The notes under the pieces: model-generated | The model's database searches: none | The model's input: the letters and a program-made list of their open reading frames with translations, nothing else | What the model was told of the DNA's origin: nothing | Assembly: GCA_000004695.1 (NCBI GenBank) | Contig: CM000155.2 | Coordinates: 2,496,001-2,560,000 of the forward strand | Length of the DNA: 64,000 bases | Source: Dictyostelium discoideum | Lineage: Eukaryota | Direction: 5' to 3' | Shown here: one piece after another, positions 1 through 64,000 of the stretch | Layout of the letters: the number at the start of each line of letters is the position of its first letter | How positions within the stretch are numbered: the first letter of the stretch is position 1 | Program-made: the position numbers and the translations under genes

Positions 1-167
1 GGTCACATGAAATACCACCAAATACAATCATATGTCCACTCTCTACAACTGCTGTATGACCATATCTTGGTGATGGTTTAGTACCTTCTGTTTGAACTTC
101 TGACCATGTTTGTGTATCTTTTTTTTTAAAAATAAATGAAAAATTAATATATAATAAACATAAAATT

Positions 168-210
<43 letters not shown>

Positions 211-417
211 TTTTTAATACATACCGAAAGAAAATACATAAATATCATTCTTTGGACCAGATGGACTATAACCACCAAATATATACATTGAATTATTATA
301 TAATACACCAGTATGTCTAGTTCTAATTGATGGTGCACTACCAAATGTGAGTATAGTCCATGCTTTAATAGCTATTATTAAAAATAAAAAAGAAAAAGTA
401 TATTAATAAATATTAAC

Positions 418-463
<46 letters not shown>

Positions 464-846
464 CGAGAGAGTGCCATAAAAAATACATACCAAATTGAAA
501 AGTATAAAAATCATTTGTATAAGAACCATCAGGTAATGTACCACCAAATAAATAGAAACCATCATCTCCAACACAATATGTATGATTATTATGTGGTAAG
601 ATATCAGCACTATTATTTCTTAAACCATTACCATTATATATATTACCATTCTTTGTATTCGGATCCACTGTAACTGTACCACCACTTGCAATTGAATCCT
701 CTGAATACAATAATGATTCTGCTGTTGGTGATGATGATGATGATATTAATGATGATGATGGTGGTGGTGATGAATTCTCTGTATTTGGTAATGAACTACC
801 ACTAAATTGTGCTAATGTTGTACTAGTTCTAATTGGTCCACCATCT

Positions 847-878
<32 letters not shown>

Positions 879-1275
879 TTAGTAATTAATTCTCTCTATT
901 TCTCTCTCTTTCTTTTAAAAACATACTTTTAATATTACTTGATGATTGTGAAAGTGGTGAAGATTTATTGATTGTATTACCACCACTATTGTTTAGGAAT
1001 GATACTGATGATTTATTAGAAATGCTATTGTTTAGTAAGGAGGTTTGATGAGGTATATTTGTATTATTATTATTATTTTCTGGTGTTAATAATGGTGACA
1101 TCCCTGGTGATGGAATTGGTGATGTAGTTGCTGGTGATACAGATGGTGAATTATTGGTTGAGTTTACATTTGGTGATGCTGGTGTACTTGTTGATGGTGA
1201 TGGTTGATTTGATTTTGGTGGTGGAGGTGGTACCTTGTTTAATAAGGATGTTTTAAATTTTAACTTATCTGTCAT
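1..1275 (-). CDS. Kelch-repeat protein; start codon and four exons lie in the window and the gene runs off the window at position 1. Exons (minus strand): 927..1275, 491..844, 225..371, <1..117. N-terminal S/P/T/N-rich region followed by Kelch blades.
   Basis: ATG at 1275 (rc of 'cat' 1273-1275). Donors GTATGT at 921-926, 485-490, 219-224 (rc) and acceptors (T/A)AG maintain phase 1-1-1. Translated exons give repeated Kelch signatures (W..P.G..P..R.GHT.V..G..MYIFGG, YxFGG, GD...TW...). Intron at 121-224 is an almost pure T-tract. Confidence 0.7.
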
Positions 1276-1292
1276 TTTGAATTTATTATTAC

Positions 1293-1365
<73 letters not shown>

Positions 1366-1598
1366 TTAAATATCGTTTTGAATTTTTTTTTTTGTATAAT
1401 AATTTTTTTTTTTTTTTTTTTTGCCTGTCTCTTATTTTTTTTTTTTTTTTTTTTTATTACACTTTTTTTATTATTATTATTATTATTAATATTATTTTTT
1501 TTTTTAAAAAAAAAAAAAATTCTATAGTTTATTATTTATTATTATTACAAATATATTGGTATGTTTTGAACCAATTGATGTTGGTAAGTGTTTTTTTT

Positions 1599-1640
<42 letters not shown>

Positions 1641-1884
1641 GATTTTTAAAAAGATATTTATTTTATTTTAATTTTTAATTTTTTTTATTTTATTTTTTTT
1701 TTTTTTTTTTTTGCACGCGCATGTAAAAAAAAAAAAAAAAAAAGTTGAAAAAAAAAAAAAAATATGTGTTGGAAAAAAAAAAAATAAAATAAAATAAAAA
1801 AAAAAAAAAAATCGAAAAAAAAAGAAATTGTTTTGTTGTGTTTTTATTTTTGTTTTTTATTGTTAAATTTTTTTTTTTTTTTTT

Positions 1885-2904
1885 CTAAAGTCTTATTGTG
1901 GCCATCGAGATGGTTTGTTTTAAAAATGAAATATCATTCCATAATTCTTTGAAATTTAAATTATTATTATCATTATTATTAAATCTTTCTTTTATTCTTT
2001 TTTCATAATTTATTAATTGTAATGGTTCATTTTCTTTTTGATTATTATTATTACTATTATTTTCCAGAAAATTTAAATTTAATGGAAAAGTGAAAGCACA
2101 TACTCTTTGAATTGATTGAATTTTTAATATATCATTATTAAAAGGTTTATTTAATTGAACTTCAACTTTTATTAAATCAATTCCACATAAATTATTATTT
2201 TCTAAATCTTGTTGGTTAACATTTTCATAATTAATTAAACCACAATTTTTGAAATTACCACTATTACAATAAATTATTGGATATTCACATAACCAACCTG
2301 ACAAAATTGGAAAATAAATATTTTTTAAATTTAATTCATTTGAAAATTCATTTAAATTAAAATTAAAATTTAAATTATCATTATTATTATTTAATTTTAA
2401 AATTGAAATTAAATTTAATAATAAATTTTTATGTAATGATAAATTATCATTACAAATTATTGGTGAGGAATTATGTAAACTGACATCAATGAATAAATAA
2501 TTTGAAAATGAATTATTTATATCAATTTCTGATCTATCAATTAATGATTTATTATTAATTAAAAAGAATAAAAAATCATCTAAATAAATTAATTTTATAT
2601 TTGATAATTGGGGTAGGATTTTAATTAATATGGGATTGGATTTTATGTGATTTAAAAATTCACATAATTCTTTCCATTCTGGAACATTGTAATCTATTAA
2701 TACTGCACTTCTAATTTCATTACAAAGTAATAAAATATCATTAAAAAATTGGATCCAACTAGACTGATTTGTAAAACAATTCCATTCATTTTTAAATTTT
2801 TTATCACCGTTGAATATAATATCACATTTTCTAAATTCTTTTGGTGATAATAATTTTTTTATTATTTCTAAATTATTATTATTATCATTATTTATTGTTG
2901 CCAT
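1885..2904 (-). CDS. Hypothetical Asn-rich protein, 339 aa, single exon
   Basis: Continuous 339-codon minus-strand ORF with a Dictyostelium-like start context (aaaacaATGg). Non-repetitive hydrophobic/cysteine-containing middle part argues for real coding sequence. No recognisable domain from sequence alone. Confidence 0.5.
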   Translation of the reverse strand: MATINNDNNNNLEIIKKLLSPKEFRKCDIIFNGDKKFKNEWNCFTNQSSWIQFFNDILLLCNEIRSAVLIDYNVPEWKELCEFLNHIKSNPILIKILPQLSNIKLIYLDDFLFFLINNKSLIDRSEIDINNSFSNYLFIDVSLHNSSPIICNDNLSLHKNLLLNLISILKLNNNNDNLNFNFNLNEFSNELNLKNIYFPILSGWLCEYPIIYCNSGNFKNCGLINYENVNQQDLENNNLCGIDLIKVEVQLNKPFNNDILKIQSIQRVCAFTFPLNLNFLENNSNNNNQKENEPLQLINYEKRIKERFNNNDNNNLNFKELWNDISFLKQTISMATIRL

Positions 2905-3403
2905 TGTTTTTTGTCAAAAAAAAAAAAAAAAAAAAAAAAAAATAAAAAATAAAAAATAAAGAAAAAAAAAAAAAAACGAACGAAATAAATTTTTTTTTTT
3001 TTTTTTATTATTCTCTTTATTTCTAAAACCAGCCCATTTTTATTTCTTTTTTTTTTTTTTCTAATTTAAGTAAGAAATTAATTATTTAATATATTTTATA
3101 TAAAATAATAGATTTGAAAAAAAAAAAAAATAATAATATTAAAAAAAATAGAATGATTATATTCAATTTTTTTATGTTCTATATCATTTTGTGTATTTTT
3201 GAGTACTCTATTTGTCTATATTAAATCCATATATTAAAAAATAATACAATCAGATAATCGCTTTGCAAAAAAAAAAAAAGAATAATAAAAAAAAAAAAAA
3301 TGAAAATATTTTTTTTTTTCAATTTTAATTTGGTGAAGTCTCAATTTTTTCTTATTTTTTTTTTTTAATCAAATTTTAAATTAAAATTTTTTTTTTTTTT
3401 GAA

Positions 3404-3435
<32 letters not shown>

Positions 3436-3531
3436 TTTTATTTTTGATTTTTTATTATTTTTTTTCAATTTTAATTTATATTTAGAATCTTTGAAATACA
3501 AATAAAAAAAAAAAAAAAAAAAAAAAAAACT
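2905..3531. promoter_or_regulatory. Divergent (bidirectional) promoter region between the minus-strand hypothetical gene and plus-strand csn6
   Basis: 627 bp ORF-free spacer of homopolymer A/T runs between two head-to-head start codons (2904 minus, 3532 plus). Confidence 0.4.
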
Positions 3532-4440
3532 ATGACAGATACAACAACTACAACCACTACAGATGCAAATAAATTAGTATTAGAAAAGAGTGCAAATAGC
3601 TCAGGTTTAGAAGTTGATCTTCATCCATTGGTTTTAATTAATATTAGTGATCACTTTACACGTACAAAAGTTCAAAGTAATTATCAAGATAATTGTAGAG
3701 TAATTGGTGTTATTCTTGGTGTACAAAATGGTAGAAATGTTGAAATTTGCAACTCTTTTGAAATGGTTTATGCAACTGTTGATAAACAATTAGTTTTGGA
3801 TATTGAATATTTAAGAAAGAAATATGAACAATGTAAATAATCTAATTAAATAATTATAAATAATAATAATAATAACAACAATAACAATATCATTCATGTT
3901 ATTATGCATTTTTATTATTTTTTTTTATAAAAAAAAAAAAAAGTATAAAAAACACTAACCAAAGAAAAAAAAAAAAAAATTGTGAAAATACAGTCAAAAA
4001 AGTATTTCCATTATATGATTTATTAGGTTGGTACTCAACTGGTAGCCAAGTTTCAAAGGATGATATTTTATTACACAAACAAGTAGGTTTTGACCTATTT
4101 TTTTTTTTAAAAAAAAAAAAAATTTAGAATTAAATAATTAATTTACAATTTTATTATTATTATTTTTATTATTATTATTAAAATTATAATTTTAGATTTC
4201 AGAACATAATGAAAGTCCACTTTATTTAATGTTGGATACAGATTCACCAAAGAGTAAAGATTTACCAGTTATTATTTATGAATCAGAGTTACATATTGTA
4301 AATGATGAACCAACTACAATATTTGTTAAAACTCCATACAAAATCCAAACTGGTGAAGCTGAAAGAATTGGTGTAAATCATATTGCTAAAGTAACTCCTT
4401 CTGGTAGTGAAGGTTCTGGTTGTAAGTTTTAATTTTTTTG

Positions 4441-4474
<34 letters not shown>

Positions 4475-4883
4475 GTTAATAACTTTTTTTCAATTTATTT
4501 TTTAATTATATTATTATTATTTAAAAATTCAAAACTCAAAAAAAAAATATATATATAAAGTAACAAGCCATTTATTCACAATGCATAATGCTATTTCAAT
4601 GTTAAATATTCGTGTCAAAGCCCTTAGTGATTATTTGCAAGCAGTTAAAGAGAAAAGATTACCATATGAACAAAATATTTTAAGAAAAGCCTCAAGTTTA
4701 TGCAATCAATTACCAACTATTGATACTCATGATTTTAAAAAATCTTATTTACAAGAATACAATGATGTTTTATTAGTTACTTATCTTGCCTCAATCACTA
4801 AAACCTCTGCTTCTCTCAATGATACCATCGATAAATATTTAGTTTCAAATGAAAAACAATCAAAGAGAAGATTTTACCAATAA
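3532..4883 (+). CDS. csn6: COP9 signalosome complex subunit 6 (MPN domain, no JAMM metal site), 312 aa. Exons: 3532..3832, 3994..4082, 4196..4421, 4561..4883.
   Basis: Exon 1 encodes LHPLVLINISDHFTR...VIGVILG..GRNVEICNSFE, the CSN6-type MPN signature (NISDH, not the Rpn8 VVDH). Exon 2 gives F-KKVFPLYDLLGWYSTG (matches CSN6 F-KQVFKELEFLGWYTTG). Exon 3 gives EAERIGVNHIAKV (CSN6 EAERIGVDHVARM). Exon 4 gives HNAISMLNIRVKAL...ITKT. Donors GTAAAT/GTAGGT/GTAAGT and acceptors cag/tag/aag keep phase (1,0,1). Confidence 0.85.
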
Positions 4884-5240
4884 ATTGTAGAAAATAAATA
4901 AAATAAAAAAAATAAAAAAAAAATAAAAAAAAAACTGAAATAAAATGTAAACTTTTTTTAAAAAATAATTTACATTTTAAATGTTTAAAATAAAAAAAAT
5001 TATTTAAAATTAAATTAAAAAATTAAAAAAAATTAAAATAATCCTTTTTTTCATCATGTTTTTTAACGCATTTTTTTTTTTAATTTTTTTTTAATTTTTT
5101 TTAATTTTTTAATTTTACATTGCACCAAAACGTTGGGCAGGGGTTTTTTTTTTTTTTGAAAATATTTAAATCAACTTTTTGAAAAAAAATTTTTAAGAAT
5201 TTTTTTTTTTTTTTTTTTTTTTTTTCCCCCCCCCCAAAGG

Positions 5241-5282
<42 letters not shown>

Positions 5283-5319
5283 TATAAATAAAATTGTATT
5301 TATATATACAATCCATAAA

Positions 5320-10713
<5,394 letters not shown>

Positions 10714-10784
10714 AATAAATAAAAACGATATACATATTTATAAATTTTAAATTTTTATTATTCTTTTTTTTTTTTTTTACAATA

Positions 10785-11399
10785 TTATCTACTTCTACTA
10801 CTACTTCTACTTCTACTTTTATTATAATTTATACTTCTTGAACGACCTCTATCAATAGACTTTTTTTCACTACTTCTACTTCGACTTCTACTATTTTCTC
10901 TTTTATTTACTTTATATTTATTTGATTTTTCATTATCTTCATCTTTACTACTACTTTTGTCACTCTTATTTTTTCTTCTTTTTGATGACCTTTTTCTGTG
11001 TTTTGAGTCTCTATCGGACTCACTACTGCTATCAGAATCACTACTGCTACTATCACTACTATCACTGTCGCTACTATCACTACTATCACTGTCACTACTA
11101 TCACTACTATCACTACTACTATCACTATCATCATCAGAAGAGGAATAAGATTTTCTTCTTTTCTTTTTCTTTGATAGTATTTTCTTTAATTTTTTATCTT
11201 TTAATTTCTTTTCCTTTTCATCATTATCTTTTGTTGAACCTTTTTGATATGAATTTAATGTTTTTTCTAAAAGCTTTTTATCATTTAAAAGTGCCGTTCT
11301 TGTTGGTCTTGATACATATAATGGTTTGGATTTACATTCAAATGATAAATGGCCAAATTGTAAACATTTTTGGCAGGGTCTTGAATTATTTTTGTTCAT
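10785..11399 (-). CDS. Zinc-knuckle (CCHC) protein with SR/SD-rich tail, ZCCHC10-like, 204 aa, single exon
   Basis: PCQKCLQFGHLSFECKSKPLYVSRPTRTALL matches the ZCCHC10 core ([31 protein letters not shown]). Followed by a lysine-rich and then (SSD)n/(RS)n low-complexity tail. Confidence 0.8.
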   Translation of the reverse strand: MNKNNSRPCQKCLQFGHLSFECKSKPLYVSRPTRTALLNDKKLLEKTLNSYQKGSTKDNDEKEKKLKDKKLKKILSKKKKRRKSYSSSDDDSDSSSDSSDSSDSDSSDSSDSDSSDSSSSDSDSSSESDRDSKHRKRSSKRRKNKSDKSSSKDEDNEKSNKYKVNKRENSRSRSRSSEKKSIDRGRSRSINYNKSRSRSSSRSR

Positions 11400-11736
11400 C
11401 TGATTGTTTAACTATTCTTTGGATTTCTATGAAGAAAAAAAAAAAAACAAGAAACCTATTTTTAAATTTTGAAATTAATTATTGGAATAAAAAAATAAAA
11501 AAAATAAAAAAAATAAAAAAAATAAAAAAAATAAGTGAAAAAAATAAGTGAAAAAAAAAAAATGAAAATAAACTAATATTTTCACTTTGACAAAGATTTT
11601 TATTTATATCTTTTTTTTTTTTTTTTTTTTTTTTTTATATATGAATTAAATACAATTTGTACAAAAAAGTTTATTTATTTTTTTTTTTTTTCTTTTTTTG
11701 TTGATATTAAAAAAAAAGTTTAAACGATTGAATTTG

Positions 11737-11790
11737 AGGGGGAGGGGGAGATATAATAATTAATTGGTAATAATTAATTACCAATAAAAA
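11737..11790. other. G-rich element (GAGGGGGAGGGGGAG) followed by a 9-bp-stem hairpin (ATTGGTAAT-aatta-ATTACCAAT)
   Basis: Read directly at 11737-11790, in the spacer upstream of the ZCCHC10-like gene and downstream of the HTH gene stop. Strong local GC spike in a more than 90% AT context. Confidence 0.4.
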
Positions 11791-11867
11791 AGGATAAGCG
11801 CATATTTAAAAATGTTATTGAGAATATTGATTGAAGTTGTTGAAAAGTTTATACATTATTATTACTA

Positions 11868-11913
<46 letters not shown>

Positions 11914-12061
11914 TTTTTTTTTTTTTTTTTTGCTTAATATATGATTGATTATTATTATTATTATTATTTGAATTTTTTTTTGATTTTTTTTTTTTTTTTA
12001 CAAAATTCGGTAAAGATGTGAAAATAAAGAATCGGAAATTTTTTAAAATGTAATCGAGGAA

Positions 12062-12748
12062 TTAATTGCCAATACATTTAGTACCAGTTAAATTAATTCC
12101 ATTTCTCATTTTAAAGTTTTCCAACCAACCACTACTAGCCTTGAAAGTGTTATTATTTAATTGTTTTGATAAATCGAGAGCAAACTTTTTAATGGTTTCA
12201 CCGCTAACCATTTCACCATTAGCACGAGCTTGATTAATTTTTTCAATTATTAAATTTTCTTGTTCAATTGAGAAGGAGGCTTTTGGACCTTTGTGTAATT
12301 TCTTTAAATTCTTTTTACCAAAACTTCTATATTTATCAATGTTTGAAATCCAACGAGAAATAATACTACGAGAGATATGATATTTCTTTACAACATGATT
12401 CATACCAAACTTATTTTTCTCTTCAAGAATTTCCAACTTTTTATACACCTCATATGATTTTCTTGGTTTCTTACCATTAATAGCGGCAGCACTAACTCTT
12501 TTACTCACTTTACCACTATTTGTAATTTGGTTATTAATATTATTATTATTATTATTATTAAATTCACTACCACTACAAATTGGTGAATTTGGAACTTGCA
12601 TCATTGGGCTACTTGGTTCATCTCTTCTTGATGAACAATCATCACTATCATATTCACTATCATCATCTGAAAAATTATTATTGTTATTATTATTATTGTT
12701 ATTATTATTATTATTATTATAATTATTATTATTATTATAATCAATAAA

Positions 12749-12796
<48 letters not shown>

Positions 12797-13321
12797 AAAA
12801 ATATTATTATTAAAATTATTATTATTTGAGGATGGAACTTTAACTGGTGAAGAAGAAACTATTGGTGAATGAACTGGAGTTGTTTGAGTTGAATAATAAT
12901 AATTTGGAGAGGTACTTGTTGGAGATGATGGTGATGATGGTGTTTTGGTTTTTAAGCTTGCAATTGTATTTATAATGGTTTCATCTGATGTATCTTCAAT
13001 AAGTGATGATTGATCTGAATTATTATAGGATTGAATATACATATTTACATTATTAAAACTACTATTTAAACTATTATTTTTAATTGAAACTCTTGAAATT
13101 TTATTGAAATTATTATGATTATTATTATTATTATTATTAAAATTATTATTATTAAAATTATTAAAATTATTATTATTATTATTATTATTATTATTTGTAT
13201 TGTTATCTGAAATATTTATTATTTGTATTAATGGTGTTGTTGTTGTTGTTGTTGTTGTTGTAGTTGGTGTTGGTAATGTAATTGGTTTTGAAATATTATT
13301 TAAAATATAATGTAATTCCAT
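12062..13321 (-). CDS. Protein with CENP-B/pogo(Tigger)-type N-terminal DNA-binding domains (HTH_psq-like plus CENPB-type HTH) and a long poly-N/poly-T N-terminal region. 419 aa. No transposase (DDE) domain.
   Basis: C-terminal 140 aa: KKPRKSYEVYKKLEILEEKNKFGMNHVVKKYHISRSIISRWISN...GPKASFSIEQENLIIEKINQARANGEMVSGETIKKFALDLSKQ...FKASSGWLENFKMRNGI, the pattern of pogo/CENP-B helix-turn-helix modules. ORF stops at 12062 and the downstream 600 bp has no ORF, so no DDE catalytic domain follows. Confidence 0.6.
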
Positions 13322-14603
13322 TTTTTTTTTTTTTATTTTTTTTTTTTTTTTTTTATTTATTTATATACTATTAATTATTATTATTGAAAAATTATTTTAT
13401 GTGTAAAAATTATTACTATTTATTATTTATTGTGTATGAAAAAGAATTATCTGAATGATAAAATTATTTTTTTTTTTTGAATTGTTTTTTTTTTTATATT
13501 TTGTAAAAGGTAAAAAAAAATAAAAATTAAAAAAATAAAAATTAATTTAATTGAAAATTTGAAAATGTAGACTCTGAAAAAATTGAGAAAAGGGAAAAAA
13601 AAAAATAAAAAAAAAATTAATATAAAATTATTTAATATTTGAAAAGGTAATGTTGAAGTGGAATAATTTTTTTTTTTTTTAAAATAAAATTAAATTAATT
13701 AAAATAAAAAAAAAACTGAAAATAATGTTTTTATATAAATGATGGATGAAATAAAATTTGTTGTTTTAGGACAAAAAAAAAAAGAATTTTAAAAAAAAAA
13801 AAATAAAAATAAATTTATAAAATTAAAAAAAATAAAAAAAAATAAATTAAAAAATCAAAATTAAATTTTTTTTTTTTTTGTTTTTTTTAATTTCATTCCA
13901 AAAACAAAAGAATTTATTTCGATGAATTGGTTTCGAGCAAGAAAAAAAAAAATTTTAGGTGTGAAAAAACAGTGTTGAGAAATCTTTAGAAAAAAATTGC
14001 ATGTGCATGATTGTGTGGTGTAAAAATGTGGGATTTTTTTTTGAATTAACCCGCTCATTCACAGAGTTTTCGATTAATTTTATTTTTTTTTGATGCAAAC
14101 GAAAAAAAAAAATAAAAAAAAAATAAAAATAAAAATAAATTTAAATTAAAAAAAAAGATTGTTTGGCGAGCTCGCCGATGCGTGTTTTTTTTTTGGGGTT
14201 TTTTTTTTTTTTTATAAGTATTTTTAATTTTATGCAAAGGAGCTTACTCTTATTTTTAAAAATAGTAATTTTTTTAAAAATTTGAGAAATATAAATAATA
14301 AAAAAAAATTATACAATTTTAACAAAGATTTTTTTATTTTTTTTTTATTTTTTTTTTATTTTTATTTTTTTTTGACAATGCAAATTTAACAAATCATTTT
14401 TTATGTTGGTTTTTTACAGTCAATATTATGACTGTATTAATGATTTTTTTTAATTTTTTTTTTTAATTTTTTTTAATTTTATTTTTTATTTTTAATTTTT
14501 TTTTTTTTTTTTTTTTTTTTTTTGTGTAAACAACAATTTTTTGAAAAAATAATCACGATGGCAAAAAAAAATTTATGAAATCGAATGATATTTTTTTTTT
14601 TTT

Positions 14604-14642
<39 letters not shown>

Positions 14643-14864
14643 GTTTAAGAAAGACTTCAATTTCGAAGAACTTGTGTAATAAAGATATTTTTTTTTTTTT
14701 TTTGGGATAGGGTACCAAATCTTTATTATTTTTATTATTTATTATTTTTTATTTTTTTTTTGGGGAGGTGAAAAAAAAAAAAAAAAAAATTGAAAGAAAA
14801 GAGAAAAAAAAAAATAAAAAAAAAAAATTTTTTTACAATTTCTGATGGAAAGAGATAAAAAAAG

Positions 14865-14930
<66 letters not shown>

Positions 14931-14943
14931 CTATTAATTGTTT

Positions 14944-15019
<76 letters not shown>

Positions 15020-15662
15020 ATTTAAGGAATAAAACAACATCAATTGCGTGTTGTTATTGCAGTTGTCATAAATTCTACAATAAACATATTTTTTTTATTT
15101 TTTTTTTTATTTTATCTGTACAAGAGTTGGTTGCTATGTTGTGTGGTGTTTAATTATGTGTCACTTTACATTGTTTTTTTTTTTTTTTTTTTTAATATTA
15201 TTTATTGTTATTTGATTTCCTATTGTAATTTTTATTGTGTCAAATAAAAATAGATATTACAAAGGTTTTTTTTTTTTTTTTTTTTTTTATAAAAAAAAAA
15301 GAAATTACTTACTTTAAAAAAAAAAAAATAAAAATAAAAATAAAAATTAAAAATAAAAAAAAAATAATAATAATAATAATAACAACAATATATAAACGGT
15401 TCCAGTAAAAACATTGATTTTTTTATTTTTTTATTTTTTTTTTTTTAATAGTGTGTGATTCTATTATTAGAACCAATGGTTCATATTTTTTTTTTTTTTT
15501 TTTATATTATAGGTGGGGGTAGATAAAATAAATTCCATTAGGTGATAGTTATTGTGGGTGAGTGGGTGTTATAGTGTGTGATAATTGTGAAGTTATATAT
15601 GGCGATGATGGAAATAGTGTTCGCTCCATACAAAAATTAAAATAATAATAATTATTATTATC

Positions 15663-15696
<34 letters not shown>

Positions 15697-15723
15697 CATC
15701 AAGAGAAGAGTTTGTTAAAATTT

Positions 15724-15757
<34 letters not shown>

Positions 15758-15846
15758 TTTACTTACAATGAAAGCGTAGATTGTTGTATTACTTTGTAGA
15801 ATATGTTGCAAAAAAAAATGAAATATATTTTTTTTTTTTTTAAGCT

Positions 15847-15869
15847 CTATTAGTCAGACTTAAAATTAA

Positions 15870-15908
<39 letters not shown>

Positions 15909-15958
15909 AATTAAAATAAATAAAATAAAATAATTAAATAATTTAATAAATAGATTAA

Positions 15959-16009
<51 letters not shown>

Positions 16010-16010
16010 A
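15847..16010. repeat. (AAAT)n / (AAATAAAT)n tetranucleotide microsatellite, two blocks
   Basis: aaataaataaataaat... repeated from 15865-15905 and again 15960-16010. Confidence 0.9.
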
Positions 16011-16844
16011 AATTAATTAATAAATAAGTGGATTGGAAATTATTGTGGTATTAGATTTTTTTTTTTTTTTATAGTATTTTTGTTGACGTTGAAAAAATAA
16101 ATGTGTTATTATTAAAAAATATTTATTTTATTATTTTGTTTTTTTTTTTTTTTTGAAAGAATTTGAGAATATTAATAGATATTATTAAATATAGAATTTG
16201 TTGATTTTATTTTTTTTTTATTTTTTTTTTTATTGGGTGGAGTAGTGATATTGTGGAGTAGTTATATTTAATGTTTTTTTTTTTTTTTTTTTTTTTTTTT
16301 TTGATTGTGTGGTGCAAAGAATTTTTTTCTTATAATTTGGTGTTGGATAAATTAATAAATAAAATAAATAATTTTTTTTGTTTTTTTTTTTTGGTTGCTT
16401 AAATAATTTTTGTTTTTAGATTAATGGTTTGTTTGTTGGTTTTAAAGAGAAAAAAAAAAAAAAAAAAATCAAATTTATTAATATTTTTTTTTTTTTTTTT
16501 TAAATATACAAATAATTTAATAAAATAATAAATAAATAAAAAAAAATAATAATAAATAAAAAAAAAAAAAATATGTCTATTTAAATAAATATTAATTTTT
16601 TTTATTTTTTATTTTTTTTTTTTAATAAATTAAATTTGGGTAATTGGGTGTTGATAATATTATACTCATGACTAAAATAATAACATGAGTGAAAAGAAAG
16701 AAACTGCGATGGTGATGATGATGAGGAAAAATAATATTATGGTGTGGGTGAGTGGGTGTGTGGGGTTTTAAAAAAAAAAAAAAAAAGTATGTGCGATACA
16801 TACAATGTTGAGTTTATAAACTCAAAAAAAACAACACAACAACA

Positions 16845-16985
16845 ATAAAAACAACACCATTAACAACAACAACAACAACAACAAAAACAACAAAAACAAC
16901 AACAACAAAAACAACAACAACAAAAACAAAAATAAGAATAATAATAACAATAATAAAATTTTAACAATAACAAGCAGCAACAAAA
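16845..16985. repeat. Imperfect (CAA)n/(AACAAC)n microsatellite in non-coding context
   Basis: caacaacaacaacaacaaaaacaacaaaaacaacaacaacaaaaac... read directly. No start or splice context supporting coding. Confidence 0.85.
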
Positions 16986-17436
16986 AAAATAACACCCACA
17001 CACCAACCACATACACACTACTGCAACAATAGATAGATATGGAAAGAATATGAAGGTAACTTTAGAACCAAAATTTTAAATGCATCAACAATGTCGATAT
17101 ATATCAAAATTAAGTGAAATTTTTGTGTTGACACAAGAAAATGAATGAAAGTAAAAACCACTCGCACAATAACAAAAAAATAAAAATAAAATAATAAAAA
17201 AAATAAAAAAATAATAAAACAAAAATAAACACACACACCCACACACCCACCACGGTGTTATTGTGAAGTGATGAATGATTCAATATAATACAAACTCTAT
17301 TTTTATAGTTCCTTTATGAAACAAATGTGTGGTGAATTTTTTTTTTTTATTATTTTTATTTTTTTTTTGTTATTCTATTAATATTTTTTATTATATTAAT
17401 AGTGGGCGATATATTATGAAAGGGGTTTTTCTTTTA

Positions 17437-17502
<66 letters not shown>

Positions 17503-18490
17503 CAACCAAAATAATAATAATAATAAAAAAACACAATAGTAATAAAAAAAAAAACAATAGGAAAATAATAAAAAATTAAGTGATTTTATAATTATTATTG
17601 GTATTATTAAATTAATTAATATTTTTCATTACATTTGTTTTAAACCTACTACTTTTACCGCTACCGTTTTTTTTTTTTTTTTTTTTTTATTTTTAAAATA
17701 TTTCGCGATATAAAATTTGTTACTACTAATTTTTTGGGGCAAGATATAAAAATAGAATATTATTATTATTTTTATTGTCAAGTAAAAAAAAAAAATTATT
17801 ATTAATAATAAAAATAATAATAATAATATAAAATAAAAAATTTAAATTAAATAAAATAAAAATCAAATTAAATAAAATAAATGTTTAAAATTAGGATATT
17901 TTACTAGGATTTATTTTTTTATTTTTTTATTTATTTATTTATTTTTTTTTTTTTTTTTGAAAGAGTGAGAGAGATAAAGAATGATAGAGAGTGAGAGATA
18001 TGTATGTGTGTTGTGCAAATAAAAATTTATTTTTAATTTTTTATTATTGAAATATAATATATGATGATGATGGTGATGAAGATGATGATGAATATGATGA
18101 ATTTTATTTGTATGACTATAAATATGATGCTATGGAGAATAAAATTTTATATAGTTACCAAAAATAGATTTTAATAAATTAATATTTGACTTTCTTATTG
18201 TTATTTTATAATAGTTGTTAAATTTATATTTTTTTTATATAATTATTATTATTTTTTTTTTTTTTAATTTATTTTATTTTTTATATATATATATAATTTT
18301 TATATTTTTTCCAAAGGATCCTTTGGAATGGGCGAATTTATTTATTTATTTTGAATTAGTTAGTTTATTGGTAGTTTGAGATTTTTTTATTTTTTTATAT
18401 TTTATTTTTTTAAAGTGAGACCATTGAAAATTATTGTGTTTGGTCAGGTTATTGGGTTAGTGTGTTTGTGAGTGAGTGAGCTTGTGATTT

Positions 18491-18526
<36 letters not shown>

Positions 18527-20468
18527 TATATTATTATTATTATTTGAAAAACTTAGAGGAGAGAGAGAGAGAGATATTAATTTAAATTTAATTAATTAAA
18601 ATGAAAAAAGTTTTTTTTTATTATTTTAATTTATATCTTTTTTTTCTTTAAAAATTTATTTTTAATTCTTTAATTAATTATTTTTATTATTATTTTTTTA
18701 TTATAAATTTAATTTTATTGATAGTTTGAATTTATTTCTTAATATTTTACTAAACTATTATTTTATTAGATTTATAGTGTTATGTATAATGTGATGAAAA
18801 GCCAGTACTTTTAGTATTTTTTTTTAATAAAAGTTCTATTTTTGTGTTGATTAATCAAGGAATTAGATTTATAGATAAAATAATAAATGGCGTTTTTTTT
18901 AAATTATTTGTTTTTTTTTAAAATTAAGTATATAAGAAACCAATTTTTAAATTAATAAAAATAAATAAATAAATAAAAAAAAAATTAAAATTTAAATAAC
19001 CATGATTATAGTTGTAAAATTTTAGGTGATTTCAATTCAGTTTATACTATTTTTGATTCTATAATTATTGTTTATCGTAAGAACGTGGTGGTGTTTGTAT
19101 AAGTAAAAATACTTGGAAAAAGGTGTTATATATTTAATTAAAAAAAAAACAAAAATAATTAAAATAAATAAAAATTTAAAAATACAAGTGTCAGGTAGTG
19201 GTGGTGGGGGGTGGTAATAATTATGTACACAGTTGACGTTGACTCAAATGAAGAAAGGAAAAAAAATAATCAATATAAATTATATATACATATATAATTT
19301 TGTTTTTTTACAAAACAAATTTGTTTTTGAGTAATTTTTAAGAATGGGGTGAGTACCTTATTTAAAGAATTATAAATATATAATTAAAATATATATATAT
19401 ATTTTTTTTTTTTAAAAAAAAAATAGATTATCTCATAATGTTTAGATAGTAAAATACAAAAAACAAAAAAAATATTTAAAAAAGCCTTTATACACATTGT
19501 TAATCCCAGTGTGTGTGTGTTTATATGTGTTAATTATTATGATGATAATAATTATAAATATTATGTTCACATATTTTAATTGAATATTTACAAATATTCC
19601 TATTTAAAAATAGATTTGCTTTAATTTTTATTGACTTTTTTTTTTCTTTATTATTTTACAAGGTGATTTGGCGTCATTGTGAGTTTTTTCACCTTGTTAA
19701 ATTTATATCAACACTAATCAATTTGTGTGTGGTAAAAGATTGTGTGGAAAAAAAATAGAAATTTGATTTTTTTATTATGTATTTATTTAAGTTTTTTTTT
19801 AAATTTTTTTTTTTTTTTTTTTAAAAACAACACACCCATACCACTAAAAATGATATATCTAATGATTTTTTTGTTGAATTTTATTCAGCTAATAGAAGAA
19901 ATCCTTTTTTTTTTTTTTTTTATTAAAAATTATTTCAAATAATGGTTTACTTGTATTTGATATACAAATTCCTTCCATTTTTATCTTAATAGATCAATAG
20001 AAAATAATAATAAAATTTGACATTTAAAAAAAAAAAAAAAAAAAAAATTATTTATAAATATATATTTGATTTAATTGGTGATTTAATAAAAAAAATATAT
20101 ATTTATCAATAACAAACTCCAGCTTTATTTTGTAATTGGCCTTTTTTTAAAATTTAAGTGAATTTCTGTATGTGTGAATAAAATTATGAAAAACAGAGTG
20201 AATGAGGGTATTTATATAATGAAAAACAAACACACTCACACACCTAAACAATTTTTACACTCTCGAAATATTGTGTTGTGGTTAAATCATATTGTTTTGT
20301 TTGATTTTTTTTATTTTAGAAAACCGTTAAAATTATTTTTATTTTATATTACCTTTTATTCCACTCTTTATATATATGAGTTTTATTTGGGTGTACACGA
20401 GTATGTGATATGATGGGAAATCAATTGATTATTCTAATAGTGGTTTTCCAATTTTTTTTTTTTTTTTT

Positions 20469-20511
<43 letters not shown>

Positions 20512-21022
20512 ATTAAATTTATATATATCCACTGATATTGTTTTATCTTTTATTTTAAAATTGCGCCATACAAACAAAAAGAAAATAAATAATTAAATCT
20601 AAATACCAACCAACTAACACATTTTATTACAAACCTTTTTTTTTTTATTTTTTCGAAATTATTAACAATTTAAGGTTTTAAATCTCTTTTTTATTCCATG
20701 ACATAATTTATGTTTTTCAATAATTTAATGTTGATAAAACTGTTAATCAGCGATTTAAAAATAAAAATAAAAATAATGTTGATTATTGGGATTCCAATAA
20801 AATTTTAATAATAAATTTAAAGGAATTCAATATTTTTTATTTTTTTTATTTTTATTATTATTTTTAATTTTTTTATTAGAAAATATTTATGTATCAGTTT
20901 ACAAATATTAAAAATTTATTTATTATTATTATTATTATTTTCATTATTATTTTTATTATCATTATTATTAATATTATAATTTTTTTTTTTTTTTTTTTTT
21001 GTTTTTTTTTGTTTTATTTTAT

Positions 21023-24139
<3,117 letters not shown>

Positions 24140-24282
24140 TTTATGTGTGGAAGAAAAAAAAGAAAAAAGAAAAATAAAATTTAAAAAAAAAAAAATGAAA
24201 AAAAGAAAAAAGATTTTTTTTTTTATTTATTTTTTATTTTTTTATTTTATTTTTTTTTTTAAATAAAAATAATTTTTAAAAT

Positions 24283-25716
24283 TTATTCATAATAATAACA
24301 AAATGAATCGAAAATATAAAATGATTTTTTATAAATTATACCAAATTGATTTGAGGCTTTTGTTCTCATTGTGATTACTATACCATGAGATTTTTGAACA
24401 GAGGTAGCAATTAATTGAATTGATGGTTGTCCTAATTCAACATCATAGCATTGAATGGAAGCTGTTGAGGCTAGATGTTTATCTAAACGAATGAAACTTG
24501 GTTCTTCAGTTAACAATTTCGATTCTGGTAATAATTGTAACATTCTACCAATGACATCATTACTATATTCATTTAGCCTAATAATACCTGCTGATGAGAT
24601 ATCTTCAACTGCAATTCTTACACAGTATGGTAAATCATTAGTATTCTTGGTTGTATCTTTGAATGATATCATTTCACCATTTGGTTTAATTGATGCGAGT
24701 TCAAATGATTTTGGTATATTTAAATTATAGCCAACCATTAAATTATCGAATATATCATAAGGTAATGGTGATCTTGCTTTTAGTATATGTCCACTTGTTA
24801 CACCTAAATAATTGATTAGTCTATCGAATACTTTAACATAGTAAGCTTTATCTCCATTTGGTACTCTAAATGATAATCTTATCCATTGATCGAATTGGAA
24901 TAAAACATCTCTACCATTGTCACTATCATACTGTTTGGCTACAACCACTAACTTTTTACCATTACCATCACGATAATTCAAATTGATTTGAATGTCTTTG
25001 CATTCATCACCTAAACTACCATCATTTGTAAATTCACTATCACTTTTTGTAATACTAAATACTAAACCTCCATCAAGCACCACCTTTTCATCCTTATAAA
25101 TATGTTGTATATCTCCATTAATTTTCTTTGACCAATCTTTTGGGTAAAAATACTCTAAATATATTTCATTTGAATTTGATGTTGATGACGATGACGATGA
25201 TGATAATAATAATGAATTCATTGATAATTGTAAAAATTTATAACCTTTACATTTAAATAGATTAAAAGAACTAATTGCATGATCGTGAACATATAAATGT
25301 TGTTGAAAGAATTCGTCTGCTTTTGATGTATATGAAATTATATAGGCATGACCTTGATCGAAAAAGAAGGATTGTTTGGATTTCATATGATCATTTGGTA
25401 AGTAATAAATAATTGAACGACCATTATATTTGCCACCAATTAATTCGTCAGAGAAACTTGATGGTTTTGCACCAACTCTTAATATTTCACCCATTATCAT
25501 TTGTTGAAACTGATCAACTTTCACCAATGATGTATCCCTTGAAAACATTGATAAATCTATAATTTGAATATTGAATGAAGGATAAGTTAATTCTTCTTTT
25601 TCTTTAAATCCAACTACAAAAAATGAATTATCTGTTTTTATCCAATTACTCGGATAATCACATGAAAAACCATAAATTTGTGATTCATATGTTGAAAATG
25701 TTATAATTTCTTCCAT
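24283..25716 (-). CDS. Hypothetical protein, 477 aa, single exon, non-repetitive apart from a short poly-Ser
   Basis: Continuous minus-strand ORF of normal composition (MEEIITFSTYESQIYGFSCDYPSNWIK...). No recognisable catalytic motif. Confidence 0.55.
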   Translation of the reverse strand: MEEIITFSTYESQIYGFSCDYPSNWIKTDNSFFVVGFKEKEELTYPSFNIQIIDLSMFSRDTSLVKVDQFQQMIMGEILRVGAKPSSFSDELIGGKYNGRSIIYYLPNDHMKSKQSFFFDQGHAYIISYTSKADEFFQQHLYVHDHAISSFNLFKCKGYKFLQLSMNSLLLSSSSSSSTSNSNEIYLEYFYPKDWSKKINGDIQHIYKDEKVVLDGGLVFSITKSDSEFTNDGSLGDECKDIQINLNYRDGNGKKLVVVAKQYDSDNGRDVLFQFDQWIRLSFRVPNGDKAYYVKVFDRLINYLGVTSGHILKARSPLPYDIFDNLMVGYNLNIPKSFELASIKPNGEMISFKDTTKNTNDLPYCVRIAVEDISSAGIIRLNEYSNDVIGRMLQLLPESKLLTEEPSFIRLDKHLASTASIQCYDVELGQPSIQLIATSVQKSHGIVITMRTKASNQFGIIYKKSFYIFDSFCYYYE

Positions 25717-26190
25717 TATCTGTTTTTTTAAATTATTTTTTAAAAAATAAAAAAAAAAAGAAATAGTTTGGGTTTTGAATTCGGTGAAAAAAAAAAAAAA
25801 AAAGAAAAAAAATTAAAAAAAATAATTTTGAAAAAATAAAAAAAAAACCAAATTTAAGTAAAACTTTGAGATTAAAATAAAAAATAATTTATTTTTCTTA
25901 AATTATATATTGTTTTTGAATTTTTTATTAATTTATTATTTATACCTCATACCCAATTTATATTTATAATTAAAAAATTATAATAAATTTTTTTAAAAAA
26001 AAATATTAAAAAAATAAAATAAAAAAGATTTTTTTTTTTTTTTTTTTTTTCTTTTTCCTATTTTTTTTTTTTTTGTTTTTTTTTTTGTTTTTTTTTTTTT
26101 TTTTTTTTAATTGTTGTCGAGACACATTATATTATATTATTAATTTAAATTACACCATATAAAATATTATATTTATATATAATAAACAAT

Positions 26191-26975
26191 ATGTATAATA
26201 ATAATGGTTTTCATGAAGAAACAAATATAGATGAATCACAATTTACAGTTGAAAAAGTTGAAACAGTATTAAAATCACTCTATTTCCCTCAAAATAATGA
26301 TTATAGTGCTTTACCACAAATTCAACAGTGGTTAATACAATTTCAAAAATCATTTTCGTCTTGGAGTATTGCGCCATTGTTATTAATGTCAAATGTAATT
26401 ATTTAGTTTTTTATTTTATTTTATTTTAATTATTATATAATAAAAAAATATATATACAGATTATACTGACAATACTATAATATAATTATAATATTATAAT
26501 AAAAAAAAAAAAAAAGATTAAAGAAATCCAATATTTTGGAGCATCAACAATAGAGAATAAAATTAAAAATAATTGGTTATCATTAAGTCAAGATATGAAA
26601 AAGGAATTTTTAGATAATTTATTATTATTTTTAAAAACACAAATTACAAAATGTTCAACAGTAGTTATCACAAGATTGTGTTTAGCAGTATCAGTCATAG
26701 CTTGCCATTCAACAACTGATCTATGGGCTAACCCAATTTTGGATGTATTACAACTTAGTTTTCAAGATATTAATAATTTAGATTGTTTCAATCCAAATCT
26801 TGTTAATTTAACATTGGAACTTTTAACTATATTCCCTGAAGAATTAACAAATGCAGATTATATAACACAAGAAAAAAGGTATTATTATCTATCAGTTTTT
26901 ATTTACTATTTATATACATTTAAAAAAAAAAAAAAAAAAAGAAATGATAATTGTGTTTTTATTAACATTTTTAAA

Positions 26976-27021
<46 letters not shown>

Positions 27022-29805
27022 TCTAGAAATAAAGTAGGTTTACAATTTAATAAACATAATTCTAAAGTATTTGAAATACTTTGTAAGATAATGTCATTAC
27101 CACAAAATCAACAAACTTTAATATTTATGAAATCATCATTAAAATGTTTTAAAAGTTGGATTTTATTTGATTGTTCACCAAGGTATGTTTTTTTTTTTTT
27201 TTTTTATTATTATTAAATAAATTTATTAATAATTTTTATTTTTTTTTATTTAGGGAATATTTAATTGATAGTGATTTAATTTTAAAATGTTTTGAAGCAG
27301 TTTCAAATAATCCAAAATTAGTTGAAGATTTTTTAATGGTTTTAGATGAAATGTTTACATTTATGGGTGGAAAGATATTTAGAAGTTATACATCGGCATT
27401 TAGTTTGGTTTTAAGTAGAATTTTGATGATTTTTCCATCATTTTACATTTTAGCATTACAAGAAGAGAATCAAATCTTTAATCAAATCTTTTTATTATTT
27501 TCACATATAGCAGAGAATCATATTAAAACCTTATTAAAGAATCCTGAACTTTCAAATAACTTTTTTAAAGCATTAATACAAATGGCATTAAAAGGTGATT
27601 TTGAAACATGTGAACTTTTATCACCTGTTATTACAGAGATTGCAGCTTTACACGAACTTCATTCAACATCATCAACAACAGAAGCAACAACAACTACAAT
27701 AGCAACAACAACTACACCAACAACAACATCTGATTGTGATATTAGTGGATGGTATCAATATTTAGGGGAAATGGTTGAAGTATTTAGATTGAAATCAATG
27801 TATCCATTGGATAAGGATATTTCAGACCTCTACGAAGAGGATGCTGAGAAATTCTTTGCATTTAGAGTTATAGCAGGTGATAGTGTATTAGAGGTGTACA
27901 ATATATTGGAGGGTAAAATATTACAACAACTACTCAATAGTCTTTGGTCGGATATTCAATCTTTCCCAACTACCAAATGTTGGCAATCTATTGAAGCAAC
28001 CATCTATCTATTAAGTTGTCTATCAGAGAGTATAACAGAGGATACAGAATTTGTACCACAACTATTCTCAATTTTAGGTCAATTACCAATTCAATCGACA
28101 CCACTCATTAAAAGTACAATGACTTTGGCAGGTAACTATTCAAATCTAATCGATAAAAGTACAATATTCCTTGAGAAGATTGTAAAAGATTTCTTCCCAG
28201 CTTTTGAAAATCCAGATTTAAAATCAGTTGCAAGTCAATCTTTCCTTTCAATCTCTAAAAATTCAAAATGTGCTTCAATACTTTCAAATAGTATTACTCA
28301 ATTAATTTCTTTATGTGCTCCAATTTTATCAAATAATGTAAAAAAAAAAAAATTATTATTTTTTTTTTTTAATTAAAAAAAATACAATTTAAACTAATTA
28401 ATTATATTAATATATATATAGAATAAAATTTTAGATGACCCATCAAATTTTAATATTTTAGAAGCTTTATTATACATTATATCAACATTACCATCAGATT
28501 CTCAAGTTTTAAATTATTCAACTCAATTACTTTATCCATTCATACTTTTTATTAAAAATTATTATACAAATCAACTGCAACAACAGCAACAACAACAACA
28601 GCAACAACAAACTGAATTACGATTATTATTATCATCAATTAATCTATTAACAAAATTCTGTAAAATATATGACGATGAGCAAGTTAATGAATATGGAACA
28701 ACGCAACAAGAAAATAATAATAATAATAACAATAATAATAATAACAATAATAATAATAATAACAATAATAATAATAATAATAATAATAATATTAAACCAG
28801 TTTTTGAAATTATTAACAATATAATACCGATTTATGGAGAGTTATTAAGTTTAAATACGTTAGAGAGTTCAATTATCGAAGCGATTAGTATATTTTATAA
28901 AAAAGCGATAATGATAAATAATAACCATCAAAATATAACAAATATACCAGAAATTAATAGGCAACTTACATTAGCATTTTTAAAACATAAACCATTAAGT
29001 TTAGTATTAAGTACACTTTCAATCTCAATAGTTAATTTACCAAAAGAACAACATTTAGATTTTTTAGCAGATTCATTATCCTCTATCTCTTCTAAAATGA
29101 TTCAAATTTGGAGCGAAAAATCAAATCAAAATAATAAAAAGAATAATAAAAAAATAAATAATAATATTGATATTGATAATGATAATGAAAATAATAATAA
29201 TAATAATCAAATTCAATTTGAAAATAATGAATTAAATGAATTTAAAAATTTAAAAATTTCAATTTATCCAGATATAACAAAGGAATATTTTACAATGATT
29301 ACACAGTATATAAGGTATAATGCTGTATCAATTCCTCAAGGAGTTATATCACATTTGTTTAGTATCATTTTAGTAAACATTACAAAGATACATGATAAAG
29401 TTACAGCACGTGCTTGCTTTTCATTTATGGCTTTGATAATCACAAAATCAAAAGAAATGAAAAGTCAAATCAAATGGGAACCACTATTAAATGAAATCAA
29501 TGGTTGGTTAAGTATTCATGGTGAACTATTTATTAAACAAATACTTTATTCCGCTGGTGGTGGTATACCAAGAAGTGTTGTACAATTTATTTCAGAGGTT
29601 ATAGCATCTTTAGTATCTTCGTATCCTGATGTATTTAGAATTAGTGCACTCAAATGTTTATCAGTTGATGGTTTCCCTTCAAGTAATATAACAAAAGAAC
29701 AAAAAGAGAAATTTTTAAATTCTTTAATGTTGTATAGATCAAAGAAATTACCTTTAAAAATTGTTACTGATTTTTCTTTAGTTTCTTTAGGTATTGCAAC
29801 AAATC

Positions 29806-29810
<5 letters not shown>
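26191..29810 (+). CDS. Importin-beta superfamily nuclear transport receptor, importin-13-like, about 1064 aa. Exons: 26191..26394, 26517..26878, 27027..27182, 27254..28337, 28422..29810.
   Basis: N-terminal importin-N region ...IQQWLIQFQKSFSSWSIAPLLLMSN|IKEIQYFGASTIENKIKNNW (importin-13 has PEIQYFGASALHIKISRYW). Long HEAT-like helical body and poly-Q/poly-N inserts in the last exon. Donors GTAATT, GTATTA, GTATGT, GTAAAA with phases 0,2,2,0 consistent across junctions. Confidence 0.75.
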
Positions 29811-29860
<50 letters not shown>

Positions 29861-30232
29861 TACATATAAAAAAAAAAAAAAAAAACAATATAATAAAATA
29901 AAAAATCAATTAAATCAAATAAAAAAAAAAAATTAAATAAAAAAGATAAATAAATAAAAAAAAAAATAAAAAATATTGTAACGATATAATACAATATCTA
30001 CCTGTTTTTATTTTATATCTCTCTTCGTCTCCCTTCAAATAATTTTGTTCTCGAGATCCCAACAATATCTCAATAAATTGAAACGATAAATTTGGTTTGA
30101 ATTTTGTTTTTTTTTTTTTTAATTGGATAGAAAAAAAAAAAAAGAAAAAAAAAAGGAATGAATTTATCAAAAATGATAGATTTATCTTTATTAAAAAAAG
30201 TATTGTGGAACATTGCCAATTTTGATCTTTCC

Positions 30233-30263
<31 letters not shown>

Positions 30264-30721
30264 ATTCATAATAATAAACTGAAATTGGTGTCTTTTCAAT
30301 TTAAAAAAGATAATGAATTGTTGTGATGAGCCATATTTGTAAATAAAAAAGATTTAAAATGGTTGTTGGGGGTATTTTTTAGTTTTTTTTTTTTATTTTT
30401 TCTTCAGATTTAAAATAATAAGATTATATTGTGATTGTATTGACGTCGACGTTATTTTGAAAAAAAAAAAAAAGTTTAAACTTGTTATTATTGATGAGAT
30501 ATTTTTTGTCAAATTAATAACATAATTAAAGTATTAAAAATAATTTTAAAAAGATAAAAATATTAAAAAAAATAAAAAAATAAAAAAACAAATAAAAAAA
30601 AAACATATAAATAGAGAGAAATGAAATTAATTTATTCATTAAAAAGTAAAAATTATTTATTTATAAAAAATCTAAATTTAAATAATTCAATAAAAAAAAA
30701 AAAAAAAAAAAAGTATAATAA

Positions 30722-30995
30722 ATGACAATTACAAGTAAGTTTTATATAAAAAATATATTAAATAATTTTATAATTAATTATTAAAAAAAATAAAAAAATA
30801 AATATAATAATAGGATCAATTTCATCGTTTAGCGGAATGACTTCCCCTCAAACAAACTCCAACCAACAAATTGTTTCAGATGTTGTTAATAACAACACAA
30901 AAAGAAATTCTATCCAATCAAAAAATGGTGTTTCTGAGACTTCTACTAAATTTGGTGATGTTACAGATAGTTCCCAACCATGTTCAATATTATGA
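30722..30995 (+). CDS. Small 64-aa Ser/Thr/Asn-rich protein ending in a CaaX prenylation box (CSIL). Two exons: 30722..30734 and 30814..30995.
   Basis: ATG in context aataaATGa. 13-nt first exon then a consensus donor GTAAGT at 30735-30740, a 79-nt AT-rich intron, acceptor aataatAG at 30812-30813, and in-frame continuation to ...QPCSIL-TGA. Protein: MTITRSISSFSGMTSPQTNSNQQIVSDVVNNNTKRNSIQSKNGVSETSTKFGDVTDSSQPCSIL. Confidence 0.5.
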
Positions 30996-31389
30996 AAACA
31001 TATTTAAAAAATATATCGATGTAAGAAAAAAAAAAAAAAAAAAAAAATATTTGTAAATATAAACAATAATAAACTATTTAATTGATGATCATATTATTTT
31101 ATTTATTTTTATTATGATAATTTGAGAAAACAAAAATATGGAAAATTTTTCAAAGATTTTTTTTTTTTTAATAATTATTATTTATTTTTATTTTTTTAAT
31201 CAGTATTATTTATTTATTTATTTTTTATTTTTTTAAATCATTTTACTTTTTTCAATTCTATAAAAATAAAATAAAATAAAATAAAATAAAATAAAATAAA
31301 ATGAAATTTTATTATTATTTTTTCCAAATTTTAGGAATATATTTAGTAATTTGTCAAAACAAAAAAAGGTTCAATTTAAATTCTTAATT

Positions 31390-31420
<31 letters not shown>

Positions 31421-31427
<7 letters not shown>

Positions 31428-32650
31428 GTATAACGAATTCTTGATGGTTGATATTGTAAAGTATAATCAATTCTTAATTTTAATTGATGAGCAAATTCAA
31501 TTGGTAAGAAAGGATTTCTAAGAAAAGCTCTACCAAACATTATTAAATCTGAACTATTTGATTCTAGGATTGATTCAGCTTCACTAGCAGTTGTAATTAA
31601 ACCAACAGAGGAAACTAATAATTTACCAGAACGTTTTAAAATTGATTGTTTAATTTCATGAGAGAATGGTACTTGGTATAATGGTTTTGAAGTAATCTTT
31701 TGTTTACTATTATTACCACCAGTTGAAACATCAATTAAATCAACATCTAATGATTCTAAAATTTCTGCTAATTTAATTGAATCATTTAAATCCCAACCAT
31801 TTTCATTCTCTACCCATTCATCAGCAGATATTCTAACAGCTAGTGGTTTTTCAGTTGACCAAACTGAACGAACTGATTTAACGATTTCAATTAGTAATTT
31901 AATTCTACCATCGAATGAACCACCACCATAAATATCGGTACGTTTATTTGAAGTTGATGAAAGGAATTGATTGATTAAGTAACCGTGAGCGGCATGGATT
32001 TCAATTAAATCAATACCAGCTTTAGCGCATCTTATTGCCGATTTCTTGAATGATTCAATAACATTTTCAATATCATTAATTGACATTTCAATTGGTATTG
32101 ACATTTTATCACTCCATTGGATTGACGATGGTGCATAAACATTCCAACCATTACCACTTGGATCATTGGTTGGAATTGAATTTGAATTTCTGGCACCTTC
32201 TAAAAACAATGGAATACTTGATCCTTTTCTACCTGCATGTCCAAGTTGAATACCAACTTTACTATCAAATTCATGTGAAAAATCAACAATTCTCTTTAAT
32301 CCATCAATTTGAGAATCTTTCCAAAGTCCTGCGTCGCCATATGTAATACGACCTTCTGGTTCAACCGATGTTGCTTCAATTATTACTAAACTTGCACCAC
32401 CTTTTGCAAAATTTGAATAATGACTAAAATGCCAATCATTAAAATATCCATCTAAACTTGAATACTGACACATTGGACTAACAACTATACGATTTTTTAA
32501 TTTTAAATTCTTAATTTTTAATTGTGAAAATAATTTTGGTTTATCATTTTTTTCATTTGATGAACTTGCATCATCAATATGATCTTGATTTACAATTGAT
32601 CCAGCTGATGTGTAGTTAGTTGGTTTATTAAATGTATATTTAAATTCCAT
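31421..32650 (-). CDS. NADPH dehydrogenase / NADH:flavin oxidoreductase of the Old Yellow Enzyme family (YqjM-type), 409 aa, single exon
   Basis: IVVSPMCQYSS..., ...HAAHGYLINQFLS..., GGS...R..., TIM-barrel OYE signatures throughout. N-terminal about 45-aa extension. Confidence 0.9.
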
Positions 32651-33242
32651 TTTTATTATATATATATTATTATTAAATATTTATAAAAACTATTATTTAA
32701 GAAAAAAAAAAGTTTATTTTATTGTATTATTGATTTATTTTATTAATGATTTAAAATAATTTTTTTTTTTTTTTTTATACTTTTTTTTTTAGTATAAAAA
32801 AAAAAAAAAAATCTATTTAACAAAGAATAACATTGGTTTCTGACTAAAAATAGATAAACCTTAATGAAAGTTTATCTTTAGAAAAAAAGAAAAAAAAGAA
32901 TACGACTTCAGAAACATTTTTGATTGTGTGTAAATTTTATTTTTTTTTTTTTTTTTTTTTTTTTTTTATTCTTTTTAATTTTTTTTTTTTTTTTTTTTTT
33001 TTTGTGTGGTTTGATTTCTTCTGGAATGTTAAAAATAATGAAAATATGAAAATTTAAATCTGTGAAATAAATGAAAATAGAAAACAGTTTTTTTTTCTTT
33101 TTTGTTTTAATTTTTACAATTTTCTATTATATGAATTTTTTATTTTTTTTTAAATGTTTTTTTTTTTGAGAGACTGCTTCTAATTTTTCAATTTCATCAT
33201 CATCTATATCATCTTTATTATTTTTAAAGAAATGACTTTTTA

Positions 33243-33440
<198 letters not shown>

Positions 33441-33993
33441 ATTATTATAATTATTATAATTATTTTTTTTTTTTTTTTTTTTTTTTTAAAGTTAGTTCTA
33501 AATTCCTATTTTTTGTTTTCTTCAAAGAATATATTTTTAAATTTAAAATAATAGATTTAGTTACGATTTGTGAATGATCGCTTTTTTTTTTTTTTTTTTT
33601 TTTTTTGTTAAAGTAGATGGTTAAGGTCCATAATAATTTTTTTTTTTTTTTTTTTTTTTTTTATTTATATAAAAAAATTTAAAAAAAAAAAAAAATAGAG
33701 ATCGGAAGTAGATTTGCACACAATCGAATTTTTTCGTGTAAAAATTATCGATTCCACAATATGCCAATATGAGATCTACAACAGATTAAAATAGATTTGT
33801 AAAACTTAATCGGTTTTTTTTTTTTTTTTTTTTTTTTATGAAATCACTGTGATTGAATTTGCAGTTGAAAAGAAATATCTTTTTTTTTTTTTTTTTTTTC
33901 AATCAAAAAATTGTATAAATAGTTAAAAACATTTTTTTTATTTTATTCATTAAATATATTAAAACAATAAATAAACAAATAAAAATTAATAAA

Positions 33994-34449
33994 ATGCCAA
34001 GTGTTACAGTTGATTATAAAGTTTTTATGACTCATGACCATACTAATAATACCAGTATTGGAACTGATGGTTTAGCAACATGTATTGGTATCATTGCAAG
34101 ATTAAATAACGGTGACACCTACTGTGGTCACATTTCAAATGAAATTCAAGGAACCACTGCAAATTTACCAATCATTATGCAGAGAACTCAAACCATTATG
34201 ACTGCACGTTTAAATCCTGCCAATGTAATTTCAGTACATTGTGCAACTACAAGCACTTTTCCAGATACCAATGCAATGTATAATGCTATAGTTAATACTT
34301 ATCCAGGTTTAGTTCAACCAAAAATGGAAGGTACTGGTATATATTGGGATGGAAATGCAGTTGGTGTTATAAATGGATTGTATGATAATATTAATGGAAA
34401 TACTGAAGGTACAAATGATGATCAAGGTCCATTAAATGTCACTAATTGA
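33994..34449 (+). CDS. Orphan 151-aa protein, non-repetitive, with paired Cys/His motifs (GLATCIGIIAR...YCGHIS)
   Basis: Single ORF with good start context (ttaataaaATGc). No signal peptide and no low complexity. Not assignable to a family from sequence alone. Confidence 0.5.
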   Translation: MPSVTVDYKVFMTHDHTNNTSIGTDGLATCIGIIARLNNGDTYCGHISNEIQGTTANLPIIMQRTQTIMTARLNPANVISVHCATTSTFPDTNAMYNAIVNTYPGLVQPKMEGTGIYWDGNAVGVINGLYDNINGNTEGTNDDQGPLNVTN

Positions 34450-34918
34450 ATTATTAATAAATAATAAAAAATTGTAATAAAACCAACACAAAGTTATTAA
34501 AATAAAAAAAATAAAAAAAACTTCAATTTGATTTTTTTCAAATAATCTAGATTAGTCGATCAGAATTTATCAGAATTATTTTTATTTTTTTTTTTTTTTT
34601 GGTATTTTTCTTTTTTATTTTTAACAAACCTAAAGGTTTATTATTTTTTTTAAATATCCAATTCATTCAATACTTGATCAATTGAGGGTTAATTTGAAAA
34701 GCCAAATAATTATTTTTTTAATTATTTCAAAACAATTCACAAAGGAGTTTTTTAAAAAATCTCATTAAACTTGATAAAGAAAAAGAAGTTATATATATAC
34801 ATAAATATTAATAAAAAACAAAATTTGATAATAAAAAAAAAAAAACTTTTATTATACAAATGTTTATTTAAAAATTATTAATACTTTGTTTTTCCTTTAA
34901 TAAAATATTATTGTTTTT

Positions 34919-34965
<47 letters not shown>

Positions 34966-34990
34966 GTATATTTGTTTTTGTTTTGTTGTT

Positions 34991-35977
<987 letters not shown>

Positions 35978-36282
35978 TTATTATTACTACTATTAGGAAA
36001 ATATTTTTATTTCTAATTGATATATATAAAATAAATAAATAATAAATGTTATTTGTTTGATTAAAGGGGTTGATGGTAAAAAAAAAAAAAAAATTAAAAA
36101 ATTAAAAAAAATTTATTTAAAAAAATAATAATTAAATAAAAAAAATTAAAATTTTAAACCTTTGTAAGATAATAGAGTGTGTTAAAAGTGTGTTTTGCAC
36201 AATTAAAGATATATAATAATATTTTAAAAAATTTCTTTAAATACCTTTTTTTTTTGATTTTAATTTTTTTTTTTTTTTTTTT

Positions 36283-36314
<32 letters not shown>

Positions 36315-37645
36315 GGTTGTTGTTTCCAATCCAAAAATTATCTGAATTTTTTTTTTAGAATTTTCTTATCATATACCGTCACAAATCTATTTTTAGGTTC
36401 ACTATGTTTAATATAATTTTAAATACAAATAAAAACTCCTTCAAATAGAAATATTTTATTCTAATTTTTATTTTTTAAAAAAATAAAAATAAAAATAAAA
36501 AAAAGGAAAAAAAAACATATACTAATCAAATATTATTCATCGATTTAACCAAATTATAAGAACACAAAAATATTATGTACGATTAATATATTGGAAATCA
36601 AAATAATTTTTTAAAAAATAGATAAATAAATAAATAATATAGAATATGACCTCTTATATCTATTCAATTAAAGGTATAAATTCACTGACAAATAGATATA
36701 TTTCAAATATCAGTAAAAAAAAAAAAAAAGATTTTAATCTTTTTTTAATAAAAAAAAAATAAATAATAAAAATAAAAAAAAATAATAATTATAAATTATA
36801 AATTTAGTAAGTTTTTTATAAACATTTTGAAAAAAAAAAAAAAATATTAATATTTTAATTTTCCTCTTTATTATTAAATTATAGAAATAGTATTTATTGA
36901 AAATTATTTTTTTTAAAATCATAGCTTTAAAATTATTAATATTGTCAATTTTAAAACAAGTGTAGTATAGCAAAAACCTCAATGAATTCTCAAATATACC
37001 ATAAACAGATAACGACTAATATGATCGCACCATTTTTTTTATCCTTTCATGATCAAAAGAGACACACCAAAAAAAAAAAAAAAAATTATAATAAAAATGA
37101 AATAATAAAAAAAAAAAAATTAAAAAAATTAAATAAAACTGTAAATTCAAATAAATCAATTAAAGAGCATCTAATTTGACAATCAATTTTAATAAAAAAA
37201 AAAAAAAAATGTACTATATTTATATAAATTCACTAATTATTTGTGTGGTTGAGTGTGGTTGAGTGTGGTTGAGTGTGGTGTATATGTGTTAAAATAATAA
37301 TGTACATAATAAATAATATTTTTTTGACTTTTATTTATTTTATTTTTTTTTTTTTTTTTTTATTTTAATTTTGATTAATTGCTCCTATTTTAATTTTTTT
37401 AATATTTATTTATTATTTTTTATTCATTATTTTATTTTTTAATTATTATTATTCTATGTTTTTTTTTATCTTTTATAATTTGTAATTCTCTCCAATTATT
37501 TAAAAAAAAAAAAAAAAATTAATATTTTATTTTTTAAATTATAAATATAAATAATAAAAACAATTAATTTAATCAATTTTCAATTAATATTTAAATTCAT
37601 TTTGTTTTTGTATTTTTTTTTTTTTATATTTCCTCACTCTTAAAT

Positions 37646-37686
<41 letters not shown>

Positions 37687-37689
<3 letters not shown>

Positions 37690-38321
37690 AGGATATCAAT
37701 TATTTTATTATCCTTATTATTTTTATCATTACACTCATTGATTAAAGCTGACATCACTAAATTGAGTGTTTGTGGTGTAAGTTACTATTTAATATTTTTT
37801 TATTATTATTAATTATTAATTATTAACTATTTATTATTTATTAATTATATTATAGTCAGCAAGAGCAGTACCAACAGCAACACAAAATCCAAAACCAACA
37901 TGTGTAAATGTTAATTCACAAGGTATACCAACAGCAGGTTTAAATTCAGCTGCATTTGATAATGGTGTAAGATGTGGTCAATGTTATGAATTGACAGGAC
38001 CATTGGGTAAAACTGTTGTAATGGTCGCTGATGTATGTGATGCTGGATCTGCATGCACACAATCTGATTTATTTAATTTCATCATTCCAAATGAAGAATT
38101 TGATAAAATTGGTAACCGTTCTGACTATGGTAATATATTTTCATTGTGTTATCAAATTGTATCCTGTGGTTATAGTGGTAATGTTCAAGGTGTTTTCACT
38201 GGTCCAAGTAGTTCACCAAATACTTTTACATATTTCCTCAGTGTTGTATTTTCAAATAATAATGTTGCAGTAAGTTAATTTATTTATCATTTATTATTTA
38301 TTATTATTTGTTATTAATTGT

Positions 38322-38369
<48 letters not shown>

Positions 38370-39326
38370 AAGATTAAAAAAGTTTTAATTAAAGGTCTTT
38401 CTTGGCCATTATATGAATCTTTGACAGGTCAAAATGGTAATTGGAAATGGAATAAAAATTCTTATGAATTACAATTCCCAGCAACTTTATATATTACTAG
38501 TAATACTGGTGAGACTATAACTTATAAAATGAATTCAAGACCAATTACTAATCAACCAATTGACCTTGATTTTCAATTTAATCCAAAAGCAATTTCAAGT
38601 TTAGAGAATAATGAATGTAGCATGGCATTATTACCACAGTATATTTATCAAGATGGTTTATCTTATGGTTGGGTCGATAGTCAATCTTTCAATTATGCAA
38701 AATTCACTGATAAATCAAGTGATACTAAAAGTGGTAGTGGAACATGTATCAATGCCCAATTGGATGGCCATGGTGGTGTTAAATTCACTAGAGAAGGTGA
38801 TTTCCAAACTTCATATTTAGATAAACTTAGCTTTGATATTAAAACCTCTGCTGATAGTAGTTCATTTGCAGTTTATTTTGGTGATGTTGCAACTAAAAAC
38901 ATTGACCCATTAGTAGCCTCAACTTGGACCACTGTTGAATTGAGTGTTAAATCTTTAACAAATAATACAGTTGAAGGTTCTATAACATTTTTCAATAATC
39001 AAGCTGATCCAATTAATATATGGTTAGATAATATTAAATGGACATACACAGATGATGCTCCTCTTGATCAACCAACAATGGATTTAATTGAAGTAAATAA
39101 TAAACCATCAACAACATCAGGTACTGGAACCACTTCAAGTAAACCTTCATCTAGTAGTGGTGGTGTTAGTGGTGGTGGTATTGGTAGTGAAAGTTCAATC
39201 TATGGATTAAGTTCTGAAAACCAAGAAAATCAAAGTGGACATCATGCTTCTTCAAATACAAATATTTTATTACCAACTACTTTTGTTTTCTTTATTTCAA
39301 TTACAATTTTATCATTACTTTTTTAA
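37687..39326 (+). CDS. Expansin-like protein (paralogue 1), 485 aa. Signal peptide, expansin DPBB domain, second beta-rich domain, S/G/T linker, C-terminal hydrophobic tail (GPI/TM-like). Exons: 37687..37776, 37856..38269, 38373..39326.
   Basis: Exon 1 MRISIILLSLLFLSLHSLIKADITKLSVCG + GTAAGT. Exon 2 ...NGVRCGQCYELTGPLGKTVVMVADVCDAGSACTQSDLFNFIIPNEEFDKIG..., the expansin DPBB cysteine pattern. Exon 3 ...WKWNKNSYELQFPATLYITSNTGE...GGVKFTREGDFQTSYL... ending in TTFVFFISITILSLLF. Confidence 0.75.
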
Positions 39327-39538
39327 AATTATTATTATCATTATTATTATTCGAAAAATAAAAAAAAAAATAAAAAAAAAATAAAAAAAAAAATATCTTT
39401 TTCGTTCGTTTTTTTTTTTTTTTTTTCATTTTTTATTTTTTTTTTTTTTTTTTTTATATTATTTTTTTATTTCCTCTCTTTACCAAAATTTTGTACATAT
39501 AAAAAAAAAAAAAAAGAAAAAAAAGAAAGAAAAGAAAA

Positions 39539-41077
39539 ATGAATTTACAATTTTCAATACCAGGATTTGTTAGTCGTAGATATATTAATGAAACCAAAGG
39601 TAGAGGATTATTTGCAGAGAAATCATTTGAAAAAGGTGAATTAATTTTCTCGGAAAGACCACTATTTTCAGTTCAACATGTTTATAATAGAGCAACAGCA
39701 TGGACATGTGGTAATTGTTTTAAATTTTTAGGATCATTAAATAAACAAATGTTACATTATAGAAAAGTATTTGGAATTAAAGAGGCATCAGAATTACCAG
39801 AGTTTGAAAATCTTTTCAATTTTCATACCAAAGTTTATAGTTGTTTTGCAAAATGTGGTGAAAAATATTGTTCAGAAGAGTGTAGAAATGTTGCATTCTA
39901 TAGTCATCATCAAATTCTTTGTGTTGGTGAACAAACTCCAGATTCGAATCCAATGTATCAATTTAAAAAACATTCAATTGAAACAAATGAATTATTTTTA
40001 TTAGCTGCTCAAGCAATCGCTTGTTTAATTTGTAGAATTGCAAATGACCCATCTTCTGATCAACCAACTCAAATTAAAATTCCATTAACTACAAATAATA
40101 ATAATAATAATAATAATAATACAACTACTACAACAACTACTACAACAACTACTACAACAACTACAACTACAACTACAGGTAATTCATCACAGGATACAAT
40201 TATACAGGCACCATTGGTTGAAAGAATTTGTAATGAATTCTTTTCAGAATATCAACATAGAGAATGGTGGGATGTTAGAATTGATGGTAATTTCACATTG
40301 GAGGAAGCAAAAGTGTGGTCAAATGAATCATTGGAATTATTGAGAAAAGCATTGATACCATTACTTCAAAATAATCCAAAAACTAATAATCAAGTATTTA
40401 TTGGCACTGTTTTATCAATGGAATTCTATTCACATTTACTTGGTCTTTTAGAGATGAATGATAATTCAATTGGTTTCTTTAATCCATTGGAATTATTTAG
40501 AAGAGATATCAATGCCATTGGTAAAGGTCCTTTCACAACACCACCAATTCAAAAGAATTTAAAAGATCGTTCAAATGCTGTTTTAGCTTCAACCGTTGAT
40601 GCTTTCCGTCAATATCATAATGAACAAGATGATCAATGTGATCAAGAAGATTGTAATGATCATGAACATTCTCATGGTGATTCAATGGATGATGATGATC
40701 ATCATGGTCATGGTCATTCTCATGGTCATGGTCATGGTGGTTCTCATGGTCATGGTGGTTCTCATGATGATCATGCAATGGAAGATAATCAAGAGGAGGA
40801 AGAGGATGATGTAGTTGAAGAGGTTTTCCCATCTTTTGATGGTTTTGGTATTTTTGGTCTTCAAGCAATGGTTAATCATTCTTGTGAACCAAATATTACT
40901 GTAGTTTTTGAAAACCATGATAATCGTGCTCACATTAAAGCAACTCGTAGAATTGAAGCTGGTGAAGAATTATTCCATACATATATTGAAGAAACAAATC
41001 CATATGATGTTCGTCAAGAAGATTTAATTACTTATGGTTTAAAATGGGAATGTGGTAAATGTTTAGAAAAAATTTAA
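39539..41077 (+). CDS. SET-domain protein with an interrupting Cys-rich (MYND-like) zinc-finger segment (SMYD-like split SET) and a His/Gly-rich insertion. 512 aa, single exon.
   Basis: N-SET (INETKGRGLFAEKSFEKGELIFSERPL). Cys-rich segment (WTCGNCFKF...CFAKCGEKYCSEECRNVAF...HQILC). C-terminal SET core ...MVNHSCEPNITVVFENHD...ATRRIEAGEELFHTY. Insert HEHSHGDSMDDDDHHGHGHSHGHGHGGSHGHGGSHDDH plus poly-N/poly-T. Confidence 0.75.
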   Translation: MNLQFSIPGFVSRRYINETKGRGLFAEKSFEKGELIFSERPLFSVQHVYNRATAWTCGNCFKFLGSLNKQMLHYRKVFGIKEASELPEFENLFNFHTKVYSCFAKCGEKYCSEECRNVAFYSHHQILCVGEQTPDSNPMYQFKKHSIETNELFLLAAQAIACLICRIANDPSSDQPTQIKIPLTTNNNNNNNNNTTTTTTTTTTTTTTTTTTTGNSSQDTIIQAPLVERICNEFFSEYQHREWWDVRIDGNFTLEEAKVWSNESLELLRKALIPLLQNNPKTNNQVFIGTVLSMEFYSHLLGLLEMNDNSIGFFNPLELFRRDINAIGKGPFTTPPIQKNLKDRSNAVLASTVDAFRQYHNEQDDQCDQEDCNDHEHSHGDSMDDDDHHGHGHSHGHGHGGSHGHGGSHDDHAMEDNQEEEEDDVVEEVFPSFDGFGIFGLQAMVNHSCEPNITVVFENHDNRAHIKATRRIEAGEELFHTYIEETNPYDVRQEDLITYGLKWECGKCLEKI

Positions 41078-41712
41078 CCAAATAATAATAAAGAAAAATG
41101 GAATGAATAAAAAAAAAAATAAAAAAAAAAAAATAAAATAAAAAAAAAAGAATAAATAGAATAAAGTTTTTAAATTATTATAAATTAAATTATTTAATTT
41201 ATGATAAAATATAAAAAATAAAAAAAGTAGTGGTTTATTATTTTATTCAATTTCAATAAATATATATATATATATAAAATATTTAACGAGTAACCCCCTA
41301 TTTTTTTTTATTTTTACTTAATTTTATAATTTATTTAAATATTTTAAACCAAAAAAAATTAATAAAATACAAAACCCACACACAAACACACAAAATCAAA
41401 TTATAAATTTTCCATGATTTACAAATATATAAATATGGAGTGGGTTAAAAGAAAATTTGTAATTATATTTTTACTTTAATTTAGTTTTTTAAAACTACCT
41501 TCATAATATTTTATTTGTATAATAGAGTTTATTTTCCTTTTTTCAACCTAAGTTTTATTTTATTTTTCCCCTTTATCTTGATCTTTATTTTATTTTTTTA
41601 AAATGGGGTGATATTTTAAAAATTGTGGGTAATTTGATTTTAATATTCCCTAATTGTTGTTTATTTGATTATTTTAGTATATAGAATTTTTAAAGTATCT
41701 ATTATTATTGTG

Positions 41713-41756
<44 letters not shown>

Positions 41757-42128
41757 ACAGTTTTTGAATTTAATAATGGTATAATATGGTTAAATTTATT
41801 TTGATTTTAATTAATCTAACATCACAAATAATTTTTTTATTTATTTTTATTTAATTATTTAATTTTTAATTTTTACAAACTATTGTCTTTTTTTTTTTTA
41901 AAAATAATTATTTATTTAGTATTTTGGTTTTTTTTTTTTTTTCCTTTTTTTTTTATATTTTTTATTTTTTTTTTTTTTTTACTTCAATAAGTTATATATT
42001 ATTTATTTATTTATTACATCATCCTTTTAAAATTTCACACTATTTATTTATTTTTTAAAAAATATACAATAAAAAAAAAAAAAGATAATTAAAATAAATA
42101 AAAAAAAAAAAAAAGTATAACAATAAAA

Positions 42129-43938
42129 ATGAAAATTAATAAAAACAATTATTTTAAAATAATAATATTTATAATATATGTAATAATAAATTTAATAAAT
42201 GCATCTGATAATGTAAAATTAAGTAATTGTGGAGTGAGTATATATTTTTTATTTTATTATTATTATTATTTTTATTTTTTTTTTTTTTTTTATTTTTTAT
42301 ATATTTATTTTAATTTTTTTTTTTTTTTTTTTTTTTTCTTTTTTTAAAAATATTTTAAAAAGCAAGCAAGAGCTGAACCAACATTTAAACAATCAGAAAA
42401 TGGTGGACAATGTCAATTACCACCACCATCAATAGGAACAGCAGCATTATCATTATCAGCATTTAATGGTGGTGCAAGATGTGGTCAATGTTATGAATTG
42501 ACAGGACCGTTGGGTAAAACTGTGGTAATGGTTACTGATGGTTGTAATTCTGGTGAAGCATGTACACAAAAGGATTTATTTAATTTTATAATTTCAAATA
42601 AAGATTTTGATAAAATTGGTAACTCTTCATCTTATGTAAATATTTATTCATTAGGTTATCAAGAAGTATCTTGTGGATTTCTTGGTAATATTAAAATTAA
42701 ATTTGGTGGTTCATTAGGTCACAATGGTAAAGTTGACTATTCATATTATTTCACTGTTTCATTTTCAAATTTTAATATTGGTGTAAGTAATTTTAAAAAT
42801 AATTAATAATTAATAATTATATTTAATTATAATTTTATTAATATTTAATAAAAAGATTAAACAAGTTCAAATTTTAGGTACTGGTATGGTATCTTATATG
42901 AAATTGAAAAGAAGTTTAGGTGGATTTACATGGAATCAAGAGAGTGGTGGATCAAAATTACAATTTCCTGCCACATTGGTATTGACAGGTGTTGACGGTC
43001 AAATTATATCATATAAATTTAGACAACCTCCTGCAAATATTGCAATTGATATGAAGAAACAGTTTATACCACAGGTTGGATTATTATCATCGAAATTCAA
43101 TCAATCGGAAATTTGTGGAATGGGTAATGTACCAGAATATATCTATGAAGATTCATTGACATTTGGTTGGATAGTATCAAATAGTTGGAGATTCAATGTA
43201 TTCAATCTTTCATCACAAGACACCGACGATAATCCAACACTTGGTGAGAGTGTAATTAAGATGGATTTGGCTGCAAATGGGGGTTTGGCATTCACCAGAG
43301 AAGGTGGGTTTCAAACAAAGTACTTGGAATCGTTGAAAGTGATGATCAAAGTGTTACCACCAACAAATAGTCTACAATGTTTTTTCGGTGCTTCTGGTAT
43401 CTACGTTATCCCCGGGCCATTGGGCGGAGATTGGCAAGAGATCTCAATCCCGATATCAGTTTTGAAACCACAAAAAGTTGAATACTCATTATCATTCTAC
43501 AATAACCAAGGCCAATCGATAACAATGTGGATTGATAATATTAAATGGATTTTTTCACCAGAGGCCCCACCAACACCTCTAATAATAACTGATCCTACTG
43601 TAACCCCACCACCACTACCCCAATCGATTGTAACTGCTGCTGCTGGTGTTGTAGGTTTAAATTCAATTGGTATTACTTCAAATAAAGGTGGTGTGGCTAA
43701 TTTAGTTGATGGTAGTAGTAATGATGATGATGGTACTGGTGGTACTGGTGGCGGTGCTTCAAATAAAGTTGGTAAAAGAGTTGATGGTGAAGATGGCGAT
43801 AATTTCATGGGTGGTAATAATGCTTTCTCTTACTATAATGATGATAATTCTTCAAATATTTTATTATTCTCTTTTAATATTACTTTAACATTTTTATTAT
43901 TATCTTTAATTATTAATATTTTATTATTGTTATTTTAA
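42129..43938 (+). CDS. Expansin-like protein (paralogue 2), 535 aa, same three-exon architecture and C-terminal hydrophobic tail. Exons: 42129..42233, 42363..42782, 42856..43938.
   Basis: Exon 1 MKINKNNYFKIIIFIIYVIINLINASDNVKLSNCG + GTGAGT. Exon 2 ...ARCGQCYELTGPLGKTVVMVTDGCNSGEACTQKDLFNFIISNKDFDKIGNSSSYVNIYSLGYQEVSCGF...FSNFNIG + GTAAGT. Exon 3 IKQVQILGTG...WNQESGGSKLQFPATLVLTGVDGQ...FTREGGFQTKYL... then PTPL/Gly-rich linker and LLLSLIINILLLLF tail. Confidence 0.75.
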
Positions 43939-44154
43939 AAAAAAATAAAATAAAATAAAATAAATAAAAAAAAAATCTTGGGATTATCTTTTCTTTTTTT
44001 TTCATTTTTTTTTTTTCATTTTTAATTTTTTTTATTTTTTTTAAAATTTTGATCAATTGCCTAACCCAAAATGTCTTTTTTTTTTCAAATAACCATTTTT
44101 ATTTTTAATTTTTTTTTAAAAAAAATAAAATTTTATATTTTTTTTTTTTTTTTT

Positions 44155-44199
<45 letters not shown>

Positions 44200-44483
44200 C
44201 ATTGATTGTGTATTAAAAAATTTTTTTTTTTTTTTTTTTTTTAATTTCTTATCTATTTATTTAATCTTTAATTTTATTGTAAATAATTAATAAAGAAAAA
44301 AAAAAATAACTCTTAAAAAAAAAAAAAAAAATTTTTATTTACAATTTTTTTTTTTATGATATAAAATAAATATATAGAAAAATAAAATTTTTAAAAAAAT
44401 TAAAAAAAAAATAAAAATAAATAAAAATAAAAAAAAAAGGTGTTAAAAAAAAAAAAAAAAAAAAAAAAAATCATTCAAACACA

Positions 44484-45285
44484 ATGGAGCAAGAAGATCA
44501 ACAATACGAGGAAGATTCTTCTCAATTCAATAAAAATAATTATGTACCAGACGATAATAGTGGTGAAAAAGAACAACCAGCAACGACCACAGAAATAACA
44601 ACAACAACGACAACAACAACACCAACAGCAATAGATAATAATGATTCAGATTTAACAGAAGATGTAATAAATGCAGTATCAAAATATAAAGATGGTACAA
44701 GTAGTAAGTCTGTCAAAAAGACAAGAAGAAAGTTTGCAATGAATATCGCAACTGATGAAGTATTTAATTTACCGCCAATGGAACAACAACAACAACAACA
44801 ACATCTACAACCACCTCTTTCACCAAATAGTGCAAGTAATACAAATTTTGGAGCAGCTGCAACTTTTAGTCCAACTTCTATACTCTCAAAAAATAATAAA
44901 ATAATCACTTCCCAACAAACATCATCTACTTCAATATCACCACTTAAACCATCACCACTTTCATTCTCTTCAGGAATTTTACCTCCAAGTTCTAGAATTT
45001 ATGAATCACCACCAACCTTGGGGAAATATGTAAGTTAAAATATTATTTTAAATAAAAAAAAAAAGTTTTAAAACGCTAATATCTTTTTTTTTTTTTTTTT
45101 TAAAAAAAAAATAAAAACAATATTTAGCCATTATTACATCATTTAGGACAAAGTTATCTTGGTAATACTTTCTCAGCAGTACCTCCAGAATCAAGTGAAT
45201 ATTTTTCCAATTAAATTAATTGATAGAGAAAGAATAAACTTAATTCATCAAAATATTCTTTCAGTAAGTGATTAGTTTTTTTAAA

Positions 45286-45334
<49 letters not shown>

Positions 45335-45355
45335 ATTATTATTATTTATTATTAA

Positions 45356-45442
<87 letters not shown>

Positions 45443-48382
45443 AATTATCAAAAAATACTAATTTTTTTTTTTTTTTTATGAAAGAATGAATTTCAATTAT
45501 TAAAATCATTAAAACACAGTGGTATTGTTAATTATATTGGAATGATAAATGATAATACAGGATTTGGTATTGTACAAGAATTTTATGAGAATGGATCATT
45601 AAGTGATATTTATAATAGATCAGGAGCATTCCAAGAATCATTAGTAGCAAAATATACATTACAAATATTGGAAGCATTAGGATACATTCATTCACAAGGT
45701 ATCGTTCATAGGAATTTAAAATCAAATAATGTATTATTGGCAAAAGGTGGTAAAGTAAAGATATCAGACTTTGCAATCGGTATTAGATCTAGTGCAATCG
45801 AACCATCCATTAGATTCTCATTGAATGGTTATCCATTTTGGACATCACCAGAGGTGCTCTCGATGAAACCATTCAATCATAAAGTAGATAGTTGGAGTAT
45901 TGGTTGTTTGATAATGGAGTTGATTGTTGGTCATCCTCCATTCTCACATTTAGGTCCAATGGAAGCATTGATTGAAATTATTAATCCATCAACAACTATA
46001 CTACCAAATTGTTTAGATGAGAATGAACAATCATTATTCTCTTTAGAGTTAAATCAATTTTTAGAATTATGTTTTAAAAAGGAACCATCCGATAGAGCTT
46101 CAGTACATGATTTACTTAGACATCCTTGGTTATCAATGTTTAATGATAGTTCATCATCATCATCATCATCTTCATCGCAAGCTCATCCAACAGTTCAATC
46201 AAATAATCTTAATGGTAATGTAAATTCTAGAACTCATGGTGAATTTTATTCTTTAGATTTCTTATCACAATTTGAACAAAATGAAAAAGAAATTTCAAAA
46301 ATTTTATCATCTGGTGATCAATTAGATTCAACTTCAAATCAAATTGATTTAAAGAAATTCCAATTTAAACATTATAATAAGAAACAACAACAACAATACA
46401 ACTATAATTATAATAATTACAACAACAACAACAACAACAATAACAATACTAATGATAATGATAATGAATGTGGTGAACAAACTGAGGAAATTAATTTATC
46501 AAGCTTATCAAAAGATGAACAAATTGAAAGATTAAAAGCAATAATTGATCAAAATGAAACAATGGCAAATAATTTAAAGTATACAATGCAAGAGGTATTA
46601 CAAGAACAAACTAAATATTATGAAATTTGTGAATCAATGAAAAGTAAAACTTTAGAGATTTTAAATCAAAATAAAACTGGTGCAAGAATTTCTGCACATA
46701 GTAATTCATTATTAAAGAGAACCAATCAAATGGCAAATGATTTGGGTAGAAAATATGAAATTCTTCAATCCAATATTAAAAGATTAGAGGATTATTTAAT
46801 TACAAAAGATGATTGTGCAAAGAAATTGGCAAATGTAGTTTACAGAAATAAAATTTCATTCGATTCCCTATTGAATCCAACTTTGGCTGCTAATTTACTC
46901 TACCAAATTGGTTCAAAAACTTGGAAAAAAGGTCAAGAGAAACGTGCTTTTGCAACTCTAAAAGATAATTTCTTATTTTTCTTTAAAAATGAAAAATCCT
47001 CTTATCCAATCGATGTAATATATTTAAATGATAAGAGGAATATTTCAATAACTTCAATTCAAGACTCTAAAAAGAAAGCATATATAATTTGTATTGGTAC
47101 AACAATTCATGATCAAAATAATTTAGATCCTTCAAATAATAACGAATCTGTGAATTTATCAACTTCACCAGGTTCACTTGTAAATAGTAATAGTAACCCC
47201 TCAATTTCAAATTCTCTTAATAATAATAATAATAATAATAATAACAATAATAATAATAATAATGGAAACCCAAATGTAATAATAACAACAAATAATAATT
47301 GTAATAGTAATAGTAATGGAAATAATATAGCGACACCTCCAATTTCAATACCGAATGGTAAAGAAGTTAAAGAAGGTAAAGAAATTAAAGAAATTAAAGA
47401 ACCAAAAGAAAAAGATAAAGATAAAGAAAAAGATAAAGATAAAGAAAAAGATAAAGATAAAGAAAAAGATAAAGATAAAGAAAAAGAAAAAGATAAAGAC
47501 AAGGAAAATAATAATAATAATAACAGTAATAATAATAACAATAATGGTAATAATTATAATAGTTCAGAAACAATTTGGTGTTTATTAGCATTTGACAATT
47601 CAAAGAATATGGAGAATTGGTATGGAGTTTTAGATAGTGTAGTTCCTTGGTATGATAAAAGAGCTTATGAAATTTCAAAACCAATGTTACCAATTGAAAA
47701 TAAAAAACATCAAAAACAAAAATCATTAGATTCAACCAATAAACAATCACCAGGAAGTTTAGGTGGTGCTGGCGGTGATGTTTCTTGGAAGAAAGAAAGT
47801 GGTGGTATTAAATTTCAAGGTGTCGTTGGTGTTAGATTGGATGATTTAATGACTCGTGAAAGTCCAACAGCTGAATTACCCTATTTCCTATCGAAGATGT
47901 TGAAATTCTTAGAAAAGAATGTCGATGAAGAAGGTATTCTTAGATTATCAGGTTCTTCAACTGAAATCCTTGAAATGAAACAACAACTTCAAAGAGGTGA
48001 ATCAATCGATTACACCTATAAAGATCCTCATGCCGTTACTGGTCTATTGAAATTGTTTTTACGTGAATTACCAGAATCAATCTTACCCGAACATTTACGT
48101 ATTCAAAGTACAGAGATCCTTTCAAATGGTCGTTTTGGTGAAAAAGAAAAAATTAAAGAAATTCAAACACTCTTAAGTAATCTTAGTAGACCTCATTACA
48201 ATGTCTTAAAACATATGTTATTTTTCGCTAAATTGGTCGTTGATAGAAGTGAATATAACAAAATGGTTATTGCAAATGTAACAACTTGTTTCTCTCCAAC
48301 TTTACGTATTCCTCCTGGATTATTTAACTTTTTAATTAATACTTATGATTTATCTTTTCCAAAATTCAATTTATCAGTTTAA
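44484..48382 (+). CDS. Pseudokinase-RhoGAP fusion protein, about 1187 aa. Exons: 44484..45029, 45147..45263, 45485..48382. S/T/Q-rich N-terminus, STE-like kinase fold with degenerate catalytic motifs, coiled-coil/poly-N/(KEKD)n region, C-terminal RhoGAP domain.
   Basis: Kinase C-lobe VQEFYENGSL...IVHRNLKSNNVLL...KISDFAIG...WTSPEV...DSWSIGCL, i.e. HRN instead of HRD, DFA instead of DFG, SPE instead of APE. N-lobe (exon 2 plus start of exon 3) VNIFPIKLIDRE...NEFQLLKSLKHSGIVNY lacks a GxGxxG loop. RhoGAP: GVVGVRLDDL...EGILRLSGS (arginine finger)...VTGLLKLFLRELPESILP...NVLKHMLFFAKLV...MVIANVTTCFSPTL. Phase-0 junctions at GTAAGT (45030) / tttAG (45145-45146) and GTAAGT (45264) / aaAG (45483-45484). 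The second intron carries (ATT)n. Confidence 0.7.
47380..47515 (+). repeat. Coding 18-bp/9-bp periodic repeat (aaagataaagataaagaaaaag)n giving a (KEKDKD)n tract inside the pseudokinase-RhoGAP gene
   Basis: KEKDKDKEKDKDKEKDKDKEKDKDKEKEKDKDKE read in frame. The antisense strand produces the spurious ORFs 47113..47541 and 47394..47750. Confidence 0.85.
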
Positions 48383-48545
48383 AAAAAAAAAAAAAAATTA
48401 AATAAATAAAATAATAATAAATAAATAAAAAAATAATAATAAAGATAATAATAATAATAAAATTGATCTAGTTTAATACTAAAAAAAAAATAAAAAAAAT
48501 AAAAATAATTTATTGTAATATAACTTTTTTTTTTAATTTTTTTTT

Positions 48546-49333
48546 TTAAATAAATTTATCAGTAACAAAAGCAGGAGTTGGAGGACAATCTGGAGTGAAA
48601 TTCCATTTAATATTATCGATCCATAAAGTATTGGTTTGATTTTTATTATTATAAAAAGATAATGAATATTCAATATCATTTTTTGATTTTATTTTTGAAG
48701 CAGGGATTGTAATTTCAGTCCATTGCCAACCTAATGTTGGTAAAGTGTAAGAACCAACTTGTCCCACATAAACCTGTAAAGCACTAATTGGTGGGGCTGC
48801 TCTAATAGTAAAACTTAATGATTTTATATACTTTGTTTGAAAACCACCCTCTCTGGTGAAATGTAAACCTCCATATCCTTTTAATTCAACTTGAATTAAT
48901 TTTTTACCCATTGATGCTTTTTTATTGGTTTCGTGAGATTCCAAATTAATATAATCAAATTTCCAACTGAAATAGGTCACCCATCCAAGTCCTAGGGATT
49001 CTTGATAAACATAATCTGGTAATTTACCCATCTCACATTTCTTTTCAGATTCTCTTAAAACCAATGCACTACTTGACTTTTGTGTTGGTGGTGCAAATTG
49101 TTTCTTAATATCAATCATTTGGCCTGATGGTGGTTTATTAAATTTATATGATAGGGTTTGACCATCAATACCTGTCAAAATTAATGTTGCTGGAAATTGT
49201 AATTTTGCTCCGCCACCTTCTTGATTCCATGTATATTTTCCCAAATCTCTTTTTAATGTACTAATTCTTGACATTCCTGTTCCCATCAACTGAACTTGTT
49301 TAATCTTAAAATTAAATATATATTAATTTATTA

Positions 49334-49364
<31 letters not shown>

Positions 49365-49854
49365 GATTTTATAATATTGTTTCATTTACTTACACCAATA
49401 TTAAAATTTGAAAAACTAACATGAAAATAATAAGAGTAGTCAGGTCTTCCAGCAATGGAACCACCCCCAAAAACCGCTTTTATATATCCACTAAATCCAC
49501 AAGACACTTTTTGATAACCCAAAGAATAAATATTGCCATATGCACTTGAATTACCAATTTTATTAAAATCTTTTTTTGAAATGATAAAATTGAATAGTTC
49601 TTTTTGTTGGCATGCATCACCAGCATCACATCCATCTGTTATCATAACAACTGTGCTTCCTAGTGGGCCTGTTAATTCATAACATTCCCCACATCTTGAA
49701 CCTTTATCAAATGCAAAAACATTCAATGCTGCTGTTCCAATAACTCCTGGTAACGGTAAACCACATTGACCACCATCTGTTGAACTTTCACCATTTGGAA
49801 CACATCTAGCTTTCTAATAATAATAATTATTATAATTATAATAATAACAATATA

Positions 49855-49937
<83 letters not shown>

Positions 49938-50079
49938 TAATAAAAATGATTTAGTTATTTTTTTTTATGCATTCTTTTTTTCTTTTACTTACTCCACATT
50001 CACTAATTTTTATATTTGTCGAATTTATAGTTTTAAATGTAGATAGAATTAATAGAATTATTAACTTTAAAGTTCTCAT
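48546..50079 (-). CDS. Expansin-like protein (paralogue 3), 421 aa. Same exon structure but it ends immediately after the second domain, with no S/G linker and no hydrophobic tail. Exons (minus): 49993..50079, 49394..49813, 48546..49304.
   Basis: Exon 1 MRTLKLIILLILSTFKTINSTNIKISECG + GTAAGT. Exon 2 ...SRCGECYELTGPLGSTVVMITDGCDAGDACQQKELFNFIISKKDFNKIGNSSAYGNIYSLGYQKVSCGF...FSNFNIG + GTAAGT (420 nt, same as paralogue 2). Exon 3 IKQVQLMGTG...WNQEGGGAKLQFPATLILTGIDGQ...FTREGGFQTKYI...TPDCPPTPAFVTDKFI-stop. First intron contains an (ATT)n block. Confidence 0.75.
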
Positions 50080-50934
50080 TTTATCCTATTTTTAATTTAT
50101 TTTTAATGCATAAAGGATTCTTATTTTAGAATTTAAAATTTTAAATTCTTTTATTTTCTATTTATACTAAATTTATGATTATTATTTTCTATTTTTTTTT
50201 AATTTTTATTATTTTATTATATATATTTTTTTTAGTGAAATTTAATATATTTAATCATGAGTTAATAGATATATAAAACCAACATCACACCCAGACCCCC
50301 CCCCCCCTTTATAAATCCATTATTAAACCACTCACAACCACATTATTTTATTTTAAATTATTATTTATTTTTTTGTATTTTAAAAATTAAAAATAACAAT
50401 CACCCACCAAAATAAAATTTCCTTTTTTATTTAATATTAATATATAAATAGGGTAATGATTGAAAGAATATTAATAATCTTTATTAATAATAAAAAATGA
50501 TATTTTTAAAAAAGATTTGTAAAACATCAAATAATTGAATTGTTATTCTAATAGTAGATTTTTAAACCAAGAATAATAGTAAAATGAATAATAAATTTGT
50601 GATGATAAATGTGATGACGAAATTTTATCTTTTTTTAATCCTTTCATCTCTTTAGCTCTCTTTTATTTTTAAATTATTTTTTACAAAGTAAATATTAAAT
50701 GAATAAATGGGAAACAACAATAAAAATATAAAAATAGTAATTACATAATTTCAATTAATTTATAATAAATAAAACATATTAATATATTCATAATAATAAA
50801 AATGATATAAAATAAAAAACCCCATTATTTTTTAATACAAAAACAAAGTCAATTTATTTTATATATGTATATATATATTTTTTTATAAAAAAAAAAAAAT
50901 AAAGTTGTATTAATATTTTTATTTTTATATGAGA

Positions 50935-53900
50935 TCAAATATGACTATTTTGATTTGGTCTTAGTAATGAAGGTTGTTGTTGAAATTTAAAAGATCCTTG
51001 ATATATATTTGTACCAACTGGATTATAATTATTATTATTACTATTATTATTATTATTATAATTATTATAATTATTATTATTATTATTATAATTATTATAA
51101 TTATTATTATTATAATTATTATAATTATTATTATTATTATTATTATTATTTGGATTTAAAAGTTCTTTTTTATATTCTTCAATTGCAGCTTTAATTTCTT
51201 CTTCAGTTAATTTACCATATTCATCACCAGTGAAATAAGCATAAACATCTTTGATACCAATGATAGCTTGTTTATTTTCTCTAATGACTTTATTGAAAAT
51301 TGGATCAGTACCATGTTCCAACTCACGATTAATTGAAACGACATCATAAGGAATATCAACCAATTCACCGATTTTGAGTCTAATATCTTCTTCGACATTT
51401 TTAGGAGTTTCAGAATCGACAGCTCTCTTTGAGAGAGTTTGTTTATAGATCATTTGAGTATAAGTTTTTTGTTCACCAGTACCAGCCATAACAAGGGTAT
51501 AAACGTGAACTTGATTCTTTTGACCCATTCTATAACATCTATAAACGGCTTGTCTATCGTGAACTGGATTCCAACTTAGATCCATAAGTATGACTCTAGT
51601 ACCACCGGTTAAATTTGTACCTAAACTACCAGCTTTAGTTGAAATTAAAAACAATTTAATATCATTAGCCATATCATTGAATTGATCGATAAGTCTTTGT
51701 CTAGTTTTAGTTGGAGTTGAACCATCCAATCTAAAATAATCTCTACCAGCTTTCCAACCCAACTTTTTTTGAATGAAATATTCCAATTGATTAAGTGTTG
51801 AAATTGAGAAACTAAATGTAACCACTCTTTCATTATTTTGATTGAAATGTTTGAGCATACTAAAGAATAATACAAATTTATTACTTCTTTCAACTATACC
51901 TCTTCTATAACCAATTTGATTGAAATAAGTTGAAAACACTGATGGTTGTAACAGATCGGATGCTTTAATCTCATTTAAATGAATAACACGTTGAATTAAT
52001 TCATTTTTATAGATGATATCAGCTGTTGGTACATCATTTGCCTTTAGAATAGATTTTAATTCTGAAATCGATTTCTTTTCCAAATCTTTTGTTACCAATG
52101 GTTTCTTTTCTAGTAAACCATCTGGATGATTACAAACCACTGTTAAAACTTCATATTGCGCGAAATGATCATTGAAATTACTATTTTGTATTGAAATTTC
52201 CAAGAGTTTACTTTGTATATCGGTTCTTTTCACTAGAATCATCTTTTCAGATTTAGAAACTTGCATTTCTCTATCTAAAACCTCTGGTCCTAATCTTTGT
52301 ACGAAATCTTTAATCAATGATTGTAATGCTGCTAATCTACCTCTCATCAGCTTGATATCTCTTTCATTTGATTCACTCTTTGTACCTGCTGCTATTGGTT
52401 TAACGAATCTGTCTTTAAATTCTTTTTCATTACCTAAATGAAGTGGACGAATGTAATCAATCATAGTATAATACTCCATGAGATTATTTTGTAATGGGTA
52501 ACCAGTTAACAATACTTTTCTATGGGTTTTAATTAGATTGGCAGCATCTGAGATTTTAGTTTTAGTGGATTTCAAACGATGACCTTCATCTACAATTAAG
52601 AAATCAGTTTCTAATATCTTTGCAATCGATGGATGTCTCTCTTTGATATGTCTATTGATTGTGGATGAGAATGATTCAAAAGTCATTGCTAATACACCCC
52701 CACCACTGAACCAATTATCAAATGTTGGAAAACGTCTAACCAAATCCTTATGACGTGGTGCAAACACTCTGATGTTGGTGCTCTTTTCTGATTTTGGTAA
52801 CCATTTCTTAAATTCTTTCTCCCAATTGTATAAAGTATTGGCAGGTACAATCAAGAGATACTTTGTACCCTTATGATATCTATTGTGAGTGTGTAAGAAT
52901 GCTATCACTTGTAATGATTTACCCAAACCCATTGAATGTGCTAAAATGCAACCTTTACCTTTGAAAACCATATTGTCCCAAAGAAATTGTACACCAGAAT
53001 GTTGATGAGGCTTTAAGAAACATCCAATCTCTGGATCCAATAGAATATCTTCACCTTTACCATTAGCACTTTTATTACCTGGGAAAATGAATAATTTATC
53101 TCTTGCCACACCTTCTGAACTTCTAGCTGCTCTCATTTCTTCGATTTGTTTATTCTCAATCTCTTCTTCTTTTCTAACTCTAAGTGTTTGTCTATTTACA
53201 TTATTAACGCTTTGAACTTCCATTTTTTTAGTTTGTAATCTTGTTTTTGATATTGGTGGTGATGTTGATGACGATGACGATGATGAGGACGACCTTAATG
53301 ATGATAGAGTGGTTTGTTTTAATGGTGGTGTAGTTTTATTGCTGCTTCTGGTGTTAATAACGCTCATTTCAATATCTGAAGATTCTGAACTAAGTTCATC
53401 ATCACTTTCACTACTTGAAATGGTGATTTCACCTTCACCACTTTCACTACCACTACCACTAATACTTTCACTTGAATCTGAATATTTTATAAATTGTTCC
53501 AATTCACTATCTTCTTCACTTTCACTCTCACTCTCAATAATATTCTTTGGGGTTGTTGAAGATCTTCTAGCTCTTATAGTTCCACCAATACTTCTTCTTC
53601 TCCTTTTTCTTCTTGTTGCTGCTGCTGTTGTTGTTGTTGTTGTTGTTGTCTTTGGTTTTTGTGGTTTATAACTATCAGAGGTTGAACTATCCAAATCATC
53701 ATCCATTTCACCTTCACCATCACTACCATCACTAATTACAATTCTTGCTCCATTTGATGAATCTATAATACTCAAATCGTCACTATCATCCGATAAATCG
53801 ATTGTTAAACTTGCTTTTCTCAATCTTCTATTATTATATACCTTTGTTTTTGTTAATCCCTCCAATTTTGAATCTAAATCTTGTGCACGATGTGCTTTTA

Positions 53901-55833
53901 TTTTTAACTCTTCCTCTTCCTCCTCCTCTTCATCTTCATCGGTTGTAGTGGTACTAACAATTTTTCTTTTTTTATCATTTGTGTCCCCCTCTTCATCATC
54001 ATCATCATCATCATCATCACCATCACCATCTCCTCCCCACATATTATAATCGTCATCATCATCATTATTATTTCTACTAGTTTGTGGTGGAAATTTTGGT
54101 TCACCTGGTTTCTTTCTTTTCTTTTGTGATGGATTCGATGGGTTCCAAAGGTCTTCTAAATCTAATTTCGAAGTTACTGGAGTAGTAGTAGTTGTTGTTG
54201 TGGTGGTAGTGGTTGATTTTTGTTTTTCACTTTCACTTTCACTTTCATTTTCACTATCATTTTCATTTTCACCTTTATTTTCATGAAGTGAGGATTGTTG
54301 AGATAATAAATTATCTTCATTCCAATCATCAGGACTATCGTCATCGTCATCATCAGTTTCTTGTTGAACAACAATTAATTTTGATTTTTGTGCACTTGAT
54401 GATTGTTGTTGTTGTTGTTGTTGTTGCTGTTGTTGCTGTTGTTGCTGTTTAATTTGTGATGGTGATTCTACATATTCTGGTGGAGGTTTTTGGCTGTGTA
54501 ACATATCGACAATCCATTCCTCTTTCCAAAAATCTTCAAAAGTTTGACTTATCGCTTTATAAACTTTTGGTGAAAATTCATATTGAAAGTCATTAAATAA
54601 TTTACATTTTCTAGCGTTATATTCAAAATATCTCTTTTCTCTAATCTTTATAACTTCCATATTTTTTCTAGACAAATTCCATAATGGTAAAGCCATCTTT
54701 TTCAAACTATCTATATTCTTTTCAAACCACTCTCTCTTTCTCTCTGCGATATAGTCTTCAATAACTTCTAAATCTACGATTTTATTTGACTGTAATTGTA
54801 ATTGTGATAAAGGATTTGATTGTTGTAAAAATTGTGAAACAAGTCCACCACCACCACCACCCCTATTCTGATCACTTTTATTTTTATTTTGTTCATAATA
54901 CATTAAATCCTCTTCTTTCTCCCTCTTTCTTTGTTCTCTACTCTTTAAATTCTCTAGATCTCTTTGTTCTTGAGTTTTACTTGATCTATTTACTTTTCCA
55001 TCTGTATCCATTTTATCTTCATTTTCATTTTCATCATCATCCTCTTTTTCTTTATCTTTTTCTATCTTTTCTTTTTCTAACTTTTCTTTTAGTGATTTTT
55101 CTTTTTCCAACTTTTCTTTAAGTAATTTTTCTAGTCTCTCTTTTTCTAATCTTTCTTTTTCTAATCTTTCTTTTTCTAATCTTTCTCTTTCTACTCTTTC
55201 TTTTTCTAAGCTTTCTTTTTCCAATCTTTCTTTTTCCAACTGTTCTCTTAGTGATTTTTCTTTTTCTAGTCTCTCTTTTTCCAGTCTCTCTTTTTCTTGT
55301 CTCTCTTTTTCTAGTCTCTCTTTTTCTACTCTTTCTTTTTCTAGTCTCTCTTTTTCTAATCTTTCTTTTTCTAATCTTTCTTTTTCTAATCTTTCTAATC
55401 TTTCTTTTTCTAATCTTTCTTTTTCTAATCTTTCTTTTTCTAATCTTTCTTTTTCTAATCTCTCTTTTTCTAATCTTTCTTTTTCTAATTTCTCTTTTTC
55501 TAATCTTTCTTTTTCTAATCTTTCTAATCTTTCTTTTTCTAATCTTTCTTTTTCTAATCTTTCTTTTTCCAATTTTTCTAATTTTTCTTTTTCTAATTTT
55601 TCTTTTTCTAATTTTTCTTTTTCTAATTTTTCTTTTTCCAACTTTTCTTTTTCTAATCTTTCTAATCTTTCTTTTTCTAATCTTTCCTTTTCTAATTTTT
55701 CCTTTTCTAATTTCTTTTTTTCTTTGTTTTTTTCTTTATCACTTTTATATACATTTGGTGCTTTTTCTTCTTCAATTTTTAATAATCTGTTATTTTCATC
55801 ATTTTTTGGTTTGATATCAAATTGTTTGGTTGT

Positions 55834-55864
<31 letters not shown>

Positions 55865-57640
55865 TTTGAAATAGTTTCTTTTTTATTTGATTTCTTTCCT
55901 TTTCCATCTCTTTCATTGTCGGTTGAGGTTGATCTAGATCTTGTCATTGGCATTGATCCACTTTCACTACCACTAAAGCTACAACTTCTACTTCTACTTT
56001 CAATAGTTGAAGTACTACCTGTACTTCTACTCCTGTTCAATGACGGACTATGATCTCTACTTTCTCTACTACTGCTGCTACTACTGCTGCTACTACTAGA
56101 ACGACTTCTACTACGACTTCTTTGTGTTATTTTACCTTTACCTTTACTTTTACTACTACTTTTGTTTGTTTCATCTACACTACTATCTGATTCCATATCA
56201 ACATCCTCTCTATCAACTATGGAAGGATTTTTAAATTTATTATTTTTATTTTTATTATTATCATCATCAATATTATCTTTTTCAAATCCACTACCTCTCA
56301 CCATAGTTAATCTCTTTTTTTGTGGTGTGTGTACTAAATCTGTAAGTTTTAATTCGTCAACACCACTACCGCTACCACTACCATCTTTTTCATCATCATC
56401 TGTTTGCGATTTAGTACTTGTGATATCTTCAATACGATCTTCATACTCTAAACTAAAATCATTATCATCGTCATCATCTTCATAATTATTATTGTTATTA
56501 TTATTAGTATTAGTATTATTATTATTATTTAATGCATTTGAAATATCATTATCAGAATTACCATCATCTTTGCTAACATCTAAAAAATTAATATTATGAT
56601 GCATTGTATCTTCGGAATAAGATTGCATATGAGAATTTCTCCTATTATTATCTTCAAGGGATGTCTCTAACAATGTTCCCAAACTATTTTTAAATTCACT
56701 ACCAGTATGTGATGCTGAAAATGCATTTTTAACTGCAACTTGAAATGCTTCTGATTGTAAAAAATCTTCGATAAACTTTCTTTGATCATTACCATCATTT
56801 TTATTATTATTGTTATTATTATTATTGTTATTATTATTATTTTCAGAAACTGGTGTATTATGAATCTTTTTATTATCGCTTTCTAATATTATTATAAAAT
56901 ATATACATAAATTTATTAGTTATTAGAGATATATATATACATAATTTATTAAATAAAATTTAAAAATTACCTTTAAATTGTTTAATTGATCTTTTAATAT
57001 CAATGATATCACCAATTTTAAAACTCATCATATTTAAATGCTCATCAGTTAATAAAATGAATTGATCCCATTGTGTAATTTTTTGATCTTCTAATACTGG
57101 TTGATATTGTAATAGATCCAATCTTGTCAATAAATCTTTAATATTATTATCAATAACTTTGGGTCTTTGTATTGGTGTTGATACAGGTTGAATTGCTCTA
57201 TTTTCATTATTTTGTTTATTTACACTTTTAATTAATATATTATTTTTTGGTTTTGGTAATGTCGTTAAATTTGTAGGTGTTGTAGGTGTTGTAGGTGTTG
57301 TAGGTGTTGCCGTTGTCGTCGTCGTTCCTTTAGATTTTGGTGTTGTTGTTGTTGTTGTTGTTGTCGTTGTTGTGTTTGTAGGTGTTATTGGCGTTGTTGG
57401 TGTTGTTGTATGCGTTGGAGTGGATGGTAGTTGAACAATACTATGCTTCTTTGTAATCACACCACCCGTCGATTTACTCTTTTTAAATAGATTGGCAGAA
57501 TTTGATTTATCAATATTACTATTGTTATTATTTATACCATCGCTGTTGTTGTTATTGTTGTTATTGTTGTTGTTGTTCTTGTTATTTTTCTTATTGTTTG
57601 TGTTGTTATCATTATCATTTATTTTATTATTTGTGCTCAT
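50935..57640 (-). CDS. SNF2-family DNA-dependent ATPase (ATRX / RAD54L2-ARIP4-like helicase core), about 2200 aa. Two exons (minus): 56971..57640 and 50935..56882. N-terminal T/P-rich region, SAM-like domain, a long ([10 protein letters not shown])n charged repeat and poly-Q.
   Basis: Helicase motifs [19 protein letters not shown] (I), [11 protein letters not shown] (II), [15 protein letters not shown] (III), ...[40 protein letters not shown] (V-VI). Upstream exon begins with ATG 57638-57640 ([10 protein letters not shown]...) and ends ...[28 protein letters not shown] (SAM-like) + GTAATT. Acceptor attAG at 56883-56885 gives phase-1 continuation ...[19 protein letters not shown]... into the 1915-codon ORF. 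Confidence 0.85.
55080..55730 (-). repeat. Coding 15-bp tandem repeat (about 40 units) encoding ([10 protein letters not shown])n within the SNF2 gene
   Basis: Plus strand reads ttctttttctaatct repeated. Protein reads [17 protein letters not shown].... The antisense strand generates the spurious poly-LFLIF ORF 55251..55814. Confidence 0.9.
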
Positions 57641-57977
57641 CGTTTTGGTATCTATCTCACAATCATTGAGCAACCTTTATTTATACAAATGCTCTGAAAA
57701 AAAGAAAATAAAAAAATAAATTAAAAAACACCAAAAAAAAAAATTAAAAAATAAATTAAAAAAAAAAAAAAAAAAAAAAAATAGTATTTGGGGAATAAAT
57801 TTCGAAAGATGTTTAAGTTTCATCCATTTTTTTGATAAAAATCTTTTTAATTTTTTATTTTTTATTTTTTTTTTTTGTTATCCATAAGCCTACTCCCCAC
57901 ACAACAAAAAAATATCAGATAATCCATAAAATCAAATATTTTTATTTTTTTTATTTTTTTATTTTTTTATTTTTTAA

Positions 57978-58185
57978 TTATGATTTAATATTTGATAATC
58001 TTTCAAATAATTTCAACCCAAATTGTTTTTGAAATTCTGGGCTATAATACATTAATAAATTTGGTAATGAATCAAATGATTTTTGAAAATCTAGACCTTC
58101 TTCTAACTGAGTATCTTTAGTTTTATTTATGTATTCAATTATCTAATTGGTGTGTGTATAGTACAATAATTAATAAAATGTTTGG

Positions 58186-58225
<40 letters not shown>

Positions 58226-58422
58226 ATATAATATACACATACAGAATAACCATCAACTAAAGACATTTTAATTAATAATTCTAAATTATCTTTTGTATTG
58301 GTTTTTATAACAGCAACGTGATTAATCTCAGAAATAGGATGATCTAAAACCAATTCAACTTTTTCAACACCATATTCAATATCATTTATAGCATCATCAA
58401 TTTCCTCTTTAAAATTATTCAT
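57978..58422 (-). CDS. Small two-exon gene, 114 aa, unknown function. Exons (minus): 58243..58422 and 57978..58142.
   Basis: MNNFKEEIDDAINDIEYGVEKVELVLDHPISEINHVAVIKTNTKDNLELLIKMSLVDGYS + GTATGT (58237-58242 rc). 100-nt intron containing (TA)n. Acceptor aattAG then IIEYINKTKDTQLEEGLDFQKSFDSLPNLLMYYSPEFQKQFGLKLFERLSNIKS-TAA (stop 57978-57980). Phase 0 on both sides. Confidence 0.5.
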
Positions 58423-58476
58423 TCCTTTTTTTTTTTTTATATATATTAAAATTTCAGTGTGAAAGTGATGTTAATT

Positions 58477-58520
<44 letters not shown>

Positions 58521-58545
58521 AAAATAACCACCATGTTATTAATCA

Positions 58546-58576
<31 letters not shown>

Positions 58577-58629
58577 ATAAAATTAAAATTAAAATTATTT
58601 ATTTATTATTTTTGTTTTTATTTCTATTT

Positions 58630-59329
58630 TTATTGTTGTGATGCAAGTTGATTAATTTTTACATTTGCTTCTTTATATCCATCTAATGATTCCATTTGTT
58701 TTTTCCAATTTTCAATTGCTTTATATGGTGAAAAATCATATTTTATTCCTTCTAATTGTTTAAGTTCAGAATAACATGAAAAATCAGCAATTGTTAAACG
58801 ATCACCAACAATATATTTGTTTTTACCATTTTTTAAAAAAACATTTTCAATTTGTTTTAAACCAATTGGTACACCTTCTTCAGCATTTAAATTTTTATCA
58901 TTATATAAATCAGTACCAAATTTTGGCATTAAATATTTTTGAGCAAATAATGATTGTGAATAAGCTCTAATTCCTAAATGCATCCAATCTAAATATGTAT
59001 CAACTTTAGTTTTTTCTAATAATGTTTCACCATAATATTGGTTTAAATTAAATTCTTGTGATAAAAATCTTAAAATATTATGTGACTCAATATAAATTTC
59101 GCCTTTATATTTCAATGCTGGCATTTTTTGTAATGGATTTCTAAAAAAAAATTAAAATTTTTTTAAAATTTATTTAAATAATAAAATAAAATAAAATAAA
59201 ATAAATATTTACATTTTTTTGGATTCTTCTGTTCTAGCTTCTTTTTTTCCAAGTAAAATTTCATGGAGTTCAAAATCTATTTTATTAAAAACTAAAAACC
59301 AATAAACAGCACGAACGGGTTGTGATACT

Positions 59330-59371
<42 letters not shown>

Positions 59372-59516
59372 AAGAAAAAGAATAAAATAAAAAATTGAAT
59401 TAAATAATTTTAATATTTGGTAACTTAATTAAATAGTAAAAATAATTTTTTTAAAAAAAAAAAAAAAAAAAAAGAAATTTACTTAAATCACCATATAAAA
59501 TTATTTTATCTGACAT
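58630..59516 (-). CDS. Glutathione S-transferase, theta-class-like, 219 aa. Exons (minus): 59483..59516, 59213..59327, 58630..59140.
   Basis: MSDKIILYGDL-I-SQPVRAVYWFLVFNKIDFELHEILLGKKEARTEESKK-I-NPLQKMPALKYKGEIYIESHNILRFL... (theta GST LYYDLMSQPSRAV...FLQINSLGKLPTL...ESSAIL). C-terminal helical GST_C domain. Donors GTAAAT x2, acceptors ttaAG / tttttAG, phases 1 and 2, 660 nt total. Confidence 0.85.
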
Positions 59517-60039
59517 TTTTATTTGTATTTTTGTGAAGTATTAAATTAAAATAAATTAAAAGTAAAAAAAAAAAAAATATTATTATTGTGTGTAAAAAAA
59601 AAAAAAATAAAAAAAAAAAATAAATTTAAAAAATGGGGGTATTGTAAATTTATTGAACAAGCAAAGATTTAATATAAAATTTTATATTAAACTTTGTGTT
59701 ACTGATATAAAGTTCTCCAATATTCGAGAAAAATGGAGAAGCAAGATGGAGAATAAATAAAAAAAAAAAAACACTATACCTAAACCACAACTTTATTTTT
59801 TTTTTTTTTGTAATTGTTATTGGTATTTCAGATTATCCCCCAGTTTTTAAACTATTTTTTTACCAAAAAAAAAAAAAAAAAAAAAATTAAACCATCTTTG
59901 AGTTATTTTAATTTTTTAAATTATTCCCTGGAAAAAAGAACAAAATTAAACAAATAAAAAAAAAAAATAAAAAAGATCTTAAAAAAAAAAGATTGATTTT
60001 GTTTTAAATTATTAAAAAAATTGAATTTTATTAATAAAT

Positions 60040-60944
60040 TTAAGCATCACGAATGACAACAACGTCTGGTTGTGGGATGTTGCAAGCACCGTGGATTTTA
60101 CGGGTTTCGTCGTATGGTAACATAATGGCGACTTTGACACCGAGGGTACCTTGTCTTAATAAGACGTGACGACAGGCGAAATCGATGAAATCTTTTGATG
60201 GTTGACCAGATTTGATCATGTAACCGTCTCTGAATTTCATTGATTTGGCTCTTTGGGCTCTTAATTTACCTGAAACGATAACTTCACAACCTTTAGCACC
60301 ACGGGTCATGATTTGGTGAACGATGGCGTAACAAGCTTTACGAACTGGGAGACCAGCTAATAATTTGAGTTTGAGTGATTCAGCTTGAGCGACGGCACAT
60401 AAACCTCTGTTTAAGATTTTTTCAGCAAAGAGAACGACGGTACCTTCTTTGAAGTTGAATCTCTTTTGGACTAAAGAGCAGAGTTCTTGGATACGACGAG
60501 CGTTTGGACCAACAACAGCTTGGGTCTTTGAAGCACGGATGATGATTTCAGTTAAACCTGGTGAGGTTTTTAATTCAACACCTGAGTAACCTTCATCTTT
60601 GTTGAATTCACGAGTGAACAATTCATTGAGTTCAGCGTGGAAGACACCATCGGCGACGAACTAAAAAAAAAAAATTAAAATATTAATAATTTGTTTGATT
60701 AAATATAATATAATATAAATATTTATTATTAATGGTTGATTTTATTTTAATTGTTTATTTTTTATTATTATTTTTTTTTATTTTTTTTTCAAGATCACAA
60801 AAAATGATTAGTGTTGAAATTCCAATCAATGATTAATTTATTTCCTTTTATTGTTGTTGATTATTTTATTTTTATTTTTATTTTTATTTTCATTTTTAAA
60901 AATTTTACCTTTCTTTTCTTTGAGATTTGTAATGATGAGTTCAT
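60040..60944 (-). CDS. rps3: 40S ribosomal protein S3 (uS3), 218 aa. Exons (minus): 60909..60944 and 60040..60660.
   Basis: [12 protein letters not shown] + GTAAAA, then 248-nt intron, then ttttttttttAG + [51 protein letters not shown]...[21 protein letters not shown]..., near-identical to eukaryotic RPS3. Exon 2 is conspicuously GC-richer than its surroundings, as expected for highly expressed genes. Confidence 0.95.
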
Positions 60945-61256
60945 TTTATTATCTGTTTCTGTGTTAAGGCGAAAAAGGACTAATAATAATTATAAAAAAA
61001 AAATTTACGATTGGAACGAAAAAAAATTTTTTGAAAAATAAAAAAAAAAATAAAAAATAAAAAAAAAAAATTTTACATAGTTTTTTTTTACATAGTGTTT
61101 TTTTTTTACATAGTTTTCTGGGTTTTTTATGAGAATTTTGTGAGCATGTTTTTTTTTATTTTTTTGATATTTTATTTATTTTTGGTCCAAGAAATAAAAA
61201 AGAAAAAAGACAAACGAGGGGTTAACTTTTTTTTTTATTTTACTTTTTATTATTAC

Positions 61257-61295
<39 letters not shown>

Positions 61296-61446
61296 CATAA
61301 ATTTTTTTTTTTTTTTTTTGAATAAGAACAAATCGAATATTAAAAGTGGATATTTTTAGATTTTATTTAAATAATTTTTTTTATTTATTTTTATTTTTAT
61401 TTTTTTAAATATATAAATAATTACACATAATAAATTATTAAATTAT

Positions 61447-61485
<39 letters not shown>

Positions 61486-61593
61486 TTTTTTTTGTTTTTT
61501 TTTTTAAAAAAAAGTTAAAATAAAATTACTTTTAAAAATATTTAATGATGAAAATAGATTTGGAAAAAAAAAATAAAAATATTTTTAATTGAA

Positions 61594-63362
61594 TTATTCA
61601 GTCATCATACCAGTGTTTTTTAACATTTTAGTTAATTTTTGAACCAATTGAGAAGCATTTGGACGATGATTTGGATTTAAATCGATACAAGTCACCAAAA
61701 GTTCAATGAGTGGTTGAAGTAATTTTGGTTGAATGAGATCAGTTGGTAATGGTGGACAAGTACCATTGATGATCATTTCAATGGATTGGAGATGTTGGAA
61801 TTGATGGTAAGGTGGGAGTAAAGAGATGATTTCAAAGCATAACATGGCAAAAGACCAAATGTCAGCCTTTAAACTATAACCACTATTTCCACCATCGGCA
61901 ACATTCAACACCTCAGCGGCCATATAACAAGGTGTACCAATACAAGTTTTCAAAGTTACACCATTACCCAACTCTTTACTTGTATCGAAATCGCAGACCC
62001 TAATACTGCAAACCCTGCCCTTGTCGTCCAACGAACACATGATATTTCCAGGCTTGAGGTCACGATGTATGATGGGGTTCTTTTGGGTGTGAAGGAACTC
62101 CAAGCCCTTGGCGATCTCCAATGCCATCCAAATCACCTCAGTGGCTGGGAAAGGCGAAGTTCTCTTTGTGATGACATCCTTCAAAGAGTGTGGGTAGAAT
62201 TCCATAAATAACCAAAGTTGATTACCACTTAAACGGTGACCTAAATATTTTGCAATATTTTGGTGACTTAATTTAACCATGATTGTAATCTCTGAAATGA
62301 ATTGTTCAACCAAGAAAGGTGAGGTATTCTTTAATTTCAATACCTTTACTGCACATGTAAAACCATCGACAGTGCATCTATGAACTGTACAACCACTACC
62401 ACCTGACCCAATTTGTTCACAAAGTTTAATATCGGATACACTGAAATCAATACCACCCTTTTCAATATCTTCAGGTTTTCTAGTCTCATTCCTTTTCTTT
62501 GATGAGATAATATTAGCATGAATCGCTTGAATCCAATCCTCTCTATCTCTGTTCGAATCTGCAATGAATGTAAAACATTCTCTATCGTTATTATCTTCGC
62601 CATTACTATAATTTACACTATTATTACCATTATTATTATTACCATTTATATTATTATTACTATTAATATTATTATTATTATTATTATTACTATTTACATT
62701 TGTTATACCATTATTATTACTTATAAAACCGCTACCACCACCATTATTTATTAATACCCCACTACTTTTTATATCAATTACACTATTATTATTACTATTA
62801 CTATTACTATTTATATTATTATTATTATTATTACCATTTGAATTATTATTATTATTATTTTTAGATTTTGAATCATTATTTGTCATATTATTAATTGCAT
62901 TTTGAATCCCATTCAATGATAACATATTTGGAGAATTATCTTGTTGAGAATCAATATTTTGTATAGATATTTGAAAGATTGGTCTATCTTCAGGGTCGGA
63001 AATCATGGTTACTTCAGCTTCACTTAATGATATTTTCTTTTTAAATGAAAATTGATTCGATTTCTTTATTGGTGTTGATAATACAAATATATCATTAAAT
63101 AAGAAACAATAATATTGATTTGAGTTTGAACCTTTACCACTCTCTGTTAACATACCCTCTCTAACATATCTTCTATGTGGTAAATTCAAATTTTCAAATT
63201 TACCTGTCATTTGATTTTGAATGATTCTAACTTTATTTTGACTATCATTATCTCTAATCTTTTCTTTAACATAATCAACTGTTGATTTCATTTTAATTAC
63301 AGCCTTTATTTTTAAATTTTTTGGTAAAATAAAATATTAATAATTAAATAAATAAATAATTA

Positions 63363-63455
<93 letters not shown>

Positions 63456-63759
63456 TACTTTTTTAAATGGTTCATAATCTGGATGAGATTGTGGAGTTAA
63501 GCTAAATAAATAATTAATCATTGATGTATATTGACCAATTCTTGAAACTGGTAAAACTAAAAGAGCACCTAAATCTGTGAAATTACTATCTAATAAAATT
63601 TGTTCTTTCTCTTGAATAAATGCTTGAAATTTATGACTTTCTTCTTTTAATTTATTTAAAACTGAAATTGATGTATAATAATTTTTAACATATGATGCAT
63701 ATAATTTAAAATAATCACACTAATAATAATAGTAATAATAAATGTTAATAATTAATTTA

Positions 63760-63810
<51 letters not shown>

Positions 63811-64000
63811 TATAATAATAATAATTTAATAACTTACAATTTTTAAGAAACAATCACCTAAACCAATTGGATTTGAAGTACCATCTAATAAAACATTTTC
63901 TAAATCTTCAGCCAATAATTTACTTGAACCTAAAATTACTTCAGTATCACCAAATAATTGTTTAACTTGAGCTTTACTAATGAATGGATTATTTGAAAGA
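61594..64000 (-). CDS. RhoGEF (DH) - PH - protein kinase fusion protein (kxc-type 'kinase and exchange factor' architecture), 3' portion; the gene continues beyond 64000. Exons seen (minus): 63838..>64000, 63459..63719, 61594..63303.
   Basis: DH domain ...NPFISKAQVKQLFGDTEVILGSSKLL...GLGDCFLKI|CDYFKLYASYVKNYY...LLVLPVSRIGQYTSMINYLFSLTPQSHPDYEPFKK. PH domain (MKSTVDYVKEK...YYCFLFNDIFVLS...ECFTFIAD..REDWIQAI) split by a poly-N/S insert. Kinase IGSGGSGCTVHRC...AVKVLK...IIHRDLKPGNIM...VCDFDTS...GTPCYMAAEV. Donors GTAAGT (63832-63837 rc) and GTAATT (63453-63458 rc). Both introns contain (AAT)n. Confidence 0.8.

Follow-up and report, generated by a model that had tools for sequence, protein, structure and literature searches.

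A conserved single-copy dictyostelid gene ending in a CENP-B/pogo-type paired helix-turn-helix module, probably captured from a transposase without its catalytic domain

Pogo transposases have repeatedly been turned by domestication into proteins related to CENP-B (PMC4231638), and among these CAG (CG12346) from Drosophila is a pogo-derived protein of 225 aa in which the paired helix-turn-helix (HTH) is kept and the DDE domain is missing (PMC4231638). A DDE-less pogo domestication is therefore already known as a kind. For Amoebozoa pogo elements have been reported (PMC7386202), and according to the transcription factor census of dictyostelids from 2019 (Forbes et al. 2019, Table 1 and Table S2; PMC6873476) the CENPB family does not occur in this group. 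The same census contains nine Psq genes, all of them specific to P. pallidum (PPL_ identifiers) and PPL_00340 not being among them (PMC6873476). We also searched the literature for a named Dictyostelium factor of the CENPB or Tc5 type and found no paper on the family reported here. Here we describe such a CENPB-type dictyostelid family, which is missing from the census inventory.

The analysed window, i.e. the whole stretch of 64 kb of Dictyostelium discoideum DNA, has a GC content of 22% and includes an ORF (24283–25716) that is identical to DDB_G0293108 of strain AX4. On chromosome 6 the gene under study has a Tag-type protease/ABC transporter gene on one side and COG4 on the other (Table 1). 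It is a single-exon ORF running uninterrupted from ATG to TAA on the minus strand, about which the earlier note on this DNA was silent, and the product called in public D. discoideum assemblies is identical to the 419-aa ORF and likewise single-exon. As protein searches gave no D. discoideum match although the neighbouring DDB_G0293108 is among the searched proteins, a lack of annotation in this species was considered for the gene, but this was rejected after the exact 419-aa product was found to be called in two large D. discoideum contigs. The protein ends with FKASSGWLENFKMRNGINLTGTKCIGN and the stop codon, and the earlier reading that the ORF stops directly after the HTH pair, with LTGTKCIGN as its last residues, is confirmed, the end sequence being as quoted there. 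The 13-aa tail of the D. discoideum protein (aa 407–419, 12062–12100, NGINLTGTKCIGN) is unlike the H.LQL-type tails of 6–8 aa in the other species, and its ‘..LTGTK’ is a faint echo of ‘LTLRQGTK’, the sequence found after the module in pogo transposases. On the downstream side the neighbour at 10785–11399 (minus strand) encodes a zf-CCHC_3 (zinc-knuckle) protein of 204 aa with its own ATG and a long tail that is both acidic Ser/Asp-rich and basic Arg/Ser-rich. It is followed by the Tag-type fusion gene at 5320–10713 (plus strand), which combines Peptidase_S8 with an ABC transporter, has 1752 aa in the public annotation and is presumably tagA.

Table 1: Features of the HTH gene and its surroundings, and window counterparts of genes found beside its orthologues (positions within the 64 kb window).
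Feature	Positions	Strand	Basis
Complete CDS, CENPB-type HTH protein (419 aa + stop)	12062..13321	-	ORF list; public gene call
Conserved N-terminal peptide, aa 1–9	13295..13321	-	Common to D. discoideum, P. violaceum, T. lacteum and H. album proteins
Variable low-complexity region, aa 10–282	12476..13294	-	Poly-N/poly-T runs, Ser/Pro-rich stretches
First HTH module, aa 284–337, with ISRSIISRW	12311..12472	-	Alignment to CENP-B domain 1 in 1HLV; AlphaFold helices
Basic flexible linker, aa 338–351, KKNLKKLHKGPKAS	12269..12310	-	Low pLDDT; invariant in orthologues
Second HTH module, aa 352–411 (HTH_Tnp_Tc5), final helix FKASSGWLENFK.R	12089..12268	-	Pfam; model helices; 1HLV fold match
Species-specific C-terminal tail, aa 412–419, TGTKCIGN + stop codon	12062..12088	-	Orthologue comparison
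Downstream spacer to zf-CCHC gene	11400..12061	.	14.7% GC; tblastn with pogo transposase
Gene-free region up to COG4	13322..21022	.	No ORF of at least 100 aa, tRNA, Rfam match or public gene call
Counterpart of P. violaceum COG4 (upstream of the orthologue, same strand)	21038..23711		tblastx
Counterpart of P. violaceum exportin gene	26227..29807		tblastx
Counterpart of H. album Arf-like gene	35042..35866		tblastx
Counterpart of H. album SET gene	39503..41062		tblastx
Counterpart of H. album PALP gene	42423..43578		tblastx

The last ~130 aa of the 419-aa protein are a CENP-B/pogo-type paired HTH, and the presence of this CENPB-type module in the ORF is real and far beyond chance. Pfam identified HTH_Tnp_Tc5 (PF03221) at aa 353–411 with E=3.3e-14 and 53 bits against a cut-off of 22.2, the second HTH being the only one of the two that passes a Pfam threshold, and for the first HTH (aa 295–347) a sub-threshold match to HTH_28 was obtained (17.3 bits, cut-off 25). 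The earlier note had proposed a paired HTH with a CENPB-type ending in the C-terminal ~140 aa and had named three Pfam families for it; of these HTH_Tnp_Tc5 was recovered, and HTH_psq and CENP-B_N gave no Pfam match in the 419-aa protein, as was also the case for BrkDBD. Apart from HTH_Tnp_Tc5 no Pfam domain, including any DDE, scored above threshold in this protein. Using phmmer against the PDB, the best sequence match was the DNA-binding domain of human CENP-B (1HLV, E=1.4e-6), and the alignment covers CENP-B residues 17–130 and with these both HTH modules. We then considered the AlphaFold model of aa 282–419 (mean pLDDT 75.8), which shows seven helices in two bundles separated by a low-confidence basic linker (low pLDDT at model residues 57–66). 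The helices of the first HTH (aa 289–305, 307–314 and 318–326) form a three-helix bundle and those of the second HTH comprise aa 352–367, 374–387 and 397–407. The top PDB match of the model in Foldseek was again CENP-B (1hlv_A, probability 1.00, E=1.8e-3, 131 aligned columns), and the expected fold of two bundles and a linker resembling 1HLV is indeed what the model predicts, the global TM-score of 0.36–0.38 being low, since across the flexible linker the model does not predict how the two bundles are oriented towards each other.

To look for relatives we combined a word-indexed search with a HMMER profile search that ran exhaustively over 1.84 billion representatives; for D. purpureum and Cavenderia these protein searches retrieved no orthologue. 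The protein searches retrieved one protein per dictyostelid species, namely from Polysphondylium violaceum (223 aa), Tieghemostelium lacteum (261 aa), Heterostelium album (PPL_00340, 330 aa) and Synstelium polycarpum (164 aa), and a second word-indexed search with a mixed-alignment seed added only short metagenomic fragments. PF03221 is also present in the orthologues, those of P. violaceum, T. lacteum and H. album are labelled ‘HTH CENPB-type domain-containing protein’ in UniRef, and the genes of these three species are single exons as well. Within the module the five dictyostelid species share 68–85% identity with 84 invariant columns in ~125 aa, including ISRSIISRW, FKASSGWLENFK.R and the basic linker. 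The module is located at the extreme C-terminus in all five species, followed by 6–8 residues in the orthologues and 13 in D. discoideum, and the five proteins end at the very point where pogo transposases go on (‘RH.LTLRQ.TK...’) into a linker and the DDE domain. From the orthologues to the next match the E-values of the HMMER profile search drop from 1e-58 to 1e-32, and as no intermediate matches from other amoebozoans appeared, the family looks confined to Dictyostelia within the searched library. A codon alignment of the module gave a dN/dS of 0.072 for D. discoideum and P. violaceum, and for the other species pairs dS was saturated with dN values of 0.14–0.29. The module is under strong purifying selection.

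The earlier note had stated that a downstream exon encoding a DDE domain or flanking terminal inverted repeats (TIRs) would refute its reading, and neither was detected. As tblastn query we used P0033, a genuine pogo transposase from among the relatives with HTH pair and DDE_1. Only its HTH part (aa 79–214) matches the window, at 12077–12481, and again only the HTH part matches the T. lacteum, P. violaceum and H. album loci, whereas nothing similar to DDE was detected in the 64 kb window or in the 10 kb flanking the three orthologues on either side. By tblastn a single occurrence of the module was obtained in the window. In the 662 bp downstream spacer, which the earlier note had described as ~600 bp free of ORFs, the only stop-free runs are indeed poly-K/poly-F, and no TIRs were found in 9000–17000, where all 1799 inverted pairs are poly-A/poly-T low complexity. 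For the T. lacteum orthologue two independent Logan contigs of ~1 kb (ERR3252995 and ERR3252990) correspond to positions 9933–10954 of the genomic locus. Both share their genomic start, 68 bp upstream of the ATG, and match the genome colinearly up to 168 bp beyond the stop. In appearance they are transcript assemblies, and the mRNA would then be unspliced without a further exon, but the shared start could alternatively be a poly-T assembly break. An incomplete gene model, with the DDE domain encoded in a downstream exon, is practically out of the question: no supporting evidence was found for it, and it is effectively refuted by the tblastn results, by the non-coding spacer leading into an unrelated zf-CCHC gene with its own start and by the common stop point of all five proteins, to which the colinear T. 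lacteum contigs can be added.

Comparing the orthologous loci with the whole window by tblastx revealed a partial linkage that is conserved with rearrangement. P. violaceum has COG4 and the exportin gene in common with the window and H. album the Arf-like, SET and PALP genes (Table 1), and the T. lacteum orthologue has no neighbours in common with it, so that linkage is kept in two of the three species with checkable loci. Since the immediate neighbours differ among the species, an absence of synteny had been considered, but this was rejected when the whole-window comparison recovered the rearranged linkage. H. album belongs to group 2 and D. discoideum to group 4, and these two are separated by the deepest split within the dictyostelids. 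The linkage shared across this split argues that their common ancestor already had the gene at this locus. The window contains three paralogous copies of the PALP-type (pyridoxal-phosphate enzyme) gene at 37835–39074, 42423–43578 and 48573–49771, all of which match the single PALP gene beside the H. album orthologue, and this suggests a local duplication in D. discoideum.

With these data it is possible to judge whether the ORF might simply be the decaying remnant or an internally deleted copy of a recent pogo insertion. Pogo elements often lose the DDE domain through internal deletions (PMC4231638), but orthologues in five species from taxon groups 2, 3 and 4, a dN/dS of 0.07, the conserved stop position, N-terminal motif and neighbour linkage as well as the lack of TIRs and the single copy in the window effectively refute such an origin, which we regard as very improbable. 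Conservation in other dictyostelids at a syntenic position, which the earlier note had named as support for domestication over recent insertion, was observed for four further species with short proteins that carry the same module and end at the same point, the syntenic part applying to P. violaceum and H. album.

Outside the Dictyostelia the nearest matches (P0006–P0025) are proteins of 600–2715 aa with 4–16 tandem CENPB-type HTH pairs and no DDE, P0006 (ENA) consisting of four near-identical repeats of ~140 aa, and the remaining outside matches are short fragments and pogo transposases. DDE_1 is carried by 16 of the 36 nearest outside relatives with at least 300 aa. A descent of the host gene from a transposase appears probable from the general view of this domain family together with the mix of relatives. 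One might also read the paired HTH as an ancient domain of cellular, non-transposon origin that only shares a common HTH ancestor with the pogo transposases, as the other 20 of these 36 longer relatives are without DDE_1 and many matches are short or multi-copy HTH arrays. Such an ancestry appears unlikely to us, as the module matches a Pfam family defined by transposases, the alignable relatives with a catalytic domain all have DDE_1, placed canonically behind the HTH pair, and the apparent confinement to Dictyostelia fits a lineage-specific capture. We therefore favour, with good though not full confidence, a host gene that consists of a bipartite pogo-superfamily DNA-binding module without catalytic domain, acquired before the sampled Dictyostelia radiated, kept as a single copy under strong purifying selection and predicted to encode a DNA-binding regulator. 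The proposal of an exapted (domesticated) transposase DNA-binding domain, originally made from the letters of the D. discoideum sequence, thus gained support from the missing DDE domain and TIRs, the orthologues, their selection and the linkage.

In the N-terminal part of the protein the low complexity with poly-N/poly-T runs noted earlier for ~270 aa is reflected by 34% Asn and 14% Ser over the first 283 aa, and 11 S/T-P dipeptides are found in the variable region (aa 10–282), which is presumed to be an effector or regulatory region. The N-terminal regions of the orthologues are 33–283 aa long and cannot be aligned beyond the first 8–9 residues. This only alignable part is the peptide M-[EH]-[LI]-x-x-[IL]-L-N-[PN] (aa 1–9), which is conserved in four of the five proteins and absent from the Synstelium model, which may be 5'-truncated. 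Its spacing (hydrophobic-x-hydrophobic-x-x-I-L) recalls, as we assume, an engrailed-homology-1 (eh1)-type co-repressor motif.

Upstream of the gene 7.7 kb with 15.9% GC separate it from COG4. No ORF of at least 100 aa and no public gene call is present in this region, an Rfam scan of 11000–21500 and a tRNA scan of the whole window gave nothing, and by inference the region may be the regulatory region of the HTH gene. Boxes of the CACACCCAC type (at most one mismatch, both strands) occur 18 times in the window compared with 1.95 expected for the whole window, and 13 of the 18 are clustered at 15554–20239. These boxes resemble what we take to be the G-box/CA-rich elements to which the developmental factor GBF binds in promoters of Dictyostelium. 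For the compact D. discoideum genome 7.7 kb is very long as an intergenic region, and gene-poor sequence upstream of the orthologue extends over ~7 kb in H. album, ~3 kb in P. violaceum and only 0.6 kb in T. lacteum. The D. discoideum region also contains an imperfect inverted repeat with a GT-rich arm GGTGTGGGTGAGTGGGTGTGTGGGG (16740–16765) and a CA-rich arm CACACACACCCACACACCCACCACGG (17228–17255) ~470 nt apart, between which an interrupted (CAA)n/(AAC)n tract (16820–16990) and the only patch of the gap with more than 25% GC are located. A blastn comparison of the upstream regions of the four species for conserved non-coding sequence resulted in short low-complexity matches only.

From the domain content, the most likely function of the protein would be that of a sequence-specific DNA-binding regulator. 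The two three-helix HTH bundles, joined by the basic flexible linker, would each place a recognition helix into DNA, with ISRSIISRW and FKASSGWLENFK.R as the putative recognition helices and a mode of binding as that of CENP-B on the CENP-B box. The composite target site might then comprise ~15–17 bp and be bound sequence-specifically, comparable to the 17-bp CENP-B box, and as both recognition helices are invariant, the target motif is expected to be conserved across Dictyostelia. The fast-evolving N-terminal region, with its conserved first 8–9 residues and in some species Ser/Pro-rich tracts, could serve for effector or partner recruitment, and the protein would regulate transcription or chromatin instead of working as a transposase.

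It could also be that the protein is a CENP-B/Abp1-like chromatin factor that organises or silences repeats such as transposon ends or the DIRS-1-rich centromeres, similar to the fission-yeast homologues at retrotransposon LTRs. CENP-B itself is the best relative with a solved structure, and pogo-derived DNA-binding domains have repeatedly been recruited into CENP-B-related proteins (PMC4231638; PMC5579357), but the protein ends 13 residues past the module without DDE-derived central or C-terminal dimerisation domain and no link between the gene and repeats exists within the window, which makes such a role rather doubtful. At its most far-reaching, the regulator function would mean a Dictyostelia-wide sequence-specific transcription regulator absent from the published census, for which the pogo DNA-binding module alone was captured before the radiation and whose target motif is conserved throughout the group. 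Being located downstream of a putative 7.7 kb regulatory region rich in CA/GT boxes, it might be developmentally controlled and regulate the multicellular programme, perhaps by recruiting a co-repressor via M-E-L-x-x-I-L-N. We put this full scenario forward as speculation, with low confidence.

With its probable capture from a pogo transposase the family represents an independent amoebozoan addition to the pogo DNA-binding domains that were turned into host proteins, and a clean example in which the DNA-binding domain alone was kept and the architecture is frozen across the sampled Dictyostelia. For a model organism it also adds a candidate regulator that had not been catalogued and slightly corrects the transcription-factor inventory, which is of modest but real value. 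As a single-copy gene with a small, well-defined DNA-binding domain it should be easy to knock out and to profile. Altogether it is a tidy and ancient case that would not surprise a specialist.

Like Abp1, Cbh1 and Cbh2 of fission yeast and like JRK, TIGD, POGK and POGZ of vertebrates it would be a pogo-derived host gene that uses the retained DNA-binding domain (PMC4231638; PMC7386202). All of those proteins, however, keep a DDE-derived domain, whether active or not, together with an N-terminal DNA-binding domain. The autonomous pogo/Tigger/Fot transposases such as P0033 have the same HTH pair with 34–37% identity over ~125–140 aa, but they continue after ‘RH.LTLRQ.TK’ into DDE_1, possess TIRs and occur in multiple copies, whereas the dictyostelid gene has neither DDE_1 nor TIRs and is found in one copy in the 64 kb window. 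With human CENP-B (1HLV) it shares the two three-helix HTH bundles with linker and the FxAS.GWL..F helix at an identity of only about 25–27%, and CENP-B further possesses acidic regions as well as the DDE-derived central and C-terminal dimerisation domains, and its binding site is the CENP-B box of the centromere. An analogy, of function only, may exist to regulators of the Brinker/Pipsqueak type, in which a small transposase-like HTH is combined with a disordered region with short partner-recruiting motifs, although these use one or several HTHs of the psq/Brk type and not a second HTH of the CENPB/Tc5 type. A parallel in kind is CAG, a short domesticated pogo transposase with paired HTH, without DDE and under purifying selection among related species. 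In CAG, however, the DNA-binding domain is N-terminal and the DDE domain was lost by internal deletion with the C-terminal part of the transposase (PCNA-binding, self-association) being retained, whereas in the dictyostelid protein the module is located at the extreme C-terminus with nothing after it and a novel low-complexity region ahead of it. CAG and the dictyostelid gene belong to different eukaryotic supergroups, and the capture in Amoebozoa is an event independent of that in Drosophila.

What the first reader, a model, noticed from the sequence alone, without database searches (positions are those of the whole stretch)
13322..21022. 7.7-kb gene-free AT-rich block with recurring G/T-rich CAE/G-box-like motifs
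Elsewhere in the window intergenic spacers are about 0.2-1.5 kb, but between the HTH gene (start 13321) and the cog4 3' end (21023) there is 7.7 kb with no credible exon on either strand. The block contains microsatellites ((AAAT)n, (CAA)n, (GAT)n-like). It also carries repeated short G/T-rich islands: GTGGGTGAGTGGGTG twice (about 15563 and 16748), CACACACCCACACACCCACC at 17231-17250, TGTGAGTGAGTGAG at about 18465, and TGACGT-type repeats (gttgacgttga at 16083 and 19224). In Dictyostelium the G/T-rich or CA-rich elements (CAEs) bound by the G-box binding factor look exactly like these. An alternative is a locus transcribing a long non-coding RNA, or a degraded repeat landscape.
Basis: partly seen in the sequence, partly recalled or inferred. 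Interest (0 to 1): 0.55.

Follow-up and report, generated by a model that had tools for sequence, protein, structure and literature searches.

The report
Conserved lncRNA locus with G-box clusters
The 7.7-kb "empty" stretch of Dictyostelium chromosome 6 has no protein-coding gene, but published RNA-seq models show it is copied into long non-coding RNAs, and it holds a 1.2-kb core conserved as well as neighbouring exons plus clusters of G/T-rich regulatory-type motifs.

Summary
Window 13322-21022 (D. discoideum AX4 chr6:2,509,325-2,517,025) has no credible coding sequence. No ORF of 25 aa or more survives in D. cf. discoideum, there are no Pfam, Rfam or tRNA hits, and four other annotated assemblies call no gene over the part they cover (about 14.2-21.0 kb).

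The G/T-rich motifs are real, confined to the block within this window, and far above chance.

The block is not silent. I anchored the window to chr6 using four REMI-seq sites. Three published lncRNA models (Rosengarten et al. 2017) then fall inside it:
- 13807-14502 (+)
- 15278-19439 (+), 4,161 nt against a catalogue median of 628 nt
- 16587-17681 (-)

A 1.2-kb core (about 16284-17438), where the sense and antisense models overlap, shows 1.7% substitutions against D. cf. discoideum. The rest of the block shows 6.6% and exons 1.6-4.7%.

A large, C-skewed spacer rich in G/CA boxes also lies upstream of the orthologous CENPB-type HTH gene in P. violaceum, H. album and C. fasciculata.

Best reading: a conserved, transcribed regulatory and lncRNA landscape of the HTH gene. 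The motifs match the published GBF half-site consensus, but binding is untested, and the boxes are not the most conserved parts. This is a new member of a known kind, of moderate interest.

The parts
13322..21022 (.). 7.7-kb block with no protein-coding gene, equal to AX4 chr6:2,509,325-2,517,025. It lies between the start of the CENPB-type HTH gene and the 3' end of the COG4-like gene.
   Evidence: ORF list. Composition. No Rfam or tRNA hit. No gene called after the COG4-like gene in L002, L008, L013 or L014. Chromosome mapping.
13807..14502 (+). Published lncRNA model CUFF_5064_1 / DDB_G3969939 (chr6:2509810-2510505, 695 nt). It runs divergently from the HTH gene, starting 486 nt from the HTH ATG.
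   Evidence: Rosengarten et al. 2017, File S4/S6, mapped with offset 2,496,003. GC is 16.2%.
14444..15290 (.). Belt of T-rich and A-rich tracts of about 50-160 nt that separates the two + strand lncRNA models. It is probably unmappable with 100-nt reads, so the two models may be one transcript.
   Evidence: TRF and sequence. The model ends at 14502 and 15278 lie inside T runs. The single-transcript idea is an inference.
15278..19439 (+). Published lncRNA model CUFF_5065_1 / DDB_G3970253 (chr6:2511281-2515442, 4,161 nt, single exon).
   Evidence: Its length is 6.6 times the catalogue median of 628 nt. On the sense strand G=458 and C=225.
16587..17681 (-). Published antisense-overlapping lncRNA model CUFF_5066_1 / DDB_G3969975 (chr6:2512590-2513684, 1,094 nt).
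   Evidence: GC is 21.2%.
16284..17438 (.). Conserved non-coding core. It holds the longest invariant runs: 16982-17104 (123 nt), 16614-16725 (112 nt) and 16384-16479 (96 nt).
   Evidence: Substitutions at complex sites in 15976-17300 are 1.7%, against 6.6% in the rest of the block (Fisher P=1.8e-6) and 1.6-4.7% in exons. The five-sequence alignment agrees. Frame-breaking indels show it is not coding.
15553..15569 (+). Double G-box, TGTGGGT-GAG-TGGGTGT. This is copy 1 of GTGGGTGAGTGGGTG.
   Evidence: Both half-site islands are unchanged in D. cf. discoideum.
16741..16765 (+). Double G-box, GGTGTGGGT-GAG-TGGGTGTGTGGGG. This is copy 2 of the 15-mer.
   Evidence: It carries a G>T substitution (L008) and a T>G substitution and a TG deletion (both L013).
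16992..17007 (-). G-box in the inverse orientation. It reads as a CA-box on the + strand and as GTTGGTGTGTGGGTG on the - strand.
   Evidence: It lies inside the 123-nt invariant run.
17229..17251 (-). CA-box ACACACACACCCACACACCCACC, which is a G-box on the - strand.
   Evidence: Its length varies between strains through CACC/CACA indels.
14012..14020 (+). TGTGTGGTG, copy 1 of 4. The other copies are at 15140-15148, 16306-16314 and 17326-17334, all on the + strand, with spacings of 1128, 1166 and 1020 bp.
   Evidence: 4 found against 0.12 expected, and none elsewhere in the window. Test of spacing evenness gives P about 0.004. Copies 2-4 are conserved in L008.
18410..18482 (+). Invariant 73-nt island that contains TGTGAGTGAGTGAG (18467-18480).
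16082..16092 (+). GTTGACGTTGA, with a second copy at 19232-19242.
   Evidence: It is only modestly above chance. The first copy lies in an invariant run, 16058-16102.
16808..16825 (.). Perfect 18-bp palindrome TTGAGTTTATAAACTCAA, inside the invariant run 16780-16845. Other palindromes are TTCCAAAGGATCCTTTGGAA at 18309-18328 and GGCGAGCTCGCC at 14165-14176.
12062..13321 (-). Flanking gene: a CENPB/Tc5-type HTH protein (419 aa). The block is its upstream region.
   Evidence: PF03221, E=3e-14. Orthologues exist in D. purpureum, P. violaceum, T. lacteum, H. album and C. fasciculata.
21023..24139 (-). Flanking COG4-like gene. Its 3' end faces the block.
   Evidence: COG4_C, E=1e-36. It is called as an 814-827 aa gene in the other assemblies. 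P. violaceum has the same gene order.

Best explanation
The block is a conserved, transcribed, non-coding regulatory landscape that belongs to the CENPB-type HTH gene.

**Shown**
- It encodes no protein.
- Published strand-specific RNA-seq models show two + strand lncRNAs that run away from the HTH promoter (13807-14502 and 15278-19439). A 1.1-kb antisense lncRNA (16587-17681) is also modelled.
- The sense/antisense overlap coincides with a 1.2-kb core under exon-like purifying selection.
- Clusters of G/T-rich elements fit the GBF half-site consensus.
- A comparable large, C-skewed spacer rich in G/CA boxes lies upstream of the orthologous HTH gene in three other dictyostelid lineages.

**Inferred**
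- The two + strand models are one transcript of at least 5.6 kb, split only by unmappable homopolymers.
- The G-box clusters and conserved palindromes are binding sites for developmental transcription factors (GBF-type zinc-finger proteins and dimeric factors). These sites drive the non-coding transcripts and/or the HTH gene.
- Transcription through the core, or the RNA itself, acts in cis on HTH expression.
For: **Mapping to the chromosome**
- Four REMI-seq sites (chr6 2527090, 2533054, 2535246, 2554803) fall exactly on GATC/CATG at window 31087, 37051, 39243 and 58800. The solution is unique.
- With that offset, the three lncRNA models of PMC5295588 lie wholly inside the block.
- At least three of their six ends lie in or beside homopolymer runs.

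**Non-coding**
- No ORF of 25 aa or more is intact in D. cf. discoideum.
- The core has indels of 1, 2 and 4 nt.
- There are no Pfam hits and no Rfam or tRNA hits.
- No gene is called there in four other assemblies.

**Constraint**
- Core substitutions are 1.7%, against 6.6% in the rest of the block, 1.6-4.7% in exons and 11.9% in introns.
- The five-sequence profile agrees.

**Motifs**
- See for counts, and for the GBF consensus.

**Other species**
- P. violaceum has the order COG4-like, 3.1-kb spacer, HTH. The spacer has 7.1 islands per kb, against 0.8 in the flanking 10 kb.
- H. album has a 7.0-kb upstream region and C. fasciculata up to 4.8 kb.
- All three have C>G on the HTH sense strand, as in D. 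discoideum.
Against: - No expression values for the three lncRNA models could be read, because the stored supplements were cut. Abundance and timing are therefore unknown. The catalogue's median lncRNA reaches only 1 RPKM.
- Cufflinks models can merge or split transcripts.
- GBF binding is untested. The G/CA boxes vary in length between strains and are not the most conserved parts of the core.
- The 17:4 strand bias is not what orientation-independent enhancer sites would predict.
- T. lacteum has only 0.58 kb upstream of its orthologue.
- Constraint rests on three closely related lineages. No sequence similarity to the spacers of distant species was detectable.
- RNA folding gives no signal beyond short palindromes.
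Confidence: 0.6

Rival explanations
1. The block is purely a DNA-level enhancer or promoter landscape for the HTH gene, or for another neighbour. In this view the lncRNA models are low-level by-products (eRNA-like or pervasive transcription) with no function of their own.
For: - Conserved palindromes and motif clusters are typical of transcription-factor sites.
- A large motif-rich spacer is kept upstream of the HTH gene across species.
- The catalogue's median lncRNA abundance is only 1 RPKM.
- No RNA-structure signal was found.
Against: - A contiguous 4.2-kb model plus an antisense model is unusually extensive: lncRNA models have a median length of 628 nt and intergenic spacers average about 700 bp.
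- Constraint is continuous over about 1.2 kb, rather than limited to short site-sized islands.
- This rival overlaps with the best explanation and cannot be separated from it without experiments.
Confidence: 0.3
2. The block hides one or more unannotated protein-coding genes or micropeptide ORFs. One candidate is the 28-aa ORF at 16685-16771.
For: In the 28-aa ORF, the two substitutions in D. cf. discoideum are synonymous and one indel is in frame.
Against: - The C-terminus and stop of that ORF are not conserved.
- Every ORF of 25 aa or more is broken by frameshifts or stops in the sister lineage.
- There are no Pfam hits.
- Frame-breaking indels occur throughout the core.
- Four other assemblies annotate no gene here.
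Confidence: 0.04
3. The block is a degraded transposon or repeat landscape, or a neutral AT-rich filler in which G/T-rich microsatellite-like tracts arose by slippage.
For: - 54% of the aligned block is A/T-only runs of at least 10 nt.
- The CA/GT boxes gain and lose 2-4 nt units, as microsatellites do.
- The neighbouring HTH domain derives from a Tc5/pogo transposase.
Against: - Complex sequence in the block is more conserved than introns, 6.6% against 11.9% substitutions, and the core is conserved like exons.
- No transposase, reverse transcriptase or integrase remnants were found.
- No dispersed or internal long repeats were found.
- The spacer persists across lineages.
Confidence: 0.04
4. 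The block is a chromosomal structural element, for example a replication origin, a nucleosome-phasing or scaffold-attachment region, or a G-quadruplex-prone region. It would be marked by the G skew and by the roughly 1.1-kb spacing of TGTGTGGTG.
For: - G>C skew of +0.3 to +0.5 extends over about 6.5 kb, far above the +0.08 to +0.19 seen in introns.
- The four TGTGTGGTG copies are evenly spaced (P about 0.004, a post hoc test).
Against: - No independent evidence supports this.
- The skew has the same sign relative to the HTH gene in other species, which points to a gene-linked feature rather than a chromosomal one.
- Canonical runs of four G tracts are absent.
Confidence: 0.03

Closest known systems
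GBF-dependent G-box / CAE promoter elements of Dictyostelium post-aggregative genes (sigN genes per PMC2257962; the examples cotC/SP60 and cprB are from my own knowledge)
   Same: - Both use G/T-rich (or C/A-rich) heptamers that fit (T/G)G(T/G)G(T/G)G(T/G).
- The sites occur as closely spaced pairs, in both orientations, embedded in very AT-rich DNA.
   Different: - Known examples sit within about 1 kb upstream of a protein-coding gene (from my own knowledge; not checked here).
- Here about 21 islands are spread over 7.7 kb and are strongly strand-biased (17:4).
- Most lie inside lncRNA transcript models.
- GBF binding or dependence has not been shown.
Dictyostelium intergenic lncRNAs catalogued by Rosengarten et al. 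2017 (PMC5295588). dutA, which I know from memory, is the classic developmental untranslated RNA.
   Same: The three models in the block are entries of that catalogue. They are AT-rich (16-21% GC against a catalogue median of 17%), single-exon and lie entirely between genes.
   Different: - One model is 4,161 nt, against a median of 628 nt.
- The models form a sense/antisense cluster in one of the largest spacers of a genome whose spacers average about 700 bp.
- As far as I could find, the exon-like conservation of a 1.2-kb core and the persistence of the spacer across species have not been reported.
Gene deserts with conserved non-coding elements and divergent lncRNAs next to developmental transcription-factor genes in animals (from my own knowledge)
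   Same: - An unusually large non-coding region lies next to a DNA-binding-protein gene.
- It contains islands of strong constraint.
- A divergent non-coding transcript starts near the gene's promoter.
   Different: - The scale is kilobases rather than hundreds of kilobases.
- Sequence conservation is shown only within the D. discoideum species complex.
- The function of the HTH gene is unknown.

Membership tests
GBF-bound G-box/CAE cis-elements | [quoted passage not shown] | tested here: met
   There are 21 islands. The double sites are at 15553-15569 and 16741-16765 on the + strand, and at 16992-17007 and 17229-17251 on the - strand.
GBF-bound G-box/CAE cis-elements | Occurrence above local background | tested here: met
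   Density is 2.7 per kb against 1.1 per kb in other intergenic DNA of the window. The 15-mer family gives 4 hits against 0.00 expected. Genome-wide background was not testable.
GBF-bound G-box/CAE cis-elements | Evolutionary conservation of the sites above that of their surroundings | tested here: inconclusive
   15 of the 20 islands covered by the alignment are identical in D. cf. discoideum. However, the boxes in the core carry substitutions and 2-4 nt indels, while the flanking sequence is invariant.
GBF-bound G-box/CAE cis-elements | Physical binding by GBF, and GBF-dependent post-aggregative expression of the linked transcript | not testable with these tools
   No ChIP, EMSA or expression data could be reached. 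The expression tables of PMC5295588 were truncated in storage.
Intergenic lncRNA (as defined by Rosengarten et al. 2017) | Strand-specific RNA-seq transcript model of at least 200 nt, lying entirely between genes | tested here: met
   Three catalogue entries map to 13807-14502 (+), 15278-19439 (+) and 16587-17681 (-), using a coordinate offset verified at four REMI sites. The reads themselves were not re-analysed here.
Intergenic lncRNA (as defined by Rosengarten et al. 2017) | No conserved coding potential | tested here: met
Dictyostelium small ncRNA genes (Class I RNAs, snoRNAs, snRNAs with a DUSE promoter) | Match to an RNA family model, or a DUSE about 60 nt upstream of a Class-I-like RNA | tested here: not met
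   No Rfam hit reaches the gathering score. Only two weak C/D-box-like hits were found, at E=0.6 and E=4. A DUSE-like ACCCACAA lies on the - strand at 15552-15559, seen by eye, but it has no Class-I-like partner (criteria).
Transposon remnant / dispersed repeat | Residual transposase, RT or integrase coding sequence, or repeated copies | tested here: not met
   No Pfam hits in the ten longest non-low-complexity stop-free segments. Self-comparison finds only short motif recurrences. Whole-genome copy number was not testable.
Protein-coding gene | An ORF kept intact, with synonymous-biased change, in related genomes | tested here: not met
   all ORFs of 25 aa or more are disrupted; frame-breaking indels.

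The most novel reading that the evidence does not exclude
The spacer may be an ancient, positionally conserved lncRNA and regulatory unit coupled to a domesticated Tc5/pogo-type HTH gene throughout Dictyostelia. Its 1.2-kb bidirectionally transcribed core would be a functional RNA, or a site of transcriptional interference, that controls this overlooked DNA-binding protein during multicellular development. That would make it one of the first deeply conserved lncRNA-gene pairs in Amoebozoa.
Probability: 0.2. Interest if true: 0.7.

Novelty: new member of a known kind. Interest (0 to 1): 0.45.

Why it matters
Dictyostelium has a compact genome, with spacers of about 700 bp on average. A 7.7-kb non-coding interval under selection is therefore exceptional.

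The work links three anonymous catalogue lncRNAs, one of them 4.2 kb long, to:
- a defined conserved core;
- GBF-type motif clusters;
- a conserved neighbouring HTH gene that the dictyostelid transcription-factor census does not list.

This gives a concrete, genetically tractable locus for asking whether lncRNAs, or the act of transcribing them, regulate developmental genes in a social amoeba. It also offers a test of whether G-box clusters work at long range.

If the transcripts turn out to be noise, the locus still marks an unusually large cis-regulatory region for this organism.

Tried and rejected
- **Known RNA families.** Rfam at the gathering score on the whole window found nothing. Rfam at E up to 10 on the block gave only chance-level snoRNA/miRNA-like hits. 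ARAGORN found no tRNA.
- **Homologue searches.** The search for homologous proteins with the HTH and COG4-like proteins did not return D. discoideum-complex proteins. I therefore could not fetch D. citrinum, D. firmibasis or D. purpureum versions of the spacer.
- **Exact-match look-ups.** Six reconstructed 817-aa COG4-like models and the zf-CCHC ORF were not in the collection.
- **D. purpureum.** Its contig ends 110 bp upstream of the HTH gene.
- **Distant spacers.** blastn and tblastx of the block against the H. album, C. fasciculata, T. lacteum and P. violaceum spacers gave only low-complexity matches.
- **Ancient tandem duplication.** I tested whether a unit of about 1.1 kb explains the spacing of TGTGTGGTG and the 15-mer. 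Self-alignment shows no similarity beyond the motifs.
- **Transcription-coupled strand asymmetry.** I tested this as the cause of the G skew. Introns in the window show only +0.08 to +0.19.
- **Long hairpins or miRNA precursors.** Inverted repeats are only A/T runs.
- **RNA folding.** Tiled folding of the core on both strands gave no signal except short palindromes.
- **Telomerase-RNA-like template.** I considered this because the CA-box resembles yeast TG1-3 repeats. I rejected it from my own knowledge that Dictyostelium chromosome ends are not TG1-3. It was not tested.
- **Locating the window from gene ID numbers.** Guessing the chr6 position from DDB_G numbering was unreliable. The position was settled only by matching REMI sites.
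- **Literature look-ups.** The GtaC ChIP-seq supplements and the TF-census supplements held nothing on the flanking genes I searched for.
- **Six-frame Pfam scan.** I scanned stop-free segments instead.

Full report
**Identity of the window**

Exact protein look-ups place the window on the 3,602,379-bp contig of Dictyostelium discoideum AX4, around DDB_G0293108 (window 24283..25716, -). I take this contig to be chromosome 6.

Pfam identifies the surrounding genes:
- tagA: an S8 protease fused to an ABC transporter, 5320-10713. tagA is DDB_G0293002.
- A zinc-knuckle gene, 10785-11399.
- A CENPB/Tc5-type HTH gene, 12062-13321 (-).
- A COG4_C-domain gene, 21023-24139 (-).

The gene that dictyBase calls cog4 is DDB_G0267960 on chr1. 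The gene on the right flank is therefore better described as COG4-like.

**Checking the observation**

Between 13322 and 21022 the GC content is 13-19%. G strongly exceeds C on the + strand, 785 against 438. Other AT-rich gaps between long ORFs in the window show G and C roughly balanced, except for two short gaps.

All ORFs of 50 aa or more are homopolymer artefacts. The named motifs lie within a few bases of the stated positions.

The motifs are not chance events:
- The 15-mer GTGGGTGAGTGGGTG and its relatives at up to 2 mismatches occur four times in 64 kb, all in the block. Shuffles expect 0.00.
- TGTGTGGTG occurs four times, all on the + strand and all in the block, against 0.12 expected.
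- GTTGACGTTGA is only mildly unusual.
- Heptamers fitting the published GBF response element (T/G)G(T/G)G(T/G)G(T/G) (PMC2257962) form 21 islands, or 2.7 per kb. Other intergenic DNA of the window has 1.1 per kb. The strand bias is 17:4.

**No protein-coding gene**

- Four other annotated assemblies call no gene after the COG4-like gene, up to the end of the fetched DNA about 6.7-6.8 kb further on. They are three D. discoideum strains and D. cf. discoideum.
- No ATG-ORF of 25 aa or more in the part of the block covered by the alignment (from 14300) remains intact in D. cf. discoideum.
- The ten longest non-low-complexity stop-free segments have no Pfam match.
- Indels of 1, 2 and 4 nt occur even in the best-conserved part.
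- Rfam and ARAGORN find no known RNA gene.

**The block is transcribed**

The lncRNA catalogue of Rosengarten et al. 2017 (PMC5295588) lists three adjacent models on chr6:
- 2509810-2510505 (+)
- 2511281-2515442 (+), 4,161 nt
- 2512590-2513684 (-)

To place the window on chr6 I used REMI-seq insertion sites from PMC8386026: 2527090 (intergenic), 2533054 (intergenic), 2535246 (in DDB_G0293182) and 2554803. REMI sites must be GATC or CATG.

Only one placement puts the first three sites on such motifs. That placement is the + orientation with chr6 = window + 2,496,003. It also puts each site in the right kind of region (intergenic, intergenic, ORF). The fourth site then also lands exactly on a GATC.

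With this offset the three models become:
- 13807-14502 (+)
- 15278-19439 (+)
- 16587-17681 (-)

All three lie inside the block. Among the chr6 lncRNA entries I read, they are the only ones that fall in the 64-kb window.

At least three of the six model ends lie in or beside homopolymer runs. The 775-nt gap between the two + strand models is a belt of T-rich and A-rich tracts of about 50-160 nt. I infer that the two may be one divergent transcript of at least 5.6 kb, starting about 0.5 kb from the HTH start codon.

The catalogue's median lncRNA is 628 nt, and average intergenic space is about 700 bp. I could not read expression values, because the stored tables were truncated.

**Selective constraint**

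The block is collinear in another D. discoideum assembly (0.25% substitutions), in two further strains (about 4.4%) and in D. cf. discoideum (6.0%).

The table gives AX4 against D. cf. discoideum substitution rates, at positions outside A/T runs and microsatellites.

| Region | Substitutions |
|---|---|
| Core 15976-17300 | 1.7% (9 of 530) |
| Rest of block | 6.6% (131 of 1970) |
| Coding exons nearby | 1.6-4.7% |
| Introns of the COG4-like gene | 11.9% |
| Other spacers | 5-27% |

The difference between the core and the rest of the block is significant (Fisher P=1.8e-6).

The five-sequence alignment puts the least variable stretch at about 16284-17438. It contains invariant runs of 123, 112 and 96 nt. 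This core coincides with the overlap of the sense and antisense lncRNA models.

The G/CA boxes inside the core are not its most constrained parts. They carry substitutions and 2-4 nt length changes, while the flanking complex sequence and several perfect palindromes are invariant.

Tiled RNA folding gives no signal apart from those palindromes.

**Other species**

| Species | Spacer upstream of the HTH orthologue | G/CA islands per kb, spacer vs adjacent 10 kb |
|---|---|---|
| P. violaceum | 3.1 kb, same gene order (COG4-like, spacer, HTH) | 7.1 vs 0.8 |
| H. album | 7.0 kb, one dubious 50-aa call only | 3.4 vs 2.1 |
| C. fasciculata | 1.7 to 4.8 kb | 3.3 vs 1.2 |
| T. lacteum | 0.58 kb | 1.7 vs 0.9 (one island only) |

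In the first three species C exceeds G on the HTH sense strand (skew -0.16 to -0.28), and CA-type islands outnumber GT-type ones. D. discoideum has the same polarity. T. lacteum is the exception.

No alignable sequence is shared at these distances. The common neighbour across these species is the HTH gene. This is why I assign the landscape to it.

**Interpretation**

The best-supported account is a conserved, transcribed regulatory and lncRNA landscape upstream of the HTH gene.

The strong strand bias and the microsatellite-like instability of the boxes are reasons for caution.

Whether the RNAs act themselves or are by-products of enhancer or promoter activity cannot be decided here. Coding, transposon-remnant and small-RNA-gene explanations were tested and are not supported.

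**Novelty and score**

The transcript models are already in a public catalogue. Two things appear to be new:
- their link to an exon-like conserved core, to GBF-type motif clusters and to a conserved HTH gene;
- the persistence of the spacer across Dictyostelia.

I rate this a new member of a known kind, of moderate interest.

Noticed in passing
This one is a second, COG4-like gene. Its P. violaceum orthologue has COG4_m plus COG4_C.
   Followed up: partly
window about 31100-33200: The NADH:flavin oxidoreductase gene (31421-32650) and its flanks have no counterpart in D. cf. discoideum (L008) or in D. discoideum strains L013 and L014. A near-identical paralogue (same 90%-identity cluster) exists on another AX4 chromosome. 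This looks like a recent insertion or duplication in the AX4 lineage.
   Followed up: partly
window 12062-13321 (-): The CENPB/Tc5-type HTH gene has orthologues in D. purpureum, P. violaceum, T. lacteum, H. album and C. fasciculata. Even so, the dictyostelid transcription-factor census (PMC6873476) lists CENPB as absent, and the orthologue IDs I searched for are not in its stored tables. The exact ORF is also not in the protein collection.
   Followed up: partly
window 14012, 15140, 16306, 17326 (+): The four TGTGTGGTG copies are almost evenly spaced, at 1128, 1166 and 1020 bp. Spacing this even has P of about 0.004 under random placement, in a post hoc test. There is no residual similarity between the intervals, so the cause is unexplained.
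   Followed up: partly
L001 (D. purpureum GL871121.1), locus 1-110: The D. purpureum contig stops 110 bp upstream of its HTH orthologue. The assembly seems to break in the equivalent spacer.
   Followed up: no
window 14857-15017: This A-rich run of 161 nt (91% A) is one of several very long homopolymer-like tracts. Its length differs even from the near-identical assembly L002, with 69 gapped columns in 14776-14975.
   Followed up: no
window 18309-18328; 14165-14176; 16808-16825; 15470-15482: Perfect or near-perfect GC-containing palindromes sit in the AT-rich DNA. They are TTCCAAAGGATCCTTTGGAA, GGCGAGCTCGCC, TTGAGTTTATAAACTCAA and GAACCA-A-TGGTTC. One lies inside a run invariant across five genomes and another overlaps such a run. 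They are candidate sites for dimeric factors.
   Followed up: partly
window 16685-16771 (+): A 28-aa ORF (MSEKKETAMVMMMRKNNIMVWVSGCVGF) shows two synonymous changes and an in-frame 3-nt insertion in D. cf. discoideum. Its stop and C-terminus are not conserved, so this is probably coincidence.
   Followed up: yes
window 5320-10713 (+): The developmental gene tagA (serine protease/ABC transporter, DDB_G0293002) lies 2.6 kb beyond the HTH gene. The spacer could in principle also influence it.
   Followed up: no
PMC5295588, File S6 (stored supplementary file 19): For the chr6 lncRNAs near 2.51 Mb, the catalogue lists 'nearest neighbour' genes that are 100-230 kb away (DDB_G0293054 and DDB_G0293310). 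The published neighbour correlations for these three lncRNAs therefore do not concern their real neighbours.
   Followed up: partly

Follow-up and report, generated by a model that had tools for sequence, protein, structure and literature searches.

This study indicates that DDB_G0293112, a small gene of Dictyostelium discoideum, is probably a real gene and an outlying offshoot of the hssA/2C/7E/sigN family (PF05710). The gene, its exon structure, its expression profile and its place in orthology tables were already public. What is new is that this singleton, so far classed as 'unknown', carries the 5' signature of the family, which makes a relationship probable, and that this hssA/sigN outlier ends, judging from its last four codons, in a competent CaaX box. 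The periphery of the family may be larger than the approximately 96-100 genes listed to date. The conserved unit of the family appears to be a promoter-proximal module, comprising the 13-nt exon, the intron and the SISS start of exon 2, rather than the protein body.

Gene structure, annotation and expression

With regard to annotation, the 64-aa product was found to match exactly a protein in NCBI and UniProt (EAL60908.1, XP_629335.1, Q54C84) from D. discoideum AX4, whose public record, assigned to a 3.6-Mb contig, bears the title hypothetical protein. An earlier reading of the letters alone (the sequence-only reading) had proposed the gene as unannotated, which was wrong, since the identical protein was already public as DDB_G0293112. 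The gene model it proposed is the same as that of the public annotation, and its statements about the sequence all proved correct: a 13-nt exon 1, a GTAAGT donor, a 79-nt intron, an AG acceptor, a 64-aa product rich in serine, threonine and asparagine, and a CSIL end. The gene ID was absent from the main texts of papers in a literature search.

DDB_G0293112 is located on chromosome 6 between two convergent genes that are 1.6 kb apart. The first, ipo13A (importin 13), lies on the forward strand and ends at position 29810 of the window, that is, of the whole 64,000-nt stretch that was analysed; it encodes importin-13 repeats, and its name is taken from a published table. The second, on the reverse strand, has its 3' end at 31421 and encodes an old-yellow-enzyme-type flavin oxidoreductase with an Oxidored_FMN domain. 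A Ras-type GTPase ending in CLIL, a genuine CaaX GTPase, is encoded 4 kb from DDB_G0293112, on which it has no bearing.

The gene is on the forward strand. Its ATG at 30722 is surrounded by A-rich sequence, and a TAA in the same frame directly precedes it. The coding part of exon 1, ATGACAATTACAA (30722..30734), comprises 13 nt, which provide the codons M-T-I-T and the first base of codon 5. It is followed by a phase-1 intron of 79 nt (30735..30813; 3.8% GC), which runs from GTAAGT to AATAATAG, and by the coding part of exon 2 (30814..30995, TGA included; 182 nt, 33% GC). Exon 2 opens with a stretch encoding (R)SISSFSG (30814..30836), which forms, together with exon 1, an N-terminal motif of the family type. 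It closes with TGT TCA ATA TTA (30981..30992), encoding C61-S-I-L, the putative CaaX(L) box, and with the TGA stop codon (30993-30995). The spliced coding sequence of 195 nt gives a protein of 64 amino acids, MTITRSISSFSGMTSPQTNSNQQIVSDVVNNNTKRNSIQSKNGVSETSTKFGDVTDSSQPCSIL, followed by TGA. Without splicing, the reading frame ends after 20 codons, and splicing at the annotated junction is presumed from the canonical signals and the curated model. Among the signals that can be read from the sequence, and whose function is putative, are a candidate TATA box, TATAAATA (30606..30613, forward strand), situated 109-116 nt 5' of the ATG, and a candidate polyadenylation signal, AATAAA (31068..31073, forward strand), situated 73 nt past the stop codon. 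Further upstream are a palindrome, ACGTCGACGT (30443-30452), and a G-rich element (30360-30373).

The length of the reading frame is in itself no evidence for the gene, because 138 stretches of 60-99 codons in the window are free of stops, and a second frame is likewise open across part of exon 2. The composition of the sequence is more informative. Exon 2 is an island of 33% GC between flanks of 6-10% GC, and the boundaries of the island coincide exactly with those of the ORF. With a codon model trained on the long ORFs of the window, the annotated frame obtained a log-likelihood of +16.3 bits, and the other five frames obtained +5.0, -22.3, -59.6, -65.0 and -74.3 bits; none of 5000 mononucleotide shuffles matched the observed score. 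In addition, GC3 (0.20) is lower than GC1 (0.32) and GC2 (0.46) in the coding sequence. The coding signal of DDB_G0293112 thus exceeds chance.

The locus was also compared with a second D. discoideum assembly (GCA_054883475.1), which is 99.6% identical. The ORF and the coding sequence show no differences, exon 2 is unchanged, and the sole SNP within the gene, at 30802, falls in the intron. The newer annotation of this assembly does not call DDB_G0293112 despite the identical ORF. Given that it also mis-models micro-exon genes of the hssA/sigN family, its silence on DDB_G0293112 means little. As a practical caution, micro-exon genes of this kind are missing from, or wrongly modelled in, two recent dictyostelid annotations.

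Published RNA-seq data from the time course of Parikh 2010, which Kin et al. 2018 (PMC6198379) tabulate in their supplement, show a sharp developmental pulse. The values for DDB_G0293112 are 0 at 0 h and at 4 h, 31.4 at 8 h, 462.3 at 12 h, 85.4 at 16 h, 34.6 at 20 h and 31.5 at 24 h. A value of 44.9 was recorded for prestalk cells and 6.5 for prespore cells, and the other cell types gave 10.9 (stalk), 1.6 (cup), 0.15 (spore) and 0 (vegetative) (PMC6198379). A separate table, from Luna and Chain 2021 (PMC8535579), gives a tau of 0.95, with expression highest at 12 h (358.9). The gene proposed by the sequence-only reading is therefore transcribed, both abundantly and specifically. DDB_G0293112 is a genuine, regulated small gene, silent in growth, with an expression peak at about 12 h (mound to tipped aggregate) and higher levels in prestalk and stalk cells.

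These data bear on the view that the prediction of DDB_G0293112 is an artefact and the intergenic DNA at this locus non-coding. The frequency of chance ORFs of 60-99 codons in the window, the partly open second frame in exon 2 and the missing call in the newer annotation would fit such a view. Nevertheless, a rise from 0 in growth to 462 units at 12 h at a locus between two convergent 3' ends, together with the coding statistics and the canonical splice signals, makes it extremely unlikely, and the newer annotation mis-models micro-exon genes of the family as well.

Relationship to the hssA/2C/7E/sigN family

At the level of the whole sequence, DDB_G0293112 behaves as an orphan. No Pfam family matched the 64-aa protein at E<=10, PF05710 included, and the protein accordingly falls short of the PF05710 gathering score of 21.4 bits. 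A word-indexed homology search with the peptide returned only the peptide itself. A phmmer search against 1.84 billion representative proteins returned the protein itself and one artefactual match, and no protein of the hssA/sigN family. The artefactual match, a bacterial-type protein of 647 aa with an E-value of 7e-5, was rejected as not homologous: a unit of about 68 aa occurs in it five times in near-identical form, every copy matches weakly, and its E-value was discounted because it is summed over non-independent repeats. No relatives were found in a DNA scan of metagenome contigs, no Rfam family in the region 29700-31500, and no paralogue in the window by tblastn, nor does the window contain another 13-nt micro-exon of the 'MTIT' type. 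In a published five-species orthogroup analysis (OrthoFinder), DDB_G0293112 stands alone in OG0009762 as a 'lineage-specific gene', a term used there for a gene without orthologues, and has no paralogue (PMC8535579). Absence from the proteomes of sister species is weak evidence, because the annotations of other assemblies handle micro-exon genes poorly. The sequence-only reading had staked its proposal on conservation of the ORF and of its CaaX end, and, as far as this can be tested, the proteome and metagenome searches yielded no orthologue or paralogue.

The organization of the gene is, by comparison, familiar. A total of 96 D. discoideum genes related to sigN1, which encode proteins of less than 120 aa, were described by Vicente et al. 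2008 (PMC2257962). In 89 of these 96 members, a 13-nt ORF in exon 1 is followed by one short intron and by a second exon with the remaining ORF; members with a 13-nt exon 1 have introns of 66-128 nt, and six listed members have an intron of exactly 79 nt (PMC2257962). The layout of two members, sigN173 and sigN181, is the same: 13 nt in exon 1, 181 nt in exon 2 and a product of 64 aa (PMC2257962). With exons of 13 and 182 nt and an intron of 79 nt, DDB_G0293112 has the gene structure of the family. It also shares the expression profile of the family, being developmentally induced, absent from growing cells and prestalk-biased; in particular, sigN7 and sigN12 display a matching pattern, off in growth with a pulse at 8-12 h (PMC6198379). 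DDB_G0293112 is not a recognised family member, and by curated criteria it does not belong to PF05710. No entry of the 96-gene list combines a location on chromosome 6 with a 64-aa product and a 79-nt intron (PMC2257962), and the dictyBase label of the gene is 'unknown', as opposed to hssA/2C/7E for the members (tables of PMC6198379).

The feature that the sequence-only reading overlooked is the most informative one: the hssA/2C/7E/sigN family is recognised by a 13-nt exon 1 combined with MTIxxSISS. The N-terminus of the family can be written as M-[TA]-I-x-x-S-I-[ST]-S-[IFL]-G-N, with the intron after nucleotide 13, and the sequence MTITR-SISSFSG of DDB_G0293112 conforms to it. In the 5' hallmark common to DDB_G0293112 and the family, exon 1 contributes a 13-nt ORF with the start ATGACAAT, a phase-1 intron of about 80 nt follows, and exon 2 begins with x-S-I-S-S-(I/F)-x-G. 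As comparators we used only two genes of D. dimigraforme, two 5' ends derived from primers and the Pfam profile; the D. dimigraforme PF05710 protein and its locus were retrieved with an hssA-like sequence that served as bait only. In the first D. dimigraforme gene, ATGACAATCATGG precedes a GTAAAT donor and a 68-nt intron, and the AG acceptor is followed by CT TCA ATC TCT TCA ATT GGA AAT, so that the product starts with MTIMASISSIGN. The second gene begins with ATGACAATT, and its AG acceptor is followed by CC TCA ATT TCA TCA ATA GGT AAT. In DDB_G0293112, exon 1 and its GTAAGT donor are followed, after the intron and its AG, by GA TCA ATT TCA TCG TTT AGC GGA. The first 8-9 nt, the exon length, and the phase and position of the intron are the same as in the D. 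dimigraforme genes, and SISS (residues 6-9) is kept with synonymous codon differences. Moreover, the 11-mer TCAATTTCATC occurs at the same exon-2 offset in DDB_G0293112 and in a D. dimigraforme PF05710 gene. The primers for two D. discoideum family members show the starts ATGACAATCATTG and ATGGCAATTATTG, each followed by G at the exon boundary.

The strength of this N-terminal similarity was estimated with chimeras, in which a single family body received various 12-residue N-termini; each construct was then scored with the curated PF05710 profile. The body lacking its 12 N-terminal residues scored 57.7 bits, and the native N-terminus, MTILASISSIGN, raised this to 83.0 bits (+25.3). With the N-terminus of DDB_G0293112, MTITRSISSFSG, the chimera scored 70.3 bits (+12.6) and was aligned from profile position 1. 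Ten composition-matched shuffles gave 56.5-61.4 bits (mean 58.6, sd 1.6; -2.1 to +2.8 around the mean), and two unrelated N-termini gave 56.4 and 60.1 bits. Residues 1-12 of DDB_G0293112 thus contribute about 12.6 family-specific bits, which is about half of what a native N-terminus provides and exceeds the shuffles by about 7 sd. For the most part, this signal does not depend on the match in exon and intron structure, on gene size or on the expression programme.

The remainder of the gene carries no such signal. Residues 13-39 scored 44.8 bits against PF05710, compared with 45.2 and 38.8 bits for shuffled versions. The eight C-terminal residues added 0.3 bits, within the range of their shuffles (-1.0 to +0.6) and close to a C-to-S version (0.0), compared with +5.2 for a native tail. 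Past nucleotide 13, the likeness of the exon-2 DNA to family genes is at the level of dinucleotide shuffles. Three more detailed connections were consequently rejected. The tetrapeptide 'NSIQ', which is found at a similar position in family members, was not retained as homology, since the middle region scores like its shuffles; the cysteine at -4 is not a relic of the CGC[NH] motif of the family, as the tail chimera gains no more than its shuffles or the C-to-S version; and an origin through frameshift or decay of a family gene is contradicted by the absence of DNA likeness in exon 2 past nucleotide 13. With body, tail and exon-2 DNA carrying no signal, the case for a family link comes down to about 12 residues, together with where the intron lies, the size of the gene and its expression pattern.

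The same negative results could suggest that DDB_G0293112 is an independent orphan gene, whose 13-nt exon and MTI..SISS start arose by coincidence from a Ser/Ile-rich composition and A/T-rich codons. This reading agrees with the lack of PF05710 similarity of the whole protein, with the absence of family similarity in body, tail and DNA, and with the absence of the gene from curated family lists. However, N-terminal shuffles of equal composition add about 0 bits, compared with 12.6 for the real order, and exon length, intron phase, position and length, total size and expression programme all agree with the family, which makes coincidence very unlikely. We infer that DDB_G0293112 descends from the hssA/sigN family.

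The predicted peptide and its possible roles

The 64-aa peptide consists of 53% S/T/N/Q, with only 3 glycines and 1 cysteine among its 64 residues. It shows no hydrophobic segment (maximum Kyte-Doolittle value of 0.45 in an 11-residue window), and neither a signal peptide nor a transmembrane segment is present in its sequence. AlphaFold2 did not provide a confident fold (mean pLDDT 58.5, pTM 0.18): the only helix of the model, residues 20-37, is of low confidence, and pLDDT is below 70 throughout. Peptides predicted from this product are NGVSETSTK, SISSFSGMTSPQTNSNQQIVSDVVNNNTK and FGDVTDSSQPC. Q54C84/DDB_G0293112 is absent from the supplements of a 2026 life-cycle proteome, which is a weak negative because a 64-aa protein yields few tryptic peptides.

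With its aliphatic a2 residue and terminal leucine, CSIL is formally valid as a CaaX(L) box, as the sequence-only reading had proposed. Its accompanying statement that the product has no G-gamma or GTPase domain is borne out by the Pfam search. The chance expectation for C-x-[ILV]-L ends is about 3 per 13,000 proteins at the amino-acid frequencies of the window. Ahead of the box stands DVTDSSQP, a run of acidic or neutral residues that includes no polybasic stretch and no second cysteine; in plants, GGTase-I is reportedly helped by a polybasic domain adjoining the box. CSIL is treated here as a predicted, competent geranylgeranylation box that is possibly fortuitous.

One view of function, that of the sequence-only reading, takes the box as the selected part: the gene would exist for a small geranylgeranylated peptide, acting as a membrane-tethered adaptor or as the precursor of a lipid-modified signal that a CaaX protease would process before export, on the pattern of fungal a-factor. 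CSIL obeys the CaaX(L) rule and also forms the end of Arabidopsis AGG2, which is prenylated in vivo (PMC3508898). D. discoideum itself geranylgeranylates a small CaaX protein, the G-gamma subunit, at Cys66 (PMC6219514). The lack of a signal peptide or transmembrane segment would bring the peptide into contact with cytosolic GGTase-I, and a sharp, cell-type-biased pulse of expression is what would be expected of a developmental signal. Against this reading, no orthologue or paralogue was found in which the box could be seen to be conserved, the box falls within the chance expectation given above, and DVTDSSQP offers neither a polybasic stretch nor a second cysteine. Precursors of the a-factor type are farnesylated, with X other than Leu, and the protein is absent from the proteome supplements. 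We therefore consider this reading improbable, and the idea of a lipopeptide signal or adaptor is speculation.

Should the peptide be made, the following sequence of events can be proposed. The gene is transcribed from its own promoter at 8-12 h in prestalk-biased cells, the 79-nt phase-1 intron would be removed, and translation would yield a disordered peptide of 64 aa rich in Ser, Thr and Asn. Lacking a signal peptide, this product would be cytosolic and would meet cytosolic GGTase-I. According to the box rules, CSIL would most likely be geranylgeranylated by this enzyme, -SIL trimmed and the cysteine carboxymethylated. Without a second signal, polybasic or palmitoyl, attachment to endomembranes would probably be weak. 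From the hssA/sigN family, the offshoot would have retained the promoter-proximal module as well as small size and expression programme, on an unrelated body that is S/T/N/Q-rich, is predicted to be disordered and lacks the Gly/Val-rich hydrophobic C-terminal domain of the family with its Cys motifs. In its boldest form, which we regard as quite improbable, DDB_G0293112 would be the first lipid-anchored hssA/sigN derivative: geranylgeranylated at C61, tethered to prestalk membranes or released at the mound-to-tip transition at 12 h, and serving as a species-specific cue or adaptor. If true, this would provide a single-copy, non-redundant experimental handle on a family of about 100 genes whose function has resisted genetics.

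Another reading holds that the transcript is what matters, or that nothing is selected: DDB_G0293112 would be a young, lineage-specific unit with an inherited promoter and 5' end of the family type, its ORF would be translated poorly or neutrally, and any function would reside in the RNA. Published work on the family lends itself to this reading, as a frame-shifted hssA still suppresses the target mutant, which points to action at the RNA level (Kin et al.), and no phenotype was reported on deletion of 13 sigN genes, or of six other members singly. The gene is moreover a species-restricted singleton (PMC8535579), and its peptide, which is predicted to be disordered, was not detected in the 2026 proteome supplements. 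Nevertheless, the exact coincidence of the exon-2 GC island with the ORF, the coding-like codon usage and GC3 periodicity, and the retention of SISS through codons that differ synonymously from those of family genes speak against it. No Rfam family was found in the region, and little weight attaches to the absence of a 64-aa protein with few tryptic peptides from the proteome. We regard this reading as somewhat unlikely. Both this reading and that of a prenylated peptide concern function, and they are compatible with descent from the hssA/sigN family.

Comparison with known systems

Fungal precursors of the a-factor type resemble the predicted product of DDB_G0293112 in that they are short and that a C-terminal CaaX box is the sole recognisable feature. 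They are farnesylated, with X other than Leu, measure approximately 36-38 aa, undergo N-terminal processing and rely on dedicated ABC export. In contrast, the DDB_G0293112 product has 64 aa and Leu at position X, which predicts a geranylgeranyl group. To our knowledge, there is no lipopeptide system of the a-factor type in dictyostelids.

Substrates of GGTase-I with a CaaX(L) box, such as AGG2 (CSIL) and the Ras-type GTPase of the window (CLIL), share with the DDB_G0293112 product a cysteine at -4, an isoleucine at a2 and a terminal leucine, and the product is likewise a small, presumably cytosolic protein. Unlike these substrates, it has no G-gamma or GTPase domain and no polybasic or palmitoyl second signal, and its prenylation is only predicted.

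The closest counterpart is the hssA/2C/7E/sigN family (PF05710, 'Coiled'; sigN1-sigN14, hssA, SRCP1). Both have a 13-nt exon-1 ORF beginning with ATGACAAT, a single phase-1 intron (66-128 nt in the family, 79 nt in DDB_G0293112) and x-SISS-(I/F)-x-G at the start of exon 2. In both, the product is smaller than 120 aa, Ser-rich and known only from Dictyostelium, and the gene is silent in growth, induced in mid-development and biased towards prestalk and stalk cells. DDB_G0293112 differs in lacking the Gly/Val-rich hydrophobic ('pseudo-amyloid') C-terminal region, through which SRCP1, the one characterised family member, acts (PMC8741877). Furthermore, it has one cysteine only, whereas the family has CGxC...CGC[NH] motifs, and it ends in a putative CaaX box and gives no match to PF05710. 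As a single-copy outlier with a CaaX end, it offers a cheap test case for whether the mini-genes act as peptides or as RNAs.

Annotation of genes with a 13-nt micro-exon

This analysis revealed that genes with a 13-nt micro-exon are mishandled by recent dictyostelid annotations. The annotation of the second D. discoideum assembly (locus L002, GCA_054883475.1, 11652-11930) contains no gene call for the 64-aa ORF DDB_G0293112 (window 30722-30995, + strand). In D. dimigraforme (locus L001, GCA_054859025.1, 10001-10727), the hssA-like protein P0003 was assigned a false upstream exon, although an exon 1 typical of the hssA/2C/7E/sigN family (ATGACAAT...) precedes exon 2 of this gene by approximately 85 nt. 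This locus carries a pair of divergently oriented hssA-like genes, located at 9440-9780 (-) and 10395-10727 (+). In one of them, exon 2 contains a 1-nt frameshift, and in the other, exon 1 is apparently 14 nt long, with an extra T within a T-run. These defects could reflect either pseudogenes or indel errors in the assembly.

We also considered P0002, an additional match to the target peptide in the exhaustive phmmer search, as a possible relative. In this protein of 647 aa, a unit of about 68 aa (...EIAKELRIGRNTVRNIISELGGLSP.KAKFG..VADAYSPEDIARIR...) occurs five times in near-identical form. It was rejected, as its E-value of 7e-5 was reached only through the summed repeats, and it has no relation to the target locus.

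Assembly differences and neighbouring features

Comparison of the two D. discoideum assemblies across window 29700-31500 showed only three differences, none of which falls inside the target CDS: a SNP in the target promoter (30445), a SNP in the target intron (30802) and a long T-run whose length is changed by 7 nt (31391-31397). The spacer between the 3' end of the target and that of the flavin-oxidoreductase gene contains a tandem (AAAAT)n repeat (31262-31303). A single-exon ORF of 151 aa (33994-34449, + strand), for which no Pfam match was found, is annotated as a gene in the second assembly. A bona fide CaaX(L) protein, ending in KKKKQCLIL, is encoded just 4 kb away from the target by a Ras GTPase gene with four exons (34991-35851, - strand), which we take to resemble RasD.

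Candidate promoter elements upstream of the target

A perfect GC-rich palindrome of 10 nt, ACGTCGACGT (window 30443-30452), which may represent a transcription-factor site, stands out from otherwise very AT-rich DNA approximately 270 nt upstream of the ATG of the target. The palindrome is broken in the second D. discoideum assembly, where the G at 30445 is replaced by an A. A G-rich element, TGGTTGTTGGGGGT, is located further upstream, approximately 350 nt from the ATG (30360-30373). G/C-rich GBF-like motifs have been reported for sigN promoters (PMC2257962).

Follow-up and report, generated by a model that had tools for sequence, protein, structure and literature searches.

Three expansin-like genes of Dictyostelium discoideum with a CBM8-like third domain and altered groove residues

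Closest described systems

The expL family of Dictyostelium discoideum, comprising expl1–expl9, was described by Darley et al. 2003, Ogasawara et al. 2009 and Kawata et al. 2015 (PMC4408306). Three expansin-like genes (hereafter the trio) located in a 64,000-nucleotide stretch of the genome (hereafter the window) were analyzed here, of which expl8 and expl9 are named members of this family and the third is listed in UniProt as 'Expansin-like protein DDB_G0293186'. Like the rest of the family, the trio is secreted and developmentally regulated, in a host with cellulose walls. The family was represented in our comparisons by four D. discoideum members, namely expl6 and three unnamed proteins, of 238–334 amino acids. 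These have two domains and no third one, score on Pfam DPBB_1 and keep TxY, HFD and YNYW, whereas in the trio both groove residues, Thr and Asp, are missing and a CBM8-like domain is present.

Similarity to the microbial EXLX1 proteins compared, those of Bacillus subtilis (3D30/2BH0), Clavibacter (4JCW), Talaromyces (7WVR) and Streptomyces (9MS5), amounts to only 17–21% identity. With respect to them the groove Asp (D82/D78) is Ile in the trio and the Thr is lost; added are a C-terminal carbohydrate-binding module and, in expl8 and expl9, a stalk that ends in a hydrophobic tail. Plant EXLA, EXLB and the Asp-less EXPA clades VIII/IX are an independent lineage, without a CBM8-like module or a GPI-type tail. 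The CBM8 module of D. discoideum, DdCBM8 (PDB 7T7Y/7T7Z; PMC9079177), is joined to the GH9 cellulase CelA and not to an expansin. According to that work, CAZy family CBM8 includes only two proteins of D. discoideum, which are not named, so that expL proteins have probably not been classified in CBM8. An expansin module combined with an extra carbohydrate-binding module, as in the trio, is also found in swollenin (CBM1-expansin) and in bacterial fusions with GH5, CBM2 or CBM32. In a survey of such fusions the partners were only CBM1, CBM2, CBM32 and GH5, and no amoebozoan or CBM8-type fusion was reported (bioRxiv 10.1101/637728).

Gene models, divergence and duplication history

The window corresponds to DNA of D. 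discoideum AX4, and the three spliced models contained no mismatch to the AX4 reference. An earlier note on this DNA had proposed three three-exon expansin-like genes, two on the forward strand and the last on the reverse one, and spliced models confirmed the three at the positions proposed. Gene expl8 (Expansin-like protein 8, DDB_G0293182, Q54C80; 37687..39326, + strand) encodes 485 amino acids in exons 37687-37776, 37856-38269 and 38373-39326, separated by introns 37777-37855 and 38270-38372, and its product matches EAL60943.1/XP_629339.1 exactly. Gene expl9 (Expansin-like protein 9, Q54C78; 42129..43938, + strand), an exact match to EAL60926.1/XP_629341.1, encodes 535 amino acids in exons 42129-42233, 42363-42782 and 42856-43938, with introns 42234-42362 and 42783-42855. 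DDB_G0293186 (Q54C76; 48546..50079, − strand), an exact match to EAL60945.1/XP_629343.1, encodes 421 amino acids in exons 50079-49993, 49813-49394 and 49304-48546, with introns 49992-49814, which contains a (TAA)44 repeat, and 49393-49305. All introns are GT..AG and of phase 0, and both sit at homologous codons in the three genes. Since the models are exactly those annotated as expl8, expl9 and DDB_G0293186, the trio is already known; public annotation and data cover the genes, the name of their family and the stages at which they are expressed, and what is added here is the extra domain of cellulose-binding type and the loss of residues that expansins need for wall loosening. No fourth expansin-like copy or fragment was found within the window.

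The copies had been described as separated by a SET-domain gene and a pseudokinase-RhoGAP gene, and Pfam matches identify two intervening genes. The first, at 39539..41077 (+ strand), encodes a 512-amino-acid protein unrelated to the expansin-like genes (SET, 1.2e-14), and the second, at 44484..48382 (+ strand), contains at least two exons and encodes protein-kinase-like and RhoGAP domains (Pkinase 2e-43, RhoGAP 5e-31); a (TAT)51 repeat occupies positions 45286-45439 in an intron of the latter. Upstream of each expansin-like gene lies a short island of distinct composition: a G/T-rich one (GTGTGGTTGA, 3.7 times) at 37239..37287 (+ strand), 400–448 bp from the expl8 ATG and in surroundings of 12% GC; a CA-rich one (AACCCACACACAAACACACAAA) at 41370..41395 (+ strand), 734–759 bp from the expl9 ATG; and a G-rich one (G12-TCTGGGTGTGATGTTGG) at 50274..50320 (− strand), 195–241 bp from the DDB_G0293186 ATG.

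Most of the shared gene plan set out in the earlier note was observed in all three genes: exon 1 ends in ...CG, exon 2 measures 414 nt in expl8 and 420 nt in both expl9 and DDB_G0293186, intron 2 opens with GTAAGT, exon 3 starts with IKKV (expl8) or IKQV (the other two), and the motif LQFPATL is common to the trio. The donor of intron 1 is GTAAGT in expl8 and DDB_G0293186 and GTGAGT in expl9. Some claims needed amendment. Exon 2, presented as the DPBB exon, does encode domain 1 but also the first strands of domain 2. It ends in FSNNNVA in expl8 and FSNFNIG in expl9 and DDB_G0293186, a shared ending from which the trailing V/A of the proposed FSNxNxG(V/A) has to be removed, being read-through of the GT donor. 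Two motifs given as shared by the three are exact in only two of them: RCGQCYELTGPLGKTVVMV is found in expl8 and expl9 but reads RCGECYELTGPLGSTVVMI in DDB_G0293186, and FTREGGFQTKY is found in expl9 and DDB_G0293186 but reads FTREGDFQTSY in expl8.

Pairwise alignment of whole proteins gave identities of 41.6% (expl8-expl9), 43.3% (expl8-DDB_G0293186) and 57.5% (expl9-DDB_G0293186). For exon 2 the respective values were 54, 54 and 70%, against the 25% below which the shared motifs were to be regarded as non-homologous, and phmmer E-values of 1e-93 to 1e-154 place the similarity far above chance. Synonymous sites are saturated (dS 0.9–1.05), and introns showed no consistent similarity, with two of six pairs above composition shuffles (z about 5).

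In a neighbour-joining tree built on 462 columns, from which expl1-7 were left out, the D. discoideum trio and its D. purpureum and D. firmibasis counterparts formed one group-4 clade with 100% bootstrap, the sequences of P. violaceum, T. lacteum, C. fasciculata and A. subglobosum falling outside. Within the clade, DDB_G0293186 joined its D. purpureum orthologue (97%), the expl9 and DDB_G0293186 clades were grouped (82%), and expl8 was placed with D. purpureum copy A with weak bootstrap (42%). The local family expansion proposed previously is upheld by this single clade, but it is ancient and not recent. D. purpureum carries three copies in the order expl-like(+), expl9(+), kinase-RhoGAP(+), third copy(−), and thus the inverted and interleaved position of the third copy is found there too. 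In P. violaceum, where 10 kb was fetched on either side, the SET orthologue is followed by one expansin-like gene, which suggests a single ancestral gene at that place.

In certain other assemblies, gaps in locus tags and accessions after expl9 and before the third copy first hinted at a structural difference, as would be expected if the duplication were recent and strain-specific or an artefact of assembly. This is refuted: a second D. discoideum assembly shows the identical five-gene order, the arrangement is shared with D. purpureum, and the copies are only 42–58% identical with dS saturated. The duplications are old, as evidenced by this saturation, the lack of consistent intron similarity and the presence of a trio in D. 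purpureum, and most likely two of them took place within the Dictyostelium (group 4) lineage. A first split would have separated expl8 from the ancestor of expl9 and DDB_G0293186, and a second one would have separated these two, leaving DDB_G0293186 inverted beyond the kinase-RhoGAP gene; both splits would predate the divergence of D. discoideum and D. purpureum.

Expression and selection

The earlier note had suggested that the three copies may serve different developmental stages, which agrees with published RNA and protein timing. According to RNA-seq data (PMC4408306 Table S2), expl8 RNA is prespore-enriched at 8–20 h and expl9 RNA is prestalk-enriched with a peak at 16 h. In proteomic data (PMC12821622 S1), ExpL8 was detected at culmination and in the fruiting body, DDB_G0293186 only in the fruiting body, in both replicates, and expl9 protein was not detected. 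Expression is therefore not confined to a single copy, with RNA-seq values tabulated for expl8 and expl9 and peptides found for ExpL8 and DDB_G0293186. Expression divides the copies: prespore cells and the period from culmination to the fruiting body for expl8, prestalk cells at about 16 h for expl9, and the fruiting body for DDB_G0293186.

That one or two copies might be decaying pseudogenes or unexpressed duplicates could be argued from the lack of a gene name for DDB_G0293186, for which no main-text mention was found in papers, and from the absence of expl9 from the proteome. However, frames and splice sites are intact in all three, dN/dS calculated with another D. discoideum strain indicates purifying selection (0.08 for expl8, 0.06 for expl9 and 0.12 for DDB_G0293186), and D. 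purpureum, D. firmibasis and D. citrinum have all kept orthologues. Together with the fruiting-body protein of DDB_G0293186 and the RNA peak of expl9, these data effectively refute decay.

Domain architecture and groove residues

Each protein is predicted to consist of a signal peptide, a double-psi beta-barrel (D1), a CBM63-type sandwich (D2) and a third beta-sandwich. Hydrophobic N-termini (Kyte-Doolittle maxima 2.5–3.1) are consistent with a signal peptide in all three. The trio falls below every Pfam threshold; profile searches against PDB sequences matched 7wvr (1.7e-37), 2bh0 (3.8e-22) and 2hcz (1.7e-20), and the two-domain expansin fold, with a GH45-like D1 packed on a CBM63-type D2, is present (AF2 model, pLDDT 89.7). 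The same searches matched the CBM8 structure 7t7y (3.6e-10 and 1.9e-8). The third domain spans approximately residues 254–395 of expl8 (about 38628..39053, + strand), 266–412 of expl9 (about 43126..43566, + strand) and 263–407 of DDB_G0293186 (48591..49025, − strand), as delimited for the first two by alignment and the 7t7y match, with the DDB_G0293186 domain as the reference for expl8. It is closest to the CBM8 module of CelA, with a detectable relationship in fold and sequence. Ligand residues W572/W574/Y600/Q686 of CelA are only partly kept in the profile alignment, reading F/W/Y/Y in DDB_G0293186, N/W/N/Y in expl9 and Q/F/H/F in expl8.

The last 20 residues of expl8 (39264..39323, + strand; Kyte-Doolittle 2.35, no charged residue) and about 26 residues of expl9 (43858..43935, + strand; 2.43 over the last 20, uncharged) form hydrophobic tails preceded by a Ser/Thr/Gly-rich linker and ...SSN. 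Judged by hydropathy alone, these are probably GPI-attachment signals. Sequence comparison showed no such tail in DDB_G0293186 or its D. purpureum orthologue; the former ends right after the third domain and is thus probably freely secreted.

The Asp of the expansin HFD motif (BsEXLX1 D82, Clavibacter D78) aligned with Ile in the three proteins, as determined from family alignment columns and by hmmalign of the sequences and solved expansins to the family profile: Ile106 in expl8 (codon 38081..38083, + strand), Ile111 in expl9 (42588..42590, + strand) and Ile106 in DDB_G0293186 (49583..49585, − strand). The His is replaced by Asn, giving the local motif FNFII in all three. The Thr of TxY, which forms a hydrogen bond with the HFD Asp, is also lost, being Val in expl8 (ARAVP) and DDB_G0293186 (ARCVP) and Glu in expl9 (ARAEP). 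Loss of the Asp is fixed in every aligned dictyostelid member of the subfamily of the trio, and HFD and TxY residues are kept by the four other D. discoideum proteins, expl6 included, and by a three-domain relative from Entamoeba. The equivalent of BsEXLX1 D71 is conserved. In D2, the pair W125, W126 aligns to YF in expl8 and YY in expl9 and DDB_G0293186, and the residue at the place of Y157 is Asn in expl8 and Leu in the other two, with aromatics 3–5 positions away.

In BsEXLX1, D82N/A abolishes creep, and a Stigmatella expansin with Leu at this position has been noted (PMC5072189). In Arabidopsis, D136N abolishes EXPA7 function in vivo, and Asp-less EXPA, EXLA and EXLB proteins do not complement (bioRxiv 10.64898/2026.04.01.715922). 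The trio could nonetheless be true wall-loosening expansins that work in the ordinary way even with the altered motif: the fold is clear, the D71-equivalent and, as Tyr/Phe, the D2 aromatic pair are kept, and in the same family ExpL3 binds Avicel and morphogenesis is altered when it or ExpL7 is overexpressed (PMC4408306). Set against this, the replacement of Asp and the loss of its Thr partner in all three proteins, the consequences of equivalent substitutions elsewhere and the fixation of the loss, with HFD kept in expl6 and three others, make such a mechanism unlikely. The description of these proteins in the earlier note as wall- or matrix-loosening factors hence holds for their homology to expansins, but loosening is doubtful because the HFD Asp is Ile. 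A D1 groove deprived of both Thr and Asp points to proteins that mainly bind cellulose or beta-glucan, and on sequence grounds the trio more likely binds or tethers cellulose than loosens it. The missing Asp is, however, no proof that every wall-modifying activity has gone.

Proposed role and meaning

Binding and not loosening would assign the trio to the late-development matrix (stalk tube, spore coat, sheath) as mainly cellulose- or beta-glucan-binding proteins, with expl8 and expl9 tethering wall polymer to the cell surface, and none of the three a classical wall loosener. An annotated trio born of old group-4 duplications, with an expansin plus CBM8-like architecture and such a binding role, is a joint explanation that we regard as highly probable. 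More tentatively, and with the balance somewhat against it, the trio may stand for an amoebozoan class of 'expansin plus CBM8-like' fusion proteins that has not been described before, present in Dictyostelia and Entamoeba and in many cases bearing a hydrophobic tail, whose groove would have been disabled early in Dictyostelia, by a change of Asp to a hydrophobic residue and loss of Thr, and then conserved, and which would serve as surface-tethered cellulose-binding adaptors and not as functional expansins.

Since the trio lacks the residues for creep and carries a CBM8-like module, redundancy with expl1-7 should not be assumed in knock-out studies. Two members with a probable GPI signal and one without it provide a natural anchored/secreted pair, suited to studying the linkage between cellulose and the cell surface in stalk and spore formation. 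The finding of the trio is in itself of little weight, but these side results could guide Dictyostelium wall biology.

The three expansin-like genes and their neighbours

Spliced models gave the three paralogues a common three-exon plan: expl8 (gene 1, + strand, exons 37687-37776, 37856-38269 and 38373-39326, 485 aa), expl9 (gene 2, + strand, exons 42129-42233, 42363-42782 and 42856-43938, 535 aa) and DDB_G0293186 (gene 3, - strand, exons 50079-49993, 49813-49394 and 49304-48546, 421 aa). Each model matched a D. discoideum AX4 protein exactly and over its full length, respectively EAL60943.1/Q54C80 (Expansin-like protein 8), EAL60926.1/Q54C78 (Expansin-like protein 9) and EAL60945.1/Q54C76 (Expansin-like protein DDB_G0293186). 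All introns are GT..AG introns of 73-179 nt with 93-96% A+T, lie in phase 0, and interrupt the three genes at homologous codons, after ...CG and after FSN(N/F)N(V/I)(A/G); exon 2 measures 414 nt in expl8 and 420 nt in each of the other two. Protein identity was 41.6% (genes 1 and 2), 43.3% (1 and 3) and 57.5% (2 and 3). Pairwise alignment of exon 2, for which the earlier note had set 25% identity as the floor for homology, gave 54, 54 and 70% for the same pairs. With the gene 3 protein as query, phmmer matched the other two at E 1e-154 and 1e-93, and tblastn with the three proteins over the whole window recovered only the three known loci. The intervening genes, one encoding a SET-domain protein and the other a kinase-like/RhoGAP protein, are unrelated to them. 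As gene models, identities, both searches and intervening genes all agree, the earlier description of three paralogues at these loci is accurate, save for small details of its motif strings.

The genes and their family are already known and annotated: expL1-9 were described by Darley 2003 and Ogasawara 2009, as cited in PMC4408306. DDB_G0293186 has no main-text mention in the searchable literature. Additional file 1 Table S2 of PMC4408306 assigns a single dictyBase ID, DDB_G0288331, to both expL7 and expL8; this is probably a typo, since DDB_G0293182, the ID of expl8 in the PMC12821622 proteome supplement, fits the neighbours of the gene.

The SET gene (39539-41077, 512 aa) matched Pfam SET over residues 21-482, a span indicating that lengthy low-complexity insertions interrupt the domain, one of them a run of Asn/Thr and the other a stretch rich in His, Gly and Asp (HGHGHSHGHGHGGSHGHGGSH). 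The next gene downstream (50935-56682, - strand) encodes a SNF2-family helicase of 1915 aa (SNF2-rel_dom 7e-44, Helicase_C 3e-19) that contains poly-Asn, poly-Gln and poly-Thr tracts as well as a long coiled region of low complexity, (EKERL)n. Long trinucleotide repeats occupy intron 1 of DDB_G0293186, (TAA)44 at 49815-49947, and an intron of the kinase-RhoGAP gene, (TAT)51 at 45286-45439. No tRNA genes were found in the window. The upstream regions of the three paralogues (12-15% GC) each contain one conspicuous island: G/T-rich, 3.7 copies of (GTGTGGTTGA), at 37239-37287 upstream of expl8; C/A-rich, AACCCACACACAAACACACAAA, at 41370-41395 upstream of expl9; and G-rich, G12-TCTGGGTGTGATGTTGG, at 50274-50320 upstream of DDB_G0293186. 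These islands may resemble the G-box / CA-rich elements to which GBF binds in Dictyostelium promoters active after aggregation.

Age and origin of the cluster

Between copies, dS was 0.9-1.05, which is saturated, and dN 0.35-0.59. Comparison of introns, as proposed in the earlier note, showed conserved positions and phases and no consistent similarity of sequence. Two of the six intron pairs scored above composition-preserving shuffles (z ~5); retained homology was rejected as their explanation, the introns being AT-rich with low-complexity A/T runs.

In D. purpureum the order is copy A (+), an expl9 orthologue (+), kinase-RhoGAP (+) and a DDB_G0293186 orthologue (-), copy A having three exons and phase-0 introns as in the D. 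discoideum genes. The SET gene is absent between the first two D. purpureum copies (locus L001, GL870969.1 7250-8859, compared with 39539-41077 in the window). In P. violaceum (locus L003, 7384-8772), where 10 kb either side were fetched, a SET gene lies directly upstream of one expansin-like gene. Because SET adjoins this single copy, the adjacency looks ancestral, and lost or moved in D. purpureum. A predicted protein fusing expansin-like, Ank and SET parts (P0032) was dropped as support for SET synteny: its SET is of a compact Ank-SET type and not clearly that of the window's split gene. A second D. discoideum assembly repeats the five-gene order; gaps in locus tags and accessions had suggested a structural difference between expl9 and the third copy in other assemblies, and proved a numbering artefact once the locus was fetched.

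In a neighbour-joining tree (462 columns, 500 bootstraps), all copies from group 4, the Dictyostelium lineage, formed one clade (100%), outside which fell the P. violaceum, T. lacteum, C. fasciculata and A. subglobosum sequences. DDB_G0293186 grouped with its D. purpureum orthologue (97%), this clade joined that of expl9 (82%), and expl8 was weakly joined to D. purpureum copy A (42%). Saturated dS, the D. purpureum arrangement and the tree indicate that the event is ancient. Most simply, two duplications occurred in the stem of group 4, of which the later one inverted a copy across the kinase-RhoGAP gene; synteny and tree thus bear out the local expansion with inversion advanced in the earlier note. 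Paired three-domain expansin-like genes with consecutive accessions or locus tags were also observed in C. fasciculata (P0034/P0038) and A. subglobosum (P0035/P0037), the members of each pair falling in two different tree clades. These genes point to a more ancient tandem pair in other dictyostelid groups, and for one of its lineages no group-4 member is evident.

Domain architecture and groove residues

Searched singly, none of the proteins reached a Pfam cut-off (DPBB_1 16 bits, EXPB1_D1 15 bits, Expansin_C 14 bits) and PDB matches were likewise sub-threshold, so that profiles were required. A profile of 8 relatives, searched against 1.84 billion representatives at E <= 1e-3, matched 395 proteins, many across all ~400 profile positions; those with names were from Dictyostelia and Entamoeba histolytica. 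A 52-sequence profile matched the solved expansins 7wvr (1.7e-37), 2bh0 (3.8e-22) and 2hcz (1.7e-20), and its positions ~250-390 matched 7t7y as well as CBM4, CBM30 and CBM11 modules. AlphaFold2 produced a confident model of DDB_G0293186 from the 52-sequence alignment (pLDDT 89.7, pTM 0.87), which was used in place of an 8-sequence alignment that gave an unusable one (pLDDT 48). Profile matches and model together indicate a signal peptide followed by expansin D1 (double-psi beta-barrel), D2 (CBM63-type sandwich) and a CBM8-like beta-sandwich. At their C-termini expl8 and expl9 carry a linker rich in Ser, Thr, Gly, Pro, Asn and Asp and, at the extreme end, an uncharged hydrophobic tail, a putative GPI signal; DDB_G0293186 and its D. 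purpureum orthologue have neither linker nor tail.

The third-domain profile also matched repeated modules of unrelated long proteins (P0170, P0147, P0118, P0122 and P0081) carrying CBM_11, CBM30 or CBM_4_9, beta-helix plus fn3, or tyrosinase domains, indicating that the CBM8-like module is mobile well beyond expansins. Other proteins (P0089, P0094, P0133, P0080, P0101 and P0125) are AT-rich, 660-1100 aa long, with an expansin-like N-terminus and long C-terminal parts; such proteins turn up repeatedly, on many short metagenome contigs, in clusters of 37, 16 and 11 members (ENA, Logan, JGI). When expl1-7 were sought among the AT-rich matches of the representative search, all 10 entries looked up were unnamed metagenomic proteins.

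Groove residues were read from an alignment of the three proteins and solved expansins to the family HMM. In all three genes Ile, within the motif FNFII, replaces the HFD Asp (D78 in Clavibacter, with the D78N mutant solved as PDB 4js7; D82 in the B. subtilis expansin BsEXLX1), and Asn replaces the His; the N-terminal TxY Thr is Val in expl8 and DDB_G0293186 and Glu in expl9. The Asp position is hydrophobic in every dictyostelid three-domain subfamily member aligned, and HFD is kept in more distant relatives, the Entamoeba protein included. Searching with protein P0128 brought up expl6 together with three further expansin-like proteins of D. discoideum; unlike the three genes, these four retain TxY, HFD and YNYW, score with Pfam DPBB_1 and lack the third domain. 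The D2 aromatic pair is Tyr/Phe in the three proteins, the third aromatic being unaligned. The DdCBM8 ligand residues W572, W574, Y600 and Q686 (PMC9079177) map to F/W/Y/Y in DDB_G0293186, N/W/N/Y in expl9 and Q/F/H/F in expl8.

Creep in BsEXLX1 needs the groove Asp (PMC5072189), as does EXPA7 function in vivo, and Asp-less EXPA clades, EXLA and EXLB do not complement (bioRxiv 10.64898/2026.04.01.715922; PMC3628503). It is improbable that the three proteins loosen walls in the canonical way; on a rival view, they may still do so through other residues.

Expression and proposed role

That any of the copies is a pseudogene is excluded by intact reading frames and splice sites, by dN/dS against a second D. 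discoideum strain (0.08 for DDB_G0293186, 0.06 for expl9 and 0.12 for expl8, the last partial) and by published RNA and protein. RNA-seq recorded expL8 RNA at 8-20 h, prespore-enriched, and a prestalk-enriched expL9 peak at 16 h (PMC4408306 Table S2). In a 2026 life-cycle proteome (PMC12821622 spreadsheet S1), ExpL8 was present at culmination and in the fruiting body, DDB_G0293186 was confined to the fruiting body, where both replicates showed it, and expl9 protein was not detected; PMC9117722 holds no data on these genes. More than one copy is expressed, and the published profiles agree with the earlier suggestion of different developmental stages.

A survey devoted to fusions of microbial expansins names no partners other than CBM1, CBM2, CBM32 and GH5 (bioRxiv 10.1101/637728), and the DdCBM8 paper puts the number of CBM8 members in D. 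discoideum at just two (PMC9079177). Both the CBM8-like domain at the third position and the fixed groove-residue losses therefore appear to have gone unremarked. They are modest additions, within reach of any domain or structure database, to a finding that is correct but ordinary. The three genes would most likely encode late-development proteins of the matrix or wall that bind polysaccharide, with expl8 and expl9 presumably anchored at the cell surface and DDB_G0293186 free.

Follow-up and report, generated by a model that had tools for sequence, protein, structure and literature searches.

DDB0229972 Encodes a Kinase-Like Domain and a RhoGAP Domain in One Gene

The window analyzed here, 64,000 nt of Dictyostelium discoideum AX4 genomic DNA, carries on its forward strand, to which all features described below belong, a three-exon gene running from an ATG to a TAA at positions 44484-48382. 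The first-pass annotation had drawn it as a pseudokinase fused to a RhoGAP domain, in a model whose frame is intact throughout and whose translation is identical to the sequence that the Dictyostelium kinome (Goldberg et al. 2006, PMC1420674) gives for DDB0229972 in its Table S2. Exon 1 (44484-45029), an open frame from the ATG, encodes a low-complexity N-terminal region ending in LGKY, the start of the kinase domain, and the GTAAGT donor that follows at 45030 is kept in three sister genomes. Within this region, a motif with a basic RRKFA core, extending from DVINAVSKYKDG to KKTRRKFAMNIA (44661-44750), has no Pfam match and is recognizable in all dictyostelid orthologues, for example as KKNRRKFAMNFA, KRNRRKFAITM, KRNRRKFAMP, and RRNRRNFAIP. 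Exon 3 (45485-48382), 965 codons free of stops, encodes the remaining kinase domain, a linker, a helical region, a split PH domain, the RhoGAP domain, and the stop codon. Orthologues with a matching layout occur in Dictyostelium citrinum, Dictyostelium firmibasis, Cavenderia, Acytostelium, Synstelium, and Heterostelium.

Since the kinase C-lobe and the RhoGAP domain share a single uninterrupted ORF of 946 codons (45542-48382), the fusion is not an artifact of the gene model. That the two halves might be separate genes wrongly merged is suggested by discordant gene models in other species, the Acytostelium model being split into two adjacent genes, the Synstelium one fused to a WD40 gene, and the Heterostelium one devoid of a C-lobe. 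This idea is effectively refuted, however, by the one ORF that runs from the HRN motif to the RhoGAP stop, here as in D. citrinum and D. firmibasis, by an intronless ORF of 914 aa on metagenome contigs that spans kinase-like domain to GAP, and by a linker and helical region whose conservation and collinearity extend to Mastigamoeba.

The kinome paper already lists DDB0229972 in the STE group (STE-Unique), with the motifs FPIK, HRNLKSNN, and DFA, as a "partial kd" predicted to be inactive that "lacks D166," and its text mentions a RhoGAP domain on one unique STE kinase (PMC1420674). The pseudokinase-RhoGAP observation is thus correct at its core but not new, and the architecture, which the first reading had not recognized, has been on record since 2006; as stated, that finding repeats the catalog entry and leaves the field unchanged. 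The entry is silent on an N-lobe strand encoded out of frame, on the PH domain and helical region, and on relatives outside Dictyostelium. A search of the literature found no published experiments on the protein, and few of the 47 RhoGAP genes of D. discoideum have been characterized for function (PMC8923023 supplement).

The Glycine-Loop Strand of the N-Lobe Is Encoded One Base Out of Frame

Comparison with three sister genomes upheld one of the two introns in the model and moved the other. Intron 2 (45264-45484, GTAAGT...AG) consists almost entirely of an (ATT)n microsatellite, and its boundaries are the same in the sister species, where the repeat is missing. Intron 1 had been drawn as 45030-45146, both in the first-pass model and at dictyBase, but in each of the three sister loci the acceptor is the AG aligned to 45127, 19 nt upstream, which gives an intron of 98 nt (45030-45127). 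Exon 2 as supported by the orthologues (45128-45263) is 136 nt long, one base too many, and encodes β-1, a glycine-loop remnant, β-2, and β-3.

Read from the AG at 45127, the window encodes PLLHHLGQSYLGNTFSAVPPESSEYF, the counterpart in D. citrinum and D. firmibasis being a matching QLLHHLGQSYLGNTFSAVPPDSSEYVAIK, and a degenerate glycine-loop strand, LGQSYLGNTFSAV, is encoded from this acceptor. The remnant itself, LGQSYLGN (45143-45166), is identical in these two species and aligns to GQGCFG, GHGYFG, GTGYLG, and GCGYYG in more distant orthologues and to GKGGFG in active Cdc15-like kinases. The earlier claim that the N-lobe exon encodes no glycine-rich loop therefore fails insofar as the strand is there, encoded from 45127, and stands insofar as this gene has no canonical GxGxxG: the orthologue frame gives GQSYLG (GxxxxG), while in the frame of the model the loop is wholly absent.

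What separates the two frames is a short site at 45202-45208, TTTTTCC in the window vs. TGTTGC in the sister species, which the DNA alignment resolves into one extra base and two substitutions. Over 45197-45212, the window reads GAATA-TGTTGCAATT and the three sister genomes GAATATTTTTCCAATT, one base shorter. Because of this extra base, the first 20 residues of exon 2 in the model, DKVILVILSQQYLQNQVNIF, are out of frame, being this very stretch of DNA read in the wrong register. Removing any single base of 45202-45210 yields EYFPIK or EYFSIK in frame, and with one exon-2 base removed the start of the Pkinase match moves from profile position 21 to position 3, with a gain of ~7 bits. Substitutions upstream of the indel between the window and its sisters point the same way, with four synonymous and two nonsynonymous in the orthologue frame vs. 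none and six in the frame of the model, so selection has acted on the orthologue frame for most, if not all, of the period since divergence.

The extra base may be a mistake in the reference sequence or a genuine change in D. discoideum, and the two appear to us about equally likely. In the latter case, the protein of the dictyBase and first-pass models could be the one that is made, splicing at 45146 restoring the frame and an unrelated 20-residue peptide replacing β-1, the glycine loop, and β-2; the N-lobe of strain AX4 would then be truncated or remodeled and unable to bind nucleotide. We regard this as possible, if somewhat doubtful. The window sequence as given does carry the base, the acceptor at 45146 (TCATTTAG, followed by G) opens an uninterrupted frame of 1186 codons, the indel and the two substitutions beside it fall within 6 bp, a pattern more in keeping with a complex mutation than with a simple miscounted homopolymer, and the glycine loop and DFG were already relaxed in the group-4 lineage. 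Set against this are the substitution counts just given and the low ω (0.04-0.07) of the remaining kinase domain. Moreover, 45127 is the first AG past the polypyrimidine tract, and no sister species uses the AG at 45146 for splicing; it exists in all of them solely because it encodes His-Leu-Gly.

Improbable, in our judgment, is the harsher outcome in which the base is real, 45127 is used, and AX4 carries a recent null allele that stops at ...EYFSN*, leaving the kinase-PH-GAP ORF unmade. The frame from 45127 does meet a TAA at 45210-45212, and axenic laboratory strains carry inactivating lesions such as the axeB deletion (PMC8923023 supplement). Exon 3 is nonetheless open over its 965 codons and dN/dS is very low in each of its domains, so any inactivation in AX4 would be very recent; the frame has no micro-intron that could rescue it, and we found no independent evidence of loss.

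Should the orthologue frame be the one translated, the AX4 reference or its gene model is off by one base and the real protein has a complete N-lobe. The "partial kd" label in the kinome is probably due to the ~20 mistranslated N-lobe residues of the reference gene model, and anyone expressing the DDB0229972 protein would do well to check the base at 45202-45208.

The Kinase-Like Domain Is a Predicted Pseudokinase

The kinase fold proposed in the first-pass annotation is borne out by profile search. The kinase-like domain (45128-46141), which is assigned to the STE group, matches Pfam Pkinase (PF00069, cutoff 31.7 bits) with 181 bits (E 3.8e-53; profile positions 21-263) on the model as drawn and 191 bits (positions 3-263) with the frame corrected. 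Its closest relatives of solved structure are PAK5, PAK4, and MST3 (E 1.6e-40), and its top matches among active kinases belong to the STE11/CDC15 group. A neighbor-joining tree places the pseudokinase clade as sister to the Cdc15/SepH group, with a support of only 52%.

All three substitutions that had been reported are present in this gene when aligned to PAK5: HRN for HRD (45707-45715, opposite HRDIKSD), in which the catalytic base Asp is replaced by Asn, DFA for DFG (45767-45775), in which the metal-binding Asp is kept, and SPE for APE (45845-45853). As a description of the family, this picture is true of the group-4 Dictyostelium species only. More distant dictyostelids retain DFG (Cavenderia, Synstelium, and a EukProt dictyostelid), APE (Synstelium, Acytostelium, and the EukProt dictyostelid), or an intact GxGxxG (four of the seven sequences: Cavenderia, Acytostelium, Synstelium, and the EukProt dictyostelid), and what all have in common is the change from HRD to H(R/K)N, found in seven of seven sequences, that is, in every dictyostelid orthologue covering the region. 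Three other key residues are present and conserved in the orthologues, namely the β-3 lysine K72 (the VAIK lysine, codon 45213-45215, read as FPIK and invariant as column K33 of our kinase alignment A1), the catalytic-loop asparagine N171 downstream of HRN (HRNLKSNN), and the DFG aspartate D184. Under the definition of a pseudokinase as having lost at least one of K72, D166, and D184, with the loss conserved among orthologues, a test on the same three residues as in the kinome paper (PMC1420674), the domain is a predicted pseudokinase through loss of D166, its catalytic base. It has nevertheless been maintained, a dN/dS of 0.04-0.07 indicating strong purifying selection.

The retained residues raise the question of whether the domain could be alive as a weak or atypical phosphotransferase, in the manner of HER3 or JAK2 JH2, with auto- or partner phosphorylation controlling the GAP. 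K72, N171, and D184 in all orthologues and GxGxxG in four of seven would fit such an activity, and there are precedents, since HER3, in which Asp166 is likewise replaced by Asn, binds ATP at ~1 μM and trans-autophosphorylates weakly, and JAK2 JH2 is weakly active (PMC4718504). We consider it unlikely, as no family member examined has the catalytic base (dictyostelids have Asn in its place and the two Mastigamoeba-type proteins Ala), the glycine loop, DFG, and APE are all degraded in the lineage of this gene, and the kinome authors scored it inactive (PMC1420674). Because decay of the glycine loop (to GQSYLG) and of DFG (to DFA) has gone further in the group-4 lineage, its kinase-like domains, including that of DDB0229972, may even have lost nucleotide binding.

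A Helical Region and a Split PH Domain Precede an Apparently Functional RhoGAP

Between kinase and GAP lie two conserved elements that were absent from the first reading. The first is a region of ~106 aa (46496-46813), helical and probably coiled-coil, that ends in NIKRLEDYLITKDD; it is conserved, with a dN/dS of 0.035-0.041, shares a motif with Mastigamoeba, and forms long helices in a low-confidence predicted structure, whose mean pLDDT of 40.5 is too poor to support any interdomain contact. The second is a PH domain that Pfam does not match in the intact protein and that is detected once a 150-residue insert is removed (PF00169, 30.4 bits vs. a cutoff of 25.1, E 5.9e-7). Its N-terminal half (46895-47116, the β-1 to β-4 region, GSKTWKKGQEKRAFATLKDNFLFFFK) and C-terminal half (47567-47662, WCLLAFDN to MENWYGVLDSVVPWYDKR) flank this insert (47117-47566), a low-complexity stretch of poly-N and KDKDKE repeats that is short in Synstelium and absent from Mastigamoeba and the fragment P0139. 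Purifying selection is strong on all folded domains of the protein; in the PH domain dN/dS is at most 0.01 (0.01 in its N-terminal half), against 0.3-0.5 in the insert and 0.2-0.5 in the linkers. A basic β-1/β-2 stretch, GSKxWKKGQEK, is invariant in the alignment.

The RhoGAP domain (47813-48349) matches Pfam PF00620 over almost its full length (107.5 bits vs. a cutoff of 24.5, E 7.1e-31, profile positions 1-146 of 148), with RalBP1, p190RhoGAP, ARHGAP12/15, and p50RhoGAP as the closest solved chains, and has a dN/dS of 0.02-0.03. The arginine finger noted previously is indeed kept, GILRLSGS (Arg codon 47942-47944) aligning to EGIYRVSG of RalBP1 and p190. Work on p50RhoGAP has established that a Lys/Arg pair (LLKxFLRELPEP) and an Asn (MxxxNLAxxFxP) stabilize the transition state. 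Both are present here, the former in LLKLFLRELPE (48050-48064) and the latter in NKMVIANVTTCF (Asn codon 48275-48277), which aligns to MNIQNIS and MTSENLS of solved GAPs. All these residues (R820, K856, R860, and N931, numbered on the exon-3 product) are invariant in alignment A2 of seven dictyostelid sequences, and the RhoGAP domain is, as far as its catalytic residues can tell, apparently functional.

A Collinear Homologue Occurs in an Archamoeba

A protein of Mastigamoeba balamuthi annotated as "putative cdc15," m51a1_g7584, aligns collinearly with DDB0229972 from the kinase through the helices and PH domain to the GAP (E 6e-41 and 2e-24), and a second Mastigamoeba-type protein, P0196, comes from metagenome contigs. 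Both share the order kinase-like, helical, PH, RhoGAP, and both, like DDB0229972, lack the catalytic Asp while keeping the GAP Arg finger, Lys/Arg, and Asn. The lesion differs, however, being Asp to Ala (HGALHAGN in m51a1_g7584, HGAVHANN in P0196) where dictyostelids have Asn, and DFG is replaced by DLN and DIC, respectively. Their PH domains are uninterrupted (41.1 bits in Mastigamoeba, 39.6 bits in P0196), and overall identity to DDB0229972 is just 24-30%. We hold with moderate confidence that DDB0229972 is a member of a conserved amoebozoan family, composed of a disordered N terminus, an STE-group (Cdc15/Ste20-like) pseudokinase, a helical/coiled-coil region, a PH domain, and a RhoGAP domain.

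Discussion

With its helical region and split PH domain, DDB0229972 looks less like a simple fusion of two domains than like a Rac GAP that is targeted to membranes and carries a regulatory pseudokinase. We infer GAP activity and its substrate, lipid binding, oligomerization, and nucleotide binding from the sequence. The C-terminal domain would be a working GAP for at least one of the Rac-type Rho GTPases of D. discoideum, whose Rho family numbers 20 (PMC8305917). The adjacent PH domain would place it on a membrane, probably aided by helix-mediated oligomerization, and the kinase-like domain, without phosphorylating anything, would act as a module of the HER3 or JAK-JH2 kind, serving either to dock a partner or as an allosteric gate on the GAP and probably still binding nucleotide, at least ancestrally. 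A docking or regulatory role in Rho GTPase signaling, as first proposed, is plausible. A bolder scheme, which we offer as speculation and think unlikely to be right, has an ancient family of Dictyostelia and Archamoebae in which a Cdc15-derived, base-less kinase senses a nucleotide or partner and gates a PH-targeted Rac GAP, linking signaling of the septation or mitotic-exit type to local Rac inactivation, for instance in cytokinesis, with a relative that has a canonical kinase but no GAP persisting in Balamuthia. Since the dead kinase is strongly constrained across all Dictyostelia and has a collinear archamoeba homologue, DDB0229972 offers a clean, genetically tractable case in which to ask how a pseudokinase might serve a GAP.

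The HER3/ErbB3 and JAK JH2 pseudokinase domains have a comparable lesion, the catalytic-base Asp being replaced (by Asn in HER3) and the β-3 Lys, loop Asn, and DFG Asp kept. HER3 still binds ATP via Lys72, Asn171, and Asp184, and both act allosterically rather than as enzymes while binding ATP (PMC4718504). For nucleotide binding the comparison is to be drawn with caution, given the glycine-loop and DFG decay in D. discoideum. Moreover, these are domains of the tyrosine-kinase group in receptors or JAKs, whose homology to the GAP-tethered, STE-group domain of DDB0229972 is limited to the kinase fold.

TBCK, like DDB0229972, joins a predicted-inactive kinase to a GAP domain for small GTPases. 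It carries a rhodanese domain, its GAP is of the TBC (Rab) type, PH and RhoGAP domains are lacking, and its kinase domain is of a different family. DDB0229972 has no TBC match and its GAP is a RhoGAP, so the two are analogous and not members of one family; Dictyostelium TBCK was also scored inactive in the kinome (PMC1420674). Roco9, Roco10, and Pats1 of Dictyostelium combine RhoGAP and kinase as well (PMC1420674; PMC8923023 supplement), but with the RhoGAP N-terminal, a TKL-group kinase, and an LRR-Roc-COR context. DDB0229972 shows no Pfam match to LRR, Roc, or COR and is not a Roco kinase.

On the GAP side, Rac GAPs of the ARHGAP9/12/15/27 type have a PH domain immediately N-terminal to RhoGAP, as here, and two of them, ARHGAP12 and ARHGAP15, rank with the nearest RhoGAP chains of solved structure (E ~1e-14). 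Such Rac GAPs possess neither a kinase-like domain nor a helical region of the DDB0229972 kind, and since RalBP1 and p190 score slightly better, no orthology is implied. On the kinase side, the best-scoring active enzymes are Cdc15, SepH, and Dictyostelium SepA (STE11/Cdc15), with 34-41% identity over the kinase domain. They carry HRD or HCD, DFG, and APE and end in ARM-like tails, whereas DDB0229972 ends in PH-RhoGAP and has no Pfam match to the Cdc15-type C-terminal tail (PF24768). An STE-group kinase N-terminal to a RhoGAP domain is also found in the Phytophthora MAP4K PITG_11253 (PMC3019232) and in P0174 and P0221. These three are Ste20/MST-like rather than Cdc15-like and are devoid of a PH domain or conserved helical region, and, while P0221 has HKN for HRD, P0174 has fully canonical kinase motifs; they look like independent kinase-RhoGAP fusions.

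A pseudokinase and a RhoGAP encoded by a single, already catalogued gene

The gene DDB0229972 (44484-48382, +) lies in an extremely AT-rich region with poly-N and poly-Q tracts, and its introns are of the GTAAGT...AG type. The three-exon model of the first-pass annotation (44484-45029, 45147-45263 and 45485-48382, +) is in frame and encodes 1186 residues, in which Pfam detects a Pkinase domain at residues 196-437 (3.8e-53, 181 bits) and a RhoGAP domain at residues 1020-1164 (7.1e-31, 107.5 bits). Since the kinase C-lobe and the RhoGAP are both held by one unbroken ORF, 45542-48382, their fusion is independent of any splice call, and the possibility that the two halves are a mis-merged gene model, which this ORF contradicts, is effectively excluded. 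The nearest solved structures to the kinase domain are PAK5, PAK4 and MST3 (E 1.6e-40), and alignment to solved kinase structures places the HRN, DFA and SPE of the target exactly on HRD, DFG and APE, as had been read from the DNA. Likewise, the RhoGAP, whose nearest solved structures are RalBP1, p190RhoGAP, ARHGAP12/15 and p50RhoGAP, aligns its GILRLSG with the GIYRVSG arginine-finger motif of solved RhoGAPs; the finger has been kept, and together with the Lys/Arg pair and the Asn of the GAP it is invariant in 7/7 sequences. In view of the Pfam scores, the single ORF and the structure alignments, the core observation is real, far beyond chance, and the first-pass annotation was largely correct in this respect. 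Membership of TBCK, ROCO or Cdc15 proper was ruled out, the defining domains being missing.

The architecture had also been put forward as unrecognised, a claim that fails because the gene has been catalogued. Table S2 of the Dictyostelium kinome paper (Goldberg et al. 2006, PMC1420674) lists DDB0229972 as STE / STE-Unique, "partial kd", with predicted activity "i" and the remark "lacks D166", and gives FPIK for VAIK, HRNLKSNN for HRD and DFA for DFG. The sequence in that table is identical to the protein of the three-exon model, including DKVILVILSQQYLQNQVNIFPIK, which identifies the window as D. discoideum AX4. The pseudokinase-plus-RhoGAP reading is therefore already known, having been published two decades ago. 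A full-text literature search found no functional paper on DDB0229972 or on a Dictyostelium pseudokinase joined to a RhoGAP; existing studies cover no more than a small subset of the 47 RhoGAP genes of D. discoideum (2021 survey, PMC8923023 supplement). Useful additions to this record are the frame problem in the N-lobe, the helical and PH domains that had been overlooked, the loss of the catalytic base as the sole ancient lesion, and a family range that now includes an archamoeba.

A glycine-loop strand encoded out of frame

While it had been stated that no glycine-rich loop is encoded, the strand is in fact encoded from the acceptor AG 45127, 19 nt upstream of the one used in the three-exon model, whichever origin the extra base described here has. 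The D. citrinum and D. firmibasis orthologues carry GKYQLLHHLGQSYLGNTFSAVPPDSSEYVAIKLIDRER across this stretch, and the window encodes PLLHHLGQSYLGNTFSAVPPESSEYF from AG 45127, in a frame that differs from that of PIKLIDRER. When the exon-2 DNA was aligned with its counterparts in D. citrinum (two loci) and D. firmibasis (one locus), a splice site was seen at the equivalent of 45127 in 3/3 sister loci, and the window was found to contain one extra base, with GAATA-TGTTGCAATT against GAATATTTTTCCAATT in the sister loci. The exon-2 start of the three-exon model stays in frame because the 19-nt skip compensates for this base, and its first 20 exon-2 residues are glycine-loop DNA translated out of frame. 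On the 5' side of the indel, four synonymous and two non-synonymous changes separate the window from each sister in the orthologue frame, versus none and six, respectively, in the frame of the three-exon model. Deleting any single base from 45202-45210 yields EYFPIK or EYFSIK, and a one-base removal moves the start of the Pkinase match from profile position 21 to 3 and raises its score by about 7 bits. The loop itself is degenerate in D. discoideum (GQSYLG).

The extra base is, with roughly equal probability, an error in the reference or a change that D. discoideum really carries, and rival explanations are that the AX4 protein has a truly remodelled N-lobe or that the AX4 allele is a recent null. 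Exact look-up returned no sequence identical to the three-exon model, the frame-corrected model (EYFPIK version only), the 946-aa exon-3 ORF or the exon-1 ORF; no D. discoideum copy of the gene was among the homology-search matches, and a metagenome and metatranscriptome scan with the exon-2 stretch, in which the gap at the indel could vary in length, gave 0 matches. Rescue of the frame by a micro-intron in exon 2 was rejected, as the frame-restoring GT..AG removals all span 1-76 nt versus 98-221 nt for the introns of the gene, and every candidate deletes conserved strands or the beta3 Lys. Intron 2 (45264-45484) consists almost entirely of an (ATT)n microsatellite, about 150 nt long, and its D. 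citrinum and D. firmibasis counterparts are shorter and without it.

A helical region and a split PH domain between kinase and GAP

Between the kinase and the GAP lie a helical region, a PH domain and an insert, all absent from the first-pass annotation. The helical region (46496-46813), conserved over about 106 residues, is predicted to be helical, and the PH domain is in two halves, 46895-47116 and 47567-47662, with a 150-residue poly-N / KDKDKE insert between them. Once the insert is excised, the Pfam PH match reaches 30.4 bits, the cutoff being 25.1, and insert-free homologues score about 40 bits. The basic PH stretch GSKxWKKGQEK is invariant in 7/7 sequences. An AlphaFold2 model of the 965-aa exon-3 product, made with a 7-sequence alignment, was too poor (mean pLDDT 40.5, pTM 0.26) for a fold search or any interdomain reading and was therefore used solely for secondary-structure consistency. 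At the other end of the protein, a motif at 44661-44750, DVINAVSKYKDG...KKTRRKFAMNIA, whose basic core is RRKFA, is common to all dictyostelid orthologues and has no Pfam match; it might serve as a localisation signal or resemble a pseudosubstrate.

Other genes in the window

A SET domain at 39539-41077 (+) resembles the split PH domain, its Pfam match spanning residues 21-482 for a 105-position profile, so that it is split by a very large insert. The genes flanking DDB0229972, at 42886-43938 (+) and 48546-49289 (-), plus 49382-49726 (-), are paralogous to each other; both flanking paralogues contain ...LG.FTWNQE.GG.KLQFPATL.LTG.DGQ... and have no Pfam match, and the downstream one runs into an ORF that carries CGECYELTGP, an expansin-like motif. 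Synteny of the flanking genes is kept in D. citrinum and D. firmibasis, as judged by gene size and order only. Elsewhere, 5320-9216 and 9394-10713 (+) encode a subtilase (Peptidase_S8), then ABC_membrane and ABC_tran, and represent a tag-type serine-protease/ABC-transporter gene; 61594-63291 (-) is a kinase gene with an N-terminal PH (41 bits) and a Pkinase domain (162 bits); and the ORF at 12062-13321 (-), in which a Tc5-transposase HTH DNA-binding domain scores 53 bits, is a gene or element derived from pogo/Tc5.

Family breadth and relatives

When a dictyostelid orthologue was used as query in an exhaustive HMMER scan over 1.84 billion representatives, few proteins matched past the kinase domain: those of the dictyostelids, a fragment with PH and RhoGAP from a metagenome contig of 1 kb, and the Mastigamoeba, metagenome and Balamuthia proteins described next. 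Pkinase, PH and RhoGAP are all present in m51a1_g7584, whose prefix denotes Mastigamoeba balamuthi (PMC8136499), and which is collinear with the window protein across kinase, helices, PH and GAP (E 6e-41 and 2e-24). As in the target, its catalytic Asp is absent (HGALHAGN, and DLN for DFG), but it retains GQGYQG, the Lys and APE. A second Mastigamoeba-type protein was found on intronless metagenome contigs. Public models of the orthologues are inconsistent across species: that of Acytostelium is split into adjacent genes (P0123 and P0127), that of Synstelium (P0004) is fused with an upstream WD40 gene, and those of Heterostelium (P0005) and Cavenderia (P0122) partly miss the kinase domain.

A Balamuthia mandrillaris protein (locus L004, 8001-13434) has a Cdc15-like kinase that is fully canonical, followed by a helical region and a PH similar to that of the target, ending in PWYER where the target has PWYDKR. 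HMMER with the homologue P0003 as query joined kinase to PH in one stretch, and BLASTP with the window product gave weak PH matches only, so we treat it as a possible, not an established, relative. The adjacent gene encodes IF3, and tblastn over 21 kb found no downstream RhoGAP (best match only E = 2); the protein may be an active, GAP-less relative of the family. In the Pelomyxa schiedti protein P0066, the Cdc15-like kinase domain carries HRNLKAAN and DFS, its glycine loop is degenerate, and the model continues with a short helical region and a legumain domain, without PH-RhoGAP. The legumain part is probably a merged gene model, and P0066 is another archamoebal dead kinase of the target's type.

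Fusions of a STE20-like kinase with a RhoGAP also occur in P0174, with canonical motifs, and in P0221, with an HKN motif, from assembly GCA_003024175.1, which we take to be Planoprotostelium fungivorum. These, and the RhoGAP on a Phytophthora MAP4K (PMC3019232), appear to be independent of the target family. The dictyostelid clade comes out as monophyletic (100%) in a neighbour-joining tree and adjoins Cdc15/SepH kinases with weak support (52%). This affinity suggests a link of the protein to cytokinesis, which is speculation.

An ancient loss of the catalytic base in a constrained kinase fold

In seven dictyostelid sequences, the catalytic loop reads HRN in the group-4 species (window, D. citrinum and D. 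firmibasis), Cavenderia and Acytostelium, and HKN in Synstelium and a EukProt dictyostelid. The substitution of all three landmarks holds for group-4 Dictyostelium but not elsewhere, DFG and/or APE being kept in the other dictyostelids: DFA is shared by group-4 and Acytostelium, with DFG in Cavenderia, Synstelium and the EukProt dictyostelid, and SPE by group-4 and Cavenderia, with APE in Acytostelium, Synstelium and the EukProt dictyostelid. The glycine loop is GQSYLG in group-4, GTGYLG in Cavenderia, GCGYYG in Acytostelium, GHGYFG in Synstelium and GQGCFG in the EukProt dictyostelid. The catalytic base is thus the sole universal lesion, and other decay is lineage-specific; the beta3 Lys, catalytic-loop Asn and DFG Asp are retained in 7/7.

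Nei-Gojobori dN/dS over exon 3, versus D. citrinum and D. firmibasis respectively, is 0.069 and 0.042 for the kinase, 0.035 and 0.041 for the helical region, 0.011 and 0.009 for the PH N-half, 0 and 0 for its C-half, 0.022 and 0.027 for the RhoGAP, 0.22 and 0.28 for the linker, and 0.30 and 0.53 for the PH insert. Constraint on the dead kinase equals that on the GAP, which argues for its being kept for a non-catalytic function rather than decaying.

Domain order, residue conservation and selective constraint are what the sequences show, and the mode of action that we propose goes beyond them. The C-terminal domain would be an active GAP on at least one of the 20 Rac-type GTPases that D. discoideum has (PMC8305917), placed on a membrane by the PH domain, probably aided by helix-mediated oligomerisation. 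The kinase-like domain may reasonably be interpreted as a non-catalytic docking or allosteric module, which probably binds nucleotide, at least ancestrally. A rival explanation is weak residual activity, as in HER3 or the JH2 domain of JAK2. The dictyostelid pseudokinases have the same profile as HER3, in which Asp166 is replaced by Asn, Lys, Asn and Asp are kept, and ATP is still bound at about 1 uM (PMC4718504).

Follow-up and report, generated by a model that had tools for sequence, protein, structure and literature searches.

DDB_G0293186 of Dictyostelium discoideum is an annotated, unnamed and unstudied expansin-like gene, the tenth of this species and the sister of expl9, and its protein ends without the linker and hydrophobic C-terminus that are present in two neighbouring paralogues. 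The overall account proposed here, in which an ancestral anchored protein underwent an expl9-type duplication and an old loss of the tail in one copy, the shortened gene being retained and its product untethered, appears quite probable.

Identity of the Third Paralogue and Structure of Its C-Terminus

The gene was analyzed within a window of 64,000 nucleotides (assembly GCA_000004695.1, contig CM000155.2, positions 2,496,001 to 2,560,000 of the forward strand; coordinates below are those of the window). The window is A+T-rich in the extreme (15–33% G+C), and its introns are short, with GTAAGT...AG borders. Paralogue 3 consists of three exons on the minus strand; both of its introns have the GTAAGT...AG form, and the stop codon TAA is located at 48548–48546. 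The interval 48546–49304, from which the initial annotation started, is a real part of this gene but represents its last exon only:

49993–50079, minus strand: DDB_G0293186 exon 1, residues 1–29, with the start codon and the N-terminal signal-peptide-like segment MRTLKLIILLILSTFKTINS
49394–49813, minus strand: DDB_G0293186 exon 2, residues 30–169, with the greater part of expansin domain 1 and the beginning of domain 2
48546–49304, minus strand: DDB_G0293186 exon 3 (last), residues 170–421 and the TAA stop (48548–48546), acceptor ...TTTTAAG/ATT, translation as in Q54C76

The spliced product (421 aa) coincides letter-for-letter with Q54C76/XP_629343, "Expansin-like protein DDB_G0293186"; the gene and its 421-aa model are already public. 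A literature search did not reveal DDB_G0293186 by name in the main text of any paper found. The N-terminus of the protein is hydrophobic (Kyte-Doolittle value 2.0) and signal-peptide-like according to a heuristic. Paralogue 1 is expl8 (Q54C80, 485 aa; 37687–39326, plus strand) and paralogue 2 is expl9 (Q54C78, 535 aa; 42129–43938, plus strand), the spliced product of each being exactly the deposited protein. All three genes have a common three-exon layout with introns at matching positions, and DDB_G0293186 shows 58% identity to expl9 and 43% to expl8.

The initial annotation had stated that paralogues 1 and 2 end in an S/G/T/P-rich linker and a C-terminal hydrophobic segment, both missing from paralogue 3, and analysis of the three C-termini bears this out. 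The tail of Expl8 and Expl9 is composed of a linker of 85–120 residues, rich in S, G, T and P (also N), and an uncharged hydrophobic stretch up to the last residue. The C-terminal sequences are ...TTFVFFISITILSLLF-stop in Expl8 (best Kyte-Doolittle window 2.5) and ...LLLSLIINILLLLF-stop in Expl9 (best window 3.0). Paralogue 3 terminates as ...WIDNIKWNFTPDCPPTPAFVTDKFI-stop, and no 15-residue window among its final 40 residues has a Kyte-Doolittle value above approximately 0. The surplus of about 110 residues that had been ascribed to paralogue 2 amounts to 111, counted from the point where paralogue 3 ends in the alignment. The regions concerned are as follows:

39066–39326, plus strand: expl8 linker and C-terminal hydrophobic signal, with the hydrophobic end at 39276–39323
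43603–43938, plus strand: expl9 linker and C-terminal hydrophobic signal, 111 residues without a counterpart in DDB_G0293186, with the hydrophobic end at 43894–43935
48549–48581, minus strand: DDB_G0293186 C-terminal stub, residues 411–421 (PTPAFVTDKFI), pLDDT 61 and then 40

The stop of DDB_G0293186 is located 10 residues past the last folded domain. It had been described as following directly on a conserved second domain; the stop does closely follow a folded domain, but this domain is the third one, which is CBM8-like. Residues 408–421, comprising the stub and the three residues ahead of it (408–410), align to EAPPTPLIITD of Expl9; the stub is what is left of the beginning of the ancestral linker.

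The short form is shared by other species. The stop and the last residues (V[TIN]DKFI) are common to D. citrinum, D. dimigraforme, D. firmibasis and several D. discoideum isolates, with orthologue lengths of 421 aa in D. citrinum and 420 aa in D. dimigraforme and a partial model in D. firmibasis. In D. purpureum the orthologue (409 aa, 64% identity) likewise has no tail, its stop being five aligned positions earlier. In addition, independent annotations of eight genomes give 420–421 aa for the DDB_G0293186 protein. Since several species and isolates have the stop and the end residues in common, the short form is not a strain error, an assembly artefact or a product of chance. The tails of expl8 and expl9 are likewise kept across species.

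Domain Structure of the Protein

A structural model of DDB_G0293186 was obtained in AF2 using an alignment of 53 sequences; an earlier model with a 12-sequence alignment (pLDDT 48) was set aside. The model used has a pLDDT of 90.4 and a pTM of 0.88, with disorder only in the last ~11 residues. According to the Foldseek analysis, domains 1 and 2 are similar to the expansins 9ms5, 4jcw, 2hcz and 3d30 (TM 0.70–0.85, normalised to target). The 53-sequence family profile also matches solved expansins at positions 27–236 (7wvr, 3.8e-38; 4jcw, 6.7e-26; 2bh0, 3.9e-23; 2hcz, 7e-22) and, separately, carbohydrate-binding modules at positions 255–407. The latter positions correspond to the third domain:

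48582–49049, minus strand: third domain of DDB_G0293186 (residues ~255–410), a predicted beta-sandwich carbohydrate-binding module like DdCBM8 of CelA, by AF2, Foldseek and profile analysis

For domain 3, the most similar structure in Foldseek was 7t7y (TM 0.72, rmsd 3.2, E = 5e-7), followed by CBM29, CBM4 and CBM11 modules. The profile of domain 3 alone matches 7t7y with E = 4.2e-8 over 132 profile positions. A phmmer search of the PDB sequences with the domain 3 sequence alone gave no match, and DdCBM8 was found by the profile only. In none of the 53 relatives is domain 3 covered by a Pfam family.

As for the expansin domains, Pfam analysis of the single sequences of the three paralogues gives only sub-threshold matches; in paralogue 3, EXPB1_D1 scores 15.1 bits (gathering cut-off 27) and DPBB_1 13.8 bits (cut-off 28.8). 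At E <= 0.01, DPBB_1 is detected in 24 of the 53 relatives and Expansin_C in 6. The sequence of DDB_G0293186 is divergent, yet on the profile and modelled-fold evidence its homology with expansins can be regarded as established.

The HFD motif of domain 1 is absent, residues 104–106 being N-F-I in paralogue 3, Expl8 and Expl9, while the Asp of this motif is kept in 32 of the 53 wider relatives. This Asp is required for wall loosening in the bacterial EXLX1. Since it is missing in the three paralogues, the term "expansin-like" here describes the fold only, and wall-loosening activity of these proteins seems doubtful.

The conserved ligand residues of DdCBM8 are W572, W574, Y600 and Q686 (PMC9079177). 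At ~18% identity, the residues of paralogue 3 aligned to these sites are F281, W283, Y313 and Y387, and the equivalents, at the same level of identity, are N/W/N/Y in Expl9 and Q/F/H/F in Expl8. Aromatic residues occupy all four aligned ligand positions in paralogue 3 and one to three of them in the siblings. A separate point concerns the pair Cys33–Cys409, which would have been gained within the D. discoideum complex and might hold the remaining stub of the C-terminus in place.

Type of the C-Terminal Anchor in Expl8 and Expl9

The anchor type was assigned by rules that call for a signal at the N-terminus and, towards the C-terminus, a group of small residues, a short spacer and then a hydrophobic run that extends to the last residue and has no charge after it. 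By established rules, a three-part layout of this kind defines a GPI-attachment signal. The hydrophobic windows of Expl8 and Expl9 end 0–1 residues from the C-terminus, and their uncharged C-terminal stretches have a length of 26 and 30 residues, respectively. Small residues, which are candidate omega sites, precede the hydrophobic stretch (HHASSN in Expl8 and DDNSSN in Expl9). The GPI-like layout fits Expl8 (...HHASSNTNILLPTTFVFFISITILSLLF), Expl9 (...DDNSSNILLFSFNITLTFLLLSLIINILLLLF) and their orthologues. A similar ending, with a hydrophobic stretch up to the C-terminus, no charged residue after it and small residues ahead, was found in 54 of 93 relatives. The tails of paralogues 1 and 2 had been taken for membrane anchors, and the end position, the lack of charge and the small residues are indeed the features of an anchor signal under these rules.

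The hydrophobic ends might instead be single-pass type I transmembrane anchors, and the contrast with DDB_G0293186 would then be between a secreted and a transmembrane protein. With 16–26 residues the hydrophobic segments of Expl8 and Expl9 are long enough for a bilayer, true transmembrane segments with cytoplasmic tails occur in some distant relatives (P0054, P0068, P0159), and automatic database annotation presumably calls the segments of Expl8 and Expl9 transmembrane. The distant relative P0054 (...VVAFYIYSRNRTGEKPSA) is an example, from within the family, of a genuine type I anchor. In all close relatives, however, the hydrophobic stretch stops at the last residue or 0–3 residues short of it, without a basic stop-transfer residue or a cytoplasmic tail; a candidate small-residue cluster (ASSN, NSSN, SGS) is located 8–12 positions upstream, and an N-terminal signal-like sequence is present. 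A transmembrane anchor is therefore the unlikely, though still serious, alternative. Since the textbook layout is found in Expl8, Expl9 and their orthologues, GPI anchoring is clearly the favoured prediction from sequence. A literature search for statements on GPI or transmembrane anchoring of Dictyostelium expansin-like proteins found nothing relevant.

Loss of the Tail in the Lineage of DDB_G0293186

An exhaustive profile search of 1.84 billion representative proteins revealed 379 relatives. The closest of them come from all major dictyostelid groups, and those of Polysphondylium violaceum, Tieghemostelium lacteum, Cavenderia fasciculata and Acytostelium subglobosum end in a linker and a hydrophobic C-terminus. 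In the neighbour-joining tree constructed from 358 columns, the tail-less sequences formed a separate clade (bootstrap 100) that was sister to expl9 (80), with moderate support of 82 for the joint node. The expl8 sequences and the orthologues from other groups lay outside this node, and all outgroups were tailed. Gene order and orientation in D. purpureum are the same as in the window: expl8, expl9 and the kinase/RhoGAP gene are followed by the tail-less gene in convergent orientation.

Since the tail-less clade is sister to expl9 and every outgroup is tailed, the tree implies a single loss. The simplest history suggested by the sequences would be a duplication of an expl9-type gene and then one truncation before the split of D. 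discoideum and D. purpureum. The direction proposed in the initial annotation, a loss in paralogue 3 rather than a gain in its siblings, agrees with the tree (100/82) and with the tailed outgroups. The reverse direction, with the tail gained by expl8 and expl9 or their ancestors and the tail-less form ancestral, could be argued from tail-less three-domain relatives elsewhere (T. lacteum KYQ94172 and several environmental sequences). It is very improbable, given that paralogue 3 is nested in a clade otherwise composed entirely of proteins with linker and tail (Expl9, Expl8 and the orthologues of four other species), that the first linker residues survive in it (CPPTPAFVTD versus APPTPLIITD in Expl9), and that homologous-looking tails would have to have arisen independently at least three times.

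As for the loss itself, a codon comparison of TDKFI-stop with TDPTV of Expl9 gave no clear sign of either a nonsense mutation or a deletion as the route of truncation. Among the 93 relatives with matching architecture (close orthologues included), 54 have the GPI-like end, 28 have no tail, and in 7, which are distant, a transmembrane segment leads into a basic tail on the cytoplasmic side; T. lacteum KYQ94172 (409 aa) is an independent tail-less case. The anchor state, as read from these C-termini, appears to be labile across the wider family. It is common for paralogues to diverge in whether they have an anchor signal at the C-terminus, and the anchor loss described here is ordinary gene-family divergence that took place long ago.

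Completeness of the Gene Model

The short product of DDB_G0293186 would also be explained by an incomplete gene model, with a downstream exon or an alternative splice restoring the hydrophobic tail. The region downstream of the stop was analyzed in this respect:

45542–48382, plus strand: 3' part (ORF) of the convergent protein-kinase/RhoGAP gene, which borders the spacer
48383–48545, no strand assigned: spacer of the two convergent genes (3' UTRs), 163 bp, 4.3% G+C, with AATAAA on the minus strand at 48514–48509

The D. citrinum orthologue of the convergent gene has Pkinase and RhoGAP Pfam matches. The AATAAA lies 31 nt past the stop of DDB_G0293186, and the 3' end of the mRNA would be placed here on the basis of sequence and conservation. 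The corresponding spacer measures 104 bp (D. dimigraforme), 169 bp (D. citrinum) or 230 bp (D. purpureum) in other species. The coding sequence and the stop align perfectly across three species, and the alignment collapses directly past the stop. Translation of the minus strand throughout the 163-bp spacer gave no plausible downstream exon. No consensus splice donor was found in the last 200 nt of exon 3, where the only GT sites are GTTGGC, GTCCTC and GTTACT; all six introns of the three genes start with GTAAGT or GTGAGT. A short-read contig containing the last exon was considered as transcript evidence and rejected, being genomic (intron and spacer present).

What can be said for a hidden exon is that the T-rich spacer gives long strings of F, I and L in all three frames, and that a hypothetical splice from GTTACT (48566) to CTAG/ATC (48467) would read ...PAF-INFIIIIIFIIIFLF.... 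Such strings are a composition artefact, expected of any T-rich sequence with 4% G+C, and the hypothetical donor is far from those of the six introns. The putative acceptor and the open frame are both missing from the indel-containing spacers of D. citrinum and D. dimigraforme, and the hypothetical frame would enter the stop-codon region of the convergent gene. Moreover, the six codons that would turn intronic are kept, together with the stop, as coding sequence in four species, and the eight independently annotated genomes agree on the length. An incomplete model is therefore extremely improbable. The initial annotation had seen no ORF in 48383–48545, and the absence of an unrecognised exon from this interval is corroborated by the lack of a consensus donor, the G+C content of 4.3% and a stop conserved in four other species.

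Selection and Expression

The dN/dS ratio of DDB_G0293186 is 0.09–0.11 within the D. discoideum complex and 0.24 in comparison with D. purpureum. In five species the reading frame is intact, as are the splice sites and all eight core cysteines. In the life-cycle proteome of 2026 (PMC12821622, supplement S1), Q54C76 was detected in fruiting bodies only, in both replicates (~1e6), and Expl8 in culmination and fruiting bodies (~5e7). The proteomic signal of Q54C76 is weak relative to that of Expl8, and the samples are whole fruiting-body lysates. Published RNA-seq summaries describe expL9 as prestalk-enriched and expL8 as prespore-enriched (PMC4408306).

By every test available, DDB_G0293186 is functional and under purifying selection. 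The alternative of a degenerating, functionless truncated copy on its way to becoming a pseudogene can hardly be entertained: DDB_G0293186 has the smallest product of the three genes, the signal of this product in the proteome is low and the literature counts expL1–9 only (PMC4408306), but the conserved frame, splice sites and cysteines, the dN/dS of ~0.1, the detection of the protein in both replicates at one specific stage and an AF2 model that is confident throughout all argue against it.

Proposed History and Fate of the Protein

The ancestral protein would have started with a signal peptide, followed by the double-psi beta-barrel of expansin domain 1, by expansin domain 2 and by a CBM8-like beta-sandwich, and would have closed with a linker rich in S, T, G and P and a hydrophobic end. 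This ending, an uncharged hydrophobic segment to the last residue, would have had the layout of a GPI-attachment signal. An expl9-type gene probably duplicated in the lineage leading to group-4 Dictyostelium, and one copy would have lost everything past the first ~ten linker residues before D. discoideum and D. purpureum diverged. Purifying selection has maintained the shortened gene, which is expressed late, its protein having been detected in fruiting bodies.

All three proteins are expected to enter the secretory pathway. Expl8 and Expl9 would stay attached to the outside of the plasma membrane, which is where Dictyostelium makes cellulose. The product of DDB_G0293186 would leave the cell without a membrane tether and attach to cellulose in the matrix of the stalk, the spore coat or the sheath. 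The initial annotation had predicted a freely secreted protein, which is doubtful: two putative cellulose-binding modules are kept (expansin domain 2 and the CBM8-like domain), and the protein was seen in whole fruiting-body lysates. Since both modules are retained and the protein is present in whole fruiting bodies, a deposit in the matrix is likelier than a protein free in the medium, and DDB_G0293186 is most likely matrix-bound rather than freely diffusing. The gene model, the missing tail and its conservation, the direction of change, the domain folds and purifying selection were shown by the analysis, and the expression data come from a published proteome; we infer that Expl8 and Expl9 are GPI-anchored, that the tail-less protein is secreted and binds to the matrix, and that the copies share out any tasks among them.

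The "clean case of sub-functionalisation" announced in the initial annotation is a label rather than a finding: the loss is old, tail-less members recur (28 of the 93 relatives) and no result points to both roles in the ancestor. Neo-functionalisation and simple redundancy are further candidates. A more specific scenario is that, after the loss of the anchor, the protein acquired a full aromatic platform on the CBM8-like module as well as the Cys33–Cys409 pair and turned from a cell-surface factor into a matrix component; this seems rather improbable. The aromatic platform meant in this scenario consists of F281, W283, Y313 and Y387, at the DdCBM8 ligand positions.

The existence of a tenth conserved, expressed and anchor-less expansin-like member was not considered in knock-out studies that invoke redundancy. 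The products of expl8, expl9 and DDB_G0293186, with a third CBM8-like module missed by Pfam and no HFD Asp, may bind cellulose rather than loosen it. Comparison of the tethered and untethered proteins amounts to a natural experiment that could show whether wall modifiers must act at the plasma membrane or within the matrix. Outside Dictyostelium cell-wall biology, the significance of these findings is small.

Comparison with Known Systems

Earlier work on Dictyostelium expansin-like proteins reportedly includes that of Darley et al. 2003 and Ogasawara et al. 2009. The family is given as nine genes, expL1–9 (Kawata et al. 2015, PMC4408306), and ExpL3 was shown to bind Avicel cellulose (PMC4408306). 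DDB_G0293186 has no gene name and is outside this published count of nine. It resembles Expl8 and Expl9 in the signal-like N-terminus, expansin domains 1 and 2, the CBM8-like module and the eight core cysteines, and differs from them in lacking the 85–120-residue linker and the C-terminal hydrophobic signal.

Domain 3 is comparable with DdCBM8 of the D. discoideum cellulase CelA (7t7y; PMC9079177), with which it shares the host and the fold; aromatic residues stand at the aligned ligand positions. In contrast to DdCBM8, it is joined to an expansin and not to a GH9 cellulase, has Tyr in place of Q686 and, at ~18% identity, is a putative binder.

The two-domain fold is common to DDB_G0293186 and the solved expansins, namely, B. 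subtilis EXLX1/YoaJ (2bh0/3d30), the Clavibacter protein (4jcw), Talaromyces EXLX1 (7wvr) and maize EXPB1 (2hcz). DDB_G0293186 differs from them in the extra C-terminal CBM8-like module and in having NFI for HFD, the conserved Asp being absent, and its single sequence remains below the Pfam gathering threshold.

Pairs of secreted and anchored paralogues that arise by loss or gain of a GPI signal are general in families of surface proteins. As in such pairs, DDB_G0293186 and its siblings have a common ectodomain, with the C-terminal linker and signal present or absent, and the GPI anchoring of the siblings is here a predicted one.

Gene Order and Non-Coding Sequences

The gene order around DDB_G0293186 (Q54C76, 421 aa), the paralogue that lacks the linker and C-terminal hydrophobic tail of expl8 and expl9, was compared between D. 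discoideum (window 37687-50079) and D. purpureum (L001, GL870969.1, 10001-20545). In both species, expl8, expl9, the kinase/RhoGAP gene and then the convergent tail-less gene follow one another in the same order and orientation; the cluster is therefore older than the split of the two species. Two further ORFs were noted in the D. discoideum region:

39539-41077, plus strand, ORF lying between expl8 and expl9 and containing poly-N, poly-T and His/Gly-rich tracts
50935-56682, minus strand, ORF of 1915 aa that carries long coiled-coil-like (EKERL)n repeats and has a C-terminal half resembling a helicase

In D. discoideum, intron 1 of DDB_G0293186 (49814-49992, minus strand) is 179 bp long; its counterparts in D. 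citrinum, D. dimigraforme and D. purpureum span 71-81 bp. The extra length is an (ATT)n run of approximately 100 bp. In addition, spacers were compared at window 48383-48545 and at the loci of D. purpureum (L001:11373-11602), D. citrinum (L002:4420-4588) and D. dimigraforme (L003:4412-4515). In such T-rich Dictyostelium spacers (4% G+C), every frame gives a long open "hydrophobic" translation of F, I, L and Y, which is a trap in by-eye hunts for missing transmembrane or GPI tails.

Domain 1 and the Extra Cysteine Pair

The following residues of the tail-less protein were located:

49591-49583, minus strand, N104-F105-I106 at the HFD-motif position of expansin/GH45 domain 1
49804-49802, minus strand, Cys33
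48587-48585, minus strand, Cys409

NFI replaces the HFD motif in DDB_G0293186, expl8 and expl9, and orthologues of the three paralogues in other dictyostelid groups carry HF[I/M/G] at this position. The Asp of the motif is kept in 32 of 53 wider relatives. Judging by these sequences, the whole subfamily may be devoid of wall-loosening activity and act only as binders.

Cys33 and Cys409 occur together only in DDB_G0293186 orthologues within the D. discoideum complex; neither expl8 nor expl9 has them, and they are likewise missing in the outgroups and in the orthologue from D. purpureum. A putative disulfide between them might connect the C-terminal stub with the beginning of domain 1.

The CBM8-like Third Module

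In each of the three paralogues, the conserved C-terminal domain is a third module, whose beta-sandwich fold resembles that of CBM8. No Pfam family picks it up:

48582-49049, minus strand, third module of DDB_G0293186
about 43102-43572, plus strand, third module of expl9
about 38604-39065, plus strand, third module of expl8

According to the exhaustive profile search, the module is also present at 3-7 copies in the long proteins P0089, P0115, P0155 and P0164.

The four ligand residues (W572, W574, Y600 and Q686) of DdCBM8, the family-8 module of D. discoideum cellulase CelA, align with these residues of DDB_G0293186:

48971-48963, minus strand, F281-S282-W283 (F281 and W283 aligned)
48875-48873, minus strand, Y313
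48653-48651, minus strand, Y387

In this alignment of only ~18% identity, the tail-less clade has F-W-Y-Y at the four positions (4/4 species examined), expl9 has N-W-N/Q-Y and expl8 has Q-F-H-F. At the first of these positions, polar residues predominate in the outgroups; one environmental sequence (mg36) has Tyr there. The ~18%-identity alignment points to possibly stronger binding of cellulose by the tail-less paralogue. The nearest solved structure to the third module of all three paralogues is that of DdCBM8 itself (PDB 7t7y).
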